From contig RHPI01002656.1 in assembly GCA_009103225.1 (NCBI GenBank), positions 186,001 to 250,000 of the forward strand: 64,000 bases of DNA, given 5' to 3'. Both the position numbers and the translations under genes were made by a program. The stretch comes from Chlorokybus atmophyticus (Eukaryota; Plantae; Mesostigma and Chlorokybus algae). The notes beneath the pieces were generated by a model. It did no database searches and was not told the origin of the DNA. It saw nothing but the letters and a program-made list of their open reading frames with translations. The stretch's first letter is position 1. Every line of letters begins with the position of its first letter. Shown piece by piece: positions 1 to 64,000 of this stretch.

Positions 1-1499
1 CATATAGTCTCTCATCCTCTATTACCATCAACATGGACCACTACACGCTGCGCTCCAGCCACCATGGCGCCCTCACTGTCATTGCACAACACAGCACAGC
101 ACCCACGCCCGCCTTCTAACCCTGCGCTGCTGCTGCTGCTGGTTGTTGCAATACAAGCCCACTCCTACCCCCCGGCCCTGTGCCAACAGGTCTGCTTTGC
201 GACCTAAAGACTGCTTGCCCTTGCCTGCCCTGCTGCCTCTGCCCCTCCCCTCCACTCATCTCCAGCACGTAGATAGTGCACGTAAGTTAGTTTGTGCCCT
301 TGCCCTTGTAATTGAGCTGCTCTAACCCGTGTGCTTGCTAGTGCATGTGGTTGGCTTGATGTGCGTGCATGTTGTGTCGACATCTGAAAAGCCTATGCAT
401 GTGTGATTCAAGTCAGTCGGTCATGCGCTTGCTACTTGCCACTACTGCCTATCGCCCCGTCCCACTTGCACATAGGGCATATAGTATATAAAGGGTATGG
501 TACGGTGGCAGTGTTGTGGGCCCTTGTTGTGATTAATTAGGTCGTCGATTGCCTACTAGCCTGCCTTGTGCTTGTTTTTTGTGAATCGCTGATGTGTGAC
601 TGTGCGTTGTGATTGTCCTCACCTCGTATATTACGCAAGTGGTCGCTTTTAGTGCTGCCATCATGCCAGACTATTATCATGCTCAAGTGGCCACAACAAA
701 TACAACCTTAAACCCGTCATGCTAAGCGAGCGCCGAGTCTGCCTCAGTAGTCGGAGGACCTCAAGTTGCAGGACCCCATCCCAGCACCGCTGTCGCTCGT
801 CGCTCCAAGATCACCATATTGACATAGCCGTCATCAGCACGTCTATGCAAATGCGTCATAAACTATGCAGAAGTTTGCATCAAGACGTTGCAGGCTGGCA
901 AGTTACTCGCAAAATGCCAATTCTGATGTGACAGTTAGCAAGTATAAGTCCATTAGCAAACAATTGATAACTCTGTCAAGTAGCGTCATAGTCAGCTAAT
1001 TGCCATGTAGGCAATTGCTGACTGATCATAGTCTAGCAAGACCGCACCAAACCGAATTGCGCGTCTGCGCCATGATGCCCAACCTCATGGTGCAGACTTG
1101 CGAATTGTTTTCAACCTCCTCCAGCAATCCCAATCTTACAGTGCAAAGATTCACACCATGCTCTGACTGTGCATTACCAACCCGACTCTATACCATATGC
1201 TCATATCATTCTCAAGCCAGTTTGTATTTGCCGTGCTATGCTACGCTGCAGTATATTAGCAGCTGACTATGCAGCGCCTCGCATCCAGCGCATGGTGTCA
1301 TTCCAATGAACTTGCCAGGTTTTGACTAGCTGCGCGCTGAGTCTTCGCAGATTGGAACAAAGCCACAAGGACAGCAATGGACACGATACACTCAAGAAGT
1401 ACAACAATACTCAATCTACTCACCATATCATAACCAAGTACCTGGCTGGAACAAAACTTACACACATCAGGCCAATGCCAACATACCATTATCTCTGCT

Positions 1500-2969
1500 T
1501 TACGACAGTGCCTTGATAATGTTGTCGGCACCGCTGGTGGTGAAGCCACCGCCTTCTTCCAGGTTGAGCTGCTTGATCACGCCATCGTCAACGAGCATGG
1601 AGTAGCGCCGCGACCTGATGCCCAAGCCTGTGACACGATCAACACTTTAACACCAACAGTCTTGCACAAACATCCCACTACACCATTGCATGTGTGACAA
1701 GCAGCTGTTGGTGCTTGTTTGTCTGAAGAGCTGCTGCATTGCATTGAAATACCCTTGTCAGAAAGGTCCAGCTCAACACCAAGCGCCTGAGCAAACTTGC
1801 CACTGCCGTCGGCAAGAAGCATCACCTGCAGCACAAATCGCATCAGAGGCCTTGCCGCAAGAGCAAGTGCTTACATTTATGCAAGGTGTTGCAATGTTTC
1901 AATACCTTGCCAGCAGCGCCGACACTCTTGCCCCACGCCTGCATGACAAAGGGGTCATTCACGCTCACGCAGGCGATGGTGCTAACACCTGTGTGCAGAC
2001 CAAGATCAGTGATGAGATACGCTCGCAACACTACATGACAGGGCGACGACCATAGACACCTTTGCCCTTAAGCTCGTCGGCCTTCTCAATGAAGCCCGGC
2101 AGGTGCTTCAGGCTGTGCCAAGTCAAGTGTGAGTCAATTAGTTATACCAAATTCTTGCCACTATGCCAGAGTACAACTCGTACACCACGCACCTGCAAGT
2201 GGGAGTGAACCTGGAAGGTCACAGAACAAGCAGCAGCACACACGCACAAGTGTTAGTTAATCAGTAGTCCAGTGCACCAGTCGCGAAAGCAGTTGTACAT
2301 GCACTGTTGAAACACTTACGCGCCAGGCACAGCAAAAAGGACGACCTGCACAACAAGTGTTTGACAGTTAGCAGCTACTCTACACAAGTATGCTAATGTC
2401 GAGTGTCTCGTCCAACACAATGTTGCTAGACTCACCTTCTTGCCCTTGGTCAGCTCGGATGCACTGACCTCCTTCAGGTCACCATCCTCATCAAAGTAAG
2501 CAAACTTGGCATCGGGCAGCTGAAAAGCAGCGAAAGGCATCAGCATTCATCCATGCCCCAACAACAGCTTGCGTTATGTATTGTTTTTGACACTTGCAAA
2601 CCAACACCCCCAATGCCATACACAGCACAATCAGTGCACTTCAACGCCATACCAGGAAGTACGTACCTTGTCACCGACAGCAATGGTCTTTGTCTTGGAG
2701 GCCTCAGTGGTGGCGCAGCGAACTACGCCAGCAGCCTGGCGATGGGCGAGGGGGGCGGCACCGCCATGTGTGGAGAGCAGGGTTGAGCCCAGGATGGACT
2801 TGCGCTGGTGCACATTCCACTTGGCCACAAACTTGCTGGTGCTTGGGACAGCAGGGGAGCTCTGCTGCTTGCGGGAAGAGGAGGAGGCTATGCTGCTGGA
2901 GGCGCGCACGGTGCCGGCGGCGCTGCTGCCGGACACGCCGGTGAAGGTCGCCAGCATGTTGTTGGCCAT
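1500..2969 (-). CDS. PRXIIE: Type II peroxiredoxin with N-terminal plastid-like transit peptide (PrxIIE-like), 8 exons
   Basis: Spliced translation: MANNMLATF...(Ser/Ala-rich leader)...TIAVGDK|[28 protein letters not shown]|VVLFAVPGA|FTPTCS|[17 protein letters not shown]|[28 protein letters not shown]|[24 protein letters not shown]|[42 protein letters not shown]. Stop TAA at 1500-1502. Start could also be the ATG at 3017. Confidence 0.93.
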
Positions 2970-3956
2970 AACGCGGGGGTGCGCGAACAGCAGGCGGTTA
3001 CGGACGAGTGCCTGCATCAAGCGGAGAGAGACACACACTGCATAAGAGAGAGACAGAGGTTGCCATCAGCAACAGCGGTAGCAGCTGTCTACCTTAGTTT
3101 AGCTGGCTAGCACATTGACGCCCAAGACATATGCATACAACACACGTCTGCGCCTAGCGCACCGCATTCAACTAGGATGCAAGCACGCATTTGCACAGCT
3201 GCCTCTCATGCATGCAAGCACAGGCTGCAAGCACATAAGCATGCAAGACACAATGCTGGGCAGCAGCACGCAGCAAACAACGCAGGCGCTGTACACGTGC
3301 CAGGAGCTGTCGTGCAACAAACCAACCTCTGTCAGCAGGGGGAGACTGGACAAGCAATCAAAGTACGGCGGCGACGTCAACCACACCAACAACCACCTGC
3401 GCAATGCGGATGCTTGCAAAGCACAGAATGCCAGTGTCTCTCTGCCATCGATGCCCTGCTGCGCAATCTGCCCGTTCAATGCAGCGCGCGTCACGCTTAG
3501 GGTTTGTAAAGGAAGCTTCTGTTTTGTAGGAAGGTCCTTCCTTCCGGGAAGGACCTTCCCTAAAAGAATGCCCGGCCGCGGGGATCTCGCGCTGTACCGC
3601 ACCGCGCGCCCACCGATCTGATTGCCTTTCTGCTCGGTCAGGAGCAAACGGAGTCAATCAACCTCAAAATACAGACGACGGTGCAAAAGTCGCACGCTAC
3701 GATTGAGCGTAGCATCACGCGTCCGGGCATCGCAAAGTCCTGTCAACTATGATACAGAGGCAGAGGCAGTGGACGCTAACCGAGTTGCATGGTTGGCTTT
3801 GTGCACTGCCACGCAGGCAGTTACACAAGCAGTGCTGCGCAGACAAACACCCAGTGTGTATTCGTTGTGTTGAAGCTTGGGGTCTACATTGCTTTTGCGG
3901 GTGGTAGAGCCTGTGCCTTTGTCGTGTTCGATTGTGTTGAAGTGCATCCAGCCGCC

Positions 3957-5214
3957 ATGACGATCTCTGTGGGTGACAAGGTGAGTACTGCTCGTGTTTT
4001 TGGGGGAGGTTCTTGCATGCTGCATGTGTGTGTGGCTGTGTATGGCAGGCTGATCTTGCGCTGTCTTATGCACATGGCAACATACAAGTCGCATGCATGT
4101 ACTATGCGCCTTGAAAGCTTTTGGTCCAAGTGCTGCAAGCAATAGATGTATTGCTTGCCACTGTTGGAGGCACCCAATGTCAACAGTTTGCTAGTCTCCT
4201 CACGCTCGGACCACCTGGCTGATTGTTTGGCATGCCCGACAGCTGCCTACGGCCACCTTCTCGTATATTCCTGAGGGCATGAAAGTTGAGACCATCACCA
4301 CAGAGGACGTGTTCAAGGGCAAGAAGGCAAGTCAACACGTCTGTGTTGTATGAACTCGACACTCTGCGACATGTAGAGCTGTGTAAACTGTAGAGCTGTG
4401 TAAACTCGTTACTCTGCGACATGTAGAGCTGCGGAACACTTCTTCGACAAGGACACAAGCGTGTGATTAAAGACATGTGTCTCGTGGCAGGTTGTCCTGC
4501 TGGGCGTGCCTGGCGCTTTCACCCCTGTTTGCAGCACAAAGCACCTGCCAGGCTTCATTGACAACCTCGACAGCCTCAAGGCCAAGGGTAAATGCAACGC
4601 TAGAGCTGTCAAGTATTTGTTTGCATAATTCACCCTACAACCACTGACCTGCACCCACATTCAGGTGTTGACACCGTCGCGTGTATGGGCGTTAACGATG
4701 CTTATGTGATGAAAGCATGGGGTGACAGCCTTGGCGCAACCGGCAAGGTACGGACTCATCTATCACAGCAAACACAGCCGCTATCGCCAACAGGCACAGC
4801 ACTACCCCTTAGCTGAACAAACATGCTTCTAACTGCTTTGCACGGACATGGAAAGGCTTACTTGGAGTTGGAGTTGGTTGGTGTGATACAAATGTTGTCT
4901 CATCTTCAGGTTCTGCTGCTTGGCGATGGCAGCGCCAACTTCACCAAGCAGATTGGAGTCGATCTCGACCTGAGCGAGAAAGGTGTGTGTGCCGGCAGTC
5001 TCACATATTCATTGTGTTGAACATTGATCGCGCGAAACACGCACACATACACACATGCACCTGCTGATGATGATGTATTCTGTTCACAGGTATGGGCACC
5101 AGGAGCAAGCGCTTCTCCATGCTGGTGGACGACATGGAGGTGAAGATCCTCAACTTGGAGAAGGGCGGCGATTTTGAGGTCAGCAGTGCGGATGACATCC
5201 TCAAGGCCTTGTAA
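3957..5214 (+). CDS. Type II peroxiredoxin without transit peptide (cytosolic PrxII-like), 6 exons
   Basis: MTISVGDK|LPTATFSYIPEGMKVETITTEDVFKGKK|VVLLGVPGAFTPVCSTKHLPGFIDNLDSLKAK|GVDTVACMGVNDAYVMKAWGDSLGATGK|VLLLGDGSANFTKQIGVDLDLSEK|GMGTRSKRFSMLVDDMEVKILNLEKGGDFEVSSADDILKAL*. Intron 4327-4490 has a GC donor (gcaagt). Confidence 0.95.
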
Positions 5215-6103
5215 ATTAGATTGTCAGATACATGTACCCCAGCGTTATCAGTCTTAGGGTTAGCTGTTATTGACAACTTGTAACAACACTATGATTGAAA
5301 TCAGTGACATGGTGCATCAGCTTGGCTTGGTCTAGCTGTATTGCTCTTGTTCCGCGTGCAACAACGTATGTCTGCAACAGAGTTTGTGAAGATTGTCGTA
5401 GCCTGACAGATCTTGTGTACCCATAGCTACAGCATGTAATTCAACACGACACGGCAATGACAAGTGGTTATCATTATGGAGCAAACATGCAGAGCAAGGA
5501 ATGCGTGTGCAAACGCTACAAACAAGAATGTACAAGTGGTGAATACCCCTGTACAATAACCGCCCTGATTGGCTGTACATGCAGTTGAGTGTTGCCAGAG
5601 ATGTAATAGTGCTGCATGCATACTGACAGTCTTTGATAAACTGTCTGCTGTTATTGAAGCTGACTAAGGTAAAGGTTACAAGCAAGCTGGAGTTTGTCTG
5701 CACCACAGTGCAATTGAGCCTCCCGCCTACTGTGCGTGTGTGTGTACATACCTGATATAGTCATTTACCAACCTATGACGCACATAAATGCTGCATAGCA
5801 AGGTCAAGGCTATCTGGATTTGCAGTCATTACAACATAAATAGAGTGATAATGGCAGAGGTTACACCGACTTATGTAGATAACAACCTCCTGACTCGCTC
5901 ATTGATCAGCAAATCACAAGTTCACACAGTTGCGAAACAGCCAATACTTCAATCAGCCACACTGCTCGTAACAACTGTTCACACACCCATCAAACAGCTT
6001 CTGAAGTGATACACAAATATGCGAGTGTCCAACCTCTGCACAACTTGTACCGCTACACAACAGTTCTGCATTGATGGTGTACAGCGGAGTCATTCAAAGT
6101 TCA

Positions 6104-9100
6104 TCACCTTCGCTTGTACCTGCGCACAGAGCACGCGCACCACTCAATCAGTCAAACCAATCATCACCTCAAGCAACACCCGCCAACAACCACCTCACAA
6201 TCAACAAGCAATGCTACAACACTTGTGCTGCAATACTACCGCCAGACAATGCAAGCAGACTGTGACCACATCAGCACACAAGCTCGGATACTTGCCACTG
6301 CTTGGCAAAGAATATGTGCAACATCACACCACAAGGCACACTCAATACACCAACCCACACGTACTTGGCTTTGCTCTTGAAGGACCTTTTCGAGGGCGCC
6401 CCTGGCTTGACCCTCTTGACTGGTTTCTTAGGCGCGTATGTTGATGCCACCGTTGTAGGCAGGTCTGTGCCTCCAGACCCGCGTGACGTGGCGAGGGTCG
6501 GCAGCGATGCATTATCCTCCGCATGAGGCTGATCGGCTGCGAGGGCTTCACCATTGGTGGCAGGTGCTGTTGCTGCTTCACGCTTGCGCTTGAGTTTCTT
6601 CTTCTTGTCTTGGCCTTTCTGCTCCTTTGCCTGCACGCGTCACCATGCCACATGTGTCACACAGTGCACATCCCAGCTTTGTGTGCTACGAGCAGAAAAT
6701 CTTGAGCCAACTCTCACACATGCACAGTGACACCCCATGATACCATCCCTACATCTGTCAATGTTGAGGCTACAGTAGTTATGCTATATGTTACATGTGC
6801 GTGCGTGTCTACACTGTGCGTGTGTACACGCTGCTTGTGTATAATACGCACAAGTTCCTTACCGGATCAGGCCCAACGGCGAGTCCAACACGCTGCTTGC
6901 GCTCCCGTCCTTTTACTGCCCTCACTTTGCCAAGCACATTGTTGCGTGCCCTGTTGCCATTCGCCAGCCCTTCCTCATCCTCGGAGGCACCGGCTTCATC
7001 CTGCTCTGCCTCCAGAGCCTCCTTCCTTCGCCGCTGCTTTCTTGTCATCTAACACACAAGCAACTTGAGCAGCTAATGGTAACGGTTGACAAGTTAAAAG
7101 TTCGCGCTCGCCAACACAAGTTGTATGACATAATCATGTGCATGAAGCTTCGCAGCGGCATAGCATCGCCATCAAGCCATCAAGCTTACGTGTTTGTCCT
7201 TCTCTCGCTGTCTCTTTTTGTTTGCCTTTGCCTTTGCTGCATCTGCATCGCTGCGGTTCACACCATTGCTCGTCTTGGGCACAACAGACTCCTGCTCAGC
7301 ACACACCCATCAAGTACACAACCGCACACATCCGCACACACGCACACACACAACTAACAAACAAGCAACTGATTAACTTCAACTTGAATCACCTTGGCTG
7401 CTTTCAAGAGCTCATCCTTCTGCTTCTTGGTTTGGAACCAGCTCTTCGCAGGCCTCGCATAGATCTCTTCTTCATGCTCAATCAGATTGGCGGCCTTGTT
7501 GGCTTCCATCTCCGCGACGCGCATATCCTGTGTGCCACAGTTTCAGAGCGATGTGCATAAACACACAACGCCCCCACACCCAACATAAGCAGGATTTTTG
7601 CATCCACGCAAGCACCTTCTCTTCTCGCTCCTGTCTCAGAACGCCGTCGATATCCCTCGCCATGTTCTCTATCTTTCCTCGCCACACGTTGACCGCTTGC
7701 AGCGGGACCACTCTGCTCTGCAGCTGCCTTCCCGCCCGCTTCATCTGCAATGCGCCATATATACTATGTTATAATTACTGTCATGCTAACAGTCCTGTGT
7801 GAATAGAGCATACTGTGCATGTGTACCATACCATACCCACAAGCAGTATAACTACAAGAAGACACACTACAGTAGTAGGTTTGTCAATTGTTAGACACAG
7901 GCCTGGGAGGTCTGCCATGCTCTCACCATCTGTTTCAACAGTGGTCGGTCTTCTTCCTGGATGAAAGTCACAGCGCAGCCGTCATTGCCCGCGCGCGCTG
8001 TGCGACCAACACGATGAATGTAACTGCACATGATAGCGCACTCAATCAGCACATAAGATAGGTACGCGGCCACATGAACATGAACACGGCGTGCAGCCCG
8101 GATGCACCACAACAGCAACAGGTTCGCGATCATCTTAGCAGAAAGGCTGTGCAATGCTATTGTTGCACGCAAATAAACAAACCGGTATGAACAACAAGCA
8201 ATCAGCCTTGCAGCAGTGAGGTGTCCATTACTTGCCGCAGAGAGCAGCGACTTAGCTTACTGCGTGAGCGTGCGAGGCGCGTCAAAGTTGAGGACGCTGC
8301 GCACGCCGAGGATGTCCAATCCGCGTGCCGCCACATCCGTGGCGATCAGAAAGTCTGTCTCGCCCCTTCGGAACGCTTCCAAGGCCTCCAACCTCATCGC
8401 CTACATGCGCACTTGGCTCAATGACTGACACATGGGCATTGCACAGCACAATGCTAGTTACTAATGCAACTGTAGGTTGCTTTAAACCAACCTGCGTCAT
8501 GTTCCCGTGCAGCTCGCCCGCTCGCAATCCGGCCAACCCAAAAACAATCCTCAACCGATGCGCAACCTGCTTTGTAAGCCTGCAGACGCAAGCATAAACC
8601 AAAAAGCCATTCACACCCATGCGCCGTGAGCACCAGCGTCTGCGCGTGCGCGTGTGTGTGCGCATGTGTGGGCGTGTGCTTACGTGAACACGATGGTGTG
8701 GCTCTTGAAGGTCCTGGTGCATAGCGCCAGCAGCATGGCTTCCCTGTCAGTAGCACGGTCCGCCCGCACGCGCACGACCTCCTCCGACAGCGTCCTCGGC
8801 CGCACCGTCGCGGCATCCGCCGACAGCCGCACCGGGTTGCTCAGCGACAGCTGCACCAGCGCGTCCACCTCGTCCGTCAGCGTCGCGCTGAAGAGCATCG
8901 TCTGCCGCCGCTTTGGACACATGCGCACCTGTGCGGGTGTCACATTGTCTGATGGCTTGTTTATTACTGGGCTTTGTAACTTGTGGCGGAGTATGTGTAC
9001 ACGATGAGCGACACAACGACAACGACAACAATAACAATAGCAACAACAGCGACCACGGCAAGCGCATCGGCAAGGGCAACAGCAACGGCAACAGCAACAG

Positions 9101-11787
9101 CACCGACACCAACACCACCAACAACAACAACAACAAGAAGGTGTGCTTACCACTTCCTTGATCTCTTCTCGGAAGCCCATTTCCAGCAGCCGGTCTGCTT
9201 CGTCCAGTATTAAGATAGCGAGGTCCTCCAGGCCGACGGACGCGGTGTTGTGCAGGTGGTCTATCATGCGCCCTGGCGTGGCCACCACGATGTCCGGCTG
9301 AGTGCGCAGAGCAGCCTCTTGCGCCTGCATGCAACCACTAAAGAATGTAGTGGCCTGGCCTGGCCAAGGCCTCGACTCACAACACGATTCACACGCACAC
9401 GAAAAACCATGATCAACAGGGGGAGTGACCCACCTCCTCACCTTGACGGAGAGGCCCCCCACAATCAAACAAGCACGAACATCTGTAAACTGCGCCAGCT
9501 TCTGTATCATCCCATGCACCTGAGAAGTAACATGTTCAGTGGTTGGCGTGTAAGGTGTGTGACTTGGAATTTTGTGTTGAATCCAAGAGCTGTATGTGAT
9601 GTAAAGGAAGTACAACAGCTGCTGCACCTGCACGGCGAGCTCACGAGTGGGCGTAAGCACGACGGCCCGCACGGCCGGCACGCGTTTGGGTCGGTAGAGG
9701 AGGCGCTCGAGCATGGGCAGTGCAAAGGCGGCGGTCTTGCCCCCTCCCGTGATGGCGCTCCCGCACACGTCGCGGCCCGACAGCGCAAGCGGGATGCAGG
9801 CAGCCTGGATGGGCGTTGGAATGCCGTAACCTAAGAAGCAAACAACAAGTGCACGTTCGAGTCTGCCACACACACAATATACGTATACGATGTGGACACG
9901 TGCAAATAAGCCAAGATGTTTAAACCTTGCATGCCCTCATGCAGGTGCAATGTAGACACTTCAAGATGGATACACAACTATCTACCCGAGTGCTGCGCAA
10001 GCACTGGCATGTGATATGTTGCTCTGAAAATTGCCATTTGCCAACAGATCCACTCTCTGACCACTTGTACTTACCAAGCGCAGTGCATGCTTTCAGCAGC
10101 GGGCGAGACAAGTGAAGCTCATTGAATGACTTTGCTGAGAACTGAACACCGTCCGGAGTGGAGAAGAAGGCTGCCGGCTTGCTGTTGGCCTTTCCCTTAA
10201 CCTTTGTTGCTGGCTTACCGTTTGCCTGACAGAGGGGAGAACAACAAATTGTGTGAGTATTGATCAATGACTGTGCTGTCTACTGGCACTCGCGGACACG
10301 ACTAAAGTGTCTGCTGTGTGACAATGACGATAGACACTACTACATAGCTGAGTGAAGCTATGGTTGTGTAACTAAAACAGCTTGTAACAGACCCCAACGC
10401 ACCAATGGACGTGTGCCGAAGTTCTCTTCTTCATCATCAGACAAGGGGCGCGTGCTGGCACCCAAACTCCTCTCAGCTCTTTCTTCAAGCTCGCTTGCGC
10501 TGCTCTCCTCCTCATCGGCTGCATCGTCGTCATCATCTTGCATGCAGTTGCCGGCGTTGGCTGCAGCTGCAGCCTCTGGCAAACAGAAGGGCCCAAAGAG
10601 TGAGAGTCGTGGCTACACGTCGAACCGCAACAGGCAGTCCCGATATGACACAGACTGTGGATGATACCTGCTCTGGCGATGTTCACATCGTCAACATCAG
10701 AAGCATCTTCCACCTCACCGTTCGTGTCCAGTTCAGAAGCGTCATCGCTCTCATCACCGTAGATGACTTGCTGTTCTTTTTCAACAGGCCTGCTTGTACT
10801 TTTGTGCTTGCTCTGGGCATAGCAATAAGGCGTGAGGATCCTACTACTGCACCAGACACTAGAAGACGAGACTGTGAGCGCGAAGTGAGCAACGTGCCGT
10901 TCTACACATGCACACTGTAAAGAAGCTTGTTGGTACAATGCTGAACCCTTGCTCACATTGGTGAGAGTGAGGAAACTGAGACACAATTTTCAAATACCAG
11001 CTGCGTATCCCAATGCCGCACGTCGCAAGTGCAATAATTGTATGTAAAGGACAAAAACACACGACCAACTGCATACCAGTCGTGTGCGCTGAGCCTTTAT
11101 TTTCGCATCCAGCGTCGTGGTCTTCTGCTCCTTGTGCTCCTGCTCCAGCAACCCCTTCGCCTCCGCAAACTCCCATGGCACCTGGAAGCATGTTGGTGAG
11201 ATATATGAACAGCAACCTGCTGGCTCCATGACCTGGAGAAGCGTGGTGACACAAACACTTGTACAAAGAGCCAGATACACAGAGACAACTCCCAAGTGAT
11301 GGTGCATGAGTGATAAGCTGTCAATTTCAGTGTGGTTGCTGGCACGGTCTCATAGTCGACACAAAGGCTTTGAGGCATTCCACTACAATAATTTGGTATT
11401 AAGGTAACGACAAGAATCCACAAGTGCCTAGTCGTGGTTTACCATGGCTAGCCGGCAAATGTGTAAGCAGGATACCTGTTGATATTCACACAATTGCCGG
11501 CTAGCCGTGACAAACATAGTGCGCTTGTCTACAACTCTGAGTGGTGCTGGCTCGTGTTTGACAAGTTACAGACAACACAAGCACGTAGTGCACTACGTGC
11601 TTGTGTTAATTGAAATACTGCATACTCAGTTTGCTAGTTGTTTTGTATCATTGAGCGCTAACACATTGAGTAGTGCGGCGTCACTTTGTAGCCGCCAGTG
11701 GCAACCAATGCCCATTACAACGTCCCCTACCTGTGGCCCCGAGGAGCCGAGCTCGTCCCCTGCGTCGAAGCTGAACTCAGGGTTCAT
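6104..11787 (-). CDS. DDX27: DEAD-box RNA helicase, DDX27/DRS1 (plant RH28-like), multi-exon
   Basis: N-terminus [19 protein letters not shown]|VPWEFAEAK...TTTLDAKI. Motifs: PTPIQ (Q), [10 protein letters not shown] (I), PTRELAVQ (Ia), VATPGR, DEAD (II), SAT (III), [12 protein letters not shown] (VI). Family-typical C-terminus FKSKAK|YKRR* (last exon 6104-6119). Confidence 0.93.
9010..9138. repeat. Degenerate (CAA/CAG)n microsatellite in a DDX27 intron
   Basis: acaacgacaacgacaacaataacaatagcaacaacagc...accaacaacaacaacaacaag, flanked by helicase exons. Confidence 0.8.
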
Positions 11788-13140
11788 GGCATACCACCGT
11801 CAAACCGCCGCAACCTGCTCTCACCACCACCGCCGCCGCCGCCGCCGCCGCCGCCGCTTCAAAGCGACTCACTGCATTCACTGAAACTGCGTGCACTCAT
11901 TCGCGAGTTCAGTGCTGTCAACTCGCTTTTGTGATCGCAGTGATCCAGTGGCTTCTGAATCAGCGGCGGCGGTGTCCTGGAGGGTGGCCGTGCTGTTGTG
12001 GGGCAGCTGGGTGTATGCTTGGTGATGTTGGGTCGTTGCATTGCGCATCGTCATCGTCGTCGGCGCTGCCATCGGAGCTTGACATTTCCTTACCCAAGTG
12101 GGCCGCCAGCCTGCCAGGTCTCAAATGGGAGGAGGGTGCATGCAGCACTAGAGCATGCTGTCCAGGCTAGGTCTAGGCCTAGTGGAACAGAAGAGATAGG
12201 TTGTGGGGGCAGGGGGAAGGTTTTCGTGGTTTCGTGGTTTCGTGGTTTTTCCTTTTACACCACCTCTCCACTTAACATAGTATGCGGCTGCATTGAGTGC
12301 ATGAAACTGCACATCCAACACGCTGATATGTTTGGTGCAGTGCCATTCTTGTATGCAGAGAGGCTCAGCTAGAGTACTGTGTGCACTGTCATGTACTGGC
12401 ATACAGGCACCGACCATGCGCGAATGCATGAGACATGCACATGCATGATCATGCCGCAACCACTGCACCGTGAAGTCCGTACGCTTTGACGCAGCAACAC
12501 GTAGAACTTAGCACTAACAACATGCACACGCAATCGTGTCTACACTCAGCAGGTTGCATGTGCGCTGCAAGCGGTACTGCTGACAGTGCCAAGCGCCATA
12601 CGCGTGTGGTCAGCAGAACATGCACCCTGACTGCCATAGCAGCTGCATGCTTAGTTGTGAGCTCAGCGATGCTGATGAAAGCGTTCTCAATAACACAACA
12701 TGCACGCACACGACGGCTGTTGGCAAGCAGCTTGCTAACTTCCATCATTACAGCAGCACGCTACGTGCCGCCAATCACAAACCCACACTGTTAATGTCCG
12801 CGCAGGGATGAGTCAGCTTGGAATGCTACCTTGTTTTTGATGCTTTTAATTGGCTTGGTTGTTGGGATGCATTGCAGGCATAACACACATGCACTTGGGC
12901 CAATTAGACACAACAATCTTGTGAATGGCCACAACCAATTACGGCGTGTGTGTTGGCTTGAAGAGCATGCAAGCCCAAATTTGTTGTTGACTGCCAAACG
13001 CTCTTTGACGATGTAATGTTTGGACTTGACGCTTGCCGGAGAGTTTTAAAGTTGCACAAGTGTACACACCGATTGACGTCAAAGGACCATGAATGGTCCG
13101 TACCCTCGGACCGGGATTTTCCCCTGCTAAGTGAACTCCA

Positions 13141-13191
13141 TGGACCATGTCTGGTCGGACTGTCAATGACAGTCCGACCAAACATGGTCCA
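13141..13191. repeat. 24-bp-stem inverted repeat (one mismatch, 3-nt loop)
   Basis: tggaccatgtctggtcggactgtc-aat-gacagtccgaccaaacatggtcca. Confidence 0.9.
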
Positions 13192-13648
13192 AACCTCACG
13201 TGAACGGTACCAAGTTTTCCATGGGTCGCATCATGTTTAAGCCGGCCGGTTTCCGGTCACGTCAGGACCAGGTACGAGCCAGCCAGCGGACCAGGGACTT
13301 AATCATGTCTGAAAATGTACTTAACAGTTACTAGTGCGTCATCCTGTGGCACAATCATGGGCGACAAGACATAAATTTTGCCACGCATAATGTACGCATT
13401 TGTAGTCAATTGTTGCGCATTCTTGGGTTATCATATGTGAAATTATTATCATATGCAAGGATACAATATGCGATAAGAGGATCATTACTATCAAGGCTGT
13501 TAATGGATATATTTGGCTGCTTTAAATGTTTCACATGTCATTTCAACAATACAGAATTATACTTGATGTCAGCATGAATACATCATGTATCACAAATGTG
13601 CATTGAGATAGATACATATTTACAGCGTTACCTATACACGAATCCACC

Positions 13649-14410
13649 TCAAGCATCGCAAGACAAACTTTCTGTATACACAAAGTTCTTTGTGTACACC
13701 ATTGTGGGCTCGACTCTCTTTTGCTGCACGTTACTGGTCGCCAGTACGCGCACTCCCGCTCTACCACCAACGCGCGACAACGCCACATACAGCTGACCGT
13801 GTGTGAATACAGGCTCAGGCATGTAGACTCCCACCTTGCGCAGAGTCTGGCCTTGAGACGTGTTGATGGTCATGGCGAAAGCTGCACGTATTGGAAATTG
13901 TCTGCGCCTCAGCGTAAACGGCATACCCTCCACATTTGAGGGCGTGATCATTAGTCGACGGATGAAGACTCTTCTGCCTTGAGCTGGTCGCGTAGCCACT
14001 TCAGCATAGATCACATGCTGCATGAGGCCTTTGCAAATGAGACGCGTGCCGTTCGCCATCCCATCAGTCATATTTCGCAGCAATATAACCGGGCTGCCTA
14101 TCTTGAGACGCAGTTCATGTGGAGGTAAGCCAGACACCATGATGCTGTTGAGATATTCAATGGGGTAATGGTTTACTTGCTCCTGTGATGGCACAGAATC
14201 AGCACTGCGGTATACCCTCTCCTCATTCATCTGCGCAGTGCGGCGGTAAGTGGCATGTTTAAAATATATGCATGATGTTTATATGCAGCTGCAGTTATAT
14301 CTGAATCTTCACCGGCACGTACCATCGCTGAAACGCGCCATCATTAGCGTGTTGATCTCGTCAACGGTCACATTTTTTGGCGTAAGGATTGCTCGGTTGA
14401 TGACATACTC
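13649..14410 (-). pseudogene. C-terminal part of the Helitron PIF1 helicase, left of the insertion
   Basis: EYVINRAILTPKNVTVDEINTLMM (14340-14410), an intron, then ORF 13649-14230 with PIF1 motifs IV-VI. Confidence 0.92.
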
Positions 14411-14559
14411 CGTCGCAATATGTTTTCCCTGCCGGCCGACTAAATATTGGCAACGGCCGTGCACCTGAGGACACTAATATAGACTGTCGTGGCTCAGGCC
14501 ACCTGTAATCTTGATACAGGGACCTAATAGTAACTTCCGTTACTATCAGGCCCTTTTTA

Positions 14560-14880
14560 TTACAATTAGTCTTTAACAGTTGACTATGCCTAACTAACAG
14601 GCGCCTGTCAGTTACCTGTCAGGCCTTAACAGGTGACTTTATATAATTAACAGGCACCTGTTAGTCACACACCAGGCCTCAACAAATGACTTTGTGTAAT
14701 TTACAGGCAACTGTTAGTTACACATCAGGCCTTATTAGGTGACTACAACTAATCAACGGGCACCTGTAAGTTACACATTAGTCTTACTTAGGTGACTCAG
14801 CCTATGTGACAGGCACCTGCAGGTTACACAGCAGTCCAGCGCAGGCGACTAAGCCTAATTAACAAGCACCAACTAGGTAA
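14560..14880. repeat. Subterminal tandem repeats (about 52-bp unit, about 6 degenerate copies) at the left end of the element
   Basis: Recurring aacaggcacctgttagttacac...caggcct...aggtgact unit. Confidence 0.8.
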
Positions 14881-15230
14881 TTATCGACAAAATAATGCAT
14901 TCTTTAACAACTGAAGGTGACTAATGCCTAACTGTCGTCATATGTACTTGCATAGCTTGACTACACGCGATTGTCACTGACTTCCAGCATTGTTATGTGC
15001 ATGTGCTATGTACATGTACCTAAAATGTGTACAGTGTCTCTCAGTCACTTGCCGAGGCTTGTAGTTCAATTATGTGACTCGAATGCAGTTCTGTTGTATA
15101 TCATAGGGATGCAAGTATTGATGTGCATGAGCATAATGACGATTGACTGAGCTGGTTTAAGATGCACAACACTCAGTCACAAGAGCCTTATAGCTATGTA
15201 CACTACCAGCTAAACGGACTACCAACTGCG

Positions 15231-17058
15231 CTACAGCTCCTCTCCATCATCGCTTTGCTCGTCATTACGGAACAAAGCACCACGCGCTGGGGCCTGTGGA
15301 GGAGACGCCGGAGCTTGCTCTTCCTCCTCAAACGGTTGTGCCAGCCAATCAAATGCCGCTTCTGCCTCAGCGAGCGGGTCACGAGCTGCTGTCTCTTGCG
15401 GCCGGCGCCGATTGGGATCTTTCAGGTATTCGACACAAGATGCGGTGCGGCGTTTCACATGGGTGAATGGCTGGAGGGCTGCGTACCGTTGCCTCATCTC
15501 CCGCTTCATTGACATGATCATGGTGTTGATTTCGCTGAGGTACTCTTCATGTGTGTCTATGCTGGCAGTTAGGAGAGGGTCTCCATCCTTGCCCTTTAAT
15601 ATGCGCTCCACCTGCGTAGTTTACAGGCATGTTCTAGTGGCATCGAAAGCCACTATTCACTGCAACGCGTCTGCAAGCCTGTAGTTTGGGGATATAGCAT
15701 TCCTGAATTGCTAATGCTGGAGTTCAGAGTGCTCACCGTAAGCAACAGGTATGCGAGGTGGTTGACTCTTAGCTGCCGGCGACCAAGTGTAGTGACGGCG
15801 TAAGATCAGCATTGCACGATCATTTGCCAGATTATGGGATTGCCCCATTCATGGATGTATCTCCTCCGCTCCGGGTCTGCAGTGTCGGTCACCTCAAATC
15901 TCTGCCATGATTTGTCTGCGACAGTCATACCGACAAGGCATTAGTTACGAAATAGATAGTTCAAGTTGAGCCTGCACCAGGCTTGAATAGTGCCTGTGAC
16001 TTACTTTGGAGCGCGTTGCGCATCTGGGCTTTTTGGGTCTCGGGGTCCATTAGGGCGTCGATGTGCCTGATTGAATCGGTTACAATAGGCGAGATGAGTA
16101 CGTGTGTATGGAGGCTGAGTAAGAAGGCAGTGTTGCTTAGCAGACATGGTGGTGAGGGACCCAACTCACTTGCGCTTGTTGCTGTTAAACAGTGTCCACT
16201 TGTACTCCTTCTCAAGGACATGCTTGATCTTGGTGACGTTCTCAGACCGGACCTGCGTAGCTTTCTTCAGGGCGACACTCCAGTGGAAGGGGCACTCCTT
16301 GGGAGTCCAGTACACCTCATAGAACTTGGCCGCATCGGCCTCGTCGTCATGGTCGAAGCCAACTACCTGTCACGGGCAGGTTGGTCAGTGTCACGGTGCA
16401 GTGCGGTCATGAAGCATTCACAGCACCTGACACATGACGTTACGAATAGTGTCCTCCTTGGGATAAACGTGGCTCTCTACCCAGTGGCCGTTTATGATTC
16501 CAACGACGGCATCTCGCAAATGCTGTCCACAGAAGAACAATCCGTTGCACACATACACACAGTGTCATAGTGTCACACAGTGCTTACCTCGTTGCCAATC
16601 TTCCACTTGCTTGGGGAAGGGTTGCTGACGGCCGAGGTTGCCACGTCACGGCCAAATGCGTTTGGGTTGGGGGTTCCAATCGACCCTCTGCAAGCACAAC
16701 CACATGAGTCATGCTGCCAGCCATGAAAGATGCAACCCTCACATTTGCAAAAGAAGAACAACGTGCACAGTGTATCCAGAACGCATGCAGTGAGTCACTG
16801 TGCTAGTCATAAAAGAAGCAAGCATCCAAGTTAGAAGTTGAGCAAGAAGCAACGTGCACAGTGCATCAAGAACGCATGCAGTCTAGCTTGCCCTTGCGAC
16901 TGCGGTGTCTGGTGGAGTTGTTGTGATGTGCTGGGCGTTAGCGCGGGGTCTTGCTGCGATTGGTTGGCGACGGTTGCCTGATTGAACACTGGGGGCAATG
17001 TGGACAACTGGCGCCGACCTCCACGACGAGGTGCACTTACGGATGGACCACGAGGCAT
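15231..17058 (-). CDS. Transposon cargo gene A, unknown multi-exon protein, possibly disrupted
   Basis: Exons with GT-AG-type boundaries: MPRGPSVSAPRRGG..., GSIGTPNPNAFGRDV...KWKIGNE, VVGFDHDDEADAAKFYEVYWTPKECPFHWSVALKKATQVRSENVTKIKHVLEKEYKWTLFNSNKR, HIDALMDPETQKAQMRNAL, and acidic C-terminal ORF 15231-15611. No domain recognised. Confidence 0.5.
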
Positions 17059-17647
17059 CTCTCCAACTGATAGTNTCCGGTGCCGCCTGTTTAGCTGATA
17101 GTGGCGCTGCCGCCGCCGGTTGGCCCGCCCGAATGTACGAGGCGCGAAATCGAAAATGAGGCGATTTTGACCGTCTAGAGTCCCGCACTAGAGTCGCACT
17201 TGTAATGCGTCCTTGCTCCTAAGGTTGATGGTACGACTTATGCATTCGTGCCATCCATGCTTCGTACAACCATTGATAACAATGGTTGTGTCGTAACATT
17301 TATGATACGACAGAGGCATCTCTCGTCCACCCCTAGCCATTGCCGTACAATGGGGCTGTCGTACCATCCATGGTACGACAGAGGCATTGCTTGATTAGCC
17401 CAAATGGGAGTTAGCGTGCACTCACCCAAACACGCTTCATTGATGGCCGGATGATGGCACGCAGGGGCACCAGGTCGATGACGGGTCGGGTGTCAGGCAT
17501 GATGGGCTTGGGTTCGACTAGGAGGCGGAGGACCAGGAGTCAGAGGAGGCGGCGGCGACGGCGGCGGCGGCGGCGTGGCACATCTTGCGAGAAGTTGTGG
17601 TCATAAGAGTTCAAGCAGCGAAGCCAGCTACTACCGGTCGCCACGTC

Positions 17648-20397
17648 ATGGATCATGGCAGGCGTCAGCAATGGGGCTGTCCAACATGCATCACCAACAT
17701 TGGACAAACCAGCAGGCAAGCCATTAAAGACCATCTTCACACAGAGAGCTGCTTGGTGGCTCGCTTTCTGCAACAAGGAGTGGATCAGGAGCTGCAGTCC
17801 TTGGAGCCCCTTGTCAAAACCATGCGGGACCAATTACGGCTGTGGGAACAAACCTAAAGGAATGCAGAGGTACGCTCAACAGTCACATGCATTTCCTTGC
17901 AAGAGCAATTTGTTTCTGAGCGCAGTCTATGTGATATATGTAGCGTGGCTGCAGGCCTCCACTATTCACCCATACCCACCCTACAGTCAAGCCGACATTG
18001 CGGAAGCAAGAGCAGATAGACAGAGCTGAGCGGCGGTATGTTGTTGCCAATCTCGCTGTGCATGTTGACTGCAATGTCGGCTCCAATGCATGCCTACCTT
18101 TGCATGCTAGGATGTGCGTGAGCGTGTGAAGTCGCGCGCGCGTGCCGAACGAAGTAGGCTGGGTTTGAGCACAGGAGCGCGTGGCCATTCGTCCGGCATT
18201 CAACCAATAGTGCATCAACCAGCAATGACGCAGTCCATGCAATCATTCGTGCATCAACCAGCAATGCCGCAGGTGACTGTTCGAAGCAACCAACTGATGA
18301 CGGTGTGACGCAGTTGACTATTGCAATTGCAGTGTCGCAAGCATGCAGCTAACCCACATGTGATTGGTTGACAGCACCACAGTGCACTAAGTCCTGTTGG
18401 AGCTCCTATGCAAGCCTGGATTCAATCCCATCAACTGGTCCTTCAATCCCACTTGCTGATGGGCGCGGCGGCAATGCGGCATCAGTTTAACATGCATGTT
18501 GGCCTGTTGAATCCCGACATGTCCATTGGGGCAGTGGCGCATGATGTGCCCATGGCTCAAGAGCTCCGTGACGAGTCTGCCATCGAGGGTGGCGGGGAGA
18601 GTGCAGCCAATACCACCTTGTCAGCCCCCATGGCTTCCCCTGCTCCATGCAGCCCACGGGCCATTGAGGTAAGTCGCTGTCTTTTATGCTCGTGCCTTGG
18701 TAACAATGCGTCAGGCACTGCATAAGCTTATATTCGTCCTTTGCAACATTGTGAGCCATCTTATCCTGGGTCCTGTATACAGCCCCCCTTGCTGCATGCA
18801 CAAGTGGTCTCACCTGCAGCTCCTGCTCCCCTCCCAGCCAGAGCGCAACCACCTTCCGCGGCACCAGTCCTTCATGCACTGCCATCTCCTCCACGAGCAG
18901 CACCGGTGATTGCGGGGCAACAATCCTTCTTGCCGCCACCGGCGAGACCACAGCACAATGCAACAACCGATGTGGCTTCTGCACCTACCTTACCCCACCC
19001 GCTGCAAGTTGAAGCCGGCAGTCTGCCCCAAACTCAGGTACTTTATCAGTCACTGTGACTCTTGCCGTCCACAGTTGGACACACCATGTGAGTGCTGTAT
19101 GCGCATGCAGCAGGGGTCACCACCTGCCAGCGAGTCATCAGAGGAGCTTGCCGCAACCCGCATACGGCCATCAATCATGCTAGGTGGCCAGCTCGCCTCA
19201 TGGGACCACTTCAATGCGCCAACGGATGGTAATTGCTTCTACCATTGTGTATTTCGCGCCAGGCCATCCATAGCGCAAAGTGTCCTGGATGATCACAAGT
19301 GCCCCAGCTCGAGCAGATTTTGGGCCATGCTGGACACCATGGACGACGACGGCAGGGGGCACACTCTCCGCAAAATCACCGCCAAGGCTGTCGATGCAGA
19401 CGTGGCGAGCAGAATCTTAGACTTCTGCAGAGCCACTGGTGCCGCGGGAGAGATGGCGCAGTATTACGACAAACTACCTGCGACCATGTTGGCTGATGTC
19501 AACTGCAACATTGACCTAGCCATGGCCAAGGTGCGACAGATCGTGCGGAGAAAAGATGTGTACGTCGAGCACCTGCAGATGACCATGTTTGCCAACAAGC
19601 TGGGCTTGTTGATTGTCTGCGTGACCGTTCAGCGCGAACATGGGGAGTGGGTGCCACGGCCCGGCAGCGCAGTTTGGGTTGGAAATACAGAAGCCCCCAA
19701 CTCAGTCCTGGTGGTGGGAATAATACAAATACTGCTCCTGATGAGCCAGAAGCACACTTTTGGCTCCTCAAGCCTGCAAGCACCGAACAGTGGTCGTGGC
19801 CTATGCATGAAGTGCCACCGGAGGTAACACACCTGATCGGAGAGTGGCGGAATGGCGTTGCCAATTCCCCGCTACCACCGGCTGTGACCCAGAGTGCTGC
19901 GCCAACGCCTCAGGCCTCGCCTTCGTGTGCTAGGCAAGAAGTAGCCGAGTGTTCTGCACATCCTGCCTCCCCTCAACCACAGCCACATGCTCACAATCCC
20001 AATTCAGCCCTCCCTTCCTGCCGCGGAGACTCACTTGCCACCGCACTCTGACCATCCGGAGGCATCTCCATCAAGAAGCAGCTGTAGCTCGCCCTCTCCC
20101 TCTAAGCTTGCCACATTGATCCCAGCCTGTCTTGTTGGTAAAGAGATTGATCGAGGTGTCCTGAAAGCTGCGCTGAAAGACAAAGGCTTCATGCTCGACC
20201 TCATGAAGCAACATGAGGTCGTGGAGGAACGGGAGGCAACCAACAAGCGCAAGGCTGTGGAGCAAGAAGATAACGCCTTACCTCCTCTGAGTGACAGTGC
20301 CACGGAGAGCGCCTGCCAGGATGTGCAGGGTGACAAAAAAAAAAGAAGAAGGTTGTTGGAACAAAGGACGCTGACAGGACCAAAAAAGGAAAGGTGA
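17648..20397 (+). CDS. Transposon cargo gene B: C2HC-like zinc finger, Pro-rich linker and OTU-like cysteine protease (one frameshift)
   Basis: GCPTC...DHLHTESC at 17670-17750. OTU Cys box APTDGNCFYHCV in ORF 18910-19827. His box EAHFWLLKP lies in a shifted frame after the G run near 19716. Start and some exons uncertain. Confidence 0.65.
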
Positions 20398-20493
20398 GGC
20401 ATCGTTACAACATTAGAAGAAGCACAGCGCCTTGAAGCCTCACTGGGGCTGACTGTGTGTCCTGAGTAGGCACAGGCGGGTTTACAGCGTCAA

Positions 20494-21500
20494 ATGGCTG
20501 CTCAGCATCGTCCAAAGAGACAGCCGGTGCGGCACGAGCTGCCTAAGCTCAAAGCACCGACGCGCAGACGCTTTAAGGGGCTGACTCGTAGTGCAAAGGA
20601 GTTGATCACCCTACAGTACGCCCAAGACACGCTGCATCACCGCATGCGGCATGCCTCGAGGTGGGTGACGAAAGTTTGCAATAAGTGGGCGCAAACGCGG
20701 AGAATGCGGTCTAAACAGACCTCTGGGGATTGGCCGTGGTTGGAACCCATACACGATATGGCCATCCGTAGTACGTTGTTGCCCCTCGCCGTCCTCGATA
20801 TGATGGTGTTGTTGCTGCCGCAGCAGCCCGGCAATGTGCAAGAGCTATCTGCGGAGCAGAACTTCGACCTGCTGCAGCAGATTTACCTGTCGATGTCGAC
20901 TAAGCGGGTCAAGATGTGTGCCACTACCTGAGCAAACATACTGGGTGGCAAGTAAAACCATTCGAGCTGTACTTGGCATGCTTTGGCTGGCAGTGGCTGT
21001 ATGTCATACGGCACGTCGAGCTGATTCTGTGGAAGCTCGAAGAAAACGATGCGGGGGAGTACACGAGTGACGACAGCCATGTCGAGGGCCTGGATGAACG
21101 TATGCTGGACGAGACCACCAAGACCAGCAGGTGGTGTATGGCGGCAGATGGGCGTCAGGTGATCGAGCAAGCAGTGGAGCGTTATGCTGCGCCATTCAGA
21201 TGGGAGTCGCTACGCCTGCGACGCGATAACAGAGTTTGGTGGCAGAGACAGCTTGCACACCCGCGTGCACCATGTGTGCTGATTTGTCGCATTGAAGAGC
21301 CACCCCCCCCAGCGGATGGGGAGACGCCCTGTTGCAAGAAAGCGATGTGCCATGTCTGCATCATAGCACATCGGAAGACTGTGGCAAATAAATCAAAGAA
21401 TCTACAAGCGTGTCCATTCTGCAAGCAACCTCACCCGTTTTGGTCGCCACGCCTGATGCAAGACGCCGACGTGTCGGCGGTGATTTGGCCCCCGCCTTGA
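20494..21500 (+). CDS. Transposon cargo gene C: protein with C-terminal RING-like finger (one frameshift near 20920)
   Basis: ORF 20494-20931 continues in ORF 20916-21500, ending PCVLIC...TPCCKKAMCHVCIIAH...ACPFCKQ, a RING-HC-like spacing. Confidence 0.55.
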
Positions 21501-21983
21501 TGCCAATCGTGCATGTATTGTAGTTTTGTGTTGGCTTCCTGTGAACCATGTAGGTACATGTATAGTTGCAGCATGGTGCATGGTGCACCAGAGATTTGCT
21601 GTTGTTAGAAGCATTGGCTGTACATGTGTATGATGACTGCCCGGCACATGAGTCAGTGCATGGCTTGCATACCTCGCTGGTTTTGAGCGTGGTTGACAGC
21701 AACAAACTCGGACAGCGCTCTGAGTTCCATGGCATGACAGCACAGTATTACTCTACGATCGTGGTAGTATGCGAGTATCCTTGTACTGTAGTACCATTAA
21801 CAGATGGAGTACCATTCATGTTGATGTAGTACCATGCATGGTACTGCAATAGCGTATAAGGTACAGTCGTGCTTCACTTGAAGTTTGACCCATTTAGGGT
21901 TCGTAAGCTGGCAACCCTAAATTGATGCCCATACCCTAAAGTCTCGCTCAGTTTGTGGGCAGCCGTGCCGATTCCTATTTTGC

Positions 21984-23010
21984 ATGATGTCGGCGGCAGC
22001 AGTTGAATCACCCTCACCTAGGAGACCATGCTTGGTGTGCCCACAATGCAATGCGTACGTATGTGCCAATGGCCGTAGGCAGCAAATGCGAGCACACTTG
22101 ACCGAATGCCAGCGAGTGCAGACAGTGTGCCACGGTTTTAGTGCTGCTTGCTGGCATCACACCACACACAATGTCGACGTGTTTGGCTGCCGCCTCGGCC
22201 AAGTGCTGTGCCAGGAACCCGAGTTTTTCCATTGCGTGCAGTGCGTGTGCGAATTTTGCTCGCGCTCATGCTTCGAGTGGCGAGGGGAACCCATGCGCTT
22301 CTTGACATGGACAACACCGGGACATGTGGTTAGTGAACAGGTGGTGGATGCTGTGGAGGTAAGCCACAAGAGTAGACCGCGACGTATCACTGCATGTTAT
22401 GTTGGGCGTATGCTTATTTCATGCATGTTGAAGCTGTTGTCGCATTCAGAGCAGTCTTGCACGGTGTGGGCGTGGGCAGTTCCATCCCCTGGCCGCTGTA
22501 GAGGAGGCAGACCATCGACCGTTGGACAGCGCACTGCATCGGCTGCGGAACGCAGTTAAGTTGGGATGCGAGCAGCTGATCGGTGTGAGTGTCATGGTGC
22601 ATTGGCCGCTGGATGGGGAATGGTATGCGGGCGTTGTGGAATCATTCAAGCAAGCGTCAGGTCAGCATCGCTTCGTGGCGTGCGAGATTGAGGACGCATC
22701 ATACACGCATGGTGCAATGGAAATTTTTTTTGCAGGGCAGCACTATATAGTATTCGATGACGGTGATCGACCACAAACCATCAACTTCAAAGGGCACAAC
22801 GTATTCGCGTACACATCAGTTGACGGGGCACGCCATGTTCGCGCGCCGGAGGGGAGAACGTCAGTCGCAAAGTAAGCCCGGACGGCATCATTGTTTGTCC
22901 CTGGCCAGCACCACGGCCAGCCTTGACCACATACACGCCATTTGACAATAAGCTGGGACGCACACAGAGACCAAGGGCACTCGACCTATTCTGCGGCGGT
23001 GGCGGTGCAC
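21984..23010 (+). pseudogene. Transposon cargo gene D: Cys/His-rich zinc finger, Tudor domain and truncated C5-cytosine DNA methyltransferase (motif I only)
   Basis: Exon 1 21984-22359 (CPQC...HLTEC...), exon 2 22450-22660, exon 3 from 22739, giving LIGVSVMVHWPLDGEWYAGVVESFKQASG|QHYIVFDDGD (Tudor). After one frameshift (between 22824 and 22872) comes RPRALDLFCGGGG, matching the FxGxGG SAM-binding motif I. Sequence breaks off there. Confidence 0.65.
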
Positions 23011-24916
23011 GTGTTGTTGGCTTTTGTGTTCAACACAAAAGCAACACCAAAGACGTGCCTGGCCTGCAGAATCTGTCTCGTGGATGGACGCATTCGTTCC
23101 TTCGCGGCGGCGTCGTACACAGCAGCAAGCAGGTGGTCAATGATGCCTCCCAGCACATGCATTGCGTCAGGGGCAAGACGAGAGTAGCAGTCAGCTCCCG
23201 GCACCCGCGACTGTCGCCAACCCCACAGTGCATTCTGTTGCCAAACCACATTGCCTGGTTTCACGGAAAGCCATTCATCCTCACGAATGCCGATAATTTG
23301 ACCATTACCTCCTCGACATGCATGGCGTGCTGCTCTTTGAAAGCCTTGGCTGTCTGGCGTGCATTCCTAACAGCGCTATGCAGGTCCGCCCGCAGCTGAC
23401 GTATTGCTGGTGTGTAGAAGGCCTCGGTTCTCAATTCCCAGTCCTCATCCATCTCCAACAGATCTGATTTGGTGACGAGACAAACATCGCAAGGATGTCG
23501 TGTTTGGTTGCCCGACACAGTGCGTGCGAGTGTGGCAGTCTCCTACAACACGACAAACTCAGATGTTTTACTGACAACATCCTCTATGCACTGTTTGCTG
23601 GCAGGCTGCATCCGGTTACAACCATTCATGCCCACTACCTGCAAATCGCTGATGTAGTTGGCAAGCGCGAGAAACACACGACGCTCGATGCCATTCGGGT
23701 CGATGAGCTGCAGACCTTCCCAACTCGCCCGCTTCACATCCCCTAACACTACATTCAAAGCGTCATGAAAAATCTCACGTTTCCGAATGGAGAACGATTC
23801 CTTGCCCTGCGCCCAGGTGGGATGCCCGGCCACTGCGTGAACCACCGGCAGAAGCGCTATCATAACAACCCCCATGTTGCTAGCATACATGTCCCAACTG
23901 TAGTTGGCAAGCGATGCCATCAGAGGGTAGCCAGAGCGCTTGCCCGCGCTGTCCAGCGTGGTCTTGTCACTGTACAGAATGGCAGGCGCCAAGTAGGACG
24001 CTTCCCCCACCTCTCTCCTCAAATCCACCTCCACATCCTTCCACCAATCGCCCGTGGAAGGATGGCCAAAGCTGTGCTCGTCACCAGTGTACTGGAGATT
24101 GAAGCCATTGGCGGCATGTGGATTGCCATACAACCGCGCGAGCCATACCTGCTCCGACCGAGAGCATTACTTACTATGCTGGCCTCAGAATAGATACTGC
24201 ATTGATACTGCATTAGGTACTGCATTTTACAGACCTTGGCCGGCATACATGTGACGCAGATGTCCTGATCCTCAGGGTCTCCAGGCTTGCGCAGGTCAGC
24301 CGTCGCGTAGTTCTGATACGGCAGCACACTCGCATGTGCATATGTGACATGGCTCTGATGGTTGAAGCACATGCACCGCACACCGTGAACACACCTCAGA
24401 CTGAGAGAAAGCAATCGTGGTCCGGAGGTAGCTGGCCGCATGCACACCGGTCTCCCACTGGAGCTCTTCCGTCAGGAAGTGTGCATTTCGGATGCACTTG
24501 ATGATCCGCCCCATGTCGGAGGCCGACAGGCCTTGGCCGTTGCACTGCACGAATGCCACTGCAAGAGCATGCTCCGAGCCATACCACCTGGATTCCGATG
24601 CGTGCGAAGGGACGCCTCCACTTCCATGTTGGCGTGCCACAGGTTTCTCAGACACACGCACACATCGAAAGCCCTCGTTCACTTCCTCCTCCTCCTGTTG
24701 CTGCAGTGCGTGTGTCTCCTGGAGGAATCCTTCAGCATCAAGCATGTGAGCATCCTGGATCGAACTCCCCGGTTCAACATGACCCGCATCGTACTGTAAT
24801 GGACGCTGGCCGACATACAGCTTGATCTGCTTGCACACCCTGCTGCTAATAATGTGCATGTAGACCGAGCTGCGTGTGGCGAAGCGCATGTGGCAATACG
24901 GACAAAGGACTCCCAT
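22986..24916 (-). pseudogene. Plavaka-family transposase, multi-exon, C-terminally truncated and frameshifted
   Basis: N-terminal CPYC...H...C finger. Core HPSTGDWW...LAPAILYSDKTTLDSAGKRSGYPLMASLAN...IALLP...EIFHDAL...NGIERRVFLALANYISDLQ, then HPCDVC and LAPDAMHVLGGIIDHLL. This matches the recalled Plavaka pattern (WW...IILYSDKT...YP.Y.SLGN...D..E...PD.LH). Confidence 0.82.
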
Positions 24917-24977
24917 ATCTCACTACTAACGTCGACACAGGTGTCGCCAATGTAACCTGCATCATATCCAGCAACAC

Positions 24978-25015
<38 letters not shown>

Positions 25016-25431
25016 GCCACCGCCACCGCTACCCTTGCACGCCAGAGGCGGGAAACTTGGCCGCCAGTCACTGGCTCCGTCGTACCATTATAATGGTACG
25101 ATCGAGCCATTGCACGTCCAAGGTGAGTCTCTGGATATTTTTATATACATATATATTCTGATTGAACCGTTTCAATGGTACGAAGATGCCTTTGTCAAAA
25201 GGTATAGGCATTATACAAAGGTACCATTGAAATGGTACCTTTGTACAATGGCAATGGCAGTTCGTACCATTGACAACTCTGGCAATGTCAGTTCCCCTGC
25301 GCATAAAAACACCATTGATAGCTCCGCCAGGCTATGCCCTTACAGGGGCGTGATGCCGAGGGTATGTGGCGTTTGGAGGATTGTTGGCGGCGCTACTAGG
25401 GGCGTAGTGGGCATTTTGGTCGAGGTCCGGG

Positions 25432-26288
25432 ATGAATTCCATGTTTGCACAGGGCGGGCAGGGTGCCGGAGGGGTGTCCTCGGTGTCAAACCCCACCAAG
25501 ACTACCAAGGGCACATCCAATGACAACAGTGACTCGGGCGATATTTTACAAAGCTCCCCCTCCGAGTGGGCAAAGGCACACCACAATACTGCCTCTAAGA
25601 AAATCCGACCCACCAGCAGCTGCGACCACGGCGACATGATTGAAGGGACCAAACAAGACTGGCATAACCAAGATGGGTTACGATGCACTGTCAATGCCAC
25701 ATGCTAGGGTTCTTGTATCTTGCACATGCACAGCCTCAAGTATCTTGCACTTGACATACTACTGTCAATACCACATGCACACCCTCATGCACAACCTCCA
25801 GTGTCATGCACATGAACAGCATGACCAATCTCGCAAATGCACAGCCTATTTCTACTTGCGGGAGCTCACAAGTCGCAAAAGAGAAGCTGCGGAGTACCAC
25901 GAACGGGTAATCCATGACCTAGTTTAATGTTTCCAGCGGTAATTAAGCAGTATGCTTGCAGATTGCCATGTTGGTCAGAGTGAACCAAGAGCAGCGCGGC
26001 AGGCTGACTGTCTGCCTGGCGGAGTGCAACAAAGCGGAAGACGAGGTAAGCGTGTGTATGCTGATGGGCTAGTCCTCTGGCAGCACGCCACTCTTACAGC
26101 ATTACCAAATGCAGGTGGTCACTCTCAAAGCGACCATCAAGCGCATGCGCGTGCACGGCGAGGCGCTGACATTCAAGCTGAAGGACGAAGTAGCCGCTGT
26201 ACTGTCAGCGAGCGAGGCAGCGGATGAAGATGACTCCGGCGTTGAAGCAGAAGACTCGTCGGAGGAGGAACAGGAGGAGGGGGTTTGA
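25432..26288 (+). CDS. Transposon cargo gene E: small spliced coiled-coil protein with acidic tail, unknown
   Basis: MNSMFAQGG... ; ...VNQEQRGRLTVCLAECNKAEDE|VVTLKATIKRMRVHGEALTFKLKDEVAAVLSASEAADEDDSGVEAEDSSEEEQEEGV*. The last two exons and their splice sites recur in the copy at 30085-30400. Confidence 0.5.
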
Positions 26289-26851
26289 GGAGGAGTTCTG
26301 AGGCAGGCACCACGGGTTGACAAGCTGCGCATGAGTCCAACAGCTAGACTCAATGTTATAGGGCAGTTTCATGCGCAAGTCGGCTGCTCAGTTGTACGTG
26401 GACATACTCTCACCACTGCCCGTACATTGTATATGTTGTGGGCTTTTAAGTGCAAGACCAAACAATCAGTCCAAGGTTTGTACAAGCTGCATGGCATGTT
26501 AGTGTTGGCTTACGGCAAGAATTGCCAACTTTTGTCAAACGGCAAGGGTCACATATTAACAGCAGTGTAACGGCAAAGAAACTGCCGGCTATTGCTGTCA
26601 GCTGTCCGTAACTACCGGCTAACGGCCGTCTGTGTACATCGACCAAAGGGTAACTGGTTGACGACTCTTGGCCGGTTAGTGCCGCTGACAACCACTTTCG
26701 GCCCGCGGCCGTCTGCGTCAGTTCACTTAAGCCAACGGCAAACCCAACAGTCCAAAAATAATATTTCAGGCAGCAACAGGCAGGCTCAGGCAGGCTCAGG
26801 CACCAGTCAGTCCCTCAGTCCTTAGTCAGTCACCGTGTAAAATTTGCGACG

Positions 26852-29781
26852 TCGGCCAGAGCTTCCGGTGTCGGCTGATTGCGCAATTCACCGTACATGT
26901 CTTTGATTAAACCTTCAAGACTGCCAGCTTCACAGCAAAGGTCGGCGTCCAGGCGCACCATCTCCTCCCCAATGTCAAAAAACACATGCCCACGACCATC
27001 ACCGATGCGCTGCAAAAAAACGCTGAACTCTTGCTGCTCTACTCCGGATTCTCCTGCAGCTTGTAGCGTCTGCACACGCATGTTGATATGCGGCTTCATC
27101 ACATTGATCCGGCTCCACATCGTGGAGTACTTCAAACTTGCGTGCACAATTTCCGAACGTGTTCGGCGCGGCACAACGGGTAAGATTTGTCGGAAGTCGC
27201 TGCCCAACACAACAACCTTGCCTCCAAAGAGCAGACCCGCTGCCTTTGGACACGCCGTGCTGATAATGTCTTGCAGTGTACTGTTAACCGCCTCAAAGCA
27301 GAGCTTGTTCATCATCAGAGCTTCATCCCAGACAATTAGCTCCGCGGCGATCATCAGCTTCGCTACGGAGCTGCCTCTAGAAATGTTGCAAGCTGAGGTT
27401 GCACTCAGCCCCCAGTGATGGGGATTTTGAATCTCGAATGAGCTGTTTTTCCACCTGCACAACCACAACTTATGTGAGCATGCTTGTACTCATTTTGCTG
27501 AATGCATACGTGTGATTTTGTCCAAAAGCACATTAACGTACGCATTGATTACCTCGAGTAACAATGCCGCAATGCCGGATGACGCAACAGCAATTGCAAC
27601 ACGTCGTTTGCTCCGAACATATGCAAGCAAGGTGTCGTAGAAAAACGTCTTGCCAGCACCTCCAGGACCGTCGACGAAAAGAGTTGAGTCCGAATCCGGT
27701 CGAGGTCTTTCAACTAATTGTACGACAGCGTTGTACGCGGCACGCTGTTGTGCATTCAGTTTCGGAACGTTAACCTCCACGCGCTGCCTCATCACATCCT
27801 GATCGTAAGCATTCAGCTCCTCTTCAACCAATGGAGAGTTGGAGTCCGTTGGCGCAGCTTGCGGTAGGGGCAACTCAGAATCCTCTAAGTCTTTGCCATG
27901 CTGTTGCAGCAGGCGTCTCAGATCGTGCAGCGCGTCATCAATGTCGCGCTAGTTCAGCGTGGCGTTAGGATCCAGCTGCACACGTAGCGAGTGAGATTTG
28001 ATTTCATATTGACTTGTGCACTAAATCCTTTTGCAATTTTGCAACTGCATGTATACTGTGCGTACGCTTCGTCGTCGATAAGTGAAATCGTCCGTAAATT
28101 GCTCCAGAAACTTGGTCCACAATGTGAGCGGATTTAGTGCCTCATTGAAGACCAAGATAATCGCGAACATCGCACGAAGCTGCCTCCCTGTTTTTGACTG
28201 CGATACAACACGCTTATCAGGCCATCAATATGCATCATCGACTTACTGCAATATGTGCTTACGACGGCAGCATCGCCGATTGCTAGCTCCCACTCGTTGT
28301 CCTCCTGCAGCAGTCCTCGCGCTACGCAAGCTTCTTTGAATGTAGCATGTACGCGCTCATCGGTCACTTCATATGTTGTGCGCAAGCGCGCAAAACTGGT
28401 GGCTCCTGGTACATTATGTAGAAGCATACGCAGATAAAGCTTCTCGCTGTATCTGGGAGAAATGTAATTCATGCGGCCAATGGCAAGAAACCGCCGCTTC
28501 TTCTTGCGTAGGGTCCATTCCTTCTTATACCATCGTGCAATGGATGGGACGTCTTGATACAATGTGGACAACGCGATGGCTTTTCAACAGCAAGATCGTT
28601 TTACAACTCTGTCCTAAACTGAGCTTCAGCCTTCCGATTGAGCTCAAACCAATGTATGAGTGTGGTCGGCGCACCTCTTTCAACCACGTCCGCGAGTGGC
28701 GTGTCCTCATTGTAGTACACAGTCTGCTGATCTGGCAAGTGCACGGCCAGCCGCTCAACTTTCGGAAGCTCACGATGGATCTCAAAGCAGTATATGCACC
28801 AGCAAGCCGCGCTCGAAGACACATAGTGCCCTTTCAGATGTCGCTTGATCTCGTCAATGAGAGGTTGCACCTCACTGTCAGCATCCGGGGCGGGTACGTC
28901 CACCATAGCGCGATTATGTCCCTTGTACACATACTTGTACAGGTACTTGACGGAGGACACAGAAGAAATCTCGACGTTGATGTGGGCGTTATACTTGAGC
29001 GTCAGGAACTTGTTGTAAGGTACTACGTCGATGTTCGTCAACACTACTTCGTTCCCACCCACACTCTTAACGAAAGTGCGGCCATCTGCACGTCGCCGGT
29101 ACACCGGGTATGATCCGGTGCTGTCCGTCGTGGTGGCTTGAAACTGCTTTAGGTACTTCGTCGTGCAGATCTTCTCTTGGTCCATGCAGGGGCTTTTTGG
29201 GTTTCGCACGCCGCAAGGACCGTGCACCATCAGACTGGTGACGATGTTATACAGCTCTGGCTCGTTGATTTTGTCGAGCAGCTCCGCGCACACGATGTTG
29301 TCGTAATCATCTGTTGTTTTGGGTCTGTCTTGCGGCCAGCACGATAACAATGTGTGCATGCGGCAGCCCATTGCACGTGACCACGTAATAAGTATTGCAT
29401 TATCTGTGATGTATACGCATGGGTTTAAGTCCCCGATCTGTTTACTTGTCAACCCACTCACCTTTCTGCCACTCAATGGTGTAGATGATACTAGCGACTT
29501 TGCCCAGACGCGAGCTTCATGTGAAACACGCGTGCTACAATATCTGGTCGATCGGTGGCCGTCTGCCCTTCCAACAATGCTTCTTGTATCTCCGTCCACT
29601 TCGGGTTGCATGTGAACGTGATGAACAGATCTGGCACTCCATGCGTTCTCACGATTGCCATAGCATCCTGATACAACTGTGTCATGTGTCGCGGAGTACC
29701 AATGGACTTCGATGGCAACACAATCCGTTGTCCCATCTCCTGTCCTTGCAGACCGTCGTTTGCGTCTACCGCATCACGCAC
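26852..29781 (-). pseudogene. Helitron Rep (HUH/Y2) and N-terminal PIF1 helicase, frameshifted
   Basis: ORFs 29491-29781, 28601-29611, 28134-28571, 27490-27873 and 26830-27468 are consecutive RepHel segments in changing frames. Confidence 0.92.
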
Positions 29782-30053
29782 ACCTGCTATTACATTTTAT
29801 AGTATGAGTAACGCTCATGAGAACTGTGCTGACGTCATTTATCGTATTTAAAGTTGAGTAATATACCTTTGTACAGATCGGCGCGCAGTTGCTTTTGATG
29901 GGTTCGTACCCACGCGAAACGTTGCGCCTCCACTTTTGCATAAGCAGAGACCACGTACTCTTCATACAGTCGACGCCCTCGCGTGAACTGCCCACTCCAC
30001 ACGCTGGCATCGCGACCCTATCATATATAAGGATAAAAAGTGCAGTACCAAAC

Positions 30054-30960
30054 AATTAAGCAGTATGCTTGCAGATTGTAATTTTAGTCAGAGAGAACCA
30101 AGAGCAGCACGGCAAGCTGATTGTCTGCCTGGCGGAGTGCGACAAAGCGGAAGAGAAAGTAATCATGTGTATGCTAATGGGCTAGTCCTCTGACATCACG
30201 CCACTCTTATAGCATTACCAAATGCAAGTGGTCACTCTCAAAGCAACAATCAAGCGCATGCGCGTGCACGGCGAGGTGCTGACATTCAAGCTGAAGGAAG
30301 AAGTAGCCGCTGTATTGTCAGAGGCAGCAGATGAAGATGACTTCGATGTTGAAGCAGAAGACTTGTCGGAGGAGGAACAGGAGGAGGGGGTTGTTTGAGG
30401 AGGCGTTCTGAGGCAGGCACCACGGGTTGACAAGCTGCGCATGAGTGCGACAGCTAGACTCAATGCTGTAGGTAGTTTCATGTGCAAGTCCGCTGCTCAG
30501 TTGCAAGTGGACATACTCTCACCACTGCAGGTATCATACATTATGTTGTATATATTGGGGGCTTATACTTGCACCAAACAATCAGTCCAAGGTTTGTACA
30601 AGCTGCATGGCATGTTAGTGGTAGCTTACGACAAGAATTGTCAACTTTTGTCATACGGTAAGGGTCATATATTAACAGCAGTGTAACGGCAAGGAAACTG
30701 CCGGCTATTGCTGTCAGCTGTCCGTAACTACCGGCTAACGGCCGTCTGTGCATATTGACCAAAGCGGTTGACAAATCTCGGCCGGTCAGTGCCACTGGCA
30801 ACCACTTTCGGCCCGCGGCCGTTTACGTCAGTCCACATAAGCCAACGGCAAACCCAACAGTCCAAAGGTAACATTTCAGGCGGCGGCAGGCAAGCTCAGG
30901 CAGGCTCAAGCACCCGTCAGTCCCTCAGTCCTTAGTCAGTCACCGTGTAAATTTGCGACG
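30054..30960. mobile_element. Orphan right-end fragment of the same Plavaka-type family
   Basis: Colinear, diverged copy of 25941-26851, ending in the same terminus gtcaccgtgtaaatttgcgacg, followed by TA. No matching left end found. Confidence 0.9.
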
Positions 30961-31372
30961 TACTTGGCGTATACATTTAACAGATTTTGACAAATATTGG
31001 TGTGTTGCCGGCAATTGCCATGAAGCACTTTAGATTCGTGTACCGTTGACGAACTATTCACCAGCCCTTACTATGTGACCATTTTATGCAATTGCAAGAA
31101 TATTTTGCCTCATGACTACAACTTGTGTCATAAGTTGACAAAAGAAAGATAACATGATTGTGCACTTTGCAGGATATATTATGTATGTGCAATACGTGAT
31201 GTTAATAGGCACAGTCTTAACGTGCCCATATTACTCTACTGATGCCACTATTTGAGTCCAATACGCATGGGTTTAATGTTTAAAAATGGTGTTGAGGTAT
31301 TACGCATGCACTACACAATATTATTCATATTCCTTTGCAAGTAGCACATAATGCAACATAAAATTGCATATA

Positions 31373-31426
31373 ATGGTTGTGCGGAAGTTAATGTGGTTTA
31401 AACCACATTAACTTCCGCACAACCAT
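31373..31426. repeat. Perfect 54-bp palindrome without spacer
   Basis: atggttgtgcggaagttaatgtggttt|aaaccacattaacttccgcacaaccat. Confidence 0.95.
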
Positions 31427-34124
31427 GCGAGCTTTGCACTTAAACTATTAAATGTGTTGCAATTGAGCATTGGTGTACGCAGGCAACACATGCTAGGCAT
31501 GCACTACATCATCATTCAATTATACATGTGCGCGTAGCTACAAAAAATCGTACTTTTTTGGTTGTGGTAAGTTTAAGTTTTCACACATTAAATCAAACAA
31601 GCTGATAAAGTAGTACATCCCGGTACACACCGATGCATGCCATTTGCATTGGAACGGAGTACGCACTATACACACGGCGATAATGAGTTTAACACAAATA
31701 GTTAATATGATGATTTATAATACTAATTGAATTGCATTACCACGTCATGATGTGCATTGTAACGTTCGACATTTCCCCGTAGGCCATTCATGAAAAAGGC
31801 GCTTACATGTTGAGTTTTTCTTATAATTGGTAAATATCCAAGCCCTCACGTTGTGCACTAGAGGGCTACTATACCATGCACCAACTTAAATGGGCACATG
31901 AATCAATTCGAGTTTGAAATCAATATCCAGCATCTTAACAAGTATGAAAGTGTGACCAACGTCATAAGTTACCTTAAACATCAATTAAGCCTGGTATACT
32001 CAGCATCATATTTATGCAGATGATGATCAATTGACCAACAGTGGACACATTTTCCCCTGCAGCATCCAAATTTTTCAGACAAGTTTCACTTGGAAAATGA
32101 GGGAAAACACATGAAGCGGCAAAATAAGCATGATAGCGGTATCGTTAAAGATCATAATTATAATTTGCATGTTATTGATTAACTTTTCATCTCGCCATTT
32201 TTCAAGCCCCAACTTCCTTTGCCCGGAATCCAAAACCCTTTATGTATCCCCCAAAGCCGGCCTTTCGTCTCCTTGTGAAACCTTATGGTTGCGCAATATA
32301 AGTGCGCAAGCAAAGTTCATACGCATTGCGCTAGTTGGATGGACTCATCCGCAAGCAATCGGCAAGGTAACTTCTATCCCTGTTGAGGCAATCCGCATCA
32401 ATTCTAACGGCACGCAAGCTCATTTTTGTAATGCTTATTATCATTATGCATTTAATCAAACATGATTGTGTATCATGCGTACATCGCGACCAAGACTGCT
32501 GGTGAGCAACAATCTCACACCTAAATTCCTAGTTACGCAATGTGTATGTGCAAATCAATGTGATTGGTTCAACAACATGTTTTGCTTTGCATGATAACTC
32601 ACATGCATCTGGTGTCAGCATAGACAATGGCTGGTAGCCACTGGCGGTCAACTTGCACGCCAAGCACCATTGATGAAATAAATTTACCTACTCGTATAAT
32701 ACGGAGGGAAGCTTTATGATTGAAACTATCCTCCGTTATGATAACACAACTGTAAGTGAGTATTATGTATACGGTGTTTACCGCCATGGCCAGCATGTGG
32801 CCGTAACTTATCAGCATGCACAAGCCTCGGAAGTATTAGCCCAAACGGCTTCATTTGGGCAATTAAGACTCTGGATTCAGACCACGAGGTCGGGTACGAC
32901 ATTGACGGAAGTATCGTACTTCGTTGGATACGACCCTTATTTACAAACAATTGTTCGTAAGGGAGGGTTTAAAGCCCCCCTCACAAAATCAACGGGGGGT
33001 GTTGTATTAAGGGACAATATGAGTGTAAGCGGGGTCTTAAAGCCCCCGTTGCATTATATCCCCCCCCCCTCTTTCAACAGGAGGTGTTTGAATGGGGTGG
33101 GGTGGGGTGGGTTGTCGAAATGCAGTAATCACACAAATTCATGATATCTGGTGATTGTGTTTTGCATAGTTGACCAATCATCAACCAATGCTATGCCCAG
33201 TTTAATTTAAGATAGCGTGTGGCTACTCGTACTGTTGCCCGGGACCTCGACGCTTCCATAAAGTCATCAACGTTTAAAGTCGCACATCATGTGTTTGTGT
33301 CGTGCAGCCTGCTGATGTGACGTGGCACGAGTCGTGCTTTCTTGGGTTTGTGGGCACGGCAGTCGTCTCCATGCATGCTGTAAGCTTAGTTGCTGTTAGA
33401 GTAGCTTACTGCGCCTTGTTGCACGTACGGCGTTGGGCGCTGAGGTGGCGGAGGTGGCGCTGCTGGCTAGTGAAAACGCCGTCTGAGCAGGCGAGCTGCA
33501 GGTTCCCTGCCCTTTGCGTTCTGTGCTGCTCAGGTGACGGTAAACTTGCTTGAGAAGCACGTTGCCACAGACCACAGCCGGTGAGTGGCGCTGTGCTTGC
33601 GAGCTTGGTGCTGGCAGGGTTGCAACAGTATACGGAATCAAACTGCAAGGGTCAGAAGGTATGTGGATCTTCTTGATGGCAATGCAAGTCAGCCGCAATG
33701 TGTTGGAATGCTTGTCCAGTCTAGCTGCATTGGCATTGAGTTTTTGACAAGCCTCAGTGTGAAACGGCAAACATTGTTACAGCAATAGTGCGGACGAACA
33801 ATTAGCTTCCATGCAGTGCAATCTGAACTTTTGCCACTGCGCTATGTGCAGAAGTTCAACCTGCCTTGCGTGGAAGAAGCACATAACCAGCGTTGTTGCT
33901 TGAACAGTTCTGCTTTTACAATACGCTTATTTGGGAATCGCACTTGTGCTGTGTCATCATGCTCACGTTACATGCAGGCGGCCAACTATCAGTGCCAGAA
34001 ACATAAGGAACATGCCCAGTGTTGTGCATGTATGTTCTACTGTGTACATGTGTGGAATGAGTTCACACAGAGACCACTGCAGGCTGAGAGACAACCAGCT
34101 CAGGCTTCTACACAATACTGCGCG

Positions 34125-36143
34125 ATGACCACTGCTTCAGAACCAAACTGGGCGAACCTCTCAGAACTGCCGCTTCTGCGCGTGCTGGCAGCTGCCGGGG
34201 GCAGCGCTGCTGGCATTGCCGCGACCGTCTGCAGGTACCGCAGTTGTTGGCTGTCAACACAACACTTTGCTAGCATGTTTCATGTGGTTCAGTAGCTCCG
34301 ACCTGGCAGTATCAGTGACTTGTAGTGTCTAGCTTGCAAGCATTGCGACCTGGACAGTGATGTTGGAAATACTGCTTGCGCACACTTCAAAGCTGACGCA
34401 CAACTGCTCCAGTACAGAAGCTGTCAGCAGCATATTCCAATACTCTGAAAATGCAATTGACTCGGTCATGCAACCATGGCACTTGCTTGAATGTGAATAT
34501 GGTCAGCAGCTGCATGCATAGTGTAGTTAGCAGCTCAGCATAGGCACACATGACAACATGTTTGAAAAAGGAATATCTGTCACCAGCCTGACATGTGCAC
34601 AACAACACTCTCAAGGTCATGGCGGAAGGTTGCAGCATCAGAGACGCTGTGGCATGAGCTTTGCGAATCTGAGAGCTTAAAAAAGAAAGGCGCATCCACT
34701 TGGGCCGGTACATATGCTCAGGAGGTGCGCACGCGATGCAACTGGCAACACGGACGCTTTCGGACATCACAGTGGTCACCGCAAGAATCACGTAAGCAAA
34801 CACAACCACAGCATGTAAACGCGTGTGTTGCACATTACTGAACTCAACCCACGTAACATTGATGTGGCAGGTGAAGGCCACTGGGTGACGGGCGTGTACT
34901 TGTTTGAGGGCTTCATTGTGCTCTTGCAGAATGTGGTACACGAGGGCGAGCAGAACTGGAGAAGGCGGCTGGACGTGTGGGACCACGTGACGAGCACCCA
35001 TCTGCACGAGTTGCGAAGCTGGTGGAATCCTGCCTTCACTGTGCTGATAAGCGGGCACAGGGACCGGCTGGTTGCATGCGATGGCACAGGTGCGATGCAC
35101 GTGTGGCATATCCCCTCGGGCCGCCTCCTCATCCACGCCGTGCCAGACAACCCTGTCCCCTTGGTTGTGCGCATCGAGATGAATGACACACACCTCGTCA
35201 CCGCCCATGTGGGCGACAACTCAATACTGGTCTCATATCTGGCAACACAGCTTGGTGTCAATTTGTTATTTGCCATGCATGACACTGGCTGAAGATCCTA
35301 TGCCAGGTGCGTGCTTGGGATGCTCACCACTTGGGAATGCTGTCTCACAAGCGATGGCGAGAGGTGGATGTAGAGGTGTGTTTCGGGCTGCACCGCAGCA
35401 CGGTGGAGTTTGCTTTGTCTATGACGGGCCGAAATGTTGCGGACGGCGACTTGACCCCGCGTCGCGAGATCATCGTGTGGGACCTGTTTGCACAGGAAGA
35501 GGTGTGTCGCGCAACCCTTGGCTACGGTTACAGCAGGGTCAACGCTCTGTTCATGGACGTGAACACCATCTACGTCTGCTTCAATGAGTCTGTTTGCTTG
35601 TGGGACAAAGCAACGCAACGGCTTCTGCGCACAGTATGTATACCCAGCTCTCACCTCCGTGTCGATAAGTGAGTGACTACTGTCCTATTCTGCGCCTGCA
35701 TGCAGTTCGATTTGGAACCTGATTCAGTTGTTGTCATGGCAGGTGGAGTGCGTTCACCAACCTCGTGGTGCATGAAGGATGGATTCTGGTTGGCATGGGC
35801 TGGGCATGTGAAGGCGCTCTCTCGGAGAACGCCGTCACCGGCCTGGATGTGTTCTTCGCACCCGTTGAGCGACGCAAAGGTGAGCCACATATATTAGTGC
35901 TTGAAGTGTGATTGGGAAATTGGGATTGACAAAATGACAAATAAACACTGCGCATTTGTAGGTTCACGGGTAAGTCGCAAGGACAAGTTTCATTGGCAGC
36001 GTGCCTTGGATGGCACCGAGTACCTCGCCAGCCCTCTTGTAACGTTAGTGGCTTGCTGGCCGACCATTTGCGCCATTGGCACCAGCTCTGCCGTTGGCAT
36101 GTTAACTGCGTCTCCCGCGTCAAATGGTACAAATGAGTTCTGA
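34125..36143 (+). CDS. F-box protein with WD40-like repeats, copy 1 (apparently intact, 6 exons)
   Basis: F-box WANLSELPLLRVLAAAGGSAAGIAATVCR|SWRKVAASETLWHELC. WD-like ends LDVWD, MHVWH, VRAWD, IIVWD, VCLWD. Splicing at GT-AG sites gives an open frame to ...NGTNEF*. Confidence 0.8.
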
Positions 36144-36657
36144 CCAGATGTGTAACTTCCAGTAGTACTGGAATCGTGTCCTGTTTGCAGCCACTGTGCT
36201 TGTTAATGCAGCATGTGCTTGTACTCCGTGTTCTGTCAGCATGTATACACAACACCCTTGTATGCATTGCATTCATTGTACACATATGCCGTCACCATTG
36301 TTTGTACATCTCAACTATCTAACTGTCATTGTGCATTGTTTTCATAACTGCCAACGGCAACCGACTACAGCCTTTCAAGGGTATTGCCGCAGCTTGTTAC
36401 GTCTTGTACATGCATGTACATGCAACCTGCGTTGTTGTGCAAAGAACGTCACAGTCGGTCAAACCCCGTAAGTAACAATGCATGGCAAAACATAGCTAAC
36501 GACGTTGCTTATGTTAGGATGATGTTAGTGGTAGGCGGGCATAGTAAACTCACATTCCCCCCTCAATAGTATTATGTGTGTGATACAAGTGCTATTGCTG
36601 CTAGCTGATTAAAAATTTTTGGTAATGACAAACTCGGCTGTCCAGACTTGATCCGAA

Positions 36658-36697
36658 TACTTGTAGCCAAATGTGTGCACAGATTTGGCTACAAGTA
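36658..36697. repeat. 40-bp near-perfect palindrome
   Basis: tacttgtagccaaat-g-tgtgcaca-g-atttggctacaagta. Confidence 0.85.
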
Positions 36698-37231
36698 CTT
36701 AGATCAATATAGCCACAAGTACTCAGATCAGTCTCATGTGGTTTGCTGCATGGGCATTGGCAATGCTACCACTGAACCATTAATTTTGAACAGGCTACGG
36801 TTGTCGTCGGCACCACATGCGCATTGAAAGCATGTGCAAACCTGCATTGATTTAACGTCATGCCGTAATTTACCAATTAGCTAGCTCATGTATTACAACA
36901 ACCGTTGTGTATAGTATGTCAGGCATTCAGTAATATACGAAATGGTCATAAGAATCTTATACGCCAAGTTGACGCTTGTCAAGAAGTTGTCATCTTACAT
37001 GAGGCTCATGTTGAGACATTCAATAATAATGCTATGCCCTTTGCAACGCGTAAAACATACTTGCAACACGCAGGCTAATAAGCACTTTAAAGTTGTTAGC
37101 CTGCCTGGATATCGAGTGGATAGGCATGTTTATTAATGCCACCTTACAAAAAATCATTATGATTGTGAAAATTTGGCGGATTGCCCACCATATTTATGCC
37201 TATAGAGCCCCTCCGCCCCTCCGCTCCCCCC

Positions 37232-37348
37232 NNNNNNNNNNNNNNNNNNNNNNNNNNNNNNNNNNNNNNNNNNNNNNNNNNNNNNNNNNNNNNNNNNNNN
37301 NNNNNNNNNNNNNNNNNNNNNNNNNNNNNNNNNNNNNNNNNNNNNNNN
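37232..37348. other. Assembly gap (run of N)
   Basis: 117 N. The sequence right after the gap is identical to 42207-42250. Confidence 0.99.
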
Positions 37349-39088
37349 GTTTGTACTGTTTGCACTGGCATTGAAGAATGTTGCAAGTAACACACCCCTT
37401 TTTCTTTCCTTAAACCATAAGGGTTGCACGAGTGGAATTATATTACGAGCAATGTTTGTAAGCGGTTGACAGAATGAGGCGTATGTATAGATGCTTGATT
37501 GGCTGCGTTTGTAAAAGCAAAGATGCAATTGAGGCATTGCAGGCACTACACTGCAATGGCCTACCAATAACTTAATTTGAAGCTGTTATAAAGCGCATGT
37601 TGATACTTTCCTGAACACTTTGTTAAAGATGGTTATTACAAGTTCGACTTATATCAATGCGGGCAGGGGCGGTTGCCACGCATGCGGCATGCGCCAAGGT
37701 TAATCTTGAGTAGACACCATTCACACTGTGTAACTTACCTATGAGTAATCACTATAATGATATGATAAATGTACGGGAAAGGTGTAGTAACTTCAAGATC
37801 ATACAAGGTATATTGTTACTGGTCGAACGCGTTTGTTCATTATTATGCATCATGATTGGATCGCTAAGAACCAATGCGCTGCATATGGAAAGTAAAAGGG
37901 CAACATGCATGTCAGATGCTGCTCATCGTTAAGCTGTTGCACATTTTAGCTTGCCAATTGCGGAACGCGTGTCAAAGCAAACACCACACCTGAAGTAAGC
38001 CTTATGCTGCATAAGTTATGCATTGAATGCATGCTCACCTACTGTGCAGGGAAGCTATGCGACAATGCCACATGACATTGTCATGGCGGCGGTATAGGCT
38101 ACTACTTACCGTTATCTCTGCAAAATCCATGTACCTAGGGTAAGGGTAATGCTTAGGGTAAGGGTAAGGTGCCCTCCATGACCTAATGCAGTATATAATA
38201 CAGTGTAGCCACCCGGTACTTACCGTTCTGTGTGTCGTGCTTGGCTTTCCTTCCGTAGCCATGCATGCATGTTCATTGCACAGGCAAGCTGTGTTGAGTT
38301 GTAACTAAGCTTGACTGCCTGCGCCTTGCGCAATGGCGCTGATTGGGCGCTGAAGTGGCGGAGGTAGCGACGGTGCCGGCGGCGGTGGTGCTGGTAGCGG
38401 GCGAGAATGCCGTCTCAGCAGGTAACCTTGCATGTGCGTTGACCTTCGCGTACTCTGCTGGTCAGCGCAATTGATGAGAGAGCATGCTGTCGCAGACCAC
38501 AGCCGGTGAGTGGCGCTAGGCTTGCGAGCTTGGTGCTGGTTAGGGTTGCAAAAGTAAAGACTCACACGGACAGCCAGGCCGTGCGTAGGGCAGACTGTAT
38601 GGCAATCTGTCAATTGTCTTGACGGCAATGAACGTTAGCAGAAGATGTCGATGTCCAGCTCCAGTCCAGCTGCATGCACTATGTTGCGCTGTTTATTATG
38701 ACATTCGGGTCTACTATACGCCACACTGTTCAACGGTAGAGTTGAAACCAGCATAGCAACCACAGTGCTCTGCACATCAAACAAATTAGTTGCACAACGA
38801 GCACGGTGGCAGCAGTCGAACTCCTCTGCACAGCACAAAGCACACACAGCACTGCTCTCATGATGCGACTAACTGGACTGACCGGACTGGTAATGTGTCA
38901 TCATGTACTGTTCAGGCAGCTCGCCCAATCCTTATTGCAATCTGCCACCGCTGAAACCTACTGGCATTGATGTGGCGTGCATTCGCTGCTGTGTACAGGT
39001 GTATGACGACATGAAGTAAAGGGCACTGCACGCTTGTGACAAGCCACGTTGACAGCGCAGCTTAGGGCTCTGCACAGCATTGCCTACG

Positions 39089-41057
39089 ATGACCCGTACT
39101 TCAACAGCAGACTGGGCAAACCTCCCGACACTGGCTCTTCTGCGCGTGCTGGCAGCTGCTGGGGGCAGCGCTGCTGGCATCGCCGCAGCCGTCTGCAAGT
39201 ACGACACTTGCTGGTCATCAGCAACCGAGCATGTTCATTTTGGGTGTCACCTTGTGACTTTGCCTGTGTCTAGCTTAGGAGCAATGCGAGAGGTAGGCAC
39301 TGGCAAACTGGATGCACATGGGAAAATTGGCGCACCGACGCGCAAGTCCAGTAGCTCTCATCAGTACAAACATCAGTACTACAAGCATGCCATCACCTCA
39401 GTCATGCAACATGCATTTGCTGCCAGGAGGGTTGAAACTTGGCAGCTGCTGCATGTCTGATTACCTGAGTCAGCGTAGGCACACATGGCAACATGCTTTA
39501 GAATAATGCCACTGTTACCTGCCGCTGACGCGCACAACAATCTCAAGGTCATGGCGGGAGGTCGCAGCATCAGAGACGTTGTGGCACGAGCTCTGCGAGG
39601 ATGAGAGCATAAAGAAGCTTGACTTATCCACATGGGCTGGAGCGTACGCGCAAAATGTGCGCACTCGTTGCAATTGGCAAAACGGGTTGTTTCGCGCAAC
39701 ACAATGGTGCCCTCAAGGGTCACGTAAGCAAACACAACCCACAACATGCAAGCGAGTGTGATGGACGCCATGACACTCAACCCTGACAACCACGGTGCAG
39801 GTGAAGGCCCCTGGGTCTCGGGCGTGTACATGTTTGAGGGCTTCATTGTGCTCTTGCAGAATGTGGTACGCAAGGGAGAGCAGAACTGCAAACTGCGGCT
39901 GGACGTGTGGGACCACGCGACGGGCGCTCACCTGCACGAGTTGCGAAGTTGGTGGCATCCTGGCTTCCGGGCGCTGATAAGCGGGCACAGGGATCGGCTG
40001 GTTGCATGCAACAGCACGCGTACGGGCGCGATGCATGTGTGGCATATCCCCTCGGGCCGCCTCCTCATCCACGCCGTGCCAGACAACCCTGTCCCCTCGG
40101 TTATGCGCATCGAGATGAACGACACACACCTCGTCACCGCCTACTTGGACGGCAACTCAGTATTGGTCTGATATATGACGGCAACAATCAGCCAAATTTC
40201 AACATGTTACTTGCCACGCTTGCCTGGCACTGGCTGAAGGTCCTTTGCCAGGTGCGTGCTTGGGATGCTAACCACTTGGGGATGCTGTCTCAAAAGCGAT
40301 GGCGAGTGGTAGATGCGGAGGTGTGTTTCGGGCTGTACTGCAACACGGTGGAGTTCGCTTCATGCACACGGGGGTGGCATGTTGCAGACGGCGACTTTAC
40401 ACGCGCCGTGAGATCATCGCGTGGGACCTGTTTGTGCGGGAAGAGGTGTTTAGCGTGATCCTGGGCTATGGTTACAACAGGGTCAACGCTCTGTTCTTGG
40501 ACGTGAACACCATCTACGGCTGCTTCCAGGAGTCTGTCTGCTTGTGGGACAACGCAACGGCTTCTGCAAACAGTACGCATACCCGACACTCACCTCGGTG
40601 TCGACGAGTGAGTGGCCACTGTCCTATCCTGCGCCTGAATGCAGTTGCATGTTTAACGTTATGGAGTCATTGTCATGGCAGGTGGAGTGCGTTAACCAAG
40701 CTCGTTGTGCATGAAGGATGGAATCTGGTTGGCATGGGCTGGGCATGCAGAGGCGCTCTCTCGGAGAACGCTGTCACCGACCTGGATGTGTTCTTCGCGC
40801 CCGTTGAGCTACGCAAAGGTGACCCACATTTACTTATCCATGGTCTGGTTTGGAAACTAAGGCATGATTGATGTGCATTTGTAGGGTCACGTGCCAGTCG
40901 CAAAGACAAATTTTATCGCAAGCGTGTCTTGGATGGCACCGAGTACCTCGCCAGCCCTCTTGTATCGTTGGTGGCTTGCTGGCCGACCATTTGCGCCATT
41001 GGCACCGGCTCTGCTGTCGGCATGTTGACTGCATCTCCAGCGGCAAATGGTGTATAA
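39089..41057 (+). pseudogene. F-box/WD40-like copy 2, frameshifted
   Basis: Same exon structure as copy 1. A 1-nt deletion near 40400 (stop at 40458) and a 5-nt deletion near 40550 relative to copy 1. Confidence 0.8.
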
Positions 41058-42995
41058 GAGTTCTGACTGGGTGTGTAACCGCCCGTAGTTCTGGAGTTGT
41101 GTCTTGGTTCTAGCCACTGTGCTCGTTACCGCAGCATGTGCGTGTACTCCGTATTCTGTCAACACGTATACACAGTACTCATGTTGTGAGTAGCGTGTAA
41201 GTAGCAGAGGTGTGAGAGTGTAGCATGTGCCCGGTGGATGTAAGCATGTGATTGAGGTGAGTGCGAGTGTTATACGGATGGACATGCTGAACGCGTGCTG
41301 CGCATTCATTGCATGCACCTCGAATCCCTGTACAACATCGCCTTGCATGTATACACAACTTCAGTCTATCCATTGTCATTGTGCATTGCTTTCATGATTG
41401 CCTATAGCAACCGTCCAAAGCCTTCAGAAGTAATGTCGCACTTTGTCAGATGCAACATGTGTCGTATGCAACCAATAACACAAAATCTACAAACCCCTCA
41501 ATTAACAATGCATTGTAAAACGTAATTATCGAGTTGATGATAGGACGACTTCAGTGATTGATGGTGATGGTAAAATCACATGCACTTCCTCAATAATATG
41601 TGTGTATTGTAAGTTGCATTACACACATGGTATTGAGGAAGCGAAGTACTACTACTGCAGTGGTACTTCACTCAATCCATAACGTTAGCAAACTTGTACA
41701 TACGCTAAACAACTGCTTGAAATGTTTGTACTCAAACCTGCGAGTTATTGCGTTGGGCATTCGCAGAACCTTCTTGACAGGCCACAATTGACGTTGTTAC
41801 TGCACTTGCATTGTGAAAGCATGTGCAGACTTGCGTTAACTTCGTAATGCTATCATTTACCAACTAGCCAGCCCACAAGAGCATATAATATAAAGCTTTG
41901 CAATATTGATAGGTATGCAACATTATGTTTCATACTAAAATGATAAAGTATATGTGTCACCATCACGCAAGGAAGCTTTGCAAGTCCATTTGTAAAATTC
42001 TCTTGTCAATGGCTAGTATCAACATTATTGGTGGCACCGTACAAGGTACATCATGCCAATGACGTACTTTTGCCAAAGAAGTCGACGTTTCCATGTGGCA
42101 CACTGCACTTCTTTGCGTCATGCTGCTTGCCTGTAAGTTAGCTTAAGCAGCTTTCGTCGTTGCGGGCGATCATGCACGGCGACGACTGGCCGTCGCCATG
42201 CATGGTGTTTGTACTGTTTGCACTGGCATTGAAGAATGTTGCAAGTAACACAAGCAGGCAAGCTGTAGGCCTAGCTAAATCTGCTGCGTAAGCGGCGCTA
42301 GTTGGGCGGTGAGGCAGGAAAGGTAGCACTGTTAGCTGGCGTGAACGCCATCAGCAGGTGAGCTGCAAGTGCCCTCTTGCGGGCTGCTAATTGGACGGCG
42401 AACTTGCTGGAAAAGTATGCTGGTATAGACCACAGCTGGTGAGTTGCGCTGTGCTAGGTGCTGGTTAGAAGTGCACGAGTAGAGCCACACACGGTGCTTG
42501 AAGTTGCAAGGGACAGCATATGTGTGAATTGTCTTGACGGCAGGACAGTGGGTTTCCAGCTCCAGTGCAGCTGCACTTGCCATGTTGGGGTACCTTACAA
42601 GCCTCACTGTGCAACGGCAAACGTTAAAGTAACAGTACAACCACCTGGCACGCAAAACTAACTAGCTCCGTGCAAAGCAGCAGTTTGAACTTTTTCCTGT
42701 GCTTTGTGCATGGTTTCCAACTGCTTGGCATGGAAGAAGCACAACGAACGTTGTTGCTGAAACAGTTCTGTTGTTATACAACGGTTGTCTGGACTGGACT
42801 CACACTTGTGATGTGTCATCATGCAACGGTTCATGTAGGCTCGCCGTAAGTATTGATGCCATCTGGCACAAACGAAACATGCTGCGGGCATGTATGTGCT
42901 GCTGTGTACAGGTGTACAATGCACCGACATAGATACCACTGCAGGCTACACAACAACCAAGCAGCTCAGGCTCTGCACAGACTTGCACGTGCGCA

Positions 42996-44989
42996 ATGAC
43001 CGCTGATTCAGAGGCAGACTGGGCGAACCTGCCGGCACTGGCGCTTCTACGCGTGCTGGAAGCTGCCGGGGGCAGCACTGCTGGCATCGCTGCCACCGTC
43101 TGCAGGTACGACATTTGCTGCAAGCCACCACAACACTTGGCTAGCATGTTCCCTGTCGTTCAGTGTAGCCGTCAATCTGGGGCTCTACAATCCAGTGACT
43201 TCCGGTGTTCAGCTCAGAAGCACTGCATTAACTACAACGATATTGACAATACAGCATGTGCAACTGCTCCAGTGCAGTAGCTCTCAGTAGCATAAGCATC
43301 AGCACTCTGAGCATGCGGTTGACTCAGTCATGCAACCAGGGAGCTTGCTGTAGGGTTGACTGTGGCAGCAGCTTCGTGTCGCACTTGTAGTCGAGTGAGC
43401 ATAGGCACACATAGCAACATGCTTTGGAAAGTTGCATGTATCAATTGCCGCTGACAAGTGCAGCACTTCCAAGGTCATGGCGGGAGGCCGCAGCATCGGA
43501 AGTGTTGTGGCACGAGCTTTGCAATGGTGAGAGCATACATAAGGATGGCTTGTCCACCTGGGCTGGTACATATGCTCAGGAGGCGCGCACGCGGTGCAAC
43601 TGGCAACACGGACGATTTTGCACAACACAATGGTCACCTCAAGGCCCGCGTAAGCATACACAAGTCACACCATGCCAGTGTGTGTGTTGCATGCCACCGC
43701 ACTCACCCACAACGACATTGGTGCAGGTGATGGCCACTGGGTGACAGGCGTGTACATATTCGAGGGCTTCACTGTGCTTTTGCAGAATGTGATACGCGAG
43801 GGTGAGCCGATTAGAGTGCGGCTGGACGTGTGGGATGGCGCGACGGGTGCTCATCTGCATGAGCTGCAAAGCTGGCGGGATCCCGGCTTCCAGGTGCTAA
43901 TAAGCGGGCATAAGGACCGCCTGGTTGCTTGCGACGGCACTGGTGCGATGTACCTGTGGCATGTTCCCTCGGGCCGCCTCCTCACCCACGCCGTCCCAGA
44001 CAATCCCCATCCCTTGGTTGTGCGTGTCGAGATGGACGACACACACGTCGTTACCGCTCATATGGGCGACAACTCCGTACTGGTACGCTGTTGTGTGACG
44101 ATGTCATGACAATTGTTACAGTCAGCTATGTGTCCAGAAATTTGCTTGCCATGCTTATTGACTAAGGACCTTGTGCCAGGTCCGCGCTTGGGATGCTCAT
44201 CATCTTGGGATGCTGTCTTACAAGCGATGGAGGGAGGTGGATGTGGCGGTGTGTTTTGGGCTGTACCGCAACACGGCGGAGTTCGCTTACTCCATGACCG
44301 GGCGGAACATCACGGATGAGGACTTGACCCCGCGCTGCGAGATCATCGTGTGGGACCTGTTTGCGCGTGAAGAGGTGTTCAGCGCAGCCCTGGATTATGG
44401 TTACGATGCGGTCAACGCCCTGTTCATGGACGCGAACACCATCTATGGCTGCGTTGATGAGTTTGTCTGCTTGTGGGACAAAGCAACGCAACGGCCTCTG
44501 CGCACATTATGTTTACCCGACACTCACTCCTTGCATTACAATCCAGCGTGAGTGAAATCCTGCACTGCACTGCTTACTTGGTTACAGTCGGCTGGTATTC
44601 GGGTGATCGGATCCTTGTAATGGCAGGGAGGATTCGTTCGACCTGATTGTGCATAAAGGATGGATGTTTGTTGGCATGAGCTGGGGGTCTGAGAGCGGCA
44701 ACACTGATCTGGATGTGTTCTTCGCACCTGTGGAGTCACGCAAAGGTGAGAGCCACACATACAAGTAGTTGTAGTTGTAGTTTGTTCAAACTACTGTGCA
44801 ATACGCGCGTGTGTAGGGTCATGGGCCAAGCCCACAGTCGAGTTTGCTTGGGAGCGTGTGCTGGATGGCACCGACTACATCGCCAATGCTCTTGTATCAT
44901 TAACGGTCTGCTGGCCAACCATTTGCGCGGTCGGCATCAGCTCTGATGTCGGCATGTTGACTACGTCCCCCGCGGCAACTGGTACCTAA
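42996..44989 (+). pseudogene. F-box/WD40-like copy 3, frameshift in exon 5 (truncated or pseudogene)
   Basis: Same exon structure. gtgcataaggatgg versus copy 1 gtgcatgaaggatgg, a 1-nt deletion near 44655 causing a premature stop. Confidence 0.7.
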
Positions 44990-45850
44990 AAGTTTCGACT
45001 TGGTTTATAACATTGATGCTGCAGTCGTGTGCAACAACCAGGAGTGCTGGAGTCGTGCTTGTTTGAAGCCTTCGTGCTGGTTAATATAGCATGTGTATGC
45101 TTATATTTCGTCCGGCTTTGTCAGCATGTATAGGTCACAACCAACGGAGGTGATTGGTAGCACAAGGCAGCGCGCAGCTTCAATTCAGCCATAGCCACAA
45201 CACAACAACGTTAGGTGGGGTGGGGTGGGGGTCCACTAGCTAAGACCAGTGCACTAGATCACAGGGAGCAGAGGAGGGGAAGGGCAGGCAGCAAGCACAA
45301 GCAAGGGCAAGAGAACCAGCTTCATCTGCCAGCACTGCGCATGTACACACACGTCCTCGCACTTTATGGTCATTGCATACATTACATCCACCACCCTTTG
45401 TGTTAATCCAACCTCATCATTGTCCCCCCGTCCCCCCGCCCCCCGCGCCCGTTCTCAACATGTCAGCAAGGATACGAGATACTGCCTCATCACATCGAAC
45501 AAGCACAGCGGGGCATTGGCTATGACAACATAGGCTTGCCCGGCTAGCAAGTTTGGCTGGGTGCACGCTTGCAAGTTGTCTGTATCCGCGTCGCACAACC
45601 ACAACACCAGCCTCCATGTAGACCAAGACCTCGTTTACTACTAAACTCCCGCTGACATGGATCTCACACCTCTGATGCAAAATGCATATCTGACGCCAAC
45701 TCAGATTGTACTGAACAAATTACTACAACAGGTTTGGCATGGTGCACAATAGGCCTTATCCCTCGATTTATATACCTAACCAGCTGTTTGTACAGCAAGC
45801 AGTTGCTATGCTACTATTTAGATTACTACCAGGCCATACTATCTACCACG

Positions 45851-47711
45851 CTAGCTCATCATGTCACTCATTGCCACGTGCCACGTGCTCAATCCAAGAT
45901 GCTTCCGCACCGCTGCGAGGACGTACGGCGCTCCCGATATGTGTGGCAGATGTCCCTTTGTGGGTAGAATCTCGTATATGCACTCTTTCAACCTGGAGGC
46001 CATGTAGACCGTGATGTGCTCCGGCACCGCGTGATCCTCGCGACCCTGTAACAACACACAGGGCACTTGCACAAGAGGCAACGCGTCCCGGAAATCAGTC
46101 TGCGCACAAGCCAAACCACATGTCAGCAAATGCATGATGCAGACCAGTCAGGTCATGATTGGTTGGTAGTGCTAGTTGATACGGTGTTCGCTACACATTG
46201 GCTTTTGAATGAACAGACACAGTTCTGCTTTGATTGCCTGTTGCTGCCTACAATGCCTCACCAAAAAAGATGTCCGAGCGGTCGATATGGCAACATCTGG
46301 GCGCAACTGAACCAGTCCTCGCGCAAACTCGTCAATCGCTTCGCTGTTGTCTTCTACAATCGCGCGTGGAGCGAACCCAGCAACCCATGACAAGTAGTTG
46401 TCCTGCATGGCTGAAAACACAACGTCCAGATCTTCCAGCCTGCATAAATCAACTGTGACGCAGCACCACACTGACTGTAAATGCATAGCATACAATATCT
46501 TCAAAGTCATTCATGAGATGCGGCAATGCACAGTTGCTTCTGTGCTGCGTTGTTGGATAACCAACAGCCAGCTAATGTTTGCATGAGATACACTGCCTGT
46601 CACGCACTAGACTCTGATGCTGAACAGCGCTTGCCTGAATGGGCCTTCAAATCCTTCTTCCGGCTTGTAAATGTAACCAGGTGCTCCGCATATTGCAATG
46701 AGTTTGTCAAAAAGGTGTGGAGCTTCTATTGAGGCCAGCATGCCAACGTTGGCACCCAAACTGGCGCCCACGTAGATGCAGCTGTGCATACCGAGCTCGG
46801 CGAGAAGGTTCAACAGATCATCTGCATACCTGTATTCCAGTAAGCAAGATTAACACAAAGCACTGCGCATGCAACGCTTCCAGTGTGTGTGCACGCACAC
46901 ATGCATGCGTCTGCGCGGTTGCACAAAATAAGTTGAGGCTGATTACCCGTGAATTGTAGAATAACGCTCAAAGTCAAAGTTTTCGCCTGTAAGCGATGCT
47001 GCACAACCAGATGCAGAGTTAGCAGCGAGCACAGCGCTATGTGCCATCGGCCAGAGAAGGCAACTGAAACTGTAGTACACTAGCATGGGGTTGGGCGGTG
47101 CAAACACCACAAACTACTGGACTCAGTTGACTGCGCCAAGTAGTCTGTACTCGACTTTGTAGCAAACAACCCTGGACATGGAATGGACAGAAGGACTGGG
47201 GCAAGTGCAGCTTGTGCAAGTTTGCAAATATCAACGTGATGTAAGCCAAGTTGTAGCAATATTGTGGGCTTGTTGCTTGATTCCCCATAACAATGCTTTG
47301 ACTACAAGCGCCAGAGACAAGCAGCAACATGACTCACATGCACAAGCGTGATCGAAGGCAACGCATGTGAACTCCCGAACCAAGCCAGGGATGATCCTTT
47401 GCCACACCGTGTGATCCGTTCCAAACCCATGACCAAACACCTGCAGTGCGAAACGTGTTAGTGTGTGGACGCTGACACTATACTCTGTCACGAAGCATCA
47501 GATAAAAGTATACTCAAGCTGGCAAACCAGTATGAACTAAGCGCTCTTCCATACCGCAGGCTGCACACACATGCCCAAGAGACAAGCGACTACCAGTACA
47601 CAGGCTGAACCCAAACACTAAAGAGTGTGAACTTACCATGACTCTGTCTCCATTGCCGTAAACTTGCACGTTGTGCTTTCTTGCCAGCGGGCCTGATGTA
47701 TTCACCTGCAT
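45851..47711 (-). CDS. KAI2/D14/RsbQ-family alpha/beta-hydrolase
   Basis: HNVQVYGNGDRVM|VFGHGFGTDHTVWQRIIP...FDFERYSTIHG|YADDLLNLLAEL...YVGASLGANVG...GAPGY...YLSWVAGFAP...EFARGLVQLRPDVAISTARTSFL|TDFRDALPLVQVPCVLLQGREDHAVP...GHLPHIS. Ser-Asp-His triad positions are present. Confidence 0.9.
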
Positions 47712-48707
47712 GGCTGCAAACGTCCACCAACCTACAGACTTGCCACTTGCTTACCCCAACACCGAAATGCAGTTGAAGCTCAACAGCCGAATGGTATAAT
47801 CTACGTAACACTTGGCACTAAGCAACCTATGCCTTGCCTGAAATGAACTACACAACCAACACAAAGCTTCAGCACTAGATCCCAAGCAGCACCCAGCTCA
47901 ACACCTTCGCCTGGCACTGGTGCCACCACTGACCAAGTCACCACCAGCAGTGCCAGCAGCATGCAAAGCAAAGCCGTCGCACACAAACCATCAAGCACTG
48001 TCACAAGACAGTCTGATTCGGTGTTCAAGGAATGGTAGTCAACTTGTGACCCCTCCCCACCTTGCCGTACTTGTCGCCGCCGCCGTGGTCGTCGCCGCCA
48101 ATGCTGCCCATGCCGATTGCATGCTTCGCCGTCTTGGCGCAGCACTGATCCGTGCTGTTTCACCTCCCGGACGAAGGCTTGCCGCGTGTCCGGTTGCACT
48201 GCCAGACTGAACCGGTGGCGTCACCCGCAGTCACCCGGTGTAAAGCGTACCCAACCGGCGTTTGACTTAGCGTGCCGGCCCGTTAAGAAAAAGCTATCTG
48301 TTTGCTTTCGGCGTCGATTGACGGGAACATCAAGCCAATTCTCGATATCCTAGCTCCCCAACATGGATATCGCAAGCTGCTCCGATATCAGGTTACAAAG
48401 GATGTCTTCTCGTGGTACTGGTATCAACATTTCTCTCTTTCCACGTGGCAGCACAGAGAACATTTGCCGCCGCCGCTGCATTGTAAGAACGGCGACGACG
48501 GCGAGGACAAGCATGAAGCACAGCTTAGGGATGCGGCGCTCCGCTTTGGTCAGCTCTTGTGATGGATTGTAACAATTGTTGAGGTGGACGCCCCGTGCTT
48601 CGGCAGCACAACGGCCTGGTCTGGCCTGGCCTGGCCTGGCCTGGCCTGGCCTGGTGATGTTAGGGAGGAGGCTGCGTTAGGGTTGTAGGGGTCAGGCGGC
48701 AGCGGTG

Positions 48708-51563
48708 ATGAGGTGGGTGCAGGCGGGATCGGGGAATGTGAAGGGCGAGCCGCCGCTGGCCAGGAGCGGACATACGGCTGCCCACATCGCGGGCAAGCTC
48801 GTCGTCTTCGGCGGCCTGCACGAGAAGCAGTTCCTCAATGACGTCGTCGTCCTTGAGCTTGACACTCAGGTTTGATTGCAGCAGAATCAATAATGCAATA
48901 CGTGGTTAGATGTTACAGGTGGCAAATGGCGTGCTCACTGCATGCACACATTGCCATGGAACATGACACAAGCCAGGCTGCTACTGCAATAGCTAAGCTG
49001 ACCGCAGCAAAGCAAGCCTGATGTTCAACAGCAAATCAGGAGGCTTGCTTACATTGCTGCCAGCTTCAAGTGGAGGCAAACTCCATGCATTTGTGCATGT
49101 ACTTCACCTTTTTTTGGGTGTTTGACCCGCACTGATCTGCTCGTTCTCCGTCGTGAAAGGCAGGCCCATGATCCCACAAGTCTGCAACATCACTCTAATC
49201 ATTAGCAAACAGCACACACCGTCACACGCGCACCACCTCAACACACTACATTTGTAGTCTGTTACAATCATCACGCACGCGCCGCACTACAGCAACATGC
49301 CGTTGTCTCACGCCGACAGACGTGGACCCGTCCCTTATGCGTCGGCACCATCGACTCTCCCGACACCACCGAAGAAGAAGTCCCTTCCCACTCCGTGAAC
49401 GAGGGTCTGGGTCGCGTCCCCGGCCCCCGCGCCTTCCACGTGGCTGTCGTCGTGGAGTCGCGGCTGCTCTTTGTTTTCGGCGGGAGGTCCGGACGCGACC
49501 GACTGTCCGAGCTGTGGGTGCTTGACACTGCCACGTGGCAGTGGAGCCAGCCGAGGACGACGGGGAGTAATCCTGTGGCGAGGGAGTTCGCGGCGGGGGC
49601 GGCGTTGGGGAACAGGTGAGAAAGAGAGGAGGTTTTCGGGGCCTGACTGGTTGCACGCGCATGCATGTTTACACGTGTCAAAGCAATCAACCATCTGTTC
49701 AGGTTTGCTCGCAAGTGTGTGCAACATGGACATATGCGCGTACATGCACGCGTATGTGATTATGTGGTTGTATACGACATGTTGCCATGCTGCTGTCTGG
49801 TGTTGTGTGAGGAGCGAATGGAATTTGTGAATCGGTCGTGATTGAAGTTGTGTCGTTTGCAGGGTGCTTGTGTACGGCGGGTGGGATGGCAACGCGCTGC
49901 TGTCGGACGTGCACATACTCGACACGGTGTCAATGACATGGTCGCTTCTGCAAGTCAGCAGTCCCGCACCCCCGGCACGCCGCGGCCACTCCGCTGTCAT
50001 GCTCGAGCGCAGACTCCTCATATTCGGAGGTACAACATCATCATCGCGCACACCTCCTCCTAGCTATGTACATGAGCACAGCTGCGTGCACACATCCACA
50101 CAGGCGCGCGCATGCACACACGCGCACATGCACATCTGCACGCACGCCTTACACTGTCTCGCGCTTTCCATCACACAGGCACGGGTGGTAGTATGGGCAG
50201 TCTGAACGACTTGTGGGCGCTCAAGGGTTTGTACGGTGAGGAGCCCGCGGCGTGGACTCGCCTGCAGCTGGGCGGCACCGTGCCATCCGGACGCACGGGA
50301 CACTCCATCGTCGTGGCGGGACCGAGACTGCTCTTCTTCGGGGGCCACGGCGTCACGGGATGGCTGTCCAAGCAACAGGTGAGTGAGTTGTATGTTCACG
50401 TGCGCGTGTGCGTGTGTATGTGCAGAGTGCAGTTACTGATTGCTGGCTTTGTTGCCTTACTTTCGACAGGTGTATTATAATGAGTGTGTGGTACTGGACA
50501 GAGAGACTGTCAAGTGGGGTCGAATATCTACTAACGAGCCTCCATCTCAGGTAAGCTGTGTACTTGAAGTTCGCACATACGAGTACTAAGGAGCTAGCAA
50601 AGGTACACATGTACACATTCACACATGCATGCAAGCTTTCTGACGAGAGTTACACTGTACTACTCTTCAATGCGGTGCTTGACAAATAGGCTCTGTCTGC
50701 TGCAGCGTGCATATCACACAATGACAGCGATCGGCAGCCGTCGCCTCCTCGTTTTTGGTGGCTTTGACGGGCGCGCGTGCTTCGGGGACTCGTGGTGGCT
50801 CCTCAGCGAGGACGAGGCGTGGCGCCCGGGCCTGACCTGGACCACCCCTGTCGAGCCGGGCATACTCGTGCCTGTGGCAGATGGCCTGGGCAAGAGGTGT
50901 GTTCTGTGTGTTTGAGGGCCCGTTTGCAAGGTAGCGTGATGATTTTCAACATTGTGTGGTGTTCAGGCCCAGCCCTGTGAAAGGCAGGCAAGAGTCTGAG
51001 GTGACGAACTCCGCAGATGTGAATCAAGCTGCTTCGCAGCCACAAGAGGGCGATCGAGCTGCAATTGTAAGCACCTCCGGCTGTGTTGGGTTGTTGACTC
51101 ATGTTGTCCGAGTGGTACTTGCTGCAGAGCAGTTCATAAGTTGAATACCCGGGGAAACTTCATGCATCACAATCTCAACGGCTTGTTAAGTTTTCCATAT
51201 GGTTAATGACACCGCTCGTGTTGACAATAGGTAAAGTCCAGTGTTGGTGTTGAGTATAGCGCTCTTTTGCTCCCAATCGGTCAGCGCCTAACCGGTGAAG
51301 AGCAGCAGCAGCAAGATGAGCAGCTTTTGTCCATTGCTCGCTCCTACCTCAGCGCGTGTAACGCTGCCGACATCAGGCTCGGGGACTTGGAGGCGCTGCT
51401 GGCGGACTACCAGTGTCTGGCGTTGTCGAAAAGGCTAGATAGAGAGAATGAGATGTCCGCAACCGCTCTTCGGAGGTTTTCGCACTTCTCGCCGGCGTCA
51501 ATAAGAATGTCGGACGTTCAGCCACTGCTGGCGGGGTATCAACAACTGCTTTCCATGCGGTAG
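48708..51563 (+). CDS. Kelch-repeat (galactose oxidase-like) protein, plant conserved type
   Basis: MRWVQAGSGNVKGEPPLARSGHTAA...VVFGG; GPRAFHVA...VFGGRSG; LVYGGWDG; ARRGHSA...LIFGG; GRTGHS...FFGGHG; RAYHTMT...VFGGFDG...DSWWL; C-terminal LRLGD-like motif IRLGDLEALLADY. From memory this resembles Arabidopsis At2g36360. Confidence 0.9.
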
Positions 51564-52215
51564 CCGCGCTCGCAGTGAAGGCGTATCAAGGGAAATGCAG
51601 ATCTTTCAAGGCTGTGGTTGTCTCGTTCAAGTGTGTACATAAATTTGAAGTGCAATGCGCACTTTGCATCTGTTCTGAAGATAGGCTTGTGTGCGGATGT
51701 TGCGCGCGAAGGGGTCACAAACAATGTGTGCATGTTACATCACTAGCGCCATCAACTTGGACCATCTCGCAACTAAGCAATGGTGTGTTTCTTGATATAG
51801 AAGGTAACATGGTAGTGGAACAACAATGCTGGTGTGTCTTGCGATTGTGTAAAGACCTATAAAACTTAAAACGATAGAGTAAAAGATTCTAATACATGAT
51901 CAATGCACTTACTACAAAACGAAAGTGACCAATACATATGGTATGGGATATGCACGGGACTGTTTGGCATAGGCATGCATAGACATTCCGTTGTATACCA
52001 TGCAATCATTGACATAAATAGACAAGCAACAGCAAAACATTATTGGGCTACGATATATCACATGTCTCTACTCACTGCTCTCAAAACTCGCATTCTACCC
52101 AAAGGCTGCCTCGTTACACGTGTACATATGGTGTTTCGGTACGTATCAGGAAAGGTAGTGGTAGACTGGTTGCGGTAGTTGTCAATGCCCAAGCTATGCT
52201 TGTGTTTGCGTAACT

Positions 52216-54000
52216 TCAGGAAATAGAGCATAGCAAAACAGTGTTCGCGATGGTTATGGGAGATGTACGAAGGGTTGAATATGCGAATGCGTGTATGGGA
52301 GTGTATTTGAGGGCACGGATTGAGTCCGTCCCTTCAGAAATTCGGTAACAGCCCCAGAGGAGCCAGATACCGGGGTTTTGGAAATAGTTTTCAACCAGCA
52401 ATTGTCGCGTCTCGGTTTTACCTCATGAACTGCGACATTGCCCCAAGCGCAAAGATACCGTGACCATAGCTGTTCGGGCATTATGTACATGCTTACCCAG
52501 CCGCGACGCGACCCCGAAGTGCTGGCTTCCACGTCAGCACCTCGGCGCCGTCGATCACGCGCTGTCTGCACATCCTACGGTTCGCATGCGCTCCACACGT
52601 GACTGCCAAGTCAGGTTGCATGTACACCTCTGGTAGTGTCGGCGTCATCGTTGTCTTCGTCGTCGTCGTCGTCGTCGGTGGTGGCGGACGATGCAGAGCA
52701 GGCGTCCAAGCGTAGCTTTGACGTGTGTGTGCAACTATACACGGACCTGCTCAAATCTACTCTGGCGCTCGCATGCAGTATGCAGTGTGAAATTCACAAG
52801 AAGTTTTGATGGTGAGGTAGCGCACAGCACGAGTGCAGGGCGCTTGTAGGAGCTCTGGTTAAAAAGCTTCAGGTTTGAGGGCATGATAACCACATGGATA
52901 ACCAGCTACGCTTGACATCATTTGCGGATAGCTATCATGTGCATCTCAGCTGGACGGCTGACTTCAGGGGTAGTAGGCAGCCATTCTTCAGCAGGAGTTT
53001 GCTCAGCAATAGCGCTGCCTAAGTAAAGCTGCTTGCGAGGATGCTGCGCGGTGTTTTTACACATGTTCAAGTACTGCGAGTGCTATGTCAAGTAAACTGT
53101 GTCGTCAGTGGCTTACTGCTGGCTGGCTGCATGCTGTAGAGCCCAGCTGCTGCTTGACATGTGCGAGTCATTCCCGCCAAGCAAGCAGGTTGACAAGCCC
53201 CGCCCTTGCTGGGTTCGCTGCCTCATAAATCCACCTGATAACATCAATACGGCAAGTATACCTTTCTGTAGTGATGTGCTATCCTTCCTTTTTATGCGTC
53301 TTGATGAGCTTCAGTAGCTTGCTTGCCGGAAGACGCTTGTTCTCCGCAACTCACAGCATGTGTGCCTTCTTACACATTGTACACGTAGCTGGAAGTTGAA
53401 GTTAATGGTAACTTGTTTCACTCAGTTTTTCATTTGCTATCCTCACACATATATGATTGCGAGGTTGTAGCCATGTGCAATTGAAACAGCGGAAGCTGTT
53501 GTGGATCAGACGATGGCGTTGGAATGCCTTGCGATCATTTGATAATCCAGTGGAACTCCGTATTATTGTCAATGGACCCCTAGGCATCTCAAGGCCATTA
53601 TCTGGCCCACGAGACGCCGCCTGTTATCTGCTTGGCCGACATCCATTGGAGTGCCACAGATCACTCAGGCATTGCAAGGCCATCTTTGATCGACACCTTC
53701 CGCCATTTGGCTCATTTATTGTGGTCAGCAAGCAACTTTCGCTTCTGATTCGATGCGCATATCGCAGTGCATGTTGCTGTGCATGAAGTATCTCGGCTGG
53801 GCAGAAGCTGATGCTCGAGGGTAAGCAGTGCAACGCCTTGCGCCCCAGCTTTCGCACCGCCTGTAACCACTGCCAGAGCTGCATCCGAATGGTTGAGCTC
53901 CTCTATTTCCTACTAACTGACCTGCTCCTGGTGCATTATGTCCTCCACCACTTTAGCTTCCTCCACCTTGTAGTATACCTCTGATTATGGTACTCAGCAT
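52216..54000 (-). pseudogene. Unidentified decayed coding-like sequence
   Basis: Exon-like segments (RVIDGAEVLTWKPALRGRV; LLVENYFQNPGIWLLWGCYRISEG; acidic DDDDDDEDNDD) and a frame at 53400-53990 broken by many TGA/TAG stops. No family recognised. Confidence 0.3.
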
Positions 54001-54344
54001 GTGGTGTCAAGGTGTTAAGACGCAGTCGTGTCACATCAACATTCATCGCCGGTAAAGTCATGCCAAGTTGTTAATGTTTCACACTGTCATGTGTCATGCA
54101 ATAGCAGCACTGAGTTTTGTGCATGACCCTGCGTACCACCAGTCATGCATGTCAAAGGTCTTTGTGAAACTCCGCAACACTCAGTCACAAGCCTACGACA
54201 GTTTTCCTAGCCGCTGCCCCAGAAGCAGACGTTCATTCTTCTTTGTTTTGCAACGAGTCCAGCTATCCACAGCTATCCACAAACAATCACAAACTACAAT
54301 TGCAACAGGAATCTATCCAAAACAGCAATTGTTCGAAATAAATT

Positions 54345-57109
54345 CTAGGAAGCCTCTACGCGATGACGCAGTGGCTGCTGCTCTCTCTTTCTTTCATGCC
54401 CTCGCCGTGCGCCTCCACGAGCGCGTTGGCCTGGATGCTCTCCTCGATGCGTTGCACGATGTGCGCAAAGTGCGGCCGTCTGTCCGGCTCCGAATCCCAG
54501 CACTCCTTCATCAGACTGGACAAATCAAGAAAGCGTCAAGTTGCAGAGAGAAGCTGCCAATGGGGTTGACAATGGGCTGTAATACGAATGCACATGTGGA
54601 CTGCAATGCACACATGTTGTCGTGTGGGGCGTGCCGTATGGGGCACACTGTGCCTACTGTGCTAGTATGTGCTAGTTCGCTGAACTTTATGCCTACTTGC
54701 AACACATCCAACATGTATGCTACACCTTACAACACGCACATGTTATGCGTGCAGCGGAGTGTGACCAGCAACTGGACACCAGCATCCAACAGCGTGCATG
54801 CGTTGTGCGTAGTGCTCACGTTGGTGCATGCAATCGTGTGTGCTTGCTTGGGTGCACACGTAAACTTACTCGAGCGCGCCGCGGGGGTAAAGGTTCTCGG
54901 TGATGTTGGGGCGTGCACCGGCGTACGCAGCATTGGCAGCCATGGCCTCCGCGGCGCCTGCCTGAGGGTTGTACAGGCTGCCAACCCTCACACCCTCAAA
55001 GATCTGCTCCAATAGGAGTCAAGGTGTGAGATGATGCGCATGCGAGTGTGGGCACATGTGGGTGTGGATGTGGGTGTGGGTGTGGGTGTGGGTGTGGGTG
55101 TGGGTGTGTCGGTGCTTGTGTGGATGTACGTGCGTGTTGAGATGTGCACGTGTGCATGTGTCTGCGTGTAAAGCATTAGCTGGACATCACTTGTGCGCAC
55201 CTCATTCATGACGATGGCAAAGGAGTACACATCTGCCTTGCTTGTGTAGTGTTCATGCTTGAACACCTCAGGCGCCATCGTCCAATCTGCATCCACAGAG
55301 TCACAAACACATCACACGATGTCCTCTCACTCACATGTAAAACAATCCTACATCGGTCGGGGTCGGGCGTGCCGCGGAACAGGTAGTGCTTGATCCTCTC
55401 TGTAACCTTCTCGTGGCCGTCACCATTGCTGGTGCCATCGTCCTCGTGGTGGAACTGCACAAGCCGGCTGAGACCGTAGTCCGACACCGCCAGCTGGCCG
55501 CCCGGCATCACTAATATGTTCCTGCAGATACATGTTGAGAGGGACACGCACACACGGGGGGTACACACACACACACGCACACACACATGTATGCGTGTGT
55601 CTTTCTGTTCGCATGCGCACAGATACACACATACATACACGAGCGTGCATGCGCACATACTTGATGACTTTTATCACTGTGGTGGTTTCATCATCACACA
55701 GAGATCAAAGTTACGCGTGGACGCACTTACTCTGCTTTGAGGTGGCGATGGATGATGGGTTGGGGCGGCTGAGAGTGTAGAAACAGCATGCCGCTGCACA
55801 ACATCAAGCGCCAGATCAATCACTCAATTCGAATCAGTCTATCAATGGTCATCAGCAACAGTCCTGCACTTGCCGTGCGATGTCGAGCAGCAGCGCTAGC
55901 TTCTTGTTCTTCGACATGTGGAAATGCGTGGGCACCGACCTGTGCCCAACATGCGCCTGCACACACATAACAAGACCCAATTGCTTTACAAGCACATGCT
56001 GATTGAAGTCTAGCCCCGCTTCGCATTCACGTACACGTGCAGGCGTTGCCACTCACTCATTCTACCAGTCATTGCCAACAACTCTTCTAGCAGCGAACAA
56101 CATTATTATGCGACAACATTGTGTACCACAATGTTATTGCATAATGGCACACAATGTTGTTGCTCACGCCACACGCTTACGCTGTCAAGGAAGGGCGTGA
56201 CTGTGGATAGGAATCCCGGTGCGGAGCAGACGGCCAGCACGGGCACCACGTTGGGGTGACTCAGGCCCTGAAGCCGCTGCGTCTGCTCCTTGAATACATC
56301 ACTGCGCAAGAAAGGAAGTGCATCACTGATGCTGCTTGCGTGGTGATCTGTTGAGGGCAAGGCCTCCGTGTCCTCCCTGTCTGTGCGCATGCTGTGAATG
56401 TGCGTGTGCGTGTGCAAGCGCTCAAATCGTGTGCGCATGCGCGCGGGTGCACATGCGTGTGCGTGCGCACGTGCGCGTGCACACTTGCATGTATGCTCAC
56501 ATGTGCGTGCATGCTGTTGTCCTTACTAGGCTTTGATGTTGTCTTGAATGTCTTTGTGCAGCCGCTTCACCGCCACAGTCATGCCCCTCCACTCCGTCTT
56601 GTACACCTCACCCAACACACCCTTAAGAAACAAAGGCAAGATGCATTATTTCATCAGCAATAGAGACTCAACCCATGGCAGAAACTGCATTGGAAAGTAA
56701 GCAGGAACCTTTAGTCATCCCTTCATTACCGATCCAACTTTTTTCAAGCTTGCCCAGTCGATCTCATACGGGTCCATCTCCCAGGGGACATCAGGCCTCT
56801 GCACATTATGATGGCAGTGACGTGATCCGTGATGATGCTACTGTACACACACGCCCACCCATGCACGCACAATCTAAATCACATGCGTATGCGCTTGCAC
56901 GCACTTGTGCACGCATATGCACACACGCACGTACGCGCGCGTGCACGCATGCAAGCCACGCATTGACTAGTACATGTTGTTCTATTGTTGTTGCTATTAT
57001 CATGTAAGGAACTCACCTCTTCCTGCAAGAAGCCTGAGCCTAGCCGTTCAGGGCCTTTCAAATGGGGGTTCAGGGTGGAAGCCGCGCGGGCCCTCTCCCC
57101 ACGCTCCAT
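54345..57109 (-). CDS. Raf-like (TKL) protein kinase, probable pseudokinase (HRD replaced by HRH)
   Basis: PWEMDPYEIDWASLKKVGS|GVLGEVYKTEWRGMTVAVKRL; LSHPNVV; IIHRHLKAE|NILV; SDYGLSR; MAPEVFKHEHYTSKADVYSFAIVMNE; LMKECWDSEPDRRPHF. Stop TAG at 54345-47. Start uncertain. Confidence 0.87.
55060..55110. repeat. (GGTGTG)n hexamer microsatellite in a kinase intron
   Basis: gtgggtgtggatgtgggtgtgggtgtgggtgtgggtgtgggtgtgggtgtg. Confidence 0.85.
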
Positions 57110-58950
57110 ACTTGGAGATGAGAACGCCTGTTTTGTCCTTCAATACTCAGCCACCGTTGTCAATCTGCAAGCAGAAAGCCAAAAAAAGTGAGACTTGCTT
57201 AAGCCTTCTGGCTGCACTGTCACTGAGTGCATAGCAAAAGGTGTGTTGATCAACACTGCATGTGAAGCACAATGGCCTCTGCGCGCATGCGGTTGACTTG
57301 AGTTGCAAGAAGGTGACAACTGCATGCGTGAGCGCATATACTCATGCATGCGGGCGTGCACCTCGAGAGCAAATGTGTGAGACATATCACGGGCTGATAC
57401 CAATACCATCATATTACCATTACCATAAGGGTGTATTAGAATGTTCTAATGAAGGGTATCAAAGGGTAACACTTTGCATGCCGTTTGCACTGCATGGTCT
57501 CATACTTGTGCTGCATTGGCACCATTGTGTGAGCGAGCAACAAGTGGCGCACTTCACCTCGGTGCCAAGCCAGCCTGAGCGGTGTTGTTCTCTCACTCTT
57601 CACTTGACATGCATGCGCAACACACATTCATGTCAAAACAGGTCTCCTGTGCCTGTTGTCTAGCAATGCTTGCGGTGAAGTGGCACAATGCATGCGAAAC
57701 ATGTCACAGCGACATGCAGTCTCTCATTCTCTGCGTTGATGTAAGATCCCGAGGCGCTGCTAATCGCCAATCAAATGCTAACAGTCAATGTGCTTCAAGC
57801 GTACCGCAACGTCTTCAACCCTGCCGTCGCCGCCGCCGCCGCCGCCGCCGTGCAGGCTGTTGACGGTGCGCCACGTGCCGGCTCAGCGCTTACGCTTGCG
57901 TCCAGCGTTGATCGCTGGACTGGCTATGAATATTAATTAATATTTCGCTTTGCGGGTGCTGATGTGGCGATATCAATCCAGCAACAGCTGCAATGGGCGA
58001 TGGATATCGAGATGGATATTCAGATCCATGATGATCAACGCTCTAAGCCCAGCCAACGTGTTAAAACAACTCCATGATAGATGCATTTGTTGGGGTTATC
58101 AATCACACAGACAGGGTGCAAGCAATGGCTGTTTTGCAAATTGTTGTAGTATAATGCCATTAAGGTCGGCACATGCACATTTGCAATAGTTAACAGCAAA
58201 AAATTGTATGTGTTGTGTTTAATACAAACACCATCGGCGGGGGGAGGGGGGGGCTCCGGATTATCCGGGTCCATAAGAGAACTTTGATTAATTTTGTAGC
58301 AAGGGAGGGCAAGAGGGTAGTTGAAAGAGAGAGGTTAATCTGCTAGCACCGCGCAAAACAATGTTTACAATGTTGCCATTGTTACCGCTATGGTACTTAG
58401 TCTACGCTTATGACCAGTGGGTATTCATTAGATATATACATCCCACCATTTATATATGGCCTTAACCGGGGGGCAGGGGGGGGGGGGGGTGTTAACCGGG
58501 TCCACAACAAAATTGTTATGGTTTCACAGCAAAGGAGGGCAAGGGGGTGGTTGAATGAGGTAGCGGCTTGCTAGCATTACGCAACATCATGTTTGAAATG
58601 TTGCCGTTGTTGCTGCGATGTTGTATTTTATATGTCAGCTTATGACCCAACGGGTATTCAGTTGATTATAAGCCGCACCATTTCATAAGGCCTTGGCCAT
58701 CTGGCAATAACGGACTGCATTCCTCTATAGCCTTGATCATTTAACGAGTTTAAAAAACAATAAAAATGCACCTTACGCAACAATACTTCAATTTTACATG
58801 GTTTTATGGTTTAATAAAAAGCATTGAACTCGACCTGTCAATACATTCAACAATTGATCGATAAGCAAATGTTAACAAGTTGTAAACTATCTTATGTATG
58901 GTCAGCATATGGTAAAATAAAGGGGCTAAACCACAAGAATGCAACCAATA

Positions 58951-60540
58951 CGTCGCAAAATGTTTCCCCTGCCGGCCGACTGAATATTAGCAACGGCCGT
59001 GCACCTGAGGATACTCATTTTTACTGTTGACCCTCAGTCTACCGGCGATCTCGATGAAGAAACCTGAGCATAACGGCCGTCACCATTGATTGTCGGCCAT
59101 CTGCATAAAGGGACTCACCCTAATCAATAGGTACCTGTCAGGTACTCAACAGCTAAGCAAAGGGGACTTGACCTAACCAACAGGTAACTGACCGGTACCT
59201 ATCAGTTAGGTACCGGCGACCGTATGCTAACTGAGCGAAATTGTCAGGTACCTTAAGGTACATACCGTTAATGATGTGTACCTTTAAAAGTACCTGCTGG
59301 TACCGCTCAGTCATGATTAGGTGTCACACGTGATTGTTGTCATCAGCTGTGCAAGAATGCGTGACAAATAATAAAAAACAAATAAACAAATAAATAAATT
59401 ACAATGTAATATATTAAGCTACTACTACTACTGCTAGTACAACTAGACTACCACTACTGCTACCACTACCACTACTGCTACTACTACCTTAGGTACTACT
59501 GCTAGTTCTACCTTTGTACTGAGATGCGGCTCTTGCACCGCCCGCTTCAGCTCCGCCGCCGCTGCCGCCGCCTGGCCAAGTCTGGCCTAGCCTGGCCTGG
59601 TCTGGCCTAGCCGGGCCTGGCCAAGCCGCCCTAAGGCAGGGAGGGTGGTTGGATGGCATGCGGTGTTGCGCGCAGTACAACATCAGATAGCAACCAAGCT
59701 CACCTACTGTTAGCCGTTGCCGCCGCCGCCGCCGCCGTCAACATCGCCGCGTTCAACTTGAAGCCGTTGAGCGTTTGAATAACTTGGGCAGCCCAAGTTA
59801 TTGAAACGCGTTGTCGAAACGTGACTTGCAACGGCATTATCGTATTATTATAATCGTACGAAAGTACCATTGTCGCAATGGCACTATCGTACCATACTAA
59901 TGGTACGATAGTGCCATTGCGACAATGGTACTTTCGTACCATTGACATAATACGGCGGCGGCATTGTACCAGCGTCTCGAATTGCCGACCTTTAAGGACC
60001 GACGGTCACTTGGTTATCATACCTAACGCGGCGGCGACCTACTTATTGTGTGTCAAGTGCACGATCGGCGATCGGCCGTCACTTAATAAACGCGGTAAGG
60101 TCCCCTGATAAGGACTAACTGTCATGAATTGGGATAAGTTGTGACAGACCTCACTCATGGTCGTGTCTTTTACTACCATAGCCTAGTGGTCGGGCCTCAA
60201 TTGTTACACTAACGGTGACTGGCTTGCTAAAGTAGGCAGGCCGTCGCGCATACTTTTCGACGGTACGACCGACGGTCGGCCGTCACTGTATGTGACCAAA
60301 CGTGACTTATATGCTATATAGATAGGTCGCCATCGCACAAATGGGACGACCGACAATCGGCCGTCACCTTAAAGTGCGGTGTTGCCATCACAGGTAGGCC
60401 GCCATCAATATATGTGCTTGATAGTAACGGCTCCAAAAGTCCCTTTATGGACCAATCCGTTACGTCAGGTAGGGTAAGGTAGGGTCAGGCACCCGTCAGT
60501 CCCTCCGTCCCTTGTCAGTCTTCGTGTGAAATTTGCAACG
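58951..60540. mobile_element. 1,590-bp non-autonomous member of the Plavaka-type family
   Basis: Starts cgtcgcaaaatgtttcccctgccggccgactgaatattagcaacggccgtgcacctgagg (close match to 14411-14470) and ends gtcagtccctccgtcccttgtcagtcttcgtgtgaaatttgcaacg (like 26805-26851). Flanked by TA on both sides (58949-50 and 60541-42). No coding capacity seen. Confidence 0.88.
59856..59939. repeat. Perfect 40-bp-stem hairpin with 4-nt loop, built from GTACCAT motifs
   Basis: gtacgaaagtaccattgtcgcaatggcactatcgtaccat-acta-atggtacgatagtgccattgcgacaatggtactttcgtac. Confidence 0.95.
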
Positions 60541-61669
60541 TAAACAACTAATAAACATGTCCATATAAGCATGCCGCAAGCACGGCCACAAATGGAATTA
60601 AACTATCGGGATAAGGCCTATGTGCGTGCAGGAAGGCAGGGCAACAGGCAGTGGCAGATGAGGTAGACCCTGCTAACTTACTGCAGAATGGCAAAGAGAG
60701 GCAAAGGCTGATCTTACAGCGACGCTGACAGGTAGGTACAAACTTTGTACCTACCTCTTGAAGACGATCACGACGACGACGACAATGTCAACAACGATGA
60801 TAAGAGCGCTAAGCCTCACCGCCAACCAACATGAGAGGAAGTCAAGTGCAGTCAAATGCAGCTGTGCTTGATGCAAAGCACACCTTAAGCAACATCGTTT
60901 TTAAATTGATAGTTAACGTGCATTGTACATTAGTAAACCCCTCACACGCATGCAGACGTGTGGCAGGTACTACGGCAATGCTTGCCACTGTGGGGGTTGC
61001 ATGTTAGGGTAGTGAAGTTAGAGGTAGCATATAAGTGTAGCCCGGCGGCGTTGAATGCAAGGTTGATAAGTATGCATGCTGTTGGAACTGACATGAGTGC
61101 ATGCATGTGTGCAGCATAGCAACATCATGCAACAGAGTGCGCATGCAATGATATGCTAGCAAGCATAGCTGCCTACCTAATACACATGCTAGTAACATGC
61201 AATTGTTATATGGTATCAGTAATAGCAACAACAAGCGGGCAGCATGGCATGATTGGATGCAAGACGTGGTTGTACTAAAAGGATTACCTAGCCGGATTGC
61301 AGCAAAGACAGATGATGCAGGCCTGCATATGTTCCATCATTGCAACCTTAATGAACGCATGCACAATATGCTGCAAAGATGTGTGTATTGGGTAGGCAGC
61401 TACGCATGCTACCTTTGTGCGGGTAGTTTGGCAGATCTATCCTAGCTGCAACTCGCCTGCTCCAGTGCCTACAACTTGCACGCACATATGTAGCAGCCCC
61501 CTAAATGTAGCTAGCTAGCTAAGTGCTTTGCTTGTTGTGGTGTGTTTGTTCCTTTCACTGTTGTTGTCTTGCTGCTGGAGATTGTTGCTTTTGGCCCCTG
61601 TGCTACACCCTATGCTAGCATATCATTGCTGTACACATGTTGACAAAGCACAGAATACATGCATATTCT

Positions 61670-62909
61670 CGCAGCGCAGTCCGTTTGGTCCCGTAGTCCA
61701 CCCCCTTACGAATGACGCAAACTCCACCGTATTGCTGTACAGCCCGAAACACATTTCACCCACCACTTCCACCTCTTGCCATGGCTTGCAACACAACAAT
61801 CCCAAGTGATGAGCATCCCACACACGCACCTGGCAAAAAGATTTCCATTAATGGCATGCATGGCAAGTATCCTACTGCACACTTGGCTGACTGTTGGAAT
61901 ACTCATGCTAGTTTTTGCAAAGTACGTTACAAAACCGTTGCCCGTGTGGATGGTGACGACATGGGTGGCGTCTATTTGGATATGCAGAACCAAGGAGCGG
62001 GGGATGGCAGGGACAGTGTTGGTGAGGAGATGGCCCAAGGGTACGTCTCAAAGGTGCATTGCGCCCGTGCCATCGCATGCAACCAAGCGGTCTTTGTGCC
62101 CTATTAACCGCACTGGGGGCAAGTTGGGATCCCGCCAGCTGTGCAACTTGTGCAGATGAACACCCGCCACCCAATGGCCTTCACCTAAGCAATATTGTAT
62201 TGGTTGTGTCTTTACACTTGCATGTTGTGCTTGGTGTTTGCTTATGCTGCCCTTGAGGCGACCACTGTGTTGTTCGAAACCGCTCATGTTGCCAGTAGCG
62301 TCGGGTGTGCACCTCTCTCACGTACGCTTCGGCCCAGCTGGATGCGTTGTTCTTCGTTATGCTCTCACGCTCGCAAAGCTTGTGCCACAATGCTTCTTAG
62401 AACATGCTGTTGCTGCAGCTTATTGCCACGACCTTACGAGGAGAAGGCATCTCATTGACAAGTAATAGATGCAACTGCAAAGCCTGTTGCTGTGTGTGTA
62501 TGCTCAGCTATGACACGCAGCTGCTGCCACGTTTTAGCAAGCCCTGCAGCAAGTGCAATTGGCATAACCGCGGCAACATGCGCTTGTGCTGAAGCCATTT
62601 GACTTGCTCATCTGCACAAGATTTAACCCATGTGCACAACATGCGTTTTCAACAGGCAGTGTGTGGCTTACACGAGTCTAGCTTATGCATGCACTTGAGC
62701 CAGAAGCATGCAAGTTGGGGAGCGATAGGCAAATGGAGCCATTTAACATGCTAAGCAGATTGTTCGTCGCTTGACTAGCAACTATCGTACCTGCAGACGG
62801 TGGCAGCAACACTTGCAGCCATGCAGCCAGCAGCTGCTAGCACGCGCACAAGCGCCAGTGCTGGGAGGTTCGCCCAGTCTGCTTTTGGAGCGGTTGAGCG
62901 TGTATGCAT
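61670..62909 (-). pseudogene. F-box/WD40-like copy 4, inverted, internally deleted and truncated
   Basis: MHTRSTAPKADWANLPALALVRVLAAAG...ATVCR; LWHKLCERE...WQHERFRTTQWSPQG; GEGHWVAGVHLHKLHSWRDP (deletion); in-frame stop after GTGAMHL; VRVWDAHHLG...; 3' exons absent. Confidence 0.82.
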
Positions 62910-63017
62910 GATGCAGCAGCCTAAGCTACATTTGATTCTTCTGTCTCTAAGCGCTTAGTGGTCTCTGTCTCATTCTGCACTTGTAAACAGTGGCACGTTT
63001 ACACACGTCACTTCCAG

Positions 63018-63179
63018 TAGCTTTCATAAACACCCCCTACTAGTAGTAGAATAACCCCCCTCATTAATTGGGCGGGGGGCTGTATTAAACCTTATCAGAG
63101 CCCCCCCCCCCCNGCTTTCATAAACACCCCCTACTAGTAGTAGAATAACCCCCCTCATTAATTGGGGGGGGGGCTCTGA
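63018..63179. repeat. Short direct duplication with poly-C/poly-G inverted ends (MITE-like or assembly join)
   Basis: ctttcataaacaccccctactagtagtagaataacccccctcattaattggg occurs twice. The second copy is bracketed by tcagagccccc...gggggctctga, with an N at the junction. Confidence 0.55.
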
Positions 63180-64000
63180 CCGGGTAAATACGGTAGTGCT
63201 TGCAATATAGACATTGCAGTTGTGATGTTAATGCAATATTGTGTAACTACATCGCAGACAACCAATGTACTGTCTAACACATACGACTAGGCCGAACACA
63301 GTCATTTGCTCGCCATCACTACTCAAAAAGTGATACTGACTATAGGCCCCCACTCCTTTTGCTTGAAGGGGTGTCGTGCCTTTGAACTTTGTTTCATGCT
63401 GCATGGCACACCATATATGTCACGGTGTTGACCCTCAACGTGCACTTTCCTCTGGCACCCCATAACACACCAGTGTTGCCCTATTGACATCGGGTCGATC
63501 AATCTGTGTTCAACCTACTGGCTTCAAAGCCCCGCCAATTAAACGCAATCCTTATATCGGGGGGCCGCGTGACAGCCGACTGCCAGCACTGGCCTCCACC
63601 AATGGGGACGCAGTCCCCATGGCAACGAGCCTCGCTGTCAGTCCACCTAGGCAACTCCCGCCGGAAGCATCGACAATGAGTTGCAAGTAGACGAATTGGA
63701 GCAGAAGCGGCGGTGACACTGCTTGAGACTGACCATTTGGCCCACGTTGGGGCCGATAAGCGTCTAAGGCTCAGCGAAGTAGAACCCCCGCAAGTAGTTT
63801 AGCAATAGTTGTGTATATGTTGTTAAAAACATACCAGCTGCTCTAATTGACCGTTGTTCATCCTCGGACTCGCCTTGCTTGTACACTTGTAAGTGTACAC
63901 TCTTGCTCTCATGCTTGGCCCTCGCATTTGCTACCTGCACACTGCAGCATACTTACCCTGCAGGGCTTGCTCGCACTCCACTCACTGCTCAGTTGTGACC

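Follow-up and report, generated by a model that had tools for sequence, protein, structure and literature searches.

A Plavaka-type DNA transposon of Chlorokybus atmophyticus with a predicted Tudor–C5-cytosine methyltransferase fusion gene

Analysis of a 64-kb stretch of Chlorokybus atmophyticus DNA (the window) identified a Plavaka-type DNA transposon of ~12.4 kb. As cargo it very probably carries a gene whose predicted product unites in one protein a Cys-rich stretch, a Tudor domain of the RDM15/PDS5 type and a C5-cytosine methyltransferase (C5-MTase) that is likely phage-type. The copy in the window is internally deleted, and contigs from public sequencing runs extend the reading frame from the Tudor domain into the methyltransferase. 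We consider it probable that the protein encoded by the predicted fusion gene would bind nucleosomes carrying monomethyl-lysine (likely H3K4me1) and methylate nearby cytosines.

The element, its insertion site and its other genes

The element is a cut-and-paste DNA transposon inserted in the helicase frame of a Helitron (Table 1). Its ends consist of 8-bp terminal inverted repeats (TIR) flanked by a 2-bp target site duplication (TSD, TC/TC), and in an empty-site reconstruction the excision of the element plus one TC restored a 245-aa open frame of the Helitron helicase. The original prediction that the fusion gene lies inside a DNA transposon is confirmed by the inverted ends, the duplicated target and this empty site. 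Element ends near 17200 and 25350 were rejected on the basis of no matching repeats, flat run cover and no listed loose ends at these positions. The Helitron Rep/PIF1 gene is split by the element into parts at 13652–14410 and 26852–29773 on the minus strand.

Table 1. Features of the transposon and its insertion site in the window
Feature	Position	Strand	Evidence and remarks
Interrupted Helitron PIF1 helicase, downstream half	13652–14410	−	PF05970 and PF21530; upstream half beyond 26852
Left TSD (TC) and left terminal inverted repeat (CGTCGCAA)	14409–14410 and 14411–14418	+	
Plavaka-type (EnSpm) DNA transposon	14411–26851 (12,441 bp)		TIR, TSD and empty-site reconstruction
Cargo gene, likely spliced, broken in window copy	15234–17187	−	ORF pieces; no credible Pfam match
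OTU-like deubiquitinase domain (lead only) in longer cargo gene	19162–19824	+	DGNC motif
Cargo gene ending in RING-like Cys cluster (weak)	20470–21500	+	E 0.053 to TRIM30
Exon 1, Cys/His-rich N-terminal region	21984–22358	+	125 codons, 14 of them Cys
Exon 2, linker and first half of Tudor (from ~22573)	22450–22660	+	
Exon 3, second half of Tudor and linker	22736–22871	+	One base short at 22840 in window copy
Predicted intron 3 (96 nt, phase 0)	22872–22967	+	GTAAGC..CAG; ends at methyltransferase N-terminus
C5-MTase remnant, motif I (RPRALDLFCGGGG)	22968–23008	+	One frame off exon 3 in window copy
Deletion junction, 2-nt overlap GC	23007/23008		Flanked by loose ends in X1, X2 and X3
Plavaka (EnSpm-type) transposase, spliced	23007–24919	−	PF18759, 80.3 bits (cut-off 26.3), E 2e-22
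Cargo ORF pieces	25411–26285	+	No Pfam match
Right terminal inverted repeat (TTGCGACG) and right TSD (TC)	26844–26851, TSD to 26853	+	

Two features of Plavaka membership were found, the PF18759 transposase and the combination of a short TIR with a 2–3-bp TSD. Plavaka elements are described with a 2-bp or 2–3-bp TSD and with the termini TGT..ACA (PlavakaA) or CATCA..TGATG (PlavakaB) (Kojima, PMC12730594, section 3.2.2). The termini of the present element, CGTCG..CGACG, match neither, and it was therefore placed in neither subgroup. The transposase gene is oriented tail to tail with the fusion gene, and its frame is cut at the deletion junction soon after a DAMH (DxxH-like) motif, its 3′ end being deleted. 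A search among longer proteins revealed no close homologues of the transposase (a weak negative).

Several of the remaining cargo genes are damaged in the window copy: the runs differ by 2 nt at 17075 in the minus-strand cargo gene, and the frameshift at 20903 in the RING-like gene is absent from runs X2 and X3. The OTU-like domain scored 0.94 in the Atlas to a Nucleocytoviricota cluster, of whose members 34% carry PF02338; it had no OTU Pfam match, and its PDB match was at E 0.21. Its nearest Atlas cluster is from giant viruses. The domain is adjacent to the RING-like cluster (21237–21497), and the two could represent a ubiquitin eraser and writer.

Further repeats and genes were observed in the window. 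A non-coding relative of 1,590 bp (58951–60540) has both ends as in the element (77% identity over 136 nt at the left end), a TA/TA target duplication and, internally, a palindrome of 114 nt (59841–59954), and is likely a non-autonomous partner. Beyond the Helitron Rep region, 30054–30960 is the right-end fragment of another element copy (88% over 924 nt), for which no matching left end was found within the window. Clusters of GTAC-centred palindromes lie upstream of the element genes (17230–17390, 21780–21850 and 25070–25270) and occur in the small relative too; they are possible binding or methylation sites. Four diverged copies (~70–90%) of one gene-like unit, repeat-protein-like by eye, are located at 34000–36300, 39000–41200, 43000–45000 and 61700–62900, three in tandem and one inverted. 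A spliced helicase gene at 8680–9936 (minus strand), likely a host gene, is by its motifs what we take to be a DEAD-box RNA helicase.

Domains of the predicted fusion gene

The three exons upstream of the methyltransferase join without a stop via predicted GT..AG introns 1 and 2 (91 and 75 nt), in accordance with the in-frame exons and Cys-rich N-terminus originally proposed. The designation of this N-terminus as a zinc finger held in part: the Cys-rich character was confirmed, whereas a zinc-finger family was not, as exon 1 gave no Pfam match, a best Atlas score of 0.84 and a model with a pLDDT of 43. From its composition, the region is likely zinc-binding. Half of the listed differences between window and runs in the gene (7 of 14) fall in the predicted introns, which account for 262 of 1,025 nt.

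The Tudor fold was corroborated by a match of the read-through ORF to the Tudor domain of Arabidopsis RDM15/PDS5C (PDB 7DE9, E 4.5e-5), which comes in two pieces, with the predicted 75-nt intron falling exactly between them. In agreement, a HMMER search gave 45 hits, and a Tudor/Agenet-family Pfam match was present in 38 of the 44 scanned (the 45th, of 5,344 aa, was left out for its size). The H3K4me1 pocket of RDM15 consists of an aromatic cage around the methyl group (Trp616, Tyr623 and Tyr641) and of two residues that confer selectivity for the mono state (Asp643 and Asp645); H3R2 is held by Glu647 and Gln654 (PMC8184781). Once the intron is removed, the alignment is gap-free, and the positions of W616, Y623, Y641, D643 and D645 are occupied by W, Y, F, D and D in the element. 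The position of Glu647 in the H3R2 pocket is a Pro, which makes H3K4 specificity uncertain; the element Tudor is, judged by its pocket residues, likely a monomethyl-lysine reader, the histone site being less sure. Neither a Tudor–MTase fusion among the 45 Tudor hits nor homologues of the Tudor ORF among longer proteins were found, both weak negatives.

A profile of 11 phage C5-MTases, searched against the six-frame translation of the window (2,978 pieces), had its sole match at the motif I spot (E 5.7e-5, next best 0.24; profile positions 2–19), which bears out the motif I signature of C5-MTases read there before. With the same profile, motifs IV, VI and VIII were absent from all pieces of the window. 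This result and the deletion described below account for the earlier statement that only motif I survives, with no PC, ENV and RxR motifs. Taken alone, the 23-aa remnant had no Pfam match. The motif I pattern, which was written after the motif had been seen, occurred in none of 100 Markov-random 64-kb windows; the random windows contained on average 0.56 copies of the bare FxGxGG, against two in the actual window. A chance occurrence of motif I was rejected on the 0/100 result and the E value of the profile match relative to the next best.

Using a degenerate extended-motif pattern built from the element's own motif, 18 viral loci (L001–L018, six near-identical) were retrieved. The motif opens an ORF in all 18, and in 16 it is followed by PC, ENV and RHR within ~200–270 aa, the other two being cut short. 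PF00145 was found in 17 of the 18 at E 0.1 or better, in 13 above the cut-off, and a profile of the viral loci had its best PDB matches to the C5-methyltransferases HaeIII, DNMT2 and HhaI. A non-C5 reading of the motif was rejected on these downstream motifs and PDB matches of the viral loci. The residue after GG is Ala in the element and in 84 of the 120 longer family members listed; it is Leu in HaeIII and Met in DNMT2. The corresponding small phage/giant-virus C5 family takes in Pithovirus protein P0114. A motif scan of metagenomes added eight prokaryote/phage-like loci, four with PC, ENV and RxR, one with ENV and RxR only and three cut short. No Tudor or Plavaka sequence was found near the motif in these 26 viral and metagenome loci, and searches of viral contigs and of metagenomes gave no related loci; among the 120 listed of 153 long MTase hits, no Tudor or Cys-rich match was present (all weak negatives).

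The domains BAH, chromo insert, PWWP/ADD and SNF2 characterize the families DNMT1, CMT, DNMT3, DNMT5 and DNMT6. None of them was found by Pfam upstream of motif I in this gene copy with its deletion. Because 24 residues yield no tree, the assignment is graded as likely: the methylase would belong with the small phage/giant-virus C5 enzymes and not with a host DNMT1, CMT or DNMT3. In ORF 22824–23396 the profile match sets in at residue 49, whose codon begins at base 22968, immediately behind the predicted acceptor. This coincidence suggests that an intron-less viral gene may have been spliced onto upstream Tudor exons.

Lesions of the window copy

Contigs of the public sequencing runs X1 and X2 (one sample) and X3 were compared with the region; on long pieces they have ~1–2% other letters and may derive from further copies or from different strains. 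The window itself may come from any one of these runs, and contig depth was not taken as copy number. Runs X4 and X5 cover small parts only, and one X5 piece (22524–22676) is too short to inform on splicing.

The frameshift noted before motif I is present, with the correction that it results from the loss of one base in the window copy. An extra base behind 22840 was found in the runs, with 73.6 of 81.9 summed depth in X1, 7.22 of 7.22 in X2 and 130.9 of 288.7 in X3. With this base, no stop interrupts the frame between its start codon and motif I, either with predicted intron 3 spliced out (254 codons) or with it retained (286 codons); without it, the unspliced frame of the window stops at codon 242.

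The second lesion is a deletion at 23007/23008. In run X2, a single contig of 2,521 nt (record 14) covers 22355–23008, thereby spanning the Tudor domain and motif I, and continues for 1,866 nt more; a further record (15) has 239 other nt on the transposase side of the junction. The loose ends and the 1,866-nt continuation give a deletion of at least ~1.87 kb and a full element of at least 14.3 kb. Thus, the window copy has an internal deletion that removed the larger part of the MTase together with the 3′ end of the transposase, and because of it the rest of the methyltransferase is absent from the window. The first 30 nt past 23008 in record 14 read in frame A-S-V-G-L-Y-H-A-G-F and continue the motif I helix typical of C5-MTases, and not the non-C5 or unrelated sequence that the original prediction had considered for longer copies. 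An intact catalytic domain is expected in the deleted part. The missing base and the deletion mark the window copy, not the element family.

A 38-nt hairpin (23012–23049), in a stretch also found in a run contig, lies four bases from the junction on the transposase side and may have promoted the deletion. No methylation footprint was detected: of the 72 distinct listed differences between window and runs (those best supported), 37 were of the C-to-T type, and these were distributed over CG (10), CHG (9) and CHH (18) as in the background. The observed/expected CG ratio of the element was 0.76, the value of an unrelated repeat region.

Proposed function and known systems

Since both breaks are absent from the run copies, an intact element would likely lay down DNA methylation of its own at selected chromatin. 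An intron-less viral methylase would have been captured behind host-derived Tudor exons. In plants, H3K4me1 is a mark of active gene bodies (10.1101/2022.05.28.493846), and transcribed element copies would gain gene-body H3K4me1 and thereby recruit their own writer, which would set the methylation state of the element (gene-body-like or dampening) independently of host silencing. We propose this self-marking mechanism tentatively; the lack of a CG or CHG bias among the C-to-T differences between window and runs speaks against it. A DNA transposon makes no naked cDNA, so a reader-tethered 5mC writer would have to act on chromatin.

Among other functions of the same fusion, a role as transposition co-factor appears unlikely to us. 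The Tudor domain would then steer the transpososome to or from H3K4me1 chromatin, and the methylase would mark the ends or fresh insertion sites, controlling transposase binding. Chromatin readers of transposons often tether insertion (10.1101/2021.11.30.470311), methylated ends can block transposase binding (PMC3627910), and the element contains GTAC palindrome clusters; however, the Tudor domain is fused to the methylase and not to the transposase, and the window copy is inserted in a Helitron and not in a host gene. The fusion protein could also contain a catalytically dead MTase domain and act as a DNA/chromatin-binding module or as a decoy shielding the element from host silencing. Motifs IV–X lie beyond the readable stretch (motif I plus 30 nt), the adenine MTase domains borne by DIRS1 are described as likely inactive (PMC4738411), and deamination bias is absent among the listed differences; given a SAM-binding motif I that is textbook over 24 residues, we rate a dead enzyme as quite unlikely.

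Captured host and viral fragments without function would fit the decay of several genes of the window copy and the passive transfer of TET/JBP genes between families (Kojima, PMC12730594). Such passive cargo is improbable in view of an intact Tudor pocket, phase-matched introns, the enrichment of differences in predicted introns and several window-copy frameshifts that are absent from run contigs. Finally, the Tudor gene and the methylase might be separate, with the Tudor protein ending at the codon 242 stop. The window's own unspliced frame does stop there, and the extra base accounts for under half of the summed depth in X3, but the methylase frame has no ATG between 22842 and motif I and the only listed contig spanning the whole interval has the extra base, which makes separate genes very improbable.

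In the most far-reaching reading, a eukaryotic cut-and-paste transposon would have assembled its own histone-guided 5mC writer by joining a methylase of viral origin to a reader of the H3K4me1 type taken from the host, and would methylate active chromatin, its own or the host's; this is possible, though short of probable. If true, it would invert the arrangement seen in N4CMT and in TET-carrying elements and could be a source of transposon-driven gene-body methylation in an algal lineage. Transposons are usually combated by cytosine methylation. An element of this kind, acting on chromatin, would directly test whether a transposon can determine the methylation state of itself or of its host, and it would reveal a route for viral methylases into eukaryotic epigenetic systems. 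With an enzyme of the small family, the reader-writer would be compact (< ~500 aa) and easy to assay.

Epigenetic cargo in Plavaka, DNMTs in retrotransposons and reader-fused methylases are already published. The literature search, which covered few subscription papers, found no Tudor–C5 fusion in a cut-and-paste element (a weak negative). Reader–transposon fusions involve mostly PHD and Chromo domains (10.1101/2021.11.30.470311), and Plavaka-flanked giant repeats are described in Amoebidium (PMC11244446). Closest in element type are the giant Plavaka elements of the red alga Bostrychia (10.1101/2025.02.11.637652), which are also large, multi-gene Plavaka/EnSpm elements in which a DNA methylase is joined to a domain related to chromatin. 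Their PAG2 protein combines two writers (an N6-adenine methylase and SET), whereas here a C5-methylase is joined to a Tudor reader and accompanied by OTU-like and RING-like cargo. PlavakaB of fungi and algal DNA transposons carry TET/JBP (PMC12730594; 10.64898/2026.10.09.758095); they are likewise cut-and-paste elements with a 2-bp TSD and a cytosine-modifying enzyme, but encode erasers or oxidisers in place of writers, with no reader fusion noted, and differ from the present element in their TGT..ACA or CATCA..TGATG termini.

The capture of DNMTs by eukaryotic retrotransposons, invoked in the original prediction, is published for algae, namely SymbioLINE-Dnmt and SymbioDIRS-Dnmt3 of Symbiodinium and KnitGypsy-Dnmt3 of Klebsormidium (PMC5890265). 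These share with the present element a transposon-borne algal C5-MTase, for which self-methylation was proposed; they are retroelements, in two of three cases with a Dnmt3-type enzyme, and Tudor has no occurrence in the text of PMC5890265. Mariner-1_OLpv of Organic Lake phycodnavirus is also a cut-and-paste transposon encoding a C5 DNA methylase (PMC3627910), but it resides in a virus, where the methylase stands beside an EcoRII-like endonuclease as a restriction-modification pair with no histone reader described. The small phage/giant-virus C5-MTases (~200–240 aa) share motif I at the N-terminus and its GGGGAS.G..AGF signature and are stand-alone or fused to viral proteins.

On the reader side, RDM15/PDS5C has the same Tudor type, with the five K4me1-pocket positions kept, and is tied to DNA methylation (PMC8184781); it works through RdDM and has no methylase domain, and its H3R2-binding Glu is the Pro of the element. 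Host reader-writer fusions include the chlorophyte-type Dam (PMC4738411) and N4CMT of bdelloid rotifers, a prokaryote-derived DNA methylase with a chromodomain (PMC8885841). N4CMT is also a DNA methylase fused to a Royal-family reader that reads histones and writes on DNA. It is a host gene that acts against transposons by placing 4mC at silent marks, whereas the fusion described here is predicted to write 5mC through a Tudor domain at a likely active mark and is itself encoded on a transposon.
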